Part shown: in pieces, positions 1-46,245 of the stretch
Layout: every line of letters begins with the position of its first letter
How positions within the stretch are numbered: position 1 is the stretch's first letter
Source of the DNA: Paraspadella gotoi
Lineage: Eukaryota; Animalia; Chaetognatha
NCBI GenBank assembly: GCA_051294375.1
Contig: JBJCIZ010000886.1
Coordinates: 1-46,245, forward strand
Reading direction: 5' to 3'
DNA length: 46,245 nt
The notes under the pieces: model-generated
Told to the model about the DNA's origin: nothing
The model's input: the letters and a program-made list of their open reading frames with translations, nothing else
The model's database searches: none
Translations under genes and position numbers: made by a program

Positions 1-481
1 TATGAGTAAATTTAAGTAAAAATACTTCAAGTAAATATGTTTTTTCCATTTTAACTCCTTTCCACTCGCACGATTCCATCGAAACTTTATATCCAGCTCA
101 ATCACACACTTTTCTACCATCATACAAAATTTCAAGTCAATTGCCCTATCCACTCTTGAGCAATTGGCGTTCAAATAGTGAAATATATTTTTTTGTTTTT
201 TCCATTTAAACCAATTTCCACTCGCACGATTCCCTCGAAACTTCATATCCATCTCAATCACACAGTTTCCTACCCACACACAAAATTTCAGTAATTGGAG
301 TTTTTTGCTAAGGTGGGACGGACGGACGGACGGACGGACATTTTTTTTTGCATAATTTATCATAATTCGATGTTCTGACATGATATAAGTGTGTGCCCGA
401 CAATATTGAGGGGGCGGACCGATGGACCGACAAAGTGAATTATAGAGTCGGGATCGGCTGATAAGCAGATCCGACTAAAAA
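1..481 (+). mobile_element. Helentron-associated/DINE-1-like non-autonomous element, 3' part
   Basis: Repeated tttccatttaaactcatttccactc modules, a (GGAC)n microsatellite, and a terminal hairpin plus subterminal IR (gggatcggctgataagcagatccgact) complementary to the gtcggatctgc seen at the 5' ends of other copies. Confidence 0.55.
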
Positions 482-541
482 CTCAACGAAAGAAAAAGAA
501 AACAGTATTTTATCTTTTTGTCTCAAAAGGATCATTTGTAC

Positions 542-602
542 CGCAAATGGTCGTGTTCGCTTCCAACGATTTGAAAGTAGCCAGATGTGTCTCGGAATCG
601 GC
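542..602 (-). CDS. Probable ZIP transporter micro-exon (loop before TM4)
   Basis: Acceptor tttag. The phase-0 open frame ADSETHLATFKSLEANTTIC(G) fits the preceding exon. The donor GTACAA is weaker. The TM4-TM8 exons must lie left of the window. Confidence 0.55.
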
Positions 603-693
603 CTAAAGTAAGAGTAGCATAGTTAATAGTTTTTTAACATAATTGTATTAGCGAAAACAAAGTTTGAATTGTTCAACAATGATTTTTATAATT

Positions 694-742
694 AAAAACG
701 GACATGTTTCGACTCACATTCGAGTTTTCATCAGCGTTTTTT
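694..742 (-). ncRNA. Minimal type I hammerhead ribozyme in a Penelope pLTR fragment
   Basis: The minus strand reads AAAAACG-CUGAUGA-A-AACUC-GAAUGU-GAGUC-GAAAC-AU-GUC-CGUUUUU. It has a 7-bp stem I, the conserved core, a stem II with an A-C mismatch at its base, a palindromic ACAUGU stem III and a GUC cleavage triplet. The flank 742-785 matches the pLTR at about 3706-3757. Confidence 0.75.
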
Positions 743-1159
743 AGGTTTTGACAGAATATTGAAATTTTGTGCAAAAGTAAATGAGATTAGGGAAGTCTGG
801 CGTTAAGTGTCCGAGATAAAATTTAGCGAATAAAAAAGTTGTTATTTTACTCACTGAATAAAAATACTTAAAATACTTACAAAATACATAAAATTGATAA
901 AATTATTATTTTGAAAACATTGTTCAATGACATGCACTATATCTAGTGCCTTTTTTTCATTGAAATCGATAGATATTAACTAAAAATATTAGAATTAATT
1001 TTTCTTTTGATATAATAAGAGAACCAAACTTCCGACACTTGATGTCGTCAGGTTAATAGTAAATATGCGTTTGAGGATTCCAAATCTGTTTTTAAAATTG
1101 ACCTATGTAGACTCGCATAGACGCGATATGCCTTGAAAGCGAGTTGTTTGGTTTGGTTC

Positions 1160-1611
1160 CACCTAAATTTTTAGCTTCGGCCGAGTCAATTGGTAATAAA
1201 AAAAAAGATTTTCTTTGATATCTTTTGAATCAAAAATGATAGAACGATGAGACTGGTATCATATTAAAGCCATAACTATGGGGCATCTTTTCCATATAAT
1301 TTTTAAAAAATGTTTCAAAGGATTTTTTTTAAATCTTGATCGGAATCTTAGTCAAAAGTATAACAACTTTTGAAATTAAATTAAACACACTTGGCCACAT
1401 TTAAAAAAATAAATAAATATAGATTCTGAAAGAGAAAAGATTGAATTATGTTTCTGATATAAACATAAATTTTCTATACCTCAAATGTTTATATAATTAC
1501 TAAGGAGAATGATTATCATTTTGTTGAAAACAAAAAATTAAAAAAATTCATGTAGGAACCTTAAAAAACATATGATTTAAATATGATAATTTAGGAGTTC
1601 AAACTTTGTTC
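1160..1611. mobile_element. Unclassified AT-rich interspersed repeat (inverted copy of 22240-22700)
   Basis: Near-identical reverse complement of part of the element inserted in the LINE RT region. It abuts and truncates the Penelope-like element. Confidence 0.6.
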
Positions 1612-3333
1612 CCCCTGCTCAAGGGTCTCCGCCTGTCTTGTTGGACAGGTGACCCACTTTCTTAGGGCGCTTCTGCTCATCTTCCTGATGCGCTGTGGTG
1701 GGCGGGGTAGGCTCTTCAGCAGCAAGTACCCTTTCTTCACCCTGGGGGGCGGAGTAAAAAAACTGGTTGGCCACTGCCCTCAGCCTTGCCCACACGCCAA
1801 GGCTCTTTTGACGTGCTCAAGCTCAGCGGCCCGAAGCTCGGGGGTTGACGGAATCAGCTGAGCTCTTCTGGTAAGAGCTCTGACCGTGGCGAGCTTGTGG
1901 GACGAGGGGGCATGAGAGTCAAAGGGAATGTACTGATCGGTGTGGTTCAGTTTTTGGTCGACTGAAAATTCCAATGAGCCTCTTTCTCACATGTCCACTT
2001 GATTCTCGCATGTATACTGTTCATGTGATTCAAGAGGTCCTCAAGGAGGTCCCTCCTCACGGCCAGAATAGTATTGTCTGCCTTCCGATACCAGAAGAGG
2101 ACTGACTCTGCCCCATGCAACAATCGAAAAGAGGCCAAAGCTTCCACCTCATAGTCCTCCATATAAAAAACTGCCAGAGGACTTGATGTCGACTTGCCCA
2201 TCCTTAAGCCACCAGGCCGGGCGTAGTACTGTCCATTTAACCTGAAGTACGCCAGCTCCAGGTTGAGCCACAGCAGTGCCATGATATCATCCAATTGGAT
2301 TGGCATACACTTGTGCAACAACCGGTCTTCCCTCAAGCGGCGCCCTGCTGAAGCCAACGTCAATTCTTGGGGAATATTACTGTACATGCTTTGCAAGCTG
2401 CATGAGACCAAGAGATGAGTATCGGGCACTGTAATATGCTGCAACTTTTCTGTCAGATCAACAGAGTTCTGGAGGTGGTGTTGGTTACCGACTAATGGAG
2501 TGAGGATGCGCCCCAACTCTTTCGTCATCCCATTAAAAATGGAATTGCGGGCCGAAACGATCAGGCGTAGCGGCAAATCAGGCTTATGTACCATCACAGA
2601 TGAATGAAACCCGGAAACAGAGGAAAGGATTAAGGAAGAGGATTCCGGAAGAGGAAGAAGATTCTGGAATGATTTCGAATTGGATTTTGGAAGCCAAATC
2701 CAGAAAAGGAACGATAGTTTCCGGAAGAGGAAAAGAAGGTTCCAGAAGAGGAAGAGGAGGATTCCGGAAGAGGAAACTGGCTTCGTCTACTTGCCCATTA
2801 TAAATAGCCTCTGTTTCTGCTTTGATTCACTCTGTTTGAAAATTGACACCGTCTTCTCTTGTCTATTTTCTGATAATAAAATTCTACTTTGATTTCATAT
2901 CGAAATCCCTGTCTGCTTACTTAAATGGTACCTTCGGCTGACCAAAGAACAAAGGCTGTGTTGAGTCAGGATTGACTCTCTGAAATACTGCCGGGGAACA
3001 GTATTCACATATTCTTTTCGTAACCGTCTGGATTTGAGCCCTGTATGCAAGGGTCGGATCCTTTGGCAGATGGTGGTATGTCTTTCGGTCTGCCAACATT
3101 TTCAGTACCTTGTCTTTGTAATCATGAGCGTCCATGATTACCGCAGCTCTTCCCTTGTCCGCGGGATGAACCATGATCGCCTGATTGTGCTTGAGTGAGG
3201 CAATGGCCTTGCGCTCACCCTTACCGACATTTGGCGGGGGCGGAGCTCTTTCGGCATTGCGCATCCGCGCCGCCGCCGCCGCCCGTAGGCGTAGGGTTGC
3301 CGCCGCTTCGGGCTGTTGATTGAGGAGTCTCAT
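1612..3333 (-). mobile_element. Penelope-like element, degenerate reverse transcriptase (frameshifted, GIY-YIG end missing)
   Basis: PLE motifs PADKGRAAVIMD, FFGQPKV/HKPDLPLRLIVS, SMYSNIP, GLRMGKSTSSPLA, a degenerate catalytic WYRKADN, LNHMNSIHARIKWT and HTDQYIPFDSHAPSSHK. Confidence 0.9.
2593..2927 (+). mobile_element. 335-bp insertion in the Penelope RT, possibly a solo LTR-like element
   Basis: Flanked by a GTACC duplication (2588-2592 and 2928-2932) that splits PKV|HKP. It has internal ttccggaagagg tandem units, TATAAATA near 2798 and AATAAA near 2875. Confidence 0.55.
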
Positions 3334-3780
3334 TTTTGAGCTCTATCTTATCTCTTATATTTCATCTTTTTCTTTAACTTAACTATCCCTAACAAATGTC
3401 ATTTTTCACATTTCACATTTGAAATTCTATATTTTCACTTAATTTATTTAGTTAATTGTTAATTTCACTATTATTATTCAGCTTTAAAATCTTATATCTT
3501 TGTTGTACATTGCACAAATGTATCATTTTACCTCTCTCTCTCTCTCCCTGCCTCTCTCTCTCTCTGTGTGTGTGTGTTTGACCATTTTGACTTCTTTTCA
3601 AAAACTCACTCAATCTGTCCCTACTTTCAACCTGTCCTCACCTCTGACCACTATTCTGTCTCACCACTTTGTTGGAAAACTTTAATTCTGTCTCTCTCTC
3701 TCTCTCACATTTACTTTCGCACAAAATTTCACTATTCTGTCAAAACCTAAATAACGCTGATGAGTGATGAAGACTCGAAA
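3330..3780 (+). mobile_element. Inverted Penelope pseudo-LTR with a truncated hammerhead core
   Basis: Homologous to 27955-28240 and 31320-31815. It ends in acgCTGATGAgtgatgaagactcgaa and lies opposite in orientation to the adjacent RT. Confidence 0.6.
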
Positions 3781-4079
3781 TTTAAAATCGCGAAACATGG
3801 AATTTCGCCAATTTCATTATTGTAATAGAAAAAGATGCGTCTATAAGATAAACCGATGGACAGACATAACATACCGAACAATCTGTCACGTTCCCATCTG
3901 TCCATGAAGATACTTTGGGCTACATAAATTTGTAGACTGACAAGCATATTTTTCTTGTACCTTTGTGTGATATGAGGTTAAGTACAGTTTGAAAAGATTT
4001 CCACTTAAACCCAATGATCAGACAGGCATGTTTCCAATAGGACAGATTTATCGAACGGTTGAATACAGACCGACCTTAC

Positions 4080-4335
4080 CCTCAGCGCCATCGTCGGTTC
4101 CTTCGCCTCAAATCCTCCATTATCGATCCCTTCCTTCTTTTGCGACTTGGTGTGGGCGTGGCTATGGCCGTGGGCGTGCCCGTGGTCGACTTTGTCTCCA
4201 TGGTAATAATTGGCGATGATACAGAAGACTGACTCAACTACGTAGAAGGCATAAATGGCGACTAAGAGAAGAAGCATTTTCCAAACGAAATTGATGTCCT
4301 TTTCGGCGTGAGCATCGTGGTCGGCTTCGTGCGAT
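4080..4335 (-). CDS. ZIP transporter exon (TM3 and His-rich cytoplasmic loop)
   Basis: Part of ORF 4005-4430: SHEADHDAHAEKDINFVWKMLLLLVAIYAFYVVESVF...DHGHAHGHSHAH. Acceptor ctcag, donor GTAAGG, phase 2 in and phase 0 out. Confidence 0.88.
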
Positions 4336-4429
4336 CTGAGATTGAAAGGGGAGGCATGTGAGACGTGTTCTTTGTTTGCAAGGGTGACCAGTGTCCACTG
4401 ACCATGGCAGGGCGGGACACAAAGTAACA

Positions 4430-5437
4430 CGTTTGAGCAAACAATGTCGGATCTGTCTACGATATTTAAGCGGTAATGAGCTAATCAGATGATGAATGAC
4501 GATAATTATTTCGATTTGTGATCATAACAGATCGTACCATACCAAACCAATGGTTGCGCATATATATGTAAAGGATTAAACTTGCAAGGGATTAAACTGA
4601 ACTGTTACTATGGTACAAACAAATAATTTTTTTAACTATTATTATTTTTTTAATTTTAATTTTTTTCAACTTGCACCATTTTTTTTACTCACTCCATTTT
4701 TCCACTTTCACTTTTTTTACTAGCATCATTTTTTTCATTTCGGACATTTTTTAAATTTAATTAATTAATCAATTAATTAACTAATTAAAACATTTATGAG
4801 TAAGCATAAATAATAAAATTTCAAGTCAACTTGACCTTGGTTTTTTTCATGCAAACTCATTTCCACTCCTCGATTCCATCTAAACTTTATATGCTGCTCA
4901 ATCACACACTTTCCTACCCAGTACCCACACACAAAATTTCATCTCATACTATCTTTCCAATTATGAATAATTTTAGTAATTATGGGTAAAAATTATTGTG
5001 TATAAACTATCAATTTCGTTGCGTTTTGAAATTTAGGAGAAAAAACAATTGTTAACAAGGGTTAAAATTAGTAAAAATATTCAAGAAAATGTGACTTATG
5101 TTTTTTTCCATTTAAACTAATTTCCACTTGCACGATTTCATTGAAACTTTATATCCAGGTTCATCACACACATTAATTAGTGTAATTATGGGTTAAAATT
5201 AGTAAAAAGATTCAAGTAAAAGTGACTTATGTTTTTTCTATTTAAACTCATTTCCACTCGAACGATTCAATCAAAACTTTATATCCAGCTCAATCACACA
5301 CTTTCCTATTTCAATTCAATTCAATTCAACCTTTCAATCACGAGTAATTGGAGTTTTTAGCTAAGGAGGGACGGACGGATGGATGGACATCATTTTTTTT
5401 CCATAATTTACCGACGGACCTACAAAGTGAATTATAT
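4430..5437 (+). mobile_element. Helentron/DINE-1-like repeat
   Basis: Begins gtttgagcaaacaatgtcggatctg and contains the family's tandem modules and (GGAC/GGAT)n. Its 5' part recurs inverted at about 26280-26565. Confidence 0.5.
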
Positions 5438-5687
5438 TTCTAATCACATTTGATTTGGAACCTCGCTAATTGTTGAAGACAAGTGTAACAATTTCCGAAG
5501 AGTTATAAAATGACCCTTCTAAATTTAAGAAAAAGGGTCATTCAATTCAACTTCAAAATTCAGAAAGCTGAGCTCCTGGCGATTCCGAAAATGTATTCAC
5601 TTTAAGCATTTGATGCATTCTACCCCATTTTATATCGGTTTTAATTATAATATAAAATAAAAGAAACCTATCTGAAGAGTTGCAGGT

Positions 5688-8600
5688 TGTTACGAGGCTA
5701 TGGATCTCGCCCCTGCTCAGCAACTTAAGGATAGGAAGGAAGAGAGAGTACCTGAGCTAGTCTTCTCCCCCTGCTCAGCAACCTAAGGATAGGAAGGAAG
5801 AGAGAGGTTCCTCAGCTTGTCTCCTCGCCCCTGCTCCGCAACCTGAGGTTAGGAAGGAAGAGAGAGGTACCTGAGCTAGTCTGCTCGCCATGCTCACCTA
5901 CCTGAGGTTAGGAAGGAAGCGATAGGTACCTGAGCAAGTTTTTCTCGTCACTCCTCTGCTATGTCAGCTATCTCAGCATAGATCATCTAATGAGAAGTTG
6001 GCGGGAAAACAGAAGAACCAATGACAAGCTTGCACACCTCAGCAAGAAGAGAGAGGAGGAAAGAGAGAATCTCAGATATCACAGCCCTCAGCCAATAGGA
6101 GAGAGAGGAGAGCTGAGGGTCCTCAAGGGGTACTCAGAGTTCCTTAGCCTTGCACCAATGAGATGCTCTATTTTATGTAGATGAGGAGGAGGGTAGGCTA
6201 GGTTTTTCTATAAAAAGGAGTGTAACAAGGCTTCTGGGGGCAGTTCAGCGGCCTCCCAAGAAGAAAGAAGAACAACTGCGCCCCAGCAAGACCAATGGAC
6301 CTCAGGACTCAGGATCATAGAGGAACTATGCCCAAATCTCCCTGGATAGGAAATCCTTGCCTGGCAACGGCCCTCACTGTTGGAAATAAAGGATGCTAAT
6401 AAACTACAAATAAAACTCTAATAAAACGTTTTTCCTGATAGGAAAAAGTAGCTACTGGGTAGTTGTAGGATTGATCTTTTTTGGGCGGCCGAAATCCGCA
6501 ACATCTGGCGCCCAATGTGGCTCTCCACACGCCCAAAAGTGGATAAAATCCTGGATGGAAATTTCTTCAAAAATTTGCTTTACATCAACTTGGGGAAAAT
6601 TTATAAATTTTATGTCAAATTGGCACTTAAATGAAAATTTTAAAAAACTGAAAAGTTGTAACATTAAAAAGTTGAAATATTTAAATGTTGAAAGCAGAAA
6701 AATTGAAATGTTGAAAATTGAGAAGTTGAAAAAATTGAAAAGTTGAAAGATTGAAAGATACAAAATTTTCAAACAAATAATCCAAAAGCTTTTAAAAAAA
6801 TGTTTATGAAATAACAAAAAGTAAAAAGTAAAAATCATAATAATTAAAATCATAATCTTTTAATTTTGAAAGAATCTCTGTTTCTTAACGCGTAAATCGT
6901 ACCAGTGCAATTGGCAGGAAAACGTCGTTCGCGTCTCAAGTTTCACTTGAAATTCTATGTTTCTTTTTGTTTTGGTGGGAAATGGTAGGTTTATACGAAA
7001 TGGCCAAAAAAAAAAAAAAAAATCATAATTTTCTTTTAAAATTTTCAAGTGCCAGGTTCATCGTCTTTCGGAATCTACATTTGTTTACTTCTTTCTAACC
7101 ATGGACCCCCAACAAAAGGAAACCATAGGCTTTGACGGTCTCTTGCTGCCGCGAAAAATGGAATGGGAATCATCTTTCCTTCGTCGATCGTCAGCTCTGA
7201 CCAAAGAGCTGAGAAGGGTGATCGCTACTGCCGAATAGCACCCATCGGACTCGTGGATTTCGATTTGTCTCGTATTTGGCTTTGAATGTAAAAATGTAAA
7301 ATTCTAAAATAAAATCAAAATTGAATCTGAAATAAACATCTTTAAAAACGAAAAATGAAAAATAAAGGAGAATTTCGGGAATAACTTGTGTGAAGAAATT
7401 AAAATATTTTTTCAACGTCTCTCTCTAAAATTAAAAATAATTTTATGGAAGGTTTAATTTACAGAAAATAACTCCAGCGCAATGTTGAAAAAATAAAAAA
7501 AAATAATAAGAAAAGTGTAATCAACCTTTTGTTGGTGGTAGGGATTAAGGAGTCACTGGATTTCTTTGGAAGGGCCCATCCTGCGATTCTACACATCTGG
7601 CAACTTTCCATCAACGTGTGATTTGTATGATGCTAAAGTATGGTTGTTTTCTTGGTGGTCAAGATGGATGTTTTGAAACTTAAATTTAAAATTCCTGCGC
7701 AGGTGGATTCTGGAGAAAATTCTTGGCCAAGTGTGAATTTTCGGCCCGTGAAGCCGTGGACTGAGGATTAAAGATTATTCATCAAATTTGAAAATCCAGG
7801 TGTAGTGACACCTGATGGGGCGTGAAGTTAAAATTAAAGTGTATGCCATCCAGGAAGGAGAGATATTAAGTGAAAAATGACGCCAGTTGACGTCACCACA
7901 AAAATAGAAAAAATAATAAATACCAAATAAAAATAAACACTGAAACAAATTTGGATCTCAAGGACGCACATCAAAGAGAATTTAATTGGAAATAATCTGA
8001 AACTTGGAAATAAAGGAGGAAAGCCCTCACAGAAAGGCTTTGAGGATCTAACAAAATTGCTCAACGGTTATCAAAAGATATTGAACTCATTCACAATGAA
8101 TTTCATCCTCAAAAGGAAACTACTTCAGCAGAAAATAAACTAAAATCTCTTCACTGTGGAAAAACTCTTTTTAAGGATCACTACTACAGAATTTTGGTCG
8201 GGGAGAAACTCACTAAAGGGAAATCAAATCAAAATTTCTTCACTGGACTATTCTGATCAAGCAGAACCAACAAGAACAAGAGAATCAAATAGAAATCTTT
8301 CATTGTGAACAAACCCTGGTCGGGAGAGACTGCTTCAGAGCATAACTAAACAACAAGGATTAATTGGACAACAAGAAGTCCCATCTCATCAAATCTGGAG
8401 CCAATCATTGGAAAGATCCTGGTCGGGGAGTTTATCATCCATTTCCAACATTCTGGTCAAGGAGAAGCCACCATTGAGGAAAGTCTGCAGTGTGGAGAAA
8501 AAGAAAAATTCTCATATCAAGGATGTGGAAAATCTATAAATCTCACCTTTTGAGAAATCTTGGTCGGGGAGAAGCAGTCTCAAGAAGTTTATCAATCAAG

Positions 8601-9670
8601 CAATCCATGGGAAAAATGGAAAAAACTCATCAAATTCTGTGAAGATTCTGATTTTATTTGATTTGATACATATTCAAGTATCCTTCTGTGTTACTTGATT
8701 CTGTCACTTACCTCATAAGATTGTGTCTCTGTTTTTACAGGTAAGTTTTTGAAATTGTGTCTCTGTAATTTCTTTTCTTTTTTTGTTGAAATGAATATTT
8801 TTTTGTAGCAGGTGCCGTTGCCAAGTCATAGGTTTTTTTAGTTTTGGGGACCAAAACCGGGTGGTCGGGGAGGATGTTACGAGGCTGGGATCTCGCCCCT
8901 GCTCAGCAACTTAAGGATAGGAAGGAAGAGAGAGGTACCTGAGCTAGTCTTCTCGCCCCTGCTCAAGCACCTAAGGATAGGAAGAAGAGAGAGGTTCCTC
9001 AGCTTGTCTCCTCGCCTGCTCCGCAACCTGAGGTTAGGAAGGAAGAGAGAGGTACCTGAGCTAGTCTGCTCGCCCTGCTCACCTACCTGAGGTTAGGAAG
9101 GAGACGATAGGTACCTGAGCAAGTTTTCTCGTCACTCCTCTGCTATGTCAGCTATCTCAGCATAGATCATCTAATGAGAAGTTGGCGGGAAAACAGAAGA
9201 ACCAATGACAAGCTTGCACACCTCAGCAAGAGAGAGAGGAGGAAAGAGAGATCTCAGATATCACAGCCCTCAGCCAATAGGAGAGAGAGGAGTAGAGCTA
9301 TCAGGTTCCTTAGCCTTGCACCAATGAGATGCTCTATTTTATGTAGATGAGGAGGAAGGGTAGGCTAGGTTTTTCTATAAAACGGAGTGTAAACAAGGCT
9401 TCTGGGGGCAGTTCAGCGGCCTCCCAAGAAGAAAGAAGAACAACTGCGCCCCAGCAAGACCAATGGACCTCAGGACTCAGGATCATAGAGGAACTATGCC
9501 CAAATCTCCCTGGATAGGAAATCCTTGGCCTGGCAACGGCCCTCACTGTGGAAATAAAGGATGCTAATAAACTACAAATAAAACTCTAATAAAACGTTTT
9601 TCCTGATAGGAAAAAGTAGCTACTGGGTAGTTGTAGGATTGATCTTTTTTGCGGCCCGAAATCCGCAACA
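5688..9670 (+). mobile_element. Non-coding LTR retroelement (LARD-like)
   Basis: LTRs at 5688-6503 and 8875-9670 (TG...CA). TSD CAGGT at 5683-5687 and 9671-9675. PBS TGGCGCCCAATGTGG at 6506 (tRNA-Lys type) and PPT ggtggtcggggagga before the 3' LTR. U3 has about 59-bp tandem repeats, plus TATA-like and AATAAA signals. No recognisable gag/pol ORF. Confidence 0.92.
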
Positions 9671-10487
9671 CAGGTCAAACGAAAAGGCCAATCCATCTGA
9701 TATTTTTTATGAATTCTTTATTACTGAATTTAGAAAAATGTAATAGAGAGACATTTTTAAATTTCAACTTGTATTCTTGAAAATGAAACGTTTTTAAACT
9801 TTAACCCTGAATTCTTTCTAACTGGAACGCGTTACAAAATGTCTCTCTATTACATTTTATACAAATGTTTTTAAGATTGCTAATCAAATTTTTTAATTTA
9901 ATATTATTGCAATCGTTTAGGCTGCAACTCTTCAAATTCAGTGTAGATTCATTGTAGCTCGAATTTCTTTACCATCTATTTAACTGAAGATTTTGTTCAT
10001 GACTGGAAAACCAACAGAGTAACGAGATTATTGTTTAATTCTCCCTTCTAAACTATCCCATACCGTGTTTTAACTTCTTACTAGAATTTTTTAACAACCA
10101 GATTGAAAAACAAATCTTTAAAAAATGTGCTTACCCATTTAACTTAAACATTTTGTTATTTACCCATTAAAAAAAAATTATTGAAAACAGAATGAACACA
10201 AAAAATAAGAACTTATTTCTTTGTGATTACTGATGACTATAATTGGGGATGAGCATCGTTTCTAAACAACTCATTGTTTGATATCAAATTTGGTAGCGTT
10301 CGATAGACAATTGCAAACATTATCTACATGCATAATTTCATCATAATCCGACAATCTGTTCAAAAGTAATCGCCAAAAAGCAATCGTAAAAATCGCTCTT
10401 CAACCGATAAACTTTCGCTTAAAATCGAGCTCGTTTTGATCCAACAAAGATTAGTACTATGCGTAGTACTAAGCTTTAGAACCGGCG

Positions 10488-11167
10488 CACAGTGAGATCC
10501 TGGGCCTGAATTTTTCAGAAAAATCCCGTTCAGTTAAAAATATTTTTTTATTATATATTAATTATAAGAATAATTTTAAAAAATTTTATTTGAATATTAA
10601 AATAATTAAAAAATAATTTTGTATAATTTTATAATAATAAAATAATAAAATATATATTATTATCAGATAATATAATAATAATAAAATAATAATAAATTAA
10701 TAATAATAATAATAAAAATAATAATTATAATTAAAAAAATAAAAATTAAAAAATAATATTAAAAAATAAAATATTTATATTTTATTTATTATTATAATTA
10801 TTTTATTATTATTATTATTATCATTATTATTAAAATAAAATTAAAAATTTTTTTGATTTATTATATTTAATATAATTATTATATTTTATTAAAATTAAAA
10901 TTTTACTTTAATTTTATATTTTTTAATTATACTAAAATAAAAAAAATTATTGCAGTTTGAAAAAATTAGTTAATTTTATTGTAAAATATAATTTTTTATG
11001 CATATATACTTTTTAATATATAGTATTAACTTTCTCGGATTGAATAAAAAAATTTATTTTTAACACTATAATTATATTTATATAAATATTTTTTATATAT
11101 TATATAATAATATAAAAAATTAAAAAAATTATTTTTCTAGCATTTGGGACTCACAAGCAACACTGTG
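10488..11167. mobile_element. Possible Transib-type MITE with an extremely AT-rich interior
   Basis: Terminal CACAGTG...CACTGTG inverted repeats. The flanks CGGCG and CGACT only partly match as a 5-bp TSD. Confidence 0.35.
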
Positions 11168-11396
11168 CGACTATGCAGTTTTGAATAGAAGTGAAATATA
11201 AAGGAATCTTGATCGGAGCTTCGATTCGAACGATGCGCAACCCTACTATAATGTATTTCTCGATATATTAGCTCTAACACATCAATGATTACGTATTGTT
11301 ATGCTGAATGACCTTTCCTCTTAAGCGAGGCATAGCAAAATTTTACATTACCATTACAATTTTACCATTTAAATACAGATTGACGGAGCTAAGCAT

Positions 11397-11890
11397 TAAG
11401 GCGTAGTGAAAGTTACATACGAAAATTCTAAAAGTCAAGTATGAACAACATACCATCAGTGAACATTAATTTATAAAAAAAATTTATTTTATGATTTTTA
11501 ATTTTCGCAGTAGGCTATATTTATATATAGTACTATCCTTATAAAATCGAAAAATTTCAAAATAGGCTTTTCTTAATTTTGATTGCAGATTTGAATTCCT
11601 CTTAAAAAGTTGATAAAAGAAAACATAAATCATTTTTAAAAATTCTTTCATTAAGTGGGTTAAAAATTAAAAAAACTATATTTAATATATAAAAAATTAA
11701 TTTTCAGCTTAAAATATAGTTTTTTCTAATTTTTGACCTACTTAATGAAAGAATTTTTCAAAAAGAGTTATATTTCTTTTTATCAACTTTTAATGACGAA
11801 TCCAAATCTCCAAAAAAATCTTAGAAAAAACTGTTTTGAAATTTTAACATTTATTAGTTTAGTACTAGTATAAATATGGCCTACTCAGTA
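11397..11890 (-). mobile_element. hAT-like MITE, truncated copy
   Basis: Starts with the TIR taaggcgtagt and is the reverse complement of 14330-14819. Confidence 0.7.
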
Positions 11891-13029
11891 TGGCCTACTG
11901 AGTATGAGGTAAAAGAAAAAGTTATGTATGCAAGATTTATCACGATGCATTATCTGATTAGCTAAATTATGATAGGTCGATTCAAAATAGTTTGCTCAAA
12001 CCATTTTTTATTTACCAACTAAAATATGAACCTAATCCATCTGAAATAGAAGATAAAAAAGATTTAGGAGCAAGAGTTAAAGATAAAATACCATTAAATT
12101 TGATTTAAATAATAATATTTTAAAATTAAATTAAATTACAAAATTAACCGATTTTAATGGTTAACCGTTAAAAATGTTAGTTTCAACGGTTAAGCGAAAT
12201 TCCCAAAAAATTAACGGTTAACGGAACCCTCGCACTATCATCGAAGTGCACGTTAAAATCGGAAAAATTATATAATGGCATATTCGGATTGCTTAACCAG
12301 AGTAATTCTTGAAAACTTAAGTGGTTCTTCTCATAAATTCTTAATATTTCCAAAAAGTACAAAAATGTTTCATATTATTTTTTTATGATTCCTAAAGAAT
12401 AATTGAACGCAATACGCATTTTTTTAATTCACTTTGTCGGTCCATCGGTCCGCCCCCTCAATCTTGTCGGGCATTCACTTATATCATGTCAGAACATCGT
12501 ATTAATGAAAAATAGGACAAGCTCTTCAGACACAAAGCTATCGGAATCGCGAAATTCGAAGTCTCTCATGTAACAGGAACATATAGCAATCCCGTTTGCA
12601 ATTTTAAGTTTATAAACTTTCCCTTTTATTTCTATAGTAAAAATGAGGTTTGAAAATTCTCTGATTATGAGGAGTGCATTTCCCCTGGCTTGTTTGATAT
12701 CAAATCCTTCATCAAATGTGAAAAAACGAATAGGACAAGCTCTTCAGATGTAACGCTATCGGAATCCTGCGTTTTTACAACTGATTTTTACCCGGATTTT
12801 TGGCAATCGCGTTTGCAATTTGGGTAGTCAGATTTGAACTTAAATCTCTATAAGAAAAATGTTGAATCTTTTTTAAATCGAGATTCTCGTCTACTATATG
12901 TCCAGAAAAACTGATTTTTGAAAACTGATATTGCACGAGAGGTTTCTAATGATACTTCCTCATAGATTAAAAGTATAAGTATTATTGTATGATGTACTAC
13001 CCTTTTTCCGACTTTAGATGCTAAATCGA

Positions 13030-14080
13030 TGATAGTGCCTAGTCGGATCTAGCCAAAATCATTTTGGGTAATTAATTAATTAATTAATTAATAATTAATT
13101 CAAGTTAATTAATTATTTAAATAATTGTTTAATTAATTAAATAATTAATTAATAAATAATTAATTCAAGTTAATTAAATATTTTTTAATTAATAATTAAT
13201 TTATTCAAGTTAATTATTTAATTAATTAGGCAATTAATCAATTAATTTGATCCGAAATGTTTGTTTTTGATTGATTAATTGACTGATTAATTATTGATTA
13301 ATTATTTGACTAATTGATTAATTATTTGATTAATTAATACATTTTAAATTTAAATTTAAAATAAAAAGAACAAGAAGCATAATCAATTAGTGAAACAGGT
13401 TCTTTGTTTTTTCCATTTAAACTCATTTCTACTCAAACGATTCCATGGAAACTTGATTTCCAGTTTAATCACCTACTTTTCTACAAAATTTCAAGTCAAT
13501 CACCCCATCCACTCATGAGTTTTTGGTATTCAAATAGTGAAATAAATTTTTTTGTTTTTTCCATTTAAACTCATTTTCACTCGGACGATTCCATCGAAAC
13601 TTCATATACAGCTCAATCACACACTTCCCTACCCACACACAAAATTTCATTCTAATCCATCCATCCAATCACGAGTAATTGGTGTTTTTTGCTGATTTGG
13701 GACGGACGGACGGATGGATGGACGGACATCGTTTTTTTTGCATAATTTATCATAATTGGATGTTCTGACATGATATAAGTGAATGCTCGACAAGATTGAG
13801 GGGGCGGACCGACGGACTGACTAAGTGAATTATAGAGTCGGGATCTGCTGAAAGCAGAGCCGACTAAAAATGATGTCCGACATTGTCCATCTATCCATCT
13901 GTCCGTCCGTCCCTCCTTAGCATTAAACTCCAATTACTCGTGATTAGTTGGTTGCATTAGAATGAAATTTTGTGTGTGGGTGCGAAAGTGTGTGATTGAG
14001 CAGGATATTAAGTTTCGATGGCATTGTGCGAGTGGAAATGAATTTAAATGAAAAAAAAACAAAAGTCACATTTACTTAAA
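13030..14080. mobile_element. Helentron/DINE-1-like repeats (forward copy to about 13870, then an inverted fragment)
   Basis: (AATT)n-like tract, family modules, (GGAC)n and terminal hairpin gggatctgctgaaagcagagccgact. Confidence 0.55.
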
Positions 14081-14208
14081 AGTTTTTTTTACTTATAATT
14101 TACTCATAATTATTATATTTATTAAAGACCTTAGATTGACCGGACACAGTAATAGGGCCAAGGCGGTCGTACGGTCAAGTTGGTCCGAGCGTTGATAAAA
14201 GTGGATAA

Positions 14209-14819
14209 TAAGGCGTAGTAAAATTTCTAAATTTAACTTTAATTAAAATTCTAAAAGTGAGGAACGAACAACATTATACTAATGAACATTTATGTAATAA
14301 AAAAATTTATAATAAATTTTACAATTTACACAGTAGGCCATATACTAGTACTTAATCAATAAATGTTAAAATTTTAAAACAGTTTTTTCTAAGATTTTTT
14401 TGCAGATTTGGATTTGTCATAAAAAGTTGGTAAAAAGAAATATAACTCTTTTTGAAAAATTCGTCCATTAAGTGGGTCAAAAATTAGAAAAAGCTATATT
14501 TTAAGCTGAAAATTATTTTTTTATATATTAAATATAGTTTTTTTAATTTTTAACCCACTTAATGAAAGAATTTTTAAAAATGATTTATATTTTATTTTAT
14601 CAACTTTTGACAAGGAATTCAAATCTGCAATCAAAATTAAGAAAAAAAAAAAATTTTAAAATTTTTCGATTTTATAAGGATAGTACTATATATAAATATA
14701 GCCTACTGCAAAAATTAAAAAACATAAAATTATTTTTTTTTATAAATTAATGTTCACTGATGGTATGTTGTTCATAATTGACTTTTAGAATTTTCGTATG
14801 TAACTTTCACTACGCCTTA
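14209..14819 (+). mobile_element. hAT-like MITE (611 bp)
   Basis: TIRs TAAGGCGTAGT...ACTACGCCTTA and an 8-bp TSD GTGGATAA (14201-14208 and 14820-14827). Confidence 0.85.
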
Positions 14820-15027
14820 GTGGATAAGGAGAGAGATCGTCTCACTTCTTTTCTACTTCTCTTACATCTTACAATTCTTTACCTTTTTTCCTACCTTTAT
14901 TTTCTCATATTTTTGTCATATTATCGTAGGCAGATCCGACATTGTATACTCAAACTTGTTTTAAGTTTAGTTAAGTTTTGAGTCACATGCTGGTCAGATA
15001 CCGCATTATCCCCCTCAACCAACTGAC

Positions 15028-15315
15028 TCGTGACTATGCAGTCCTAGCGAGATGGGAATAAGATGCAACAGGGAGTCCCCCAACATGGTCCCAATCGCCA
15101 AGCAAATCAGGCTCGATATGACGCTTTGGAAAAAGCTCTTTCCCATCAGCGGAACAACGAGGATCCCGATGAGAGAAATTAGGGTCACGATCAAGGTCGC
15201 CAGGAATCCGTAGCCGTAAATCTCCGAGAGAGACTTCTCCGTAGGCGGAGGCGTGGTTGCCTTTTTGGGGACACAGACGCCAGTAACGGCCTGTTGGATT
15301 AGGGCCGGGCAGAGG
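15028..15315 (-). CDS. ZIP transporter exon (PAL motif, TM1-TM2)
   Basis: Manual translation: LCPALIQQAVTGVCVPKKATTPPPTEKSLSEIYGYGFLATLIVTLISLIGILVVPLMGKSFFQSVISSLICLAIGTMLGDSLLHLIPISLGLHSH. CPALxxQ and LAIGTxxGDxxLHLIP are hallmark LIV-1 motifs. Acceptor cag, donor GTCAGT, phases 2/2. Confidence 0.92.
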
Positions 15316-15492
15316 CTGTTGGGCAGAGAAGAGGAATAATCAATTTGCGACCAGATTAGTTTGATTTGATATATTGAATGATTTGACTGATTGATTTATT
15401 AAATGTTTAATTGAAGGTTTTGAAAAGACAGAATAATTGTTATGAGTTAGTGACAGAACGGTTCTACATAATATATATATTATGGTTGACTA

Positions 15493-15670
15493 AAATCCAC
15501 CGACCGTTCATCAGCGGCCATTGGTGCCGGAGGCAAGTCATTCGCCTCCCAACCCAAAGATCCGGGGTTCTAGCCCGGTGGTCGCCTTGCAGTTAAGAGG
15601 GACGGGGTGCTTAACTCGCCTGTAACATGGTTTTATAGCCTGATCCGAAGCTCAGGGACTGCTTATATTG
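15493..15670 (+). mobile_element. tRNA-derived SINE-like repeat
   Basis: A/B-box-like segments (tggtgccggagg; ggttctagcc). A homologous inverted copy lies at about 26660-27170. Confidence 0.5.
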
Positions 15671-16767
15671 AACGGTTCTGTCATAACATTAATTACTGTT
15701 TCTTCAATATATATCTAGCTTGAACCCTGGCACCAAAATAAATACTTAAAGTTTATCTATTAACCAAATCATATAATTACATTTAGAATCATAATAGTAT
15801 CCTTTACAAAGTCTCCTTAGATTATTGTTTTGAACTAAGTTCGGAGAGTGGTTTCATTGACTTGCTAACTTTTCCGGGCTAACTCTTCGCCAAATAAAGC
15901 GTTGGTATTTGTGGCGTAATGGCGCAGAGGAGACGATGGCGCCGGTCAAAGACGCTCAGTAGTTGAGGACGACAAAGTCTCGGCCGAAGGCGAAGCCCAG
16001 GACGTACAAGTAGTTGTAGTAAAGTAAAGGTTGTGTAAGTTAAGAGGAAGTTAAGAGTTGTGTAAGTAGAAGTTAAGAGAAGAAGTTAAGAGAAGAAGAA
16101 GAAGAAGAAGAAGAAGAAGTTCGAAGTCCTGGGCAAAGGATAAGAAAACATTTAATACAAACTCAGCAAATATATATATATAAAGTTTAAAGAATCTTTC
16201 TTATTTCTGAAGCCATAATTGTACAAATAAGGTTGCTTCTCTCACAGGAAAGTCCACCAATCCAGCAATTACCAAATAGTTTCTTAAAACTAAAGATTCC
16301 GAGATTTATAGAGAAAGTGCAAGAATGGACAGATCTGACAGCTCACATCGATAAATCATAATTAGAATCTATCGAAATCCGATGAACCAATCAGAATCCG
16401 CCACGGAATCTGTACTTAAGTATATATATAACAAAAGTCTAAATAAAAAGATGTTTCTGAAATCGCTGAAAAGTTGGCAATTCTTGCGTCAGTAAAAAAG
16501 ACAAAAGAGCATCGGGAGAAGGTGGAGAAGCTGGATTTCATCGTGATATAAAAGATAGTTATTTCGTAACAATTATTATTAATTATAAATGACATACAGT
16601 CGCATCCGTATAGAATTTCTGAGACGGCAAGCTCAATAACTCGAGTACAAATGATAATTTGAAACCTAGTTTTTGTCTTGATATCGAGTAAGCTTCGGTA
16701 AGCTATTGCTCTACGACCACTATTGCATTGAAGTCTTAGTTTTTAAACACTCGGCCATCTCGTTATT

Positions 16768-18240
16768 AAACAAGTTTGAGCAAACAATGTCGGATCTGCC
16801 CACGATCATTATCGGTAATTAATTTATTAATAATTAAATAATTCAAGTTAATTAATTAATTAGTCAATTAATTAATTAATTTGATCCCAAATGTTTGTTT
16901 TTAGGTCTTTTCGTCACTAACCACGATAAAAGCAATGACGACGATGAGAATAATGTCGATAACAATTGACTTGATTGATTGACTGATTAATTAATTATTC
17001 ATTAATTAATTGACTAATTGATTAATTAATTGATTAATTATTTAATTTAATAATACATTCTGCATTTACATTTAATATAAAAGGAAAAAGAAGCATAATC
17101 AATTAGTGAAACAGGTTTTTTGTTTTTTTTCCATTTAAACTCATTTCCACTCAAACGATTCCATCGAAACTTGATTTCCAGTTTAATCACACACTTTTCT
17201 ACCCAAATACAAAATTTCAAGTCAATCGCCCCATCCACTCATGAGTAATTGGTGTTCAAATAGTGAAATATAAATTTTTGTTTTTTCCATTTAAACTCAT
17301 TTCCACTTGGACGATTCCATCGAAACTTCACATACAGCTCAATCACACACTTCCCTACCCACACACAAAATTTCATTCCAATGCATCCATCCAATCACGA
17401 GTAATTGGTATTTTTTGCTAAGCTGGGATGGACGGATGGACGGACGGACGGACGGACGGACGGACGGACGGACATCGTTTTTTTGGCATAATTTATCATA
17501 ATTCGATGTTCTGACATGATATAAGTGAGTGAAATTTTGTATTTGGGTAGAAAAGTGTGTGATTCAACTGGAAATCAAGTTTCGATGGAATCGTTTGAGT
17601 GGAAATGAGTTTAAATGGAAAAAACAAAGAACCTATTTCACTAATTGATTATGCTTCTTTTTCTTTTTATTTTAAATGTAAATGCAAGATGTATTAATTA
17701 ATCAAATAATTAATCAGTTAATTAATCAATTAGTCAATTAATTAATCAATAATTAATTAATCAGTCAATAAATCAATCAAAACAAACATTTCTGATCAAA
17801 TAAATTAATTAATTGCCTAATTAATTAAACAATTAACTTGAATAAATTAATTATTAATTAAATAATTAACTTGAGTTAATTAATTATTAATTAAATAAGT
17901 AATTAACTTGAGTTAATTTTTAATTAATTATTAATTAATTAATTACCGATAATGATCGTGGGCAGATCCGACATTGTTTGCTCAAAGTTGTTTCCATTTA
18001 AACTCATTTCCACTCACACGATTCCATCGAAACGTTATATCCAGCTCACACTTTTCTAATTACACAAAAAATCTAATTCCAATCCATCCATCTAATCACA
18101 TGTAATTGGAGTGTTTTGCTAAGGTGGGACGGACAGACAGACGGAAATCATTTTTTTTGCATAATTTATCATAATTCGATGTTCTGACTTGATATAAGTG
18201 AATGCCCGACAAGATTGGGGGGGCGGACCGACGGAACGTT
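16768..18240. mobile_element. Cluster of Helentron/DINE-1-like copies (forward, inverted, forward)
   Basis: 5' end aacaagtttgagcaaacaatgtcggatctgccc at 16769 and its reverse complement at about 17960-17992, with (GGAC)n and family modules. Confidence 0.55.
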
Positions 18241-18329
18241 AAAAATGATGCAAATTTAAACAATGATGCAAGTTAACAAGTGTTGCAAGTTAAAAAAAAT
18301 CTTAAAAGAATAGGATCGAGCCTACCTTC

Positions 18330-18960
18330 AATGATAACCAAATATTGATGCGATGATAACCAAAGGATTGATGCGATGATAACCAAATGATTGATGCGAT
18401 GATAACCAAATATTGATGCGATGATAACCAATAATTGACGCGATGATAACCAAATGATCGATGTGATGATAACCAAATGATTGATGTGATAATAACCAAA
18501 TGGTTGATGCGATGATAGTCATTTATTGATGTGATGATAATAATTCATTTATACGATGATAGTCATTCATTGATGCGATGATAGTCATTCATTGACGTAA
18601 TGAATCATTCATCATAAATAAAACAAACAAATGCGTGTAAGGGTGAAAGATAGAGAGAAAGAGAGAGAGAGAGAAAAAAAAAGAGAGAGAGAAAGAAAGA
18701 GAATAAATCCACGAAAATCTCGGATGTAAATTTGGGATTTTGCATTGAGAAAAAATCGGGGAATTAATGGCGATAATAAAAGTTTTTAAAAGGAAAAAAA
18801 TAATCACAATTTTTCAAAAAACGATCATGCAAGAGATCGTACAGAGAGAGAGAGAGACAGAGAGAGACAGACAGAGACAGAGAGAGAAAGAGAGAGAGCT
18901 GGACAGCCGCTGGAAGGCAGCTGAACAGTCACTGCAGAGCCTGAACTCGTTTTTAAATGG
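18330..18960 (+). repeat. About 23-bp minisatellite (tgatgcgatgataaccaaatnat) plus (GA)n, part of a dispersed repeat family
   Basis: Tandem units are visible at 18330-18600. The same family occurs inverted at 32640-33170 and 45250-46245. Confidence 0.75.
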
Positions 18961-18988
18961 TTCAGAAAAGGCAGCAACTGACAAAATA

Positions 18989-21900
18989 TTTTTTTTTATT
19001 AATACCAAAAACAGTATTGACATAATCATAAACTGTAACAGTGTAAAAGACTGGAAAACTAAACTATGTAAAAACAAAAGACACTAACGTTTAAAAGACT
19101 GGAAAACAAGTAAAAACTAAACTACATATTGAAATTCAATAAAAAAAAAGACAATAATGTTTAAAATCATTAATAATAATAATAATTAATAATAATAATA
19201 ATCATTAATAATCGTAAACTGTAACAGTGTAAAAGACTGGAAAACTAAACTATGTAAAAACAAAAGACACTAATGTTTAAAATTATTAATAAATGTTATG
19301 AACTAATTCATAAGAAACTATAAAAAATAACGTTCAAGAACGTTCAAGGATCAAATGTAAAAATCATAAAACCGGAAAAAGTAAAAAACGAAAAATGTCA
19401 AATGTCAAGAGAAGTAATAGTTTTTATTTTAAATTTAATATTCAAGGTTTTGTTTTATAAAAAGTCATTATAAGTATTTAATGCATGGTGTTTAACATAT
19501 ACCTAAAAATATATATTTATAAGGTGTTAAAGTAAAGGGCAGAGGGACCACAATGCTATGAATAGAAATATCAAACTATAATCAATATATATATATATAT
19601 AAATATATATATAAATATAAGAATAGAAGAATAGAATAGAATATATATATAAATATAAGAATAGAAATATCAAACTATAATCAATATATATATATAAATA
19701 CATATATAAATATAAGCACCCAGATCAACAGAAAAAGACGCTAATAAAAACAGACAAAGAGACGCTAAAAACGAAATGAGACGCTAACATATACACAAAA
19801 CGACATGAGACGCTAACAGAAATACAAAACACTATATCACGTAAGTGTAAGAGACTAAGAGTACACGTATATATCACGTAACTATATCATGTATGTATAA
19901 GAATAAAAATAATTCCTACATCACCAATAAATAGAAACACTATCACAAAAATGCAAGAATAAAATAATCCTTTCACCAATTAATAGAAACACGATATCAC
20001 GCTATAAACTGACAACAGACGCTACCACATAAAACACAAAAAAGACACTAATAAAAAACATATAAAATATAAATATGTGGTCCCTCAATACCCAATACAA
20101 GATACCCTCATTGATTAAATAAGTTCCAATAGCCAATTTTAACCCGTAATTGAGAATAAGTTTCTGCAAATGACATTTCACTCAACCTCTTATTGGCTCC
20201 CTGTACCTCTAAAATGAAGTCAGGGGGATGATCAGTTGGGACAATATTTTCAAAAATCCTTTTCCTCTGAGAGCGTGGAGTTTTATTCATTGCCATATTT
20301 AAAAATTGACCAACAGTCTCAATTCCTCGTTCTACTATATTACTATTCCATGTAAATCAGTCACATTTGTATTATATGGTAATTATCAATTGGTAAATTA
20401 CCCGGCTCAAATTTGAAAGGCAAGCATGACCAAGCCCTTACAGCTTCAGCATAAAATCCCACCAATACCAATGGTAATCCCGCTACATTTGCCCTAAGGC
20501 TACCCAATCCATAAAACCCACATGCTTGTCCTCCAATAAGCTCATCCGCTAAAACTCTAGCAAAATATTCCCTTGGCATGCTTAACAACCGTTTAATCCA
20601 CATTATTCTCTGCACTTTAACCTTATTCCTGATATCCATTAATTGAGCTCCACCTTTATAATAAGAATCGCTCAGTCTATCTTTAGCAGTCTCTTTTCTA
20701 CCATAAAACATCCAATTTTCTACCTCAGTTTCTAAAGCATTAATATCTCCCCATGGAGGCGTCAACAATTCTGTTCTATACCATAAAGCAGAATACAGAA
20801 ATATATTAGTAACCTTTGCCCTTCCTAAGGTTGACAATGGCCGAGTTTTCCAGAGGGTCAACTTTGACTTAATACCTTTAAAAACATCAGCAAAATTGGC
20901 TTTTATCAGATCAACTCGACCTACCCACATTCCTAAGACCTTTGCCATGTCTTTCCAGGCCAGACCACAGAAATCCTTAGTTTTATTTTTCCAAGGTCCT
21001 AACCACAACCCCACTGACTTACCCCTATTTACCCTTGACCCTGCTGCCCTTTCATAACGAACTGCCTTTTCCATAAACTTCTCTACCGAGGCCTCTGACC
21101 CCAGGAAACCCTGGGTGTCATCGACATAGACCCCTACTTTTTCTCTCAGCCCCTTTAATTTTAATACCTTCTATCATTCTATCCTTCCTAATGGAGTTTG
21201 CAAAAACCTCAGCCACTAAAATATATAGGGTCATTGAAGGAGAATCACCCTGTCTCAATCCCCTGTCAATCAATATCTCATCAGACCAATGCCCATTAAC
21301 TAATATCTACTAGTTACCTTATTATAGAATGTCCTTACCCACTAATTAAATTCTACCAAACCAAATTTTTTTAAAGTTTAAAAACCATACTGTGGTCAAC
21401 CCTAAACATTTCTCAAGATCTAAAAAAAACAAAAGCGCCTCCTACCTCATGAATTTACAATAATCATGTAGATATGTCGCTCCGCGCTTAAAAAAAAATC
21501 CGAAAGAACGAAGCGGTTTCTGATAATTTTGGTTCCTAGCAATTTGCACCAGTAGCGCAGTAAATATTAAAAACCATGGATGATTTCTGAAACTGCAGTG
21601 TTTGGGCTATCCAACGCCGCCGGAACAAAGAAAATCCATAAAGGTCTTGACTAAAAAATACTGAAAATAAACACGACGCTTGGTCTGAATTCTTTTTAAT
21701 TTTTTTTTATTTTGCAGTATTTACTGTATAAGTCAATTAAATATACAGCGGTCATGCACTGATTCCGATTCTGTTGGGTTTAGCCTAACTTTCAAGCACA
21801 TAACGAAAAAATAAATTGACGACATAGTAAGAAATAATAGCAATTAATCCAAATTTTTTTCTCAAAATTTGTATTTCTTTGTTTCTTACTGTTTTTGCCA

Positions 21901-24900
21901 AACATGCCCTTTAAATTATAAAAATAAAGATTAGCTAATGAAACTACAATGTCTTAGGTACATTTCGTTGCCGGAACAAGAGAAAATTCATTGATATCAT
22001 AGTATCAATATGGAGCCTTGAAATAACTTATTTTCTTTGAATTTACCCCTTTATTGATAAAAGCCTTGTATTATAATAAAAAATAAAAACAACAATTTTA
22101 ACATAATAAAAAATATTATATTAATATAGCTAATGGGCATTATGCAAAGGTTTTAATTTGCACCTGAAGATGACAAAATTTAAAAATCTGATAATATAGC
22201 CTTTTAGCCCTATGTCAGTAGTTTTTAAATCAGCCGGAACAAAGTTTGAACTCCTAAATTTTCATATTTAAATCATATGTTTTTTAAGGTTCCTTCATGA
22301 ATTTTTTAAATTTTTTTGTTTTCAACAAATGATAATTCATTATCCTCAGTAATTATATAAACATTTGAGGTATAGAAAATTTTTGTTTATATCAGAAACT
22401 ATAATTCAATCTTTTCTCTTTCAGAATCTATATTTATTTATTTTTTTAAATACAGCCAAGTGTGTTTAATTTAATTTCAAAAGTTGTTAACTTTTGACTA
22501 AGATTCCGATCCAGATTTTAAAAAAATCCGTTGAAATATTTGAGAAAAATTACATGGAAAGATGTCCCATAATTATGGCTTTAATATGATACCAGTCTCA
22601 TCGTTCTATCATTTTTGGTTCAAAGATATCAAAGAAAATCAATTTTTTTATTACCAATTAAGTCACTCGGCCAAAGCTAAAAATTTAAGTGGAACCAAAA
22701 AGAAAATTTAACGAACGCAGATTTGTTTTAAAAATTGGGCGTGGAAATGACCATTTTTTTGTAGATTATTTTTCAACGCGTGGGTCGATTGATTTGAAAT
22801 GTTACATCAACAATATTGACATCATTTCCTATCAGTAAATGTAAAAATATTTAAAATAACATTATAAACGACCAGATAACTTGTCTATCTAATCAATGAC
22901 ATCCTGTATTACATGCAAAACATCTGATATTTTTCTCCCTGGTAAGCCTGCCTGATCTCATGCACCAATCCAGGTAAAACCTCTACTAATCGTGCATTAA
23001 TACAACCACTTATCATTTTATAATCTACATTTATTAAACTGACTGGTCTATAATTTTTGACATCCTCTCAATCACCCTTCTTATATATAAGACGAACAGT
23101 TCCCTCAGACATTGACCTAGTCACTCTTCCACTCTGAAAAACCCACTCAATCACCTCCATAAAGTCATTTGCCACCAAACCCCAAAAGCATTTCCAGAAT
23201 TCTGCAGGGAAACCATCCGCCCCAGGTGACTTACCAGAGGCCATTCATTCATTCATTCATTCTATCACACAAATATTTTTGCTGGTCAGTCAATCTCATA
23301 TCCACTTGATTTAAAAATTCATCTTGAATATTATCATCAATATCTCCTTTACTAAACATTTCTACATAGTGTTCATGAGCAACATGAAGCACGCCCTCTG
23401 ACCCTTCCCTGACCTGACCTTGCTTATCTTTTAATGCATAAATTAAACTACCATTAAATCTCATTTTCTCAATCCTACTAAAATACGCTAAACCCGATTC
23501 CCTCGTCTCAAAATGAGGTGCCCTCGACCTTATCCTTGCCCCTTCAGCCTTCCTCTCTTCTTCCTCTGCTAACCTTTCTTTTACGTAAGCCAAATGATCC
23601 TCATTAAAAATAGATCCCTGACCATTTCGAATTTCATTTTCTAACCTTTCTTTCTCTTTTTCCAAACCTTTAATAATCCTGCTTTCTCTTAATCTCTTTC
23701 TTCTTGCATAATCTGTAGTAACACTTCGCAAAACAGATTTGCCACAGTCCCCCATTCCCCTAGGTTATCAAACTCATCCTTACCTTGCCTTAAATCTTCC
23801 CATGTCTCTCTAACCAGTTGAATATATTCGATATCTAGTAACAAGGAAACATTAAACTTCCAATATCCACAACCTATTTTTAATTTTTCTTTAAGTTCGA
23901 CTTTTAACATTTTATGTCCATAACTTACCCATGGACAAGCCTGGGAAGTGATTTTACCCACTTCTCCTGCTATCGTTATATCAACATAAACTCTATCAAT
24001 CCTACTTTCAATATCACCAGCCCATTTAAAAGTAAAATCAACTTCATTACCATTTAAAAGTCGAAAAACATCTAGCAAACCAGCATCTCCTCTGCCACTT
24101 AGACTCACAACATTATCTATCACATCCCAATCATTAGATACAACGCAAATTATGCCTGCATAATCATCACCAACAATAGCTGGGCTATGCAACACCTTGT
24201 ATCTCAATTCCATATCTCTTACAGCCTGACATAATTCAGCATCATCTTTGCAATGTGTTTCCTGAATAGCCATTATCCCTAATCCCTTATCAGCATTTAA
24301 AAGATTTAATAGCCAATCACCCTTCCTCTGTCCTATATCACCCTTTAATCCTCCACTATTCCATATCGCTACCCTGTAAAGTGTAATTCGAATTTTTCCC
24401 TGTCCAAACTGCCCTCGTTGAAGTCTCCATTTTTGTTCATAACCAAAATTATTTTTAAAAACTTTTAATATTTGAACCATTAAAAATTAAAAATTAAAAA
24501 AAATGAAGATTCATAAAAATAAGAAATTTTTTTTTAATTTATGAAAACAAAAACAAAAACAAAAAATACAAATGCAGAACTTAAGAAAACAAAAACAAGA
24601 ACAAAAATAAAAATTGGATTCATTTTATAATAAATTTTTAAGCTCATTTAAATATTTAATTATAATAAATTTTAAAACTCATTTAAATATTGCAGTAATC
24701 TCTAGTATTTTGAATATTTAACTCTATATCTTGAATCTCAAATCAGTCCTTAAGTATAAATAGAGAATAAAACTTATTTCGGCGTATAAAAACAAGAAAA
24801 ACGGAAAAAATACAAATAAAAAGAAACACAATCAGTTTCCCACCCTATCCCTACGAGAAGTGTGCTGTCCCCTTCCCACACCTGGAGAACGAGATCTGTC

Positions 24901-25495
24901 CCTTTCCACAAGAACGACAGCGCCTAGAGGGCCTCGTGGAGGCGCTTGCGAAGGAGATTGATTGATCAATCGATTGCGCGCTTCCGATCGCAGACGCAGA
25001 CGCTGAGGCAGCGGAGGCAGCGGTGCCTGTGCTGGAGCTTGTGCTGGAGCCTGTGCTGGAGATGCCGATGCCGATGCCGATACCACTACTTCACTGACTT
25101 CAACAAAATCGTCATCGTCGTCTTCATCACCATCCTCTTCCACCTCCACCAAAGGCGGACATCTCCCACGTGGGTGCATCTGCGTGCACCTGAGACAACC
25201 AAATTTGTAGTGGTTCTTAAAAATCCTTGAGTAAGCGATCTCTGTCACTTGCACCCCATCAAAGACTCTCTCTCCCATCTCTCTCTCCACCACTCTTCCC
25301 ACTTCCTCTAACACCTTGCTCGTTCCTGTTGCTGAATAGTGGACACCGTCTTCAATCACATCTTCTTCTGCTTCCCACTGCAAACCCTCCAGTGAAACCC
25401 ACAGGCTTCCACTTCCTAATGCCACCGCCTTCATTGCCGATCGTACCATCCTCCAATGATGGTCTCCATCTGTCTCTCCATGAATAGGCCATGAA
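18989..25495 (-). mobile_element. L1/Tx1-like LINE, 5'-truncated and degenerate
   Basis: ORF1 remnant at 24832-25449. ORF2 has an APE endonuclease (AIWNSGGL, MAIQETH, SRIDRVYV, GYWKFNVSLL) and an RT (SPGADGFP, NYRPVSLINVDYK, GLRQGDSP, YVDD near 21120, LSTLGRAKVTN). A long repetitive 3' UTR ends in AATAAA/poly(A) at about 18990. Confidence 0.9.
21467..22889. mobile_element. 1.4-kb non-coding element inserted in the LINE RT
   Basis: Flanked by a TAATCA duplication (21461-21466 and 22890-22895) that interrupts the RT frame at ...QDVIDY|C.... Part of it is repeated inverted at 1160-1611. Confidence 0.7.
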
Positions 25496-25650
25496 TATTT
25501 TTTTTTTTTTTTTTATTAATACCAAAAACAGTATTGACATAATCATAAACAGTAATAGTGTAAAAGACTGGAAAACTAAACTATGTATTGAAATTCAATA
25601 AAAACAAAAGACCCTAACATTTAAAAGACTGGAAAACAAGTAAAAACTAA
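25496..25650 (-). mobile_element. Additional 3'-end fragment (poly(A) tail) of the same LINE
   Basis: Matches 18989-19140, including the T-run tail. Confidence 0.7.
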
Positions 25651-26659
25651 AAAAAAAATATATAATTTAAAGAAATAAAAGAAAGGAAAAAAATGTTACA
25701 ATTGTTTACAATTGGAAATCTTTACAATTTTTTCCAATCATAGATTGTAAAAGATTTTATTTTTATTTGTATTTATATTAAGATATAGCTTGTCATTAAA
25801 AAGGTCTTTTGATTTCACATATTTTTTATTGATTCAAAGATTTGTTTATGAATTTCATCTTCAATATTATTTACTGCAATATGTAAATTAGATTAAAGCA
25901 TTTCTATATACTAATTTGGATATTATAATGAGTACTATAATCTCATTTGCATATTGCAGTAAAATTGAAGTAAAAATTCAAACAAAAAATACTTGAATCC
26001 AAATGTAATATGAAAATTTCAGAGCTATTTCAAGATGAGAAGCCATATCTAAATTTTTAACTTACACTTTTATAAAATTTAATTGTAATTTATAATAATT
26101 TTAATTTAAAAAAAAACAGTAAGTCCCAGCCAAAACTATAAAAGCGTAGTAGTTTTTATATAAAAATGCGTGACGCCAACGACGATGACGATGACGACGC
26201 CGACGTCGACGACTTCCCAAAGAAGCTCACCCGAATCAATATCGAGCCTGAACCGGCTTCGCCGGTAGGCTCGATAAAAATTATGCTAGTTGAAAAAATT
26301 ATTCAAGCTGAAAAAATGGTGCGAGTTTAAAAATGATTCAAGTTGAAAAAAAATACTAGTCAAATAGATTATTTGTACCATAGTAACAGTTCAGTTTAAT
26401 CCCTTGCATGCGATTTACATGTATTGGCGCAGCTATTGGTTTGGTATGGTACGATCTGTTATGATCAGTTAAGATCACAAATTGAAAGAATTATCGTGAT
26501 TTATCTTCTGATTAGCAAATTACCGCTTAATTTCGTAGGCAGATCAGACATCGTTTGCTCAAAGTTTGTTTGTTTGTTTGTTTGTTTAGACCTAGTCTTG
26601 CTTGATGTTATTGTCTGTACTGAATCAACCATGTTGAATTCGAAATAAAATGCATATAA

Positions 26660-27170
26660 TATAAGCAGTCCCGAGCTTTGGATCAGGCTGTTACACCTTG
26701 TTACACAGGGTTAAGCGCCCCGTCCCTTATAACTGTAGTCGGGTACTGTACTGTACTGTACGAGGTACCGGGTTCAAACCCAACCCGGTACCTACCCTGC
26801 GGGAAGTGTGACGACGGCCGTAAGCCGCCTTGAGGGCGTGGAAAACCCTCAAGCCTGGTTCCAAGCCCAGGACCCGTTTCATAGCGACTAGAGGGGGTTA
26901 TAGAAGATGACTATCCGTAACTGGTTCCAAGCCCAGGTCCCGTTCCATAGCTACTAGAGGGGGTTATAGTGGTCATGAGCTGATGGCTTTACTCAATGAG
27001 CCACCGGGTCAGGAATGAAGGTGTCATGCTTATAGGCGGGGTGAACTTATGCAATGCCCGACTACATAACTGCCCTTTTGGTTGAGAGGCGAATGACTTG
27101 CCTCCTGCAGCAATGACTGATGAGCGGGGTCCAACATGACCTCTGTGAACGGTTGGTGAATTTTAAGCCA
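26660..27170 (-). mobile_element. SINE-like repeat interrupted by a rearranged TRIM-A LTR
   Basis: Reverse-complement similarity to 15493-15670 on both sides of the 26734-27066 insert. Confidence 0.5.
26734..27066. mobile_element. Rearranged TRIM-A LTR derivative with inverted termini
   Basis: Starts TGTAGTCGGG and ends CCCGACTACA, with a TAAC TSD (26730-26733 and 27067-27070). It is a mosaic of forward and inverted LTR segments and includes the twister-like motif at 26799-26877. Confidence 0.8.
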
Positions 27171-27219
27171 TCAGAGTTTTACTGATTGGTTGACCGATCA
27201 ATTGACTGTTAAAATTTAC

Positions 27220-27442
27220 CGATAAAATTGACTCTCTTCGATCTTATCCGTGGGAATATTGAATTTTGAAAGAATTTGATTGGCAGAGTAACAGCCGGGC
27301 AGAGATTCCTCCTCGCCGTGGTCCTGATCGTGGTCATGACCGCTGTGGGTCTCGTGGGCGGAGCGCCTCCTTCTCCGATGGTTATGACCATCGTGATTAT
27401 CTTCTTTGTGTTCTGCTTCGTTGTGAGTTAACTCTGATTCTT
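27220..27442 (-). CDS. ZIP transporter exon (His-rich, polybasic site, CYSA motif)
   Basis: Manual translation: EESELTHNEAEHKEDNHDGHNHRRRRRSAHETHSGHDHDQDHGEEESLPGCYSANQILSKFNIPTDKIEESQFYR. Acceptor tttcag, donor GTAAAT, phase 1 in and phase 2 out. This frame is not in the ORF track. Confidence 0.85.
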
Positions 27443-27759
27443 CTGAAACAAGATTTGAAGGTTATGATTAATTTGTTTTACTTTTTGATCCATTCATTCA
27501 TTTATTAATTCATTCATTCATTATTTCTTTCCCAATCAGTCCTAAGTATCCTAATAATCTTTTTCATCTTTTCTTTAGAGAAAGTTTGATTTGGATTGTG
27601 ACAACGATTGGTTTTATTATTATAAAACAGAAATGTTTCGGCTTTACTTTCAACGCACTTCATCTCGAGCGGCCTACCTCTAACATTTGTGAGTTTGAAA
27701 TTATTTTGTGTAAAGGAAGAGAGAGAGAGGGCAAAGTTTGCACACAGAGTTAGAAAAAA

Positions 27760-28240
27760 CGCGTGCGGTCAGAAGTTGGCGTCGAGCGAACAGCTGCATC
27801 CGAAGGAAGACCCACGCGAGTAAGTTGTGAAAAGAAGGAACCCTTCCTGACGCATCCATGACCAGCTCAATTCAACTGTCATCTCAGCCCATGACACGCC
27901 AATGACCCGGCCTTATCGATCATCCCTCTCATTTGCCCATGCCAAGGGGGGCAAGCTCATTTTAATTCTTCAATTTCACTTTATTACTTATTAATTTTTC
28001 TCTCACAAAATTTATGCTTTCAAATTTCAGTTTCACTCTTACTAATTTATTAGTAGATTAATTGTTAAATTTTCACTAATATTCATCAGTGTAAAACTTT
28101 ATTATTGTTATACATTACACAATGGAAAGATTTTTTCACTTTTTCTCTCCCTCTCTCTCTTTCTTTTCACCATTTCACTTCTTTTAAACAACTTACTCTG
28201 TCTTTCTTCAACTTCAGCCTGTCCTCACCAATGGACCACA
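27760..28240 (+). mobile_element. Penelope 3'-end/pLTR fragment
   Basis: Homologous to 31265-31680 and 3330-3660 (gccaatgacccg...gctcatttt..., ttcagcctgtcctcacc). Confidence 0.55.
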
Positions 28241-28415
28241 GTCTTATGGATTCGCATCAAAAATCAATCATCAGTGCTAGATGTGTAGTCGGGCATAGCA
28301 AAGTTCACCCCGCCTCTAAGCATGAACCTTCAGTCCTGACCCGGTGGCTCATTGAGTAAAGCCATCAGCTCATGACCACTAGGTACCGGGTTCAATCCCA
28401 ACCGGTACCTACCCT

Positions 28416-28493
28416 GCGGGAAGTGTGAGGACGGCCGTAAGCCGCCTTGGGGCGTGGAAAACCCTCAAGCCTGGTTCCAAGCCCAGGACCCGT
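28416..28493 (+). ncRNA. P5-type twister-ribozyme-like motif (TRIM-A 5' LTR)
   Basis: GCGGG(P5)-AA-GUGU-GA-GGA-CGGCCG(P1)-UAA-GCC-GCC-P3 hairpin-CCUGG-UUCCAAGC-CCAGG-A-CCCGU(P5'). The T1 pairing is UCC/GGA. P2 is one nucleotide short and imperfect. Confidence 0.6.
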
Positions 28494-28814
28494 TCCATAG
28501 CTGCTAGAGGGGTTAAAGAAGTTACGGATAGTCATCTTCAGCCCACTTAGCGCCTTATCCACACTGGTGAGCCCATCCTGTCGAGCGTATTCCAACCTTC
28601 TGATTCCAGGCCATGGACGTGCTGAAGATTGCTCCCCTCCTCCACTGAAGCAGTGCAGGGTGGGTTACAATCTGGGGGCATGTAGTCGGGCATAGCAAAG
28701 TTCACCCCGCCTCTAAGCATGAAACCTTCAGTCCTGACCCGGTGGCTCATTGAGTAAAGCCATCAGCTCATGACCACTAGGTACCGGGTTCAATCCCAAC
28801 CCGGTACCTACCCT

Positions 28815-28894
28815 GCGGGAAGTGTGGAGGACGGCCGTAAGCCGCCTTGGGGGCGTGGAAAACCCTCAAGCCTGGTTCCAAGCCCAGGACCCGT
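28815..28894 (+). ncRNA. P5-type twister-ribozyme-like motif (TRIM-A 3' LTR)
   Basis: Second copy of the motif. The predicted U/A cleavage site 28838/28839 is 400 nt from the first. Confidence 0.55.
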
Positions 28895-29265
28895 TCCATA
28901 GCTGCTAGAGGGGTTAAAGAAGTTACGATAGTCATGCTTCAGCCCACTTAGCGCCTTATCCACAGATGCTCCTTATCATATTCTCAAACAAATAACATTA
29001 CTAAAACTTCTTCCTAAGTCAATTTTTAAAATAGTTGCACCATATACAAAATCATGGTTTGCACATCCAGAAAATTTGTTTACGGCATTCCTCGCATCTC
29101 CAGAAAAAAATATTCGCTGCTTCGCCAGTAAGAATTAAATTTAGAGATGAGGAAAAGAAATGGAGACCATTTAAAAAATAGAGCCAAAACCCTAAGTCTT
29201 ACTTTTTAAAAAAGCAAGCAACATTATTCCTGACCTCTCCATCCCTCCTTGAATTTCAAACTTAC

Positions 29266-29938
29266 CCTCGTCTCCTTTCAGCTTCTTCAACAAAGCAGCT
29301 ATGGACGAGCTGTCCAGTTTTGTGGAATTTAGAAAAGATTTTTGAATGCTCTCCAAAAAGAAGGTGGCTTTCACCGCCTTATCGTCGCAGTAAAAGGTGC
29401 CTTCTTTCAAGTGGATAGTCAAGTTGTACAAAATATCCTTCGACTCTTCGAGGGACACAAATTCTTTCCCTTTTGGCCAAAGAGTTTCCAGGCAAAGTTT
29501 ATGGTCATCATGATCGTCGTCATGATCTTCATGATCATGAGTCTCATTGCCATGAGTTTCATTGCCATGTCCATGCTCATCGTTTCCATGCTTTTCCTCT
29601 CCATGCTCGTCATGTTCCTCTTGTATTTTGAAAGCCTTGAGCCTTTCGAGTATCTCTTCATACTGCGAATGCTCGAAAACCGAATCGTTTTGAGAGGCAA
29701 ACTTCTGTATTTCCCCAAGGTAAGTTCCGTTGTCCGATGAGTCGAGGCAGGAAAAGGGAAGTTTGATGAGAAGATGAAGCAAAACGAAAGTGGATGCCAT
29801 CGTCTGGGCGGCGGTCAGCGGGTAAGGAGATGTAAACCCAATTTTGGTGAGGACTTGTTCGCCGCTTAAGCAGTCATTAGCTTTGAGAACTTTGTCCTGC
29901 ATGTATGGGTGAGGCAAGACGCTGAAAGGCTCTAATAC
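29266..29938 (-). CDS. LIV-1-subfamily ZIP (SLC39) zinc transporter, His-rich extracellular-domain exon (most 5' exon identified)
   Basis: ORF 29192-29947 has a His/Glu-rich tract (EHDEHGEEKHGNDEHGHGNETHGNETHDHEDHDDDHDDH) and Cys-Leu motifs. Acceptor ttcag at 29939-29943 and donor GTAAGT at 29265. The exon is 673 nt and ends in phase 1, matching the next exon. The start/signal-peptide exon was not identified. Confidence 0.85.
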
Positions 29939-30388
29939 CTGAAGCAAGAATTATAATGGATCATAATAAAAACAATCTTGTTTGTGCAATATAAAGCACT
30001 TGATTATTACCTCGTGTACGAAGTGGGTCATGTTAGCCAAATTATTTATCGTTAAATAATTCATTTTTTTTATATATTCGTCGGTTGAATCTATGCGGAG
30101 CGATTTTAATAAGTACATTTTATTAAAAATTAAAACAACATTAAAAGAATAATATACCAATGAGAATAATAAAAAATATTGAAAGAATAATCAACGAATG
30201 AGAATAATAAACAAATTGAAAGAATAATGAACAAATCACTTCAGCCAATATAGATTCTAACTTCCCAGAGACGAATTTATGACTAAATTTCCACATTTAC
30301 AGATTGTAAAAACCTGTTTGTCTAGATTTGTGTGGAAGAGGATCGAAGCAGCAACTTGAATTGAAGTCATGCGACGATAAATATTCAG

Positions 30389-30992
30389 TAAAATTCCTAA
30401 ATTTAACTTTGATTAAAATTCTAAAAGTGAGGGACGAACAACATTATACTAATGAACATTTATGTAATGTAATTTAAGTAATAAAAAAATTTATAATAAA
30501 TTTTACAATTTACGCAGTAGGCCATATTTATACTAGTACTAAACCAATAAATGTTAAAATTTCAAAACAGTTTTTTCTAAGATTTTTTTGCAGATTTGGA
30601 TTCGTCATAAGTTGGTAAAAAGAAATATAATTCTTTTTGAAAAATTCCTTCATTAAGTGGGTCAAAAATTAGAAAAAGCTATATTTTAAGCTGAAAATTA
30701 ACTTTTTAATATAAAATAAAGTTTTTTTAATTTTTAACCCACTTAATAAAATAATTTGTAAAAATAATTTATATTTTCTTTTATCAACTTTTGACAAAGA
30801 ATGCAGTCAAAATTAAGAAAAGTCTATTTTGAATTTTTTTGATTTTATAAGGATAGTACTATATATAAATATAGCTTACTGCGAAAATTAAAAAACATAA
30901 AATTAATTTTTTTTACAAATTAATGTTTACTGATGGTATGTTGTTCATAATTGACTTTTAGAATTTCCGTATGTAACTTTCACTACGCCTTA
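30389..30992 (+). mobile_element. hAT-like MITE (left TIR partly deleted)
   Basis: Near-identical to 14209-14819, with an 8-bp TSD ATATTCAG (30381-30388 and 30993-31000). Confidence 0.8.
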
Positions 30993-31264
30993 ATATTCAG
31001 GCATATAAAGGATTGGGTGTGGGTTTTTTTGTTGATGTAATGTTGGGAAAGTTTAGAACTTACCAGGATATATAATATATAGATATTATATATTATATAT
31101 ATCCAACTAAACTGTTGAAGAGACAGTATACTGTTTTTTTTTAACCATGCAGTCGAAAATTTTCACAATCCTGAACAGTTTCTAGTATAATTTTAATTGC
31201 TTAAAACGATTAACAAGATGTCCTCAATCAGATTTTGCGTTAGACCTACGCACAATTGTATAGA

Positions 31265-31695
31265 CAGGCCAATGACCCGTCACATGTTAACGTCCCTCAT
31301 TTGCCGGGCCGGGGGGGCCAGCTCATTTTGAGCTTTTTCTTTATCTATATATATTTCACTTTCTCTACAATTTAGCTATTGCCTAAACACTTATTTTTCT
31401 TATTTTTCTTATTTTTCTTCTTTTCACATTTCACTCTTAATTAACAACTAGTCAAATTAATTACTTTGTTGACTCTACTAGTTTAATTAAGTTTTACATG
31501 CTGATTTTTTATTTATTCATTTATCTGTTGTACATTAAAAAAAATGTAACTATTTTTCTTACCCTTTTCTCTCTCCTCTCAAAAAAAATTTTTCACACTA
31601 ACATTTCAACTTTTTCTCTTCTTCCTCTCCTTACTTTCACGCTCTTAATCTGACCACTGTTTTTTCTCACTTTTTTGGAAGCTTTTATCTCTCTG

Positions 31696-31737
<42 letters not shown>

Positions 31738-31820
31738 AAACTCAATGTTTTAGAGAAACATTTGTAATTGACAAAACGCTGATGAAGACTCTAACAAGAT
31801 CCGAAACATATGTCCCAAAG
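31265..31820 (+). mobile_element. Penelope pLTR fragment with a degenerate hammerhead
   Basis: Homologous to 3330-3780. Positions 31773-31815 read AAAACG-CTGATGA-AGACTCTAACAAGATCC-GAAAC-ATAT-GTC. Confidence 0.6.
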
Positions 31821-32229
31821 TAATAAACAAGTTGAGCAAACAATGTCGGATCTGCCTACAATTATTAATTAATAGATTAATTAATTAATTAATAGATAAT
31901 TAAATTTATTTTAATAATTAATTATAATTTATATTTCAGCTTGTCATCATCGATGTCCTTTAATTGTAGTCAGGACAGTTATTAAATGTTTTGTTTACAT
32001 TTTATCAAACAAACAAATATCCTCTATTATCGAGCAGGCGGGCAAAGCCCGTCCTGGCTAGATTTTGATTCGTTTAGCTTTCGGTCACGCTTTTTTTGCA
32101 TCATGGCTTCTGAAAGGATATCATAGGGAGTTAAATTCATATATGGCTTCTAAGATCAAAGATCTTTTAAAATCTCATGTTTCATATCAATATTCGTATT
32201 TGTTTAGTTTTTATTTACAAAACAAAAAC

Positions 32230-32368
32230 GTTTTAATTATATGTCGCTCTCTCTCTCTCTTTTTTAAAATATATGTCGTCTCTCTCTCTCTCTTTTTCTC
32301 CGTCACTGCTTCTTCTGATTTGTCTAAAACGAGTTCCGGCTCTGCAGCGTCTGTCCAGCTTCTTTTCT

Positions 32369-32413
<45 letters not shown>

Positions 32414-32836
32414 TTTTTTTTTTTTTTTACAAAAAAATTTTTAGATATAATGTGGGCTCACTAATGTAAAAACGACGCCGCGAACAGGGTGTGAACCCGG
32501 TCTTGGGTAGAGAAGAGCTCACACTACGTCCGGCGCCATAGGTACTTTAATTTTAACGAGTAAAAGGGCTGTAGAGCTTCTCTCTCTCTCTCTCTTTTTA
32601 ATTATTATATATCGCACTTTCTCTCTCTCTTTTCTCTGCAGCGGCTGTCTCTCTCTTTTTCTCTCTGTGTTGTGTCTGTCCCTCTCTGTCCGATCTCTTG
32701 CGTGATCGTTTGTTTTTTGAAAAATTCTGATTATTTTTTTCTTCTAAAAACTTTTTATTATTACCATTTAATCCCGCTTTTTTTCAATACAAAATCCATA
32801 TTTTCATCCGAGATTTTCGTGGATTTATTTCTTTCT

Positions 32837-32919
<83 letters not shown>

Positions 32920-33007
32920 TTCACTCATACACGCCATTTGTTGTTTTATTGACTATCATGCATCAATGAATGACAATCATCGCATCGTGAATGACTATTT
33001 TATGTCT

Positions 33008-33050
<43 letters not shown>

Positions 33051-33170
33051 TCTCTCTCTCACTCTCTCTCTTTCTTTCTCACTCTCTCTCTCTCTCAACT
33101 CTCTCTTTCTCTCTCTCTCTCTCTTTTTATGCAATAGCGACGATCCTTATGCTTTTAAGATTTTTTTAAC
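32230..33170 (-). repeat. (CT)n-rich dispersed repeat, same family as 18330-18960
   Basis: Long (CT)n tracts and blocks matching 18590-18910 in reverse complement. Confidence 0.7.
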
Positions 33171-33199
33171 TTGCATCATTTTTCAACTTGCATCATTTT

Positions 33200-34316
33200 T
33201 TCAACTTGCATTCCGTCAAAAACTTTATATCTAGCTTCTTCACTCACTTTCCTACTGGCTCACAAAAATTTCATCTCAATCTATCATGGGTTAAAATAAA
33301 TAAAAAGATTCAAGTAAATGTGACTCATATTTTTTTCATTTAAACTCATTTCCACTGGTTACGTTCGCGCTGAAACTTTTATCAAGCTTCGTCACACATT
33401 TTCCTACCCACACACAAAATTTCAACTCAATCTATCCATCCAATTATGATTAATTAGAGTATTTATTGGTTAAAATAAGGTAAAAAGATTTTAGTAAATT
33501 CGACTTATGTTTCTTCCATTTAAACTAATTTCCACTCACACGATTCCATCGAAACTTTATATCCAGCTTTATCACACACTTTCCTACTCACACACAAAAT
33601 TTAATTCCAATCCAACCAGCCAATCACGAGTTATTGGAGCTTTTTGCTAAGATGGGACGGATGGACGGATTGATTGACTAATTAATTAATTATTGATTAA
33701 TTTATTTACTAATTATTAATTAATGATTAATTATTTGATTTATTAATACATCCTGCATATACATTGTAATATAAAAGGAAAAAGAACCATAATCAATTAG
33801 TAAAACAGGTTTTTTGTTTTTTTCCATTTAAACTCATTTCCACTCAAACTATTCCATCGAAACTTGATTTCCTGTTCAATCACACACTTTCCTACCCATA
33901 CAAAATTCCAGGTCAATCAGCCCATCCACTCATGAGCAATTGGTGTTCAAAATAGTGAATATATTTTTTTTGTTTTTTCCATTTAAACTCATTTCCACTC
34001 GGACGATTCCATCGAAACTTCATATCCAGCCTCAATCACACACTTACCTATCCTCACACAAAATTTCATTTAAATCCATCCATCCAATCACGAGTAATTG
34101 GTGTTTTTTGCTAAGGTGGGCGGACGGACGGACGACGGCGGACGGACGACGAGAACAGACGGACGACGGACATCATTTTTTTTTGCATAATTTTTCATAA
34201 TTCGATGTTCTGACATGATATAAGTGTGTGCCCGACAATATTGAGGGGGCGGACCGACGGACCGACAAAGTGAGTTATAGAGTCGGGATCTGCCTGATAA
34301 GCAGATCGACTAAAAA
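33200..34316 (+). mobile_element. Helentron/DINE-1-like repeat
   Basis: Tandem family modules, (GGAC)n and terminal hairpin gggatctgcctgataagcagatcgact. Confidence 0.55.
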
Positions 34317-34843
34317 TCGTTGTTCCTAATTCGCTCAAAACAACGAAATGAAAGGAACTTAACATAATTCTGAATTTTAACAGTTACTAAGAAACGAATC
34401 TTTTGTAACTAATATTTATTTTGTCTATTTAGAGCTATGATAGTTTTTTTATGATATATATAATTCTTTGTGATACACTATCATATGACAATAAAAAACT
34501 ATTATTTATAGTAGATCAAAAACTATTAATATTGCGTATTTTATCAGTTTTTAAGTGTCATTTCGGTTTTGGACACGCCCACTATGGTAAGAACCTTTTT
34601 TAAAACATTTTTAAAGTAAAACTTATTAAATAATGAGAGTAACTTAAAATTTGGGCAATTATTATTTTTATAAAACTATTTTCTTATCTTGCAATTAAAG
34701 AAACGAGAAAAATTCCATTTTGTAGTCAACATCAACTTCCGGTNNNNNNNNNNNNNNNNNNNNNNNNNNNNNNNNNNNNNNNNNNNNNNNNNNNNNNNNN
34801 NNNNNNNNNNNNNNNNNNNNNNNNNNNNNNNNNNNNNNNNNNN

Positions 34844-36926
34844 ACCTTTCTTTCTCTTTTTCCAAACCTTTAATAATCCTACTTTCTCTTAATCTCTTTC
34901 TCCTTGCATAATCTATAGTAACACTTCGCAAAACATATTTACCACAGTCCCACCATTCCCCTATGTTCTCAAACTCCTCCTTGCCTTGCCTTAAATCTTC
35001 CCATGTCTCCCTAATCAGTTGAATATACTCAATATCAAGTAACAAGGAAACATTAAAACTTCCAATATCCACAACCATTTTTATATTGTTCTTTAAGTTC
35101 CACTTTTAAGCATTTGTAGTGCGCAAAATTTACCCAAGGACAAGCTGAGAAGTAAGGGGGTCGTTGAAAATAAACAAATATATACAAATCAAGGTGAGGT
35201 ACATAGCTATTTAGTCGTAATAAAGTCTGTAGAATTTGAGTGATATAACCATGTTTTTGAATAGTCTTAATCTTACTTTGTGCGGAAATGGCGATTTTTG
35301 AGCAAGCAATATAAGGTGCATTAAAATGGAGCAAACCCATTGTAGAGTAATAAGAAACTCAAAATTATTAAGATTTTATAAAAGCCATATTTAACTAAAA
35401 AGAAAATAAAGGAAGCCCATATAAATATTTTGGTAAGTTTATTTACAATGTATATTTGATTAATAGTTTGTTAGCGTATATTTATTAATAATAATAATAA
35501 AAAATAGAGCTAAAGTGAAAAAAAAAAAAGAATTTTAAATTTTAAACAGAATTTGAATTCTCTTACAAAAAATTGATATAAGAAAATCATAATCCATTTA
35601 AAAATTCTTTATTAAGTAGGGTTACAAATATTAACAACTATTATTTTTATTTAAATTTTTCAATTTTGTGGGCTTTAAAACTAAGTTTCTGATTTTGACG
35701 CAACATTAATGGACATAATTTTGAATAATAAAAATTATCATTTTCTTATATCAACTTGTTTGCAAAGAATGCAAATCCATAAAAAAATTTTGAAATTAAT
35801 TATTAAACTTTAGCACCCCAATTTTACTCCATAATATATTAATAAATAATGAGTTAACTAACACTTTTATATAAACATAAAATTTAGAAATAAACTTACC
35901 AAATATTTTAATTGGAGATCTTTATTTTTATATTTCAAAGCTCATATAAATGTTTATAAAATTTAATAATTTGATTTAAGCATAACTTATAATGGGTGTT
36001 AATAAGTTTGATATCACATTGAAAAAACCCCCTATTTCGACAAGAAAGATAAAATTAAATACAAAAAAAGGTCATCACATACGAATTCTACAGAACTACC
36101 ATTAGCACTAAAATTAGTCATGGTACCTCCTTGATTTGTTATATTTTGTTATTTTCAAACGCTCTACTGAAAGTGATTTGTACTCACTTCCCCTGCTATC
36201 GTTCTATCAGCATAAACTCTATCATTCACTACTTTCAATATCGACCAGCACCATTTCTAAAAGTAAAATCAACTTCATTACCATTCAAAAGTCGAAAAAC
36301 ATCAAGCAAAGCAGCATCTTCTTTTATATCTGCAAAAATCGGACCGAGAATTTGATCATATCTTGTCAGTAAATCACTCCTTCTATCTCTGCTTTCTTCT
36401 ACAAAATTAAAATCTCCCATCACAATATTAGAACACGAAACATCTATCACTTCATTCAATTTTCTTATCCATGATCCACCATCCAATCCTCCACTTACTC
36501 CATAAACCAAAATAAAATTTATCACCTTACCAGAAACCACATTTTGAACTTTTACTGACATCACTCTGCCACTTAAACTCACCACATTATCTATCACATC
36601 CCAATCATTAGATACAACGCATATTATGCCTGCATAATCATCACCAACAATAGCTGGGCTATGAAACACCTTGTATCTCAATTCCATATCTCTTACAGCC
36701 TGACATTTTTGCAATGGGTTTCCTGAATAGCCATTATCCCTAATCCCTTATCAGCATTTAACAGATTTAATAGCCAATCACCCTTCCTCTGTCCTGAATC
36801 ACCCTTTAATCCACCACTGTTCCATATCGCTACCCTGTAATTCGAATTTTCCCCTGACCCAACTACCCTCGTTGAAGTCGCCATTTTTGTTCATAACAAA
36901 AAAATAATTTTCCCAAAACTTTTAAT
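34844..36926 (-). mobile_element. Second L1/Tx1-like LINE copy (endonuclease region), interrupted at about 35110-36170 and bounded by gaps
   Basis: ORFs 36693-36884, 36235-36714 (GDFN motif) and 34695-35078 are near-identical to the copy at 23600-24450. Confidence 0.88.
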
Positions 36927-37616
36927 NNNNNNNNNNAATATCAAGCCTGAACTTGATTAAAATAATTTGGTTAAAAGAGAGAGAGAGAATAAGAGTGAAA
37001 AGAAACATGAGGACGAAGTTAAGGACAAAAGCTCAAGAGAAAGAAAGAGAAAGAACCCCCCCCCCATCTTCAATAGTCTTTTAGTTTTTGTAGAAGAGGA
37101 TTCCATGCGTGTGTTTTTATCCAAATTATTTTTTTACTTTTTTGTGACTGTTTTTCTTGCATTTACTTCGCAAATGAACTATGGTTAAGCAATGTTAACC
37201 GAAATATATTGCTCAAATAAAAATAATATGCGTTTTCCTCATAAAACGATGTTAATCACCAATAAAAATTTATATCAAAAATAGGTTCCGTGGGTAAGTT
37301 TTGTTAATTTTTTTAAAGGATTCTGGTCTCCTACGGAAAGATAATACTATTGGGAACCAAAATATATTTGAGAGAACTGGCTTTCATCATTATATATAAA
37401 TTCTGTTCCGTGGACAATTGGTTTGACCCAAATCCTTTAATAATAATCTTAAAGAATTAAAAAATAGGATGATTGACAAGTTAATAATTCTTAAGCTTTT
37501 GAATAATATTTGATTTTCCCTTCTTTATTTGGAACATTCAAGTTTAAAAAATCATCTTTCAGACCATTTGAACAATTTTGATAAAACTTATAGACATTGA
37601 TTCATTTTAAAGTGGC

Positions 37617-37668
<52 letters not shown>

Positions 37669-38133
37669 ACAATGCACATGAGTGTATGTCAATCTACCTC
37701 TTACTCCGATCTTGCAAAAAAAATTCTTTATTACGTCCAATTATCTATTAGAACTTCATTAAAAACTAGATAACTAGATAACTAAGAGATAACCAAGTCA
37801 ATTATGAATCAAATTTGAAAGAGATTTAATGTTTGGTAGAATTCCCAATTATAAGTTTTTAAGTTTTTTGTTTTTATTGTTTTTCTGTCGTAAATTTTCT
37901 CGCATTCGTCGACAGAGAACACTACAAGCTCAGTGCTGATGAAGATAACAAAAGGCATAAATGTAACTGCGGTAAATATAACTTTTATTAGTGAGCAATT
38001 TTTTGAGAACGATACGAATTTTACAACAATCTTTAAATAATATCACAGTTATCAAATACATTGCAGAAGTTATAATGTGTTAACCGTATAATGTCTTCAT
38101 GCAGAAATAATTAAACAATTCACATGAAGCAAT

Positions 38134-39399
38134 TTAGGACTTATCGAGATGTTTCAGCACAAAACCTCCGGGATAACCGTAGCTTTTAGAGTTGTAGCTG
38201 GTCGTTCCGTATCCATACACTGTCACTCCGATCGTGTAACCGTCTTTTGCTTTCACCACATGAGTTCCGAAATTGACCTAAAAATCGTTTATTTAGGGAC
38301 ACACAGAATTTAAAACACTAAATAAGATTCCTTAAAAAACATTACAATATAGTTTCTAAAAATTAAAGAAATATAAAGAGAAGCAAATTTTATTATTGTT
38401 ACGAATAAAAAAAGCTTTTTTTTCCTCTGTATTAAAAACGCAACGAAACCAAAGTCGAAACAATTTCTACAAATAACCATAACCATAACCCAGATGCTCT
38501 TTTTGTCTCCCGTTTAAGAGAAATATTGTCAATATTATTGACTTTCGGCTCACTGTCCAATTCTTGTGATCATTCGGGATTTGACATTTGGATCAGACTC
38601 TTCAGACTAAATTTGTTTGGACAGCTTCTGTGCTTTTACATAATTACTCCGTGTTTCTTCTGCGATCACTTATGTTCTGTTATTTTTATTTATTGTTAGT
38701 AGTATTATTGTTTGATTATTATTATTGTCTGTATGAATATCTATATGCTTTGATTATTTTATTAAGGTACCATTAAATATCAAGACTCCAAGTGGATAAG
38801 AAACTTATAAACTTTACGGCGCCAGCGGTCCCGGTCTTCAGTCCAGTTTCTCTCCCGACGTCTTCTCCCTCTCCGCTAGGTCGAGGAGGGAGTTCTTCAA
38901 TTAACCAATTTTAAATTAATCTCACCTGTAAAACTACAGCATAATATTCAGAATCCGGCGCTTTTTTCCAACTCGCGCCGTCCGCATAAACCGTTTCATT
39001 GATCATTGCAAATTTATAGTTAGATACTATCTGTAATTGTATGAAAAAAAAGATTTTTCAAAGTTTAAATAGAAAATCTAGTAAAGTGTGTTATGTATTT
39101 ACCTGTATAAAGTGCTTAGTAGCGTATGATTCATCTATATATGGCATTATCACAGATATTTCCTTAGAAAATTGTTCTATGGCGGGTACAAGCATCATTG
39201 TAGGCATAAACGTTTCATCTGACTCTTTTTTGTATTTAGTAAATCGTACGACGAGGCAGGGCTTGAAGCAATGTATTACAATCAAATCTCCGGAAGAAAT
39301 GTCTGTCATTAAAAAGTAAACAAGTTTTTCTTTTTCCAATCAGTTAAATTCGCTCTTAATACCCACCCCAAAGCAAGTTGAAATTTTTAATTGTACTAT
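38134..39399 (-). pseudogene. IgGFc-binding-protein N-terminal-like domain gene, 3' exons (39103-39399, 38926-39030, 38134-38277); possibly a pseudogene
   Basis: Phase-0 GT-AG splicing gives ...PTMMLVPAIEQFSKE...HFIQ|IVSNYKFAMINETVYADGASWKKAPDSELYAVVLQ|VNFGTHVVKAKDGYTIGVTVYGYGTTSYNSKSYGYPGGFVLKHLDKS*. The P-x-M-x-x-VP-x-x-EQ, G-x-H, VYG and SYGYPGG motifs fit this domain. There is an in-frame TGA at 39340-39342, and no upstream exons were found. Confidence 0.7.
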
Positions 39400-39618
39400 C
39401 TAGGAAAAAAGTATGACATAATTCATTTATTCAATAAAAAGTATATAAAACATGGGTATTGGGTAAAATATTATGATGACATTCTCAATATTTGGTATAC
39501 CCTTCCTCAGCATTAATTACTGCTTGCCTTTGTTTGGGTATGCTCTTATACAGCAAATTGAGGTATTATAGCAACAGCCGGGTTGCCTGTGATGCCCATT
39601 GGGATGGGGCATCTCACT

Positions 39619-39699
39619 GTTAGCTTTGGGGGCTTCCGACCCTCAGTGACGCCTCCAGTCACTGGCGCGGTTACCCTAGGACGGTCTCGCTTTGCCAAC
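39619..39699 (-). ncRNA. P5-type twister ribozyme (TRIM-B 3' LTR)
   Basis: GUUGGC(P5)-AAA-GCGA(P2')-GA-CCG-UCCUAGGG(P1)-UAA-CCGC(P2)-GCC-AGUGAC/UGGAGGC/GUCACU(P3)-GA-GGG-UCGGAAGC-CCCC-AAA-GCUAAC(P5'). T1 is CGG/CCG and T2 is GC/GC. Confidence 0.75.
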
Positions 39700-40107
39700 G
39701 CAGAGGGAAGTCTTTAGGACTGTGGATGGAACACTACGCTTAGGATGGTGTGTTCCCCCTCTGAACCAATGTATTTGGCTGAAGGATGGTGGACGTGAGG
39801 CGGTATGAATATACCGCCACAGGATCCCTGGGCCAAGACATCACTCAGGTTCCTCAAGCCTGAGAGGTGTCTGACAAGACTGTTACCATAGTGGGAGAGA
39901 GAGAGAGAGCGCGAGATGTGGGGGCATAGGCGTTTGTCGTAGCGTACCCCAGGGGCATAGGCGTTTGTCGTAGCGTACCCGAAGTTGGCAGGGCATAGGC
40001 GTTTGTCGTAGCGTACCCTGAGAAGGTTGCGTGTTCGATAGTAGGGCTCACCACTTATGGCAACAGCCGGGTTGCCTGTGATGCCCATTGGGATGGGGCA
40101 TCTCACT

Positions 40108-40188
40108 GTTGGCTTTGGGGGCTTCCGACCCTCAGGGACGCCTCCATTCACTGGCGCGGTTACCCTAGGACGGTCTCGCTTTGCCAAC
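40108..40188 (-). ncRNA. P5-type twister ribozyme (TRIM-B 5' LTR)
   Basis: Same core with a perfect P5 (GUUGGC/GCCAAC) and two substitutions weakening P3. The predicted cut 40162/40161 is 489 nt from the other copy. Confidence 0.72.
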
Positions 40189-40559
40189 GCAGAGGGAAGT
40201 CGTTAGGACTGTGGATGGAACACTACGCCTGGGATGGTGTGTTCCCCCTCTGAGCCAATGTATTTGGCTGAAGGATGGTGGACGTGAGGCGGTGTGAATA
40301 TACCGCCACAGTATGACAGTAAAATGTTTGACATCTTTAACGCAATTCTGCGCAGCCCCGATATTAATGTTGCGAATCTTTCTTTCTTTTCTGAGAGCTA
40401 TAATAATATTTTTTAACCAGAAAGTGGTGCAAGGCCTTTAGCATTGTCAAATTAAAAAATTATTTAAAAAATCTTAAAAGCATAAAGATCGAGCCGCTTT
40501 CGGAGGCGGCCTCAGATATAATGGCTACGTCATGCGCAAACGACCAAAACTGGGAGGAC

Positions 40560-43500
40560 GGGAGATATTCAGGCATCTTTTGAAAATTTGTCAAAAAGAG
40601 GACAAAAGAAAAAAAAAAAAAAAAAAAAAAAAAAACTTACCCCTTTTTTTACTAACCCCCAATAAAATAACTGTATACAATCGAAATAGTCTCTTTTAAA
40701 TATTTTAAACGATTAGGTTAAATTATTTTTCATCTCAAAATTGAACAGACTTTTAAAGTTGCAGATCAATCGGAAAACTTTTACTATGTAAAATCATTTA
40801 AAGGAGAAAAAGTTTAATTTTTTGCAAAAAATCGATTTTTTTTAAAAAAGAAATAGATTAGGATGGAAATAATGTAAAAAAGGTTAAAGGTTACGACTGT
40901 GTTCATGTTGATGAGAGCGAGGGCAGAAGATTATCCTATGTCAACATGAACGCCTATATTTTAAAATGGGGGATCCAATATGTTGTAAGTTAGTCTCATA
41001 CCATCCTCAACCCCATATAGTATTCCCTGGAACGTGCTCGTCAGGCCGAACATTTGCTAAGTAATTTAGTTAAGTACTTAGTAAGTATGAAGGCCAAACT
41101 GTCGGCCGAACGTTGGCTTCATCCCTTTGGTTCTCACTACCTTCGGGGGCATGGCGGACCCTGGGATGCTCTTTCCTCAAACCTACACCTAAGAAAGACT
41201 TGCCAAACTCCAAGCAACGAATGCAGGCTTGGATATCGGCAAAACGCTCTAAGCACATTGTTTTGAGAGACTTTCTGTCTGCCCTTCAGTGCGGGAGAAT
41301 GGAACCTGCTGCTTCGCGAAGATCCTAGGTGATTGAGGTTGGCCGTCTCATGTGAGGCACAAAGTTTGCTTGCAACTTTGTCCCCCTGATCTCTTTTCGC
41401 CTCTTTTTTTATTTTCCTTCTTTGTTCACGTTTATTGTTGACATTAAGAGATATTTTTGCAACCATTTCCTCAATTATTTTGTTTGCCGATTTTCTTTTT
41501 CAGAAAAAAAAAAAACAGTTAATTTAGAAGATTTAGATGAAGTATGAAGTCATAACGGCTTATATTATTTTATATTTGGGCCTCTCCGGCGAACTGGTTG
41601 CTATTGTAATCTAAGAACATCTGGTCATGAAGTTATAAATCATCTCCCCAAAAGCTAGCGCTCAGGGTTCTGTAACCTACAGTGACTTACCCATGTCCAA
41701 CTGACCCAAGTATCTTCCCTGTCCAAGCTAATAATGAGTTTAACCCAGACTATCCTCGGAACACAGTTTTAGATTAACCAGAGCTATCTCATTTTACCTC
41801 TTTCATGTTTTTCTTTTTTTCTCTCCCCCTCCCTCTTTCTTTCTCTTTCAAATGAAAATGAAATGAATAAAAAAATGAAGAAAAAAAGAGATGAAGAAAA
41901 AATAAAAATAAAAAACGCAACAAAACATCAATTTTGTTTAACTAAACTATCAATCCATCAGTTAAAAGGACCAATAAGTTCATCATTGATCTCAATTGAT
42001 AGATGGTAATTCAATCATGCTCAATAACCAACCAATCAAATCCTATTGATTAGATAAATCCAATCACTAAATCAATCAGTCAAGAATCATGTATTGCAAT
42101 TAATCAAACACTCATTTATTCCATTTAATATTTCAGGAATTCATAAATTGGACCAATAGAAAGTGAGGGCCTGAAAAAATAAGTCTAAGAAGTGTAGAGA
42201 GAGAGAGAGAGAGAGAGTGTGTGAAAGAGAATTGTCCGTTTTCATTTGGTCATATTTTTCTTTTTCTATTCGTCGCCAGTTTCTTGACGACGGGCAATTA
42301 TTTAAATCTACTTTCCAAATTTTGTCCACTGCTTTTCCCAGTCCATTAATGAACCTTAGTGGAACGACGATCGTTGCGAAAATGTTGCTTTTTTAAGCGT
42401 TTTCGCCAACTTTTCTTACTGTTTTTGTCACAATTATATGCCACAATTTTTTACGACCAATATACATAATATATTACTCAAGACTCATCGTCAGAACCCC
42501 TTTTATTCGACGTGTTGAACGTCGGACGCCTGTGGGCCGCAAAAGCGTGAACATCAGAAGTATCTTTACCAGAAGAGAGAGAGAAGAGAAAGAAAGAAAG
42601 AAAGAACTATACTGATAACTGATTAATCTTAAGTACATAATGTACTCGCGTTCTCTTAGTCTATTTATCTGTAATTCTTTGTCTAAAAAATCAATAAAGT
42701 TGTAAAATTTATGAGTGATAGGAATAAGAACCAATAATTTCCTTTTACCCCTTGTTCTATGAATTGCGCTGAATTTAATCATGCCCCAGTTGATGCCAAC
42801 AGTTTATTGATAATTGATGGATTTAGAATGATGCGATTGATTGATGAATTGATTGATGGCCATTAATGGATCGGGATTGATTTATTGATAGCTGAACGGA
42901 AGTAGCTAACTGGGGGACGTCTTCTAGCGGAGTGGATGGAGGCTCAAAAAGGAAAAAGCACCCACCAGTTTTCTCTGCGGCGTCCAAGCGGGCCTTCAGC
43001 GTCCTTCTCAGACTCTGCACCAGGGTCAATCGTGGTGGGGACGAATCCGATAGGACCCATTTAAAATATAGATTCTGACAAGAATATGCTTTCTGCCCTC
43101 GCTCTCTTAACACACTTTTCGTAACTTTAACCTTTTTACATTACTTCATCTATCTATTTTAGTCGGATCTGCTTGCAGCAGATCCCGACTCTATAATTCC
43201 ACTTTGTCGGTCTGCCCCATCCAATCTGGTCAGAACATTGAATTATTTGATAAATTATTCAAAAAAAGAGATGCTGCCTCCATATGTCTGTCTGTCCGTG
43301 CCGACCATCCGTCCATATGTCCGCCCCACCTTAGCCCAAAAAACACCAATACTCGTTCATTCGGATGGATGAATGGAATGAAATTTTTGTGTGTGCGTAA
43401 GGGAGTGTGTGATTGAGCTGGATGATGAAGGTTTCGATAGAATCGTCTGGTGGGAAATGAGCTTGAAACTGGAAAAAAACAAAAAAAATATATTTTATCA

Positions 43501-44185
43501 TGATGGATGGCTATGCGATTTGACTTGAAATTTGTATCTTGGAGTAGAAAAAGTGCGTGATTTTTCAAACTGGAAATCAAGTTTCGATGAAATGATTAGT
43601 TTTTAAATGGAAAAAAACAAAAAACGCTGTTTCACTAATTGATTCATGCCTTCTTTTAACTTTATATAAATGTAAATGCCACAATGTATTAAAAAAATTA
43701 ACAAATAATTAATCAGTTAATCATCAATTAGTCAATTAATAATCAATTAATTAATTAATCAGTCAATTAATCAAAATAAACATTTCTGATCAAAAATTTC
43801 TAATTAAATTAAATAATTAACTTGAATTAAATTAATTATTAATTAATTTTAAATAATTAATTAAGCTTTAATTATTAATTATTAATTATTTAATTATTAA
43901 TTAACATTACCGGATGATAATCGTTGGGCAGATCCGACAATGGTTGCCTCAAACCTTATTTTTAAAAAATCGATTTTTTCCAAAATTAACATTCTCCTTA
44001 AAGATTTAATAGTAAAAGTTTTCCGATTGCATCTGAAACTTCAAAGACTGTTAATTTGTAATGAAAATATAACCTACTTTAAAATATAAAGGATTTTCGC
44101 ATTGTACAGTTTTTTATGTTGTTTAAAAACGGCGGCTATTTTTTTCTCTTTTTGACAAATTTCAAAATGCCATATCTCAGCCTTG
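40560..44185. mobile_element. Possible DNA transposon relic with long diverged inverted repeats
   Basis: About 40560-40897 is inverted relative to 43118-43158 plus 43957-44185. The interior has GC-richer ORF scraps with no motif I recognise. Confidence 0.35.
43158..43956 (-). mobile_element. Helentron/DINE-1-like repeat, near full-length and diverged
   Basis: ttttagtcggatctgcttgcagcagatcccgact at one end and gcagatccgacaatggttgcctcaaac at the other. Confidence 0.55.
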
Positions 44186-45249
44186 GATGATCTAATTACA
44201 AAAAAAATTTATATATTAGAATCCGTCTTAATCTCCTTTTAATAATAAATAAAAAAAATTTGAAATATGATAAGTAAAACAATACTTTTTTTTAAAGTAA
44301 TATCTTAAAAAATAATATCACAATTTGAAAAATAAGTATAGAAATGTCTCCAAAATAAAGCTTAAGTTAAAGCTTATACTATGTAGATTGTTAAAGCACT
44401 TAAAACCATAAAAAAAATACTATCCTAGTAAGGAATGAAATTGTTAGTAAAGTAGAAATCTTTAAATATGCAAAGAGATCTATTGCTTATTTTTAATATT
44501 AAATTTTGAGACACCACAGATAAAGTATGCTTTGGCTTATTTTGATGTTTAAAAAATTCAATCCCGTTCTCTGCCATATTTTTTAGGGTTAAAATGACAT
44601 TGGAATTCTGTTATTAAAATTTTGGACCTTGTGACAAAATTTTTTTTTTGAGATGACCGAAACTCATATATGTGTAGAGCTACGAAGGCCCAATCTAACA
44701 CTATAATATGAAAAGCATAATATGTCACTAATATAATAGTTATGACTGATTAAAAAAAATGACACATCTAAAATATTTCCCTTAGTAAATGGCGCTAATA
44801 AAACTGTTTCAAATTTTATTTCTCATATTCTGACAACAATCTCACAAACCCTTTTGAGCTATTTATATGTAAAATTTTAAAAGTGTACTACATTAAAAAT
44901 GACCAAGTTATGCAAACTTTAAAAAATTTTATTTTTTGGCCTATTTTTAAGTGGTTTTAAATTGTTCGATTTAAAATTTTATGCCAATTGGCAATAGACC
45001 AACGTTGAGACCTATTTTATGTTAAGATATCAGCCTCATTGGACGCAAAAAATATAAGAATTATTTGAATCCCTGGAAAAAGGACACCTACGCTTCCGCA
45101 CGCGCTACCGTGATATATTTAATCATTTTTAACTTGTTTTTTTAAATACATAATTTTATTTGAGCTTTGCTGAATGAACTATTTATAAATTAATTAAATA
45201 TGAAATATTAAATTTGACCTCGGTCTGGTTTCTTTCCTAAAAAAGAAAG

Positions 45250-45277
45250 AACAATCTTTTTCTCTCTATCTCTCTTT

Positions 45278-45318
<41 letters not shown>

Positions 45319-45699
45319 CTTCTTTCTCTCTCTTTTTTTTTCCTTCTAAAAAACTTTTATTATCGCCATTTATTCCGAGATTTTCGTGGATTTTTTCCTT
45401 CTAAAAACTTTTATTATCGCCATTATTATATTTTATCTCAATACAAAATCCCCAAAATACATATAACTTACTTTAACCTAGATTTCGTGGTCGTTGCGGA
45501 GCAACAAGTAAACAATGTCGAGGAACATGACCTAATATAACGCGTTACGTGTATAAAAAAAATCAACATAGACCCAATTTCACGACGCCGTTGGAGGCAA
45601 CGGATAACCGATAGTAAACGAGAGTGACCTAATAATGCGTCTCCGTTGGTGCGGAAAAAACTCTCTCTCTCTCTCTCTTTCTCACTCTCCCTCCCTCTT

Positions 45700-45732
<33 letters not shown>

Positions 45733-45938
45733 CCCTCTTCGTCTCTCTCTCTCTCTCTCTTTTTTTTCCTTCTAAAAACTTTTATTTCGCCATTTATTCG
45801 CGCTTTTTTCTCAATACAAAATCACAAATTTACATCCGAGATTTTCGTGGATTTTTTTTTCTAAAAATTCTGATTATTCTTTATATAAACGAGAAGGAAC
45901 CTAATAATGCGTTTTCGTTGCGGGACAAACTGTCCAGC

Positions 45939-45971
<33 letters not shown>

Positions 45972-46245
45972 TTCACTCATACACGCATTTTTTGTTTTAT
46001 TTACGATGAATGATTCAGCGCGTCAATGAATCACTATCATCGCATCAATGAATGACTATCATCGTATCAATGAATGATTATCATCATATCAATGAATGAC
46101 TATCACGCATCAAATCATTGATTATCATCACATCAGTCATTTTGTTATCATGCAATCAATTATTGGTTATCATCGCGTCAATATTTGGTTATCATCGCGA
46201 TCAAATATTTGGTTATCCATCGCATCAATATTTGGTTAAACTATC
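45250..46245 (-). repeat. (CT)n tracts and about 23-bp minisatellite family
   Basis: Reverse complement of the 18330-18830 family (tatcatcgcatcaatattTggt units). Confidence 0.7.

Follow-up and report, generated by a model that had tools for sequence, protein, structure and literature searches.

Can a twister-type fold occupy the place that hammerhead ribozymes hold in retrozymes? This question is raised by a small repeat of the chaetognath Paraspadella gotoi that lies in a contig of 46,245 bp (JBJCIZ010000886.1 of assembly GCA_051294375.1; "the window" refers to this whole stretch). Known LTR-type retrozymes come from plants and known non-LTR types from animals, and to our knowledge retrozymes, which spread via ribozyme-made RNA circles, have so far been described only with hammerheads. 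A full-text literature search found no paper linking twister to LTRs, TRIMs or retrozymes. If the interpretation developed below is true, the retrozyme idea would be extended to another ribozyme class and to a further group of hosts, small twister-bounded RNAs would have a natural source, and the thousands of twister motifs in some genomes would be explained.

The repeat, termed TRIM-A, consists of the following parts, to which a rearranged third copy of its LTR can be added:

28284-28964, plus strand: TRIM-A, non-coding LTR retrotransposon of 681 bp
28280-28283, plus strand: left copy of the target-site duplication, GATG
28284-28563, plus strand: 5' LTR, 280 bp, TG...CA, direct repeat with 28681-28964
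28380-28409, plus strand: hairpin GGUACCGG / CCGGUACC with loop GGTTCAATCCC, directly upstream of the twister-like motif
28564-28680, plus strand: interior, 117 bp, no ORF
28565-28574, plus strand: primer-binding-site (PBS)-like TGGTGAGCCC, 1 nt past the 5' LTR, starting with TGG
28674-28678, plus strand: G-run in the interior, weak candidate for a polypurine tract (PPT)
28681-28964, plus strand: 3' LTR, 284 bp, TG...CA
28965-28968, plus strand: right copy of the target-site duplication, the same four bases
26735-27066, plus strand: third LTR-A copy, rearranged, with a duplicated P4-P5' and with its 5' part in inverted orientation at the far end

TRIMs are terminal-repeat retrotransposons in miniature, with short LTRs, a short non-coding interior, a target-site duplication (TSD) and a high copy number that includes solo LTRs. 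TRIM-A has LTRs of 280 and 284 bp, a non-coding interior of 117 bp, a TSD and many copies that end at the LTR borders. In three DNA runs of the same organism, 7075, 7041 and 2842 contigs align with LTR-A, and many contigs diverge into unrelated AT-rich flanks exactly after 28563 and right before TGTAGTCGGG, which confirms the ends of the LTR. The two LTRs are 97.9% identical over 285 alignment columns; their six differences are all single-base indels, and as five of these are within one-base runs, part of them may be assembly errors. An earlier note on this DNA had claimed LTRs of about 280 bp with TG...CA ends, a GATG duplication and a 117-bp interior, and the identity of the LTRs together with the contig breakpoints confirms this. 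The GC content of TRIM-A is 0.558, that of the window 0.342. The sequencing-run search also returned three biofilm-metagenome runs with small shares, and none of the runs that it listed is recorded as RNA.

The layout of an LTR retrozyme (non-coding, two LTRs, a 4-bp TSD, PBS and PPT) is thus recognizable in TRIM-A, the PPT being only a G-run and the PBS being PBS-like by sequence. It is very improbable that the unit is instead an animal-type non-LTR retrozyme, tandem or SINE-like in build, or that its motif is a chance look-alike of a twister. Such a view could appeal to the fact that the sequence comprises 1.7 units of a roughly 400-bp period, like a short tandem, and to the hairpin at 28380-28409, which we take to resemble a tRNA B box; neither ARAGORN nor Rfam found a tRNA model match to LTR-A, and a tRNA-derived LTR is therefore unsupported by these searches. 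The TG...CA ends, the 4-bp TSD and the TGG-starting PBS-like 10-mer TGGTGAGCCC, which is shared with a second element of the window, TRIM-B, where it adjoins the LTR at 40044-40053 on the minus strand, speak against a non-LTR element and for an integrase-type insertion. Moreover, animal non-LTR retrozymes are described in PMC7229834 as carriers of type I hammerheads that have neither LTR nor PBS nor PPT, whereas the window gave no hammerhead match at any Rfam threshold used. The other half of this alternative, chance resemblance, is addressed by the controls described further below.

What, then, is the motif? Its parts in the 5' LTR and its counterparts in the other two copies are these:

28416-28493, plus strand: twister-like motif of the 5' LTR, circularly permuted, type-P5-like
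28416-28420 and 28489-28493, plus strand: P5, GCGGG and CCCGU, with an AA linker after GCGGG and an A before CCCGU
28423-28426, plus strand: P2', GUGU
28427-28428, plus strand: GA
28429-28431, plus strand: T1', GGA
28432-28437, plus strand: self-complementary CGGCCG ("P1")
28438-28440, plus strand: UAA
28438-28439, plus strand: predicted cleavage site between U and A, placed as in the UAA loop of twisters (PMC5408937, PMC8501958)
28441-28443, plus strand: P2, GCC
28444-28445, plus strand: T2, GC
28446-28469, plus strand: P3
28470-28474 and 28483-28487, plus strand: P4, CCUGG and CCAGG
28475-28482, plus strand: loop U-UCC-AAGC, closed by P4
28815-28894, plus strand: twister-like motif of the 3' LTR, with an extra G before GA, a seventh G in P3 and the predicted cut between U28838 and A28839
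26799-26877, plus strand: twister-like motif of the third LTR-A copy (A3), with T1' CGA and a perfect 8-bp P3

The order claimed in the earlier note (P5-A-rich linker-P2'-GA-T1'-P1-UAA-P2-GCC-P3-P4-loop-P4'-A-P5') is indeed found in the sequence at 28416-28493. When checked against the column layout of natural twisters in Table 1 of PMC8501958, the conserved loop nucleotides (UAA, GA, GC and G-U-NNN-AAGC-C) are all present in both LTRs and in A3. P4 has 5 bp, P3 7-8 bp and P5 5 bp, and T2 (GC/GC) is present. T1 (UCC/GGA) forms three of three pairs in both LTRs, so that the GA-GGA with an intact T1 described earlier stands for these two, but not for A3, which has GA-CGA and two of three pairs.

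Two elements are unusual. According to PMC5408937, a canonical P2 has four Watson-Crick pairs, and a changed P2 length has been suggested to disturb the active site. TRIM-A does not have these four pairs: in all three copies of the window, P2 is one nucleotide short (GCC against GUGU or GCGU) and contains only G.U and C-G pairs, exactly as the earlier note had said with respect to its length. At position 28424 the family majority is C, which gives GCGU and not GUGU (80% of depth in run X2), and among the variants listed none of at least 10% falls in the 3-nt P2, so that the short P2 seems common to the whole high-copy A family. As for P1, the helix drawn in the earlier note cannot form in cis, since CGGCCG has no loop and can make at most one pair there. 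P1 is described in PMC5408937 as phylogenetically conserved, yet dispensable for twister cleavage in vitro, and in the mutational scan of PMC5113685, which did not extend to deletions, 33 of the 69 single mutants of P1, P2 and P4 retained more than 80% activity.

The window contains further examples of this arrangement:

39566-40314, minus strand: TRIM-B, 260-bp LTRs, T1 CGG/CCG
39620-39701 and 40109-40190, minus strand: twister-like motifs of TRIM-B (descriptor, Rfam)
15589-15662, plus strand: twister-like motif of family C, T1 CCG/CGG, permuted in the same way, within a short repeat of some 190 bp (descriptor match, blastn)
26665-26736, minus strand: second, decayed copy of family C (C2; 29.1 bits with our covariance model R1)

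TRIM-B had been put forward earlier as a TRIM of the same architecture, which is right for the fold, whereas its strand had to be corrected to minus; the compensatory swap of T1 from UCC/GGA in A to CGG/CCG in B is real. Family C is not an LTR element.

To what extent could such a pattern arise by chance? Our descriptor comprised a P4 stem, the U-NNN-AAGC loop, an upstream GA followed by the complement of NNN, UAA, 3-4 nt and GC, and was written without P3 and P5 terms. It matches the three sequence-distinct families A, B and C in the window, compared with a mean of 0.01-0.03 matches per shuffle in 300 dinucleotide shuffles of the window (one match in 3 of 300 with a 4-bp P4, in 9 of 300 with a 3-bp P4), and descriptor versions with a decoy T1' gave 0 matches. 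Of the ten U-NNN-AAGC hairpins in the window, eight are from these families, and the six copies that keep both elements have GA with T1' between -39 and -45 and UAA between -28 and -34. As controls only, we used 120 metagenome loci from a scan with CCTGGTNNNAAGCCCAGG, none of which is related to LTR-A by blastn. The descriptor passes 4 of 128 hairpins of the same kind in these loci, and all four are permuted twisters by our own reading; Rfam calls three of them Twister-P5 (L094 with 51.9 bits, above gathering, and L001 and L110 with about 31 bits), and the fourth, L107, has no Rfam match at E 0.01 or below. A 3-nt P2 occurs also in L001, L107 and L110. Shuffles, decoys and metagenome controls together rule out a chance resemblance to twister.

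P3 and P5 can be regarded as independent helices, because they are absent from the descriptor and were found nevertheless: the end-stems of P3 measure 7-8 bp in family A (shuffle P at most 0.0005), 7 bp for B1 (P 0.0006) and 6 bp for family C (P 0.011), and a P5 of 5-6 bp is present in both A and C (P 0.04-0.07). P3, P4, P5 and T1 covary across the three families. In an alignment fitted to the structure, both sides are changed in 17 of 26 pairs, which is reached in 1 of 500 shuffles, with slid partners giving 2-4, and 91% of the cells are paired, versus 70.6% in shuffled alignments (0 of 500 as high). The descriptor matches in three families, set against the shuffles, and the covariation in these 17 pairs demonstrate that the LTR motif is real and twister-derived, but atypical. 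The earlier claim that a twister-type fold is kept across families of distinct sequence therefore has the support of descriptor, decoys, covariation and the third family, C, and selection on ribozyme function may fairly be inferred from the covariation.

Other routes to such an alignment were less useful. MAFFT misaligned family B, and a covariance model (R1) was used instead, in which part of the T1' of B falls in insert columns. As a twister detector R1 was discarded: chance loci with the hairpin score 11-28 bits (up to 28.4), whereas L001, a near-threshold match of Twister-P5, scores 15.3 bits. The model thus does not tell true twisters apart from chance loci, and little is added by its match in family B (E 0.37).

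While the fold is clearly recognizable, several observations raise the question of whether it still functions. The search with twister models that the earlier note had proposed did return matches, in A and B only, and all of them below gathering: Twister-P5 gives 16.6 bits (E 0.96) in the 5' LTR and 15.5 bits for a part of the motif in the 3' LTR, with a gathering score of 37.6, and twister-P1 gives 24.1 bits (E 0.015) in TRIM-B, with a gathering score of 67.2. No twister model thus reaches its Rfam gathering score in the window, and family C has no Rfam match at E up to 10. In minimum-energy folding, which does not consider pseudoknots, the 91 nt from 28410 to 28500 form the competing hairpin CGGC/GCCG and no P4 (z = -0.46), and the 400-nt monomer is modestly structured (z = -2.0), with the hairpin of 28380-28409 present in its predicted fold. 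It is therefore conceivable, although on balance rather unlikely, that the LTR derives from a twister-bearing repeat and is now a relic that lost cleavage with the shortening of P2 and the loss of P1 and spread as an ordinary TRIM and as solo LTRs, the conserved fold reflecting history or some non-catalytic RNA structure. The low Rfam scores and the competing hairpin would agree with this, as would the existence of decayed copies (A3, the P3 of B2, and C2) and the presence of the family at thousands of contigs despite a P2 with two pairs of 3 nt in each of the three copies. However, the highly conserved twister loop nucleotides are all intact in A, B and C despite fully diverged stems, T1 is complementary with three different sequences, a pattern that is hard to maintain without selection on the fold, and twisters frequently tolerate a single mismatch in P1, P2 or P4 in vitro (PMC5113685).

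The loopless P1 permits another view of the same data, in which the twister is an obligate dimer. A self-complementary 6-8-mer without a loop would pair only between two copies, for example between both LTRs of one transcript, and a two-LTR transcript would then yield the 400-nt unit, while RNAs with one copy, such as circles or transcripts of solo LTRs, would escape the cut in the manner of double hammerheads. The linker between T1' and UAA is wholly self-complementary and loopless in three families, being CGGCCG in A, UCCUAGGG in B and GGUGCU in C (GGCGCU in C2), with a joint chance of 2.5e-5 to 7.4e-5, and since B and C need G.U pairs for it, the signal is at the RNA level. The half-lengths of 3-4 bp are those of a normal P1 (PMC8501958, Table 1), and vertebrate retrozymes offer a precedent for dimeric hammerheads (PMC7229834). 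For family A, the dimer that RNAcofold predicts is domain-swapped, forms P3 and P4 properly and gains 6.9-13.7 kcal/mol over two monomers. Such an energy gain is nevertheless expected of any hairpin-rich RNA, and the dimers predicted for B and C are not of the swapped form. The self-complementarity was noticed post hoc, and loss of an ancestral P1 loop followed by CpG-type changes could mimic part of it. No dimer is needed, as twister works without P1, and we regard an obligate dimer as distinctly unlikely. Irrespective of this, the loopless P1 of three families and the 3-nt P2 raise the question of the minimal twister and of dimer function.

The explanation that we prefer, tentatively and at a little less than an even chance, is that TRIM-A is a 681-bp LTR retrotransposon that carries a permuted twister-type fold in each LTR, and that predicted cuts after U28438 and U28838 give rise to an RNA of 400 nt, which is the spacing between U28438/A28439 and U28838/A28839. 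The motif would still cleave, as in vitro P1 is dispensable and twisters frequently withstand a single mismatch in P2. The RNA set free by a cut in each LTR would carry the PBS and the interior between two half-LTRs, and the re-formed ribozyme would keep its 5'-OH and cyclic-phosphate ends together. This RNA would likely be circularized by an RtcB-type ligase of the host and likely be copied by the reverse transcriptase of an autonomous LTR element, as has been proposed for plant LTR retrozymes. The tRNA primer would bind at TGGTGAGCCC, and such a tRNA would end with ...GGGCUCACCA.

Cleavage might also serve a different purpose. An active ribozyme could free the element RNA from read-through host transcripts instead of making circles, and end processing of this kind, at the 5' end of Perere-3/RTE, is the sole role of eukaryotic twisters with experimental support according to PMC8501958. 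The location of TRIM-A in an intron, on the strand opposite to ZIP-like exons, and the fact that family C is not an LTR element would be compatible with it. On the other hand, the position of the motif, about 130 nt into each LTR, is not the 5' end of the element, and cuts in both LTRs would take off both termini needed for ordinary LTR replication. We regard such trimming as an improbable function with only a small chance of being the true one.

Returning to the retrozyme-like TRIM, its closest parallel is with the plant LTR retrozymes (Cervera, Urbina and de la Pena 2016, PMC4918200), as far as their features are restated in PMC7229834. Like these, TRIM-A is small, non-coding and GC-rich, has two LTRs, a 4-bp TSD and a PBS, carries a ribozyme motif of the same sense in each LTR, and is predicted to give a sub-kilobase RNA with the PBS. 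Plant LTR retrozymes differ in having a type III hammerhead and RNAs of 600-1000 nt, whereas the motif of TRIM-A is twister-like, its predicted RNA has 400 nt, and its host is an animal. With the metazoan non-LTR retrozymes (Cervera and de la Pena 2020, PMC7229834), TRIM-A shares the occurrence as an animal repeat and the predicted ribozyme-bounded RNA, which is of 170-400 nt in that group, and some metazoan hammerheads work only as dimers, which is an analogy for the zero-loop P1. Those retrozymes are described, however, as tandem arrays with type I hammerheads, low GC and longer TSDs, without LTR, PBS or PPT, and TRIM-A differs from them by its LTR-type ends, its 4-bp TSD, its PBS-like site and the lack of a hammerhead.

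At the level of the ribozyme, TRIM-A agrees with Type-P5 twisters (Rfam RF02684, clan CL00120) in element order, conserved loop nucleotides, T1, T2, P3, P4 and P5, and departs from them by a loopless self-complementary stretch of 6 nt in place of P1, by the 3-nt P2 with two pairs, and by its score, for which L094 is the bona fide comparison. The T-variants of Perere-3 (RTE) in Schistosoma mansoni (Liu et al. 2021, PMC8501958) are likewise twisters of a high-copy invertebrate retrotransposon with a weak or unconventional P1, and family C shares UAA-CUC-GC-CUGUA with them. These variants are of type P1, occupy the 5' end of a LINE that is autonomous, and have been demonstrated to cleave, whereas the TRIM-A motif is permuted, lies inside the LTRs of a non-autonomous element, and its cleavage is predicted.

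Regarding the surroundings of the element, ORFs that had been judged by eye as retroelement remnants had no Pfam match, and the sole Pfam match among the nine ORFs searched was a sub-threshold Zip. The ZIP-like exon itself has no Atlas match, and its homologue leads to metazoan ZIP clusters.

In the LTRs of TRIM-A, a short non-coding LTR retrotransposon at 28284-28964, the order of elements proposed in the earlier note is indeed found at 28416-28493 (P5 GCGGG, AA, GUGU, GA, GGA, CGGCCG, UAA, GCC, GC), and after the GC the motif continues with a 7-bp P3 hairpin, CCUGG-U-UCC-AAGC-CCAGG, A and CCCGU. Read from the sequence, these elements follow each other as in a permuted twister whose opening lies in P5, and every loop nucleotide listed as conserved in the available parts of PMC5408937 and PMC8501958 (Table 1) is present. 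A search with twister models does recover TRIM-A with Twister-P5, the sole ribozyme family appearing there in the targeted Rfam search, but the scores of 16.6 and 15.5 bits are both below the gathering score of 37.6, and at gathering level the window has no Rfam match. For TRIM-B, the comparison element at 39566-40314, Twister-P1 reaches 24.1 bits (E 0.015; gathering score 67.2) on the minus strand. This is therefore the strand of both TRIM-B and its motif, which is in sense orientation to the primer-binding site (PBS) of TRIM-B; the earlier note gives no strand for it. We regard it as very likely that the TRIM-A motif is twister-derived. The TRIM-A LTRs (copies A1 and A2) and the two TRIM-B motifs (B1, B2) were compared with these further copies:

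26735-27066: third copy of LTR-A (A3), rearranged
15480-15669, plus strand: family C repeat (C1), about 190 bp, with the motif at 15589-15662, 7 nt from its 3' end
26658-27200, minus strand: second family C copy (C2), decayed, interrupted by A3 at 26735-27066

The descriptor used for searching consists of a P4 stem with the loop U-NNN-AAGC and, upstream, GA plus the reverse complement of NNN, followed after GA and T1' by up to 30 nt, UAA, 3-4 nt, GC and up to 60 nt. It matches both A LTRs, both B LTRs and, at a previously unnoticed site, family C at 15589-15662; among 300 dinucleotide-preserving shuffles of the window, a single match arose in 3 (4-bp P4) or 9 (3-bp P4), and no descriptor match is obtained when T1' is instead required to be the reverse or the complement of NNN, or NNN itself. 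The window has ten U-NNN-AAGC hairpins, eight of them in families A, B and C. As an outside control, a metagenome scan with the same hairpin sequence gave 128 hairpins in 120 loci, and four of the 128 pass the descriptor. By eye, these four appear to be permuted twisters in which P1 is a real hairpin; Twister-P5 scores are 51.9 bits for one locus and about 31 bits for each of two others, and the fourth (L107) has no Rfam match at E <=0.01.

Helices outside the descriptor are found as well. P3 spans the gap from GC to P4 with 7-8 consecutive pairs in family A (shuffle P <=0.0005), 7 in B1 (P 0.0006) and 6 in family C (P 0.011); the apparently decayed P3 of B2 has only 3 pairs (P 0.072). P5 comprises 5-6 consecutive pairs in families A and C (P 0.04-0.07), and in family B either six of seven pairs with a mismatch or a 5-bp alternative, UUGGC/GCUAA, which is the choice of the covariance model. 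With this model, made from A and C, seven rows were aligned (A1-A3, C1, C2, one fragment and B1), and the proposed covariation holds across families: 91.0% of cells are paired versus 70.6% in shuffles (0/500), and both sides change in 17 of 26 pairs (reached in 1/500), figures to be read with the structure taken from these same sequences, the alignment fitted to it, three independent families only, and T1' of B partly in insert columns. When partners are slid by 1-3 columns, 2-4 both-side-changed pairs and 21-47% pairing are left. The compensatory swap of T1 was confirmed and extended by a third version (UCC/GGA in A, CGG/CCG in B, CCG/CGG in C). The T1' GGA of TRIM-A stands in both LTRs, but not in A3, which has GA-CGA, so that its T1 is broken. 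The family C motif, which has a P3 of 6 bp, P4 of 5 bp and P5 of 5-6 bp, is without Rfam match, and in C2 the twister part (26665-26736) no longer has T2 and lacks one pair of T1.

The motif departs from standard twisters in P2 and P1. P2 is short, as previously noticed: GCC (3 nt) faces GUGU and forms only G.U and C-G pairs in all three copies, and the majority P2' in family A is GCGU, with C at 28424 in 72-90% of contig depth. In a canonical P2 all pairs are Watson-Crick and number four, and the length of P2 has been proposed to be important (partial text of PMC5408937). The short P2 is favored by the tolerance of the rice twister, in which 33 of 69 single mutants in P1, P2 and P4 retain >80% activity (excerpts of PMC5113685), and by other 3-nt P2 motifs, namely family C and the metagenome loci L001, L107 and L110. 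The latter appear to be permuted twisters with covarying P1 hairpins and may represent a natural short-P2 lineage; with about 31 bits each, L001 and L110 stay narrowly below the gathering score of Twister-P5. As the stretch CGGCCG between T1' and UAA has no loop, a P1 hairpin is impossible; twister cleavage in vitro proceeds without P1 (PMC5408937, in part). The minimum-energy fold of 28410-28500 in a pseudoknot-free model contains the competing hairpin CGGC/GCCG and lacks P4, with no gain over shuffled sequence (z = -0.46), and P3 and P4 do form in predicted folds of A3 and of the 400-nt monomer. The main rival explanation, which we consider less likely, is that the TRIM-A motif has become a relic without cutting activity.

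The linker from T1' to UAA is a zero-loop, fully self-complementary stretch in every family:

Family A: CGGCCG
Family B: UCCUAGGG
Family C: GGUGCU (C1), GGCGCU (C2)

As the linkers of B and C require G.U pairs, the signal is at the RNA level, on the sense strand. The joint chance of such linkers is 2.5e-5 to 7.4e-5 from word frequencies in the elements or the window, for a regularity spotted post hoc. Each half is 3-4 nt long, as in a normal P1, and without a loop pairing can occur only with a second copy. P1 might thus form only between two ribozyme copies, a parallel to vertebrate retrozymes with their dimeric hammerheads (PMC7229834, in part). For family A, RNAcofold predicts a domain-swapped dimer that contains P3 and P4 and gains 6.9-13.7 kcal/mol over two monomers; the dimers predicted for B and C are extended duplexes of other kinds. 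Overall, such a dimer twister appears improbable.

The anatomy of TRIM-A agrees with the previous description: direct repeats at 28284-28563 (280 bp) and 28681-28964 (284 bp), both TG...CA, share 97.9% identity across 285 columns and enclose an interior of 117 bp, with GATG at either flank. All six LTR differences are single-base indels, and some may be assembly errors because five lie in one-base runs. One base 3' of the 5' LTR lies TGGTGAGCCC, which starts with TGG in the style of a tRNA PBS and also adjoins one TRIM-B LTR on the minus strand, and a G-run immediately precedes the 3' LTR. LTR-A is matched by 7075, 7041 and 2842 contigs in three DNA sequencing runs of the same organism, many of which switch to unrelated AT-rich flank exactly after 28563 or start just before TGTAGTCGGG; the unit and its ends therefore belong to a high-copy family in which solo LTRs are numerous. 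Contig depth is lower over the interior than over the LTR, but every run covers it. The GC content of TRIM-A is 0.558 versus 0.342 for the window. In A3, the initial 100 bp stand in inverted orientation at the opposite end (26967-27066), and the segment from P4 to P5' is duplicated (26921-26966). Upstream of the TRIM-A motif, 28338-28410 (plus strand) contains a strong hairpin with the loop GGTTCAATCCC, which resembles a tRNA B box; no tRNA model matches this region, and family C has a similar hairpin (CCGGGGTTCTAGCCCGG) at the same position.

This anatomy and the conserved fold are observed, and the reading best supported by them is a retrozyme-like cycle, i.e. spread via ribozyme-made RNA circles. 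Transcription would run through both LTRs, and predicted cuts after U28438 and U28838 would release a 400-nt RNA (28439-28838) with the 3' part of one LTR, PBS, interior and 5' part of the other LTR, which a host RNA ligase might close and an autonomous LTR element might reverse-transcribe from a tRNA primer. This RNA folds only modestly better than shuffles (z = -2.0). The chain as a whole is plausible, at slightly less than an even chance. The motif might also trim RNA ends, as twister variants do on Perere-3/RTE elements (PMC8501958, in part), but such a role fits its position inside both LTRs less well.

In the available text of PMC7229834, plant LTR retrozymes share layout, target-site duplication, PBS and GC content with TRIM-A, but carry type III hammerheads instead of a twister-like motif. 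Animal retrozymes, in the same text, belong to the non-LTR type, with tandem repeats and type I hammerheads. Twisters were linked to RTE LINEs (PMC8501958; unpublished work mentioned in PMC7761336) and found on circular RNAs of unknown origin in metatranscriptomes (bioRxiv 10.1101/2022.07.19.500677), according to the parts available. A full-text literature search of main articles returned no twister placed in an LTR, TRIM or retrozyme.

Family C is flanked on both sides by GAACGGTTCT (15457-15466, 15670-15679), which may be a duplication; its ends rule out an LTR element. In the TRIM-B interior, at 39918-40020, a unit of about 28-35 bp (GGGCATAGGCGTTTGTCGTAGCGTACCC) occurs three times in tandem, and about 21 nt of the PBS-like stretch of TRIM-B are complementary to an apparent tRNA 3' end. 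Other features of the window are:

4005-4484, 15015-15395, 29192-29950, minus strand: exon-like ORFs of a ZIP (SLC39, LIV-1-like) metal transporter
32-458, 5094-5387, 13399-13848, 17117-17531, 33322-34293: dispersed repeat

TRIM-A, the neighbourhood of TRIM-B and family C lie in or near introns of the ZIP gene, and the nearest Atlas clusters of a homologue are metazoan, a lead by which the eukaryotic host is probably an animal. Long ORFs at 20361-25512 and 34695-36747 (minus strand) look by eye like non-LTR retroelement remnants; Pfam at E <=0.01 matched none of the ORFs tested. Near 34.8-34.9 kb the sequence contains a run of N. The dispersed repeat has internal duplicates of about 156 bp and a terminal (GGAC)n with a conserved tail, and it often adjoins AATTAATT-rich tracts.

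What the first reader, a model, noticed from the sequence alone, without database searches (positions are those of the whole stretch)
39567..40310. TRIM-B: a miniature LTR element with a twister ribozyme in each LTR (candidate animal LTR retrozyme)
Seen: a 744-bp non-coding element with 255-bp LTRs, a 4-bp TSD and a PBS. On the PBS-defined sense strand each LTR folds into a P5-permuted twister: UAA cleavage loop, opposing GA, GCC, L4 U-CGG-AAGC with its T1 partner CCG, and P2 to P5 (P2 has 3 bp plus a C-A mismatch). Known: LTR retrozymes described in plants carry hammerheads and give circular RNAs, and the metazoan retrozymes I know are non-LTR tandem repeats. Inference: an LTR-to-LTR transcript would self-cleave twice, releasing a 489-nt monomer that could circularise and be mobilised by an LTR retrotransposon RT/integrase. 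I am not aware of a described twister-LTR retrozyme in animals but cannot search the literature here.
Basis: partly seen in the sequence, partly recalled or inferred. Interest (0 to 1): 0.92.

Follow-up and report, generated by a model that had tools for sequence, protein, structure and literature searches.

The report
Twister-like ribozyme in miniature retroelement repeats
A 744-base, protein-free jumping element in an animal genome carries, in each of its two terminal repeats, the full core pattern of a self-cutting twister RNA, which would likely cut out a 489-base RNA able to close into a circle, a life style so far described only for plant elements with hammerhead ribozymes; cutting itself is untested.

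Summary
Window 39567-40310 is a GC-rich (56.6% against 35% in the flanks), non-coding element. It has two 255-bp direct terminal repeats (9 mismatches), a GTAT target duplication, a 5'-TG start and a TGG-initiated primer-binding-like site on the minus strand.

On that strand each repeat has every sequence and pairing feature of a P5-permuted twister. These include a compensated T1 pseudoknot (CGG:CCG). A literature-based descriptor hits only these two places in the window. It hits nothing in 40 Mb of composition-matched random sequence and none of 120 decoy loci. It recovers 69 of 130 phage twister candidates.

Against it:
- Rfam gives only 24.1 bits (twister-P1, cut-off 67.2), and the P5 model was never the reported match.
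- P1 is not a hairpin but an 8-nt self-complementary stretch.
- P2 has a C-A mismatch.
- The twister fold lies 3.7-6.3 kcal/mol above the MFE.
- No other copy could be found, so conservation is untested.

Best reading (0.45): a retrozyme-like terminal-repeat retroelement whose twisters probably act as a pair. The main rival is a Penelope/Naiad-type pseudo-LTR element. This copy is old and partly decayed. I found no such element in print.

The parts
39563..39566 (.). Target-site duplication GTAT, left copy
   Evidence: Identical 4-mer directly outside both repeat ends.
40311..40314 (.). Target-site duplication GTAT, right copy
40056..40310 (-). Upstream (5') terminal repeat on the sense (minus) strand, 255 bp. 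It starts TGTGGC and ends GCCATA, with TATA at repeat positions 9-12.
39567..39821 (-). Downstream (3') terminal repeat, 255 bp, 9 mismatches to the other repeat
39822..40055 (-). Internal region, 234 bp, non-coding
40036..40053 (-). Primer-binding-site-like stretch. It starts TGG 2 nt after the upstream repeat. The matching tRNA is not identified.
   Evidence: Read from the sequence. Rfam finds no tRNA at 39975-40062.
40108..40188 (-). Twister-like motif, copy in the upstream repeat. The predicted cut is between U40162 and A40161. Two of its six P3 pairs are broken, and the fourth P5 pair is G-C.
39619..39699 (-). Twister-like motif, better-kept copy in the downstream repeat. Parts: P5 39699-39694 with 39624-39619; P2' 39690-39687; GA 39686-39685; T1' CCG 39684-39682; self-complementary UCCUAGGG 39681-39674; cut between U39673 and A39672; P2 39670-39667; GCC 39666-39664; P3 hairpin 39663-39645; P4 39642-39640 with 39631-39629; L4 UCGGAAGC 39639-39632.
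39673..40161 (-). Predicted 489-nt RNA released by cutting at both motifs
   Evidence: Length and ends computed. Folded as a circle its MFE is -162.4 kcal/mol, z = -2.95, and 0 of 100 shuffles fold as well.
39921..40018 (.). Three copies of a 29-nt unit in the internal region. Each is predicted to form a small hairpin on the sense strand.
39894..39909 (.). (GA)n / (CU)n microsatellite inside the internal region

Best explanation
This is an old copy of a miniature, protein-free terminal-repeat retroelement whose two 255-bp repeats each hold a P5-permuted twister-class ribozyme motif. That motif is predicted to cut repeat-to-repeat transcripts at U|AA in both repeats and would thereby release a 489-nt RNA, probably circularised and then copied back into DNA by the enzymes of an autonomous LTR retrotransposon (a retrozyme-type cycle).

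Shown:
- The repeats, the 4-bp duplication, the TG start, a 5-of-6 terminal inverted repeat (TGTGGC/GCCATA) and a TGG-initiated site 2 nt after the upstream repeat.
- All twister core letters and pairings on that same strand.
- The statistical rarity of that pattern.

Inferred:
- Cleavage itself.
- Cutting needs two copies. The 8 nt between T1' and the scissile U (UCCUAGGG) cannot form a proper hairpin but is self-complementary. Two motifs, for instance the two repeats of one transcript, could therefore build a shared P1 helix, and a one-copy circle would be spared.
- Ring closure by a host RNA ligase.
- tRNA-primed copying around the circle, which would rebuild two full repeats without strand transfers.
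- Integration by an integrase that makes 4-bp duplications.

This particular copy is probably dead. The repeats differ by 3.5%, and the upstream motif has a damaged P3.
For: Anatomy.

Twister pattern. A descriptor built from published twister features was used: TAA, a 4-nt P2 with at least 3 pairs, GCC, a 3-bp P4, L4 = U-NNN-AAGC, and GA followed by a 3-nt Watson-Crick partner of NNN.
- It hits only the two repeat copies on both strands of the 46-kb window.
- It gives 0 hits in 20 Mb + 20 Mb of composition-matched Markov sequence.
- It hits 0 of 12 loci (4 metagenome loci and 8 bacterial loci that match half of the motif) and 0 of 108 viral loci that match the L4-plus-GACCG half.
- It recovers 69 of 130 viral loci fetched with the canonical half-pattern. 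All 12 of the 12 checked are Rfam twister-P1 matches at 51.8-68.3 bits.

Comparison with the Rfam consensus. Against the twister-P1 consensus printed, the candidate's departures at strongly conserved positions all lie in paired positions and are compensated: T1 is CGG:CCG instead of CCC:GGG, and one P2 pair and the outer P4 pair are flipped. UAA, GCC, AAGC and GA are intact. Two Rfam-certified P5-type phage twisters (L125, L126) have the same order and the same GGG/CCC P4.

Features not in the descriptor but present: a perfect 6-bp P3 flush with GCC, a 6-bp P5, and AAA on both sides of P5. The 8-nt P1 segment self-pairs at -11.0 kcal/mol.

The motif lies on the PBS-defined sense strand, downstream of a TATA at repeat position 9. 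GC is 56.6%, as in plant retrozymes (passage: above 55%). The circular monomer folds better than 100 of 100 shuffles.
Against: - Rfam: there is no gathering-level hit in the window. The best is twister-P1 at 24.1 bits against a cut-off of 67.2, E = 0.017 for a 1.1-kb search. That alignment uses a 3' half that does not satisfy T1. The upstream-repeat copy is not reported at all, and Twister-P5 is never the reported match. Phage twisters score 45-68 bits.
- P1: at best 2 pairs around a 4-nt loop. A passage in PMC8501958 says cleavage without P1 is inefficient.
- P2 has a C-A mismatch. Only 1 of 69 descriptor-positive phage loci has fewer than 4 P2 pairs.
- Energetics: forcing P2 and P4 costs 3.7 kcal/mol (downstream copy) and 6.3 kcal/mol (upstream copy) over the MFE. 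In 46 distinct phage twisters the median cost is 0, the 95th percentile 1.85 and the maximum 4.1. The z-scores of the 81-nt segments are only -1.4 and -1.6.
- No constraint is visible since insertion: 3 of the 9 repeat mismatches fall in the 81-nt motif (2.9 expected), and two of them break P3.
- There is no polypurine tract (7 of 15 purines), the repeats end TA and not CA, and the tRNA for the PBS-like site is unidentified.
- The descriptor was written after the candidate had been seen.
- No second copy, no RNA data and no autonomous partner were found.
Confidence: 0.45

Rival explanations
1. The element is a non-autonomous derivative of a Penelope-like element (Naiad type). Its 'LTRs' would be pseudo-LTRs made by a 1.52-unit tandem insertion of a 489-bp unit. 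The twister would play the part that hammerheads play in canonical Penelope-like elements and animal non-LTR retrozymes, and mobilisation would be by a Penelope-type RT/GIY-YIG enzyme rather than an integrase.
For: - LTR-internal-LTR is formally the same as 1.52 tandem units of 489 bp.
- Passages in PMC8557442 say that Naiads have pseudo-LTRs and lack canonical hammerheads. They also say that a non-autonomous Chlamys element was once mis-called an LTR element.
- Animal retrozymes are reported as Penelope derivatives.
- Earlier unchecked notes of this scan describe P5-type twister-like folds without a normal P1, with self-complementary arms, in Naiad tails of other genomes. That is the same oddity seen here.
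- The missing polypurine tract and the TA end fit this reading better.
Against: - The duplication is a clean 4 bp and the target is not a (TA)n microsatellite.
- The repeat ends form a 5-of-6 inverted repeat starting TG, and TGG lies 2 nt after the upstream repeat. A tandem junction gives no reason for either.
- GC is 56.6%, whereas animal non-LTR retrozymes are described as below 45-50%.
- There is no 30-40-bp tail and no inverted truncated copy.
- None of the 76 window ORFs scanned has an RT or GIY-YIG domain.
- Of six 10-12-mers of the element searched in the Naiad/Chlamys consensus file of PMC8557442, two had one hit each: one in a Naiad 3' region that looks hammerhead-like (CUGAUGA...GAAA), the other far from the Naiad entries. 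About 0.5 chance hits are expected per 10-mer.
Confidence: 0.25
2. An ordinary TRIM. The twister-like pattern would be a non-functional resemblance or a long-dead relic, and the element moves like any other TRIM as a linear, capped transcript.
For: The Rfam match is sub-threshold. P1 is absent, P2 is mismatched, and the twister fold is not the MFE. There is no conservation evidence. TRIMs without ribozymes are known in animals.
Against: - A pattern of 13 fixed letters plus 9-10 required pairs did not occur once in 40 Mb of matched random sequence, nor in 120 decoy loci.
- P3, P5, the AAA junctions and the self-complementary P1 segment come on top of that.
- A cut inside both repeats would be harmful to a linear LTR cycle, so its presence on the sense strand asks for an explanation.
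Confidence: 0.15
3. The twister is active but serves end-processing rather than circle formation. It might free the element's RNA from read-through host transcripts, since the element lies on the same strand as a nearby IgGFc-binding-like exon. This would resemble how twister variants trim the 5' end of Perere-3.
For: Passages in PMC8501958 describe twister variants at the 5' end of an RTE element that process co-transcripts. An exon-like ORF with an IgGFc_binding match lies at 39094-39339 on the minus strand, 228 bp from the element.
Against: The motif sits in the middle of both repeats (repeat positions 123-203 of 255), not at an element end. Cutting there removes the terminal redundancy that a linear LTR cycle needs, so without ring closure the product could not be copied into a two-repeat DNA. 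This is an inference from the standard LTR reverse-transcription scheme.
Confidence: 0.1

Closest known systems
Plant LTR retrozymes (Cervera, Urbina and de la Pena 2016, PMC4918200; passages read)
   Same: Both are small non-coding elements with a self-cleaving ribozyme motif in each terminal repeat. Both have 4-bp target duplications, high GC and a PBS-like site after the upstream repeat. In both, the unit between the two cut sites would be a few hundred nt long.
   Different: - The ribozyme class is twister (P5-permuted), not a type III hammerhead.
- The host is an animal, not a plant.
- The repeats are 255 bp rather than 300-400 bp, and the unit is 489 nt rather than 600-1000 nt.
- No polypurine tract is seen.
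- No similarity to a Gypsy partner could be tested.
- Circular RNA is not shown.
Twister ribozyme, type P5 (Rfam RF02684, clan CL00120; Roth et al. 2014 recalled, not read)
   Same: The order of parts and all core letters match: GA, T1 partner, UAA, P2, GCC, P4, L4 ending in AAGC. P4 is GGG/CCC as in two certified phage examples.
   Different: - P1 is an 8-nt self-complementary stretch instead of the 8-bp hairpin of the phage examples.
- T1 is CGG:CCG.
- A P3 hairpin is present.
- P2 carries a C-A mismatch.
- The Rfam models do not reach threshold.
Animal TRIMs, e.g. Helenus (Kojima 2024, PMC10886601; abstract and passages read)
   Same: Under 1 kb, two LTRs, a PBS, 4-bp duplications in animals, and no protein.
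   Different: Helenus carries a tRNA-derived Pol III promoter in its LTRs. Here the LTRs carry a ribozyme motif, and the polypurine tract is missing.
Animal non-LTR retrozymes and Penelope-like pseudo-LTRs (PMC7229834; bioRxiv 10.64898/2026.07.22.740005; Naiads in PMC8557442)
   Same: Direct repeats each hold a self-cleaving motif and bracket a short non-coding unit. The ribozyme may be one that works only as a pair.
   Different: Those carry type I hammerheads, have low GC, lack a PBS, and have longer or unclear duplications. Naiads prefer (TA)n targets.
Twister T-variants at the 5' end of Perere-3 (RTE) in Schistosoma mansoni (Liu et al. 2021, PMC8501958; passages read)
   Same: A twister tied to a retrotransposon's RNA processing, with a weak or absent P1 tolerated.
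   Different: Those are P1-type, present once at the 5' end of an autonomous non-LTR element, with P1 supplied by the target duplication. They are not in terminal repeats.

Membership tests
Twister ribozyme (Rfam clan CL00120) | U-A cleavage step in a UAA loop directly 5' of P2 | tested here: met
   UAA at 39673-39671 and 40162-40160 on the minus strand.
Twister ribozyme (Rfam clan CL00120) | P2 helix | tested here: inconclusive
   CCGC with GCGA gives 3 pairs plus a C-A mismatch. 68 of 69 descriptor-positive phage loci have 4 pairs. The two P5-type phage examples have 3-bp P2 helices by my reading.
Twister ribozyme (Rfam clan CL00120) | GCC after P2 and L4 ending AAGC (the T2 partners; the pairing scheme is recalled) | tested here: met
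   GCC at 39666-39664 and UCGGAAGC at 39639-39632.
Twister ribozyme (Rfam clan CL00120) | T1 pseudoknot: three L4 bases pair with the three bases after GA | tested here: met
   CGG (L4) with CCG (39684-39682) after GA. It is compensated relative to the consensus CCC/GGG.
Twister ribozyme (Rfam clan CL00120) | P4 closing L4 | tested here: met
   GGG/CCC, as in L125 and L126.
Twister ribozyme (Rfam clan CL00120) | P1 helix of at least two pairs next to the cut | tested here: inconclusive
   UCCUAGGG allows at most 2 pairs (one of them G-U) around a 4-nt loop. As a duplex of two copies it pairs at -11.0 kcal/mol.
Twister ribozyme (Rfam clan CL00120) | Covariance-model score at or above the curated cut-off | tested here: not met
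   Twister-P1 scores 24.1 bits against 67.2, and Twister-P5 is not reported. For scale, only 2 of 12 phage twisters reach the P1 cut-off; the other 10 score 51.8-66.1 bits.
Twister ribozyme (Rfam clan CL00120) | Site-specific self-cleavage | not testable with these tools
   Needs in vitro transcription.
Twister ribozyme (Rfam clan CL00120) | Conservation and covariation across copies | not testable with these tools
   No genome is held and no relative was found.
LTR retrozyme (Cervera et al. 2016) | Type III hammerhead in each LTR | tested here: not met
   No hammerhead family is listed at E up to 10 in 39400-40500. A twister-like motif stands in its place.
LTR retrozyme (Cervera et al. 2016) | Two LTRs, a non-coding centre and a 4-bp target duplication | tested here: met
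LTR retrozyme (Cervera et al. 2016) | PBS and PPT boxes shared with Ty3-gypsy elements | tested here: inconclusive
   A PBS-like TGG lies 2 nt after the LTR. There is no purine tract (7 of 15 purines). No Gypsy element was available to compare.
LTR retrozyme (Cervera et al. 2016) | Abundant circular RNA of unit length | not testable with these tools
[quoted passage not shown] | Under 1 kb, two LTRs, TSD, no protein | tested here: met
   744 bp.
[quoted passage not shown] | TG...CA ends and a PPT | tested here: not met
   The ends are TG...TA. The terminal inverted repeat matches at 5 of 6 positions. There is no PPT.
Animal non-LTR retrozyme / Penelope-like pseudo-LTR element | Type I hammerhead, low GC, tandem arrays, no PBS, long or unclear duplications | tested here: not met
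   No hammerhead, GC 56.6%, 1.52 units only, a PBS-like site and a 4-bp duplication. A twister-bearing Naiad variant is not excluded.

The most novel reading that the evidence does not exclude
This is the first member of an animal family of LTR-type retrozymes that use a pair-dependent, P1-less twister instead of a hammerhead. Two repeat copies in one transcript lock together through the UCCUAGGG palindrome and cut each other, releasing a 489-nt RNA that is ligated into a circle. The circle holds only one motif, so it is immune to re-cutting, and it serves as an endless template for tRNA-primed reverse transcription.
Probability: 0.3. Interest if true: 0.85.

Novelty: new variant of a known kind. 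Interest (0 to 1): 0.62.

Why it matters
Retrozymes link mobile DNA with viroid-like circular RNAs. In print they come in two forms: plant LTR elements with type III hammerheads, and animal tandem repeats with type I hammerheads.

A terminal-repeat element in an animal that does the same job with a twister would show that the retrozyme way of life was reached independently with a different ribozyme class. It would give the eukaryotic twister a second concrete biological role besides RTE 5' processing. It would also offer a natural case of a twister that works only as a pair.

There is a practical point too. The current Rfam twister models miss this variant, so similar elements are likely being overlooked in animal genomes.

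Tried and rejected
- Whole-genome search: no genome is held for the window.
- Exact-pattern scans for other copies: 0 in metagenome contigs and 0 in viral contigs. In genome contigs there were 8 hits. None contains a twister: no twister family is listed at E up to 0.01, and 0 of 8 meet the descriptor. About 6 such hits are expected by chance, by my estimate.
- Using the stop-free frame of the element as a stand-in protein to find copies:
  - The search for related loci gave 4 loci that share only a 36-nt chance match.
  - The search for homologous proteins gave none; only lengths of 89-284 aa were searched.
  - An exhaustive phmmer search over 1.84 billion representatives gave 0.
- Earlier notes of this scan looked up by place and by sequence: nothing.
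- tRNA identification for the PBS-like site:
  - There are no tRNA genes in the window.
  - Rfam finds no tRNA at 39975-40062.
  - A full-text search for the 10-mer found only unrelated primer lists.
  - My recollection that the site resembles the 3' part of one particular tRNA is unverified and is not used.
- A search for natural P1-type twisters with the CGG:CCG T1 variant in viral contigs: 108 half-pattern loci, 0 with the full motif. I therefore have no certified twister with this T1 variant.
- Twister-P5 search in 3 + 151 bacterial genomes, to get positive controls: none. Controls came instead.
- Plain MFE folding of the 81-nt and 106-nt segments recovers P5 and P3 but not P2 or P4, so it neither proves nor excludes the fold.
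- The plus strand as the sense strand was rejected. There is no TGG within 7 nt after the repeat, and no twister features on that strand.
- The Naiad consensus file of PMC8557442 was searched only with short words and was not read through. Words split by its 70-nt line breaks would be missed.
Full report
**What is there.** Window 39567-40310 is a 744-bp block of 56.6% GC set in 35% GC sequence.
- It consists of two 255-bp direct repeats (39567-39821 and 40056-40310) with 9 mismatches and no gaps, around 234 bp of unique sequence.
- GTAT stands directly outside both ends.
- On the minus strand the repeats begin TGTGGC and end GCCATA (upstream copy) or GCTATA (downstream copy). That is a 5-of-6 terminal inverted repeat beginning with TG.
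- The unique part begins AG-TGGTGAGCCC, a TGG-initiated stretch where a primer-binding site would lie.
- The last 15 internal bases hold only 7 purines, so there is no polypurine tract, and the repeats end TA rather than CA.
- The one long stop-free frame (39714-40202, minus strand) has no Pfam match. It has no relative among proteins of 89-284 aa or among 1.84 billion representatives. I take the element as non-coding.
- The window is animal. ZIP14-like exons have their best named hit in a sea anemone at 46% identity, and an IgGFc-binding-like exon is present. The phylum is not settled.

**The twister reading.** The minus strand of 39699->39619 reads as follows.
- GUUGGC (P5), AAA, GCGA (P2'), GA, CCG (T1')
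- UCCUAGGG, U|AA, CCGC (P2), GCC
- AGUGAC-UGGAGGC-GUCACU (P3)
- GA, GGG (P4), U-CGG-AAGC (L4), CCC (P4'), C, AAA, GCUAAC (P5')

This can be read directly. The copy in the other repeat (40188->40108) is the same except for three changes. Two break P3 pairs, and one turns a P5 G-U pair into G-C.

I compared it with the twister-P1 consensus that Rfam printed. The unpaired conserved letters (UAA, GCC, U..AAGC, GA) are all kept. Every departure at a strongly conserved position lies in a pair and is compensated by its partner: two T1 pairs, one P2 pair and the outer P4 pair. That the L4 triplet pairs with the triplet after GA (T1), and AAGC with GCC (T2), is my recollection of Roth et al. 2014 and the crystal structures. 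PMC8501958 (passage) confirms only that two pseudoknots, T1 and T2, exist.

**Is it chance?** I wrote a descriptor from those published features, allowing the P1 and P5 permutations, gaps of up to 45 and 60 nt, and one P2 mismatch.

| Test | Result |
|---|---|
| Both strands of the window | only the two repeat copies |
| 20 Mb first-order Markov sequence, window composition | 0 hits |
| 20 Mb first-order Markov sequence, element composition | 0 hits |
| 4 metagenome loci | 0 of 4 |
| 8 bacterial loci sharing a 21-letter half-pattern | 0 of 8 |
| 108 viral loci sharing the L4-plus-GACCG half | 0 of 108 |
| 130 viral loci fetched with the canonical half-pattern | 69 of 130 |

The zero count in window-composition sequence puts the expectation below about 0.014 per window at 95% confidence. 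Of the 69 positive viral loci I gave 12 to Rfam, and 12 of 12 are twister-P1 matches at 51.8-68.3 bits.

The descriptor is not fully sensitive. Of 8 descriptor-negative loci given to Rfam, 2 are certified Twister-P5 (45.2 and 51.4 bits). They have GCA in place of GCC and a 3-bp P2. The descriptor was also written after I had seen the candidate, which inflates its apparent specificity somewhat. On the other hand, P3, P5, the AAA junctions and the P1 palindrome are not part of it and come on top.

**What speaks against a working ribozyme.**
- Rfam gives nothing at gathering level. At E up to 10 it gives only twister-P1 at 24.1 bits (cut-off 67.2) for the downstream copy, and it aligns a 3' half that does not satisfy T1.
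- When only 39617-39702 was searched, Twister-P5 still did not displace a truncated 16.6-bit P1 match. For scale, only 2 of the 12 phage twisters reach the P1 cut-off, but all score above 50 bits.
- P1 is the weak point. The two certified P5-type phage twisters have 8-bp P1 hairpins. Here the 8 nt between T1' and the scissile U can form at most two pairs. PMC8501958 states that cleavage without P1 is inefficient.
- Forcing P2 and P4 costs 3.7 kcal/mol (downstream copy) and 6.3 kcal/mol (upstream copy) over the MFE. For 46 distinct phage twisters the median cost is 0 and the maximum 4.1.
- Since insertion the motif has taken 3 of the 9 repeat differences, where 2.9 are expected from its length. 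So nothing shows constraint in this copy.

**The P1 segment and the pair idea.** UCCUAGGG is self-complementary: six Watson-Crick pairs plus possible G-U pairs at the ends. Two copies pair at -11.0 kcal/mol. Because the segment fills exactly the space between T1' and the cut site, a duplex of two motifs would give each cut site a full P1 helix, with the 5' parts of the two motifs swapped. This is inference; the tools cannot fold pseudoknotted dimers. It would mean that only RNAs holding two motifs, such as a repeat-to-repeat transcript, are cut, and that a one-motif circle is stable.

Earlier unchecked notes of this scan describe the same oddity in the tails of Naiad-type Penelope-like elements of other genomes: a P5-type twister whose P1 is replaced by self-complementary arms. 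I used them only as a lead.

**Which kind of element?** LTR-internal-LTR is also 1.52 tandem units of 489 bp. That is how Penelope-type pseudo-LTR elements and animal retrozymes look.
- For an integrase-made LTR element: the 4-bp duplication in a non-microsatellite target, the TG start, the 5-of-6 terminal inverted repeat, TGG at +3, and high GC.
- For a Penelope-type element: the missing polypurine tract, the TA end, and the notes just mentioned.
- No RT, integrase or GIY-YIG domain is found in the 76 window ORFs of at least 75 codons that I scanned.
- Six 10-12-mers of the element, searched in the Naiad/Chlamys consensus file of PMC8557442, gave two single hits at the level expected by chance. 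One lies in a Naiad 3' region that looks hammerhead-like; the other lies far from the Naiad entries.

I put the LTR-type reading ahead, but not by much.

**Mechanism proposed.** Transcription would run from the upstream repeat (TATA at repeat position 9, the motif at 123-203) or from read-through. The two motifs would cut at U40162|A40161 and U39673|A39672 and release a 489-nt RNA. Its 5'-OH and cyclic-phosphate ends, the general chemistry of this ribozyme class, could be joined by a host ligase. Folded as a circle, the RNA is more stable than 100 of 100 shuffles (z = -2.95, 59% paired). Priming at the PBS-like site and copying round the circle would regenerate two full repeats. Every step after the sequence pattern is inferred.

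**Novelty.** Three full-text searches found no description of a twister in LTRs or in a TRIM:
- 'twister' + 'retrozyme' (17 papers)
- 'twister ribozyme' + 'retrotransposon' + 'LTR' (13 papers)
- 'retrozyme' from 2021 on (43 papers, 38 listed)

Passages as late as mid-2026 still define LTR retrozymes by type III hammerheads in plants, and animal retrozymes as non-LTR. Most subscription-journal papers are outside this library. I read the supplement of PMC8557442 only through word searches.

Noticed in passing
window 39094-39339 (minus strand): An exon-like ORF with a Pfam IgGFc_binding match (E = 6.8e-06, 26.0 bits against a cut-off of 25.6). It lies 228 bp from the element and on the same strand as the element's sense strand. 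The element may therefore sit in or beside a mucin/FCGBP-like gene and be read through by it.
   Followed up: partly
window 15015-15395 and 4005-4484 (minus strand): Exons of a ZIP14-like zinc transporter. The best named relative is from the sea anemone Actinia tenebrosa at 46% identity, and only 2 hits were found, so the source animal has no close relative in the protein library.
   Followed up: partly
window 39714-40202 (minus strand): The stop-free frame is exactly one 489-nt unit long, with one stop per turn at the same repeat position. It has only one internal AUG and no relatives, so I take it as a by-product of high GC.
   Followed up: yes
window 39921-40018: Three copies of a 29-nt unit in the element's centre. 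Each is predicted to form a small hairpin on the sense strand. Their function is unknown; a protein-binding or packaging signal is possible.
   Followed up: no
window 32-327, 5094-5363, 13399-13848, 17117-17531, 33322-34293: A dispersed repeat family of about 150-450 bp, often as adjacent pairs about 150 bp apart, next to (GGAC)n-type microsatellites. It looks like a SINE or MITE family with 12-14 copies in the window.
   Followed up: no
window 5711-5942 and 8898-9127: Paired 113-nt repeats about 3.07 kb apart. It has no twister descriptor hit.
   Followed up: no
L122-L145 (viral contigs): Only 2 of the 12 phage twister-P1 examples examined reach Rfam's gathering score of 67.2. The other 10 score 51.8-66.1 bits, so default Rfam annotation misses most of this set.
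   Followed up: partly
supplement of PMC8557442, 3' end of the Naiad consensus that precedes Naiad_Mley: The 3' untranslated end holds CUGAUGA and CGAAAC core words flanked by a 9-bp long-range helix. This is a hammerhead-like core in an unusual order, in a group reported to lack canonical hammerheads.
   Followed up: no
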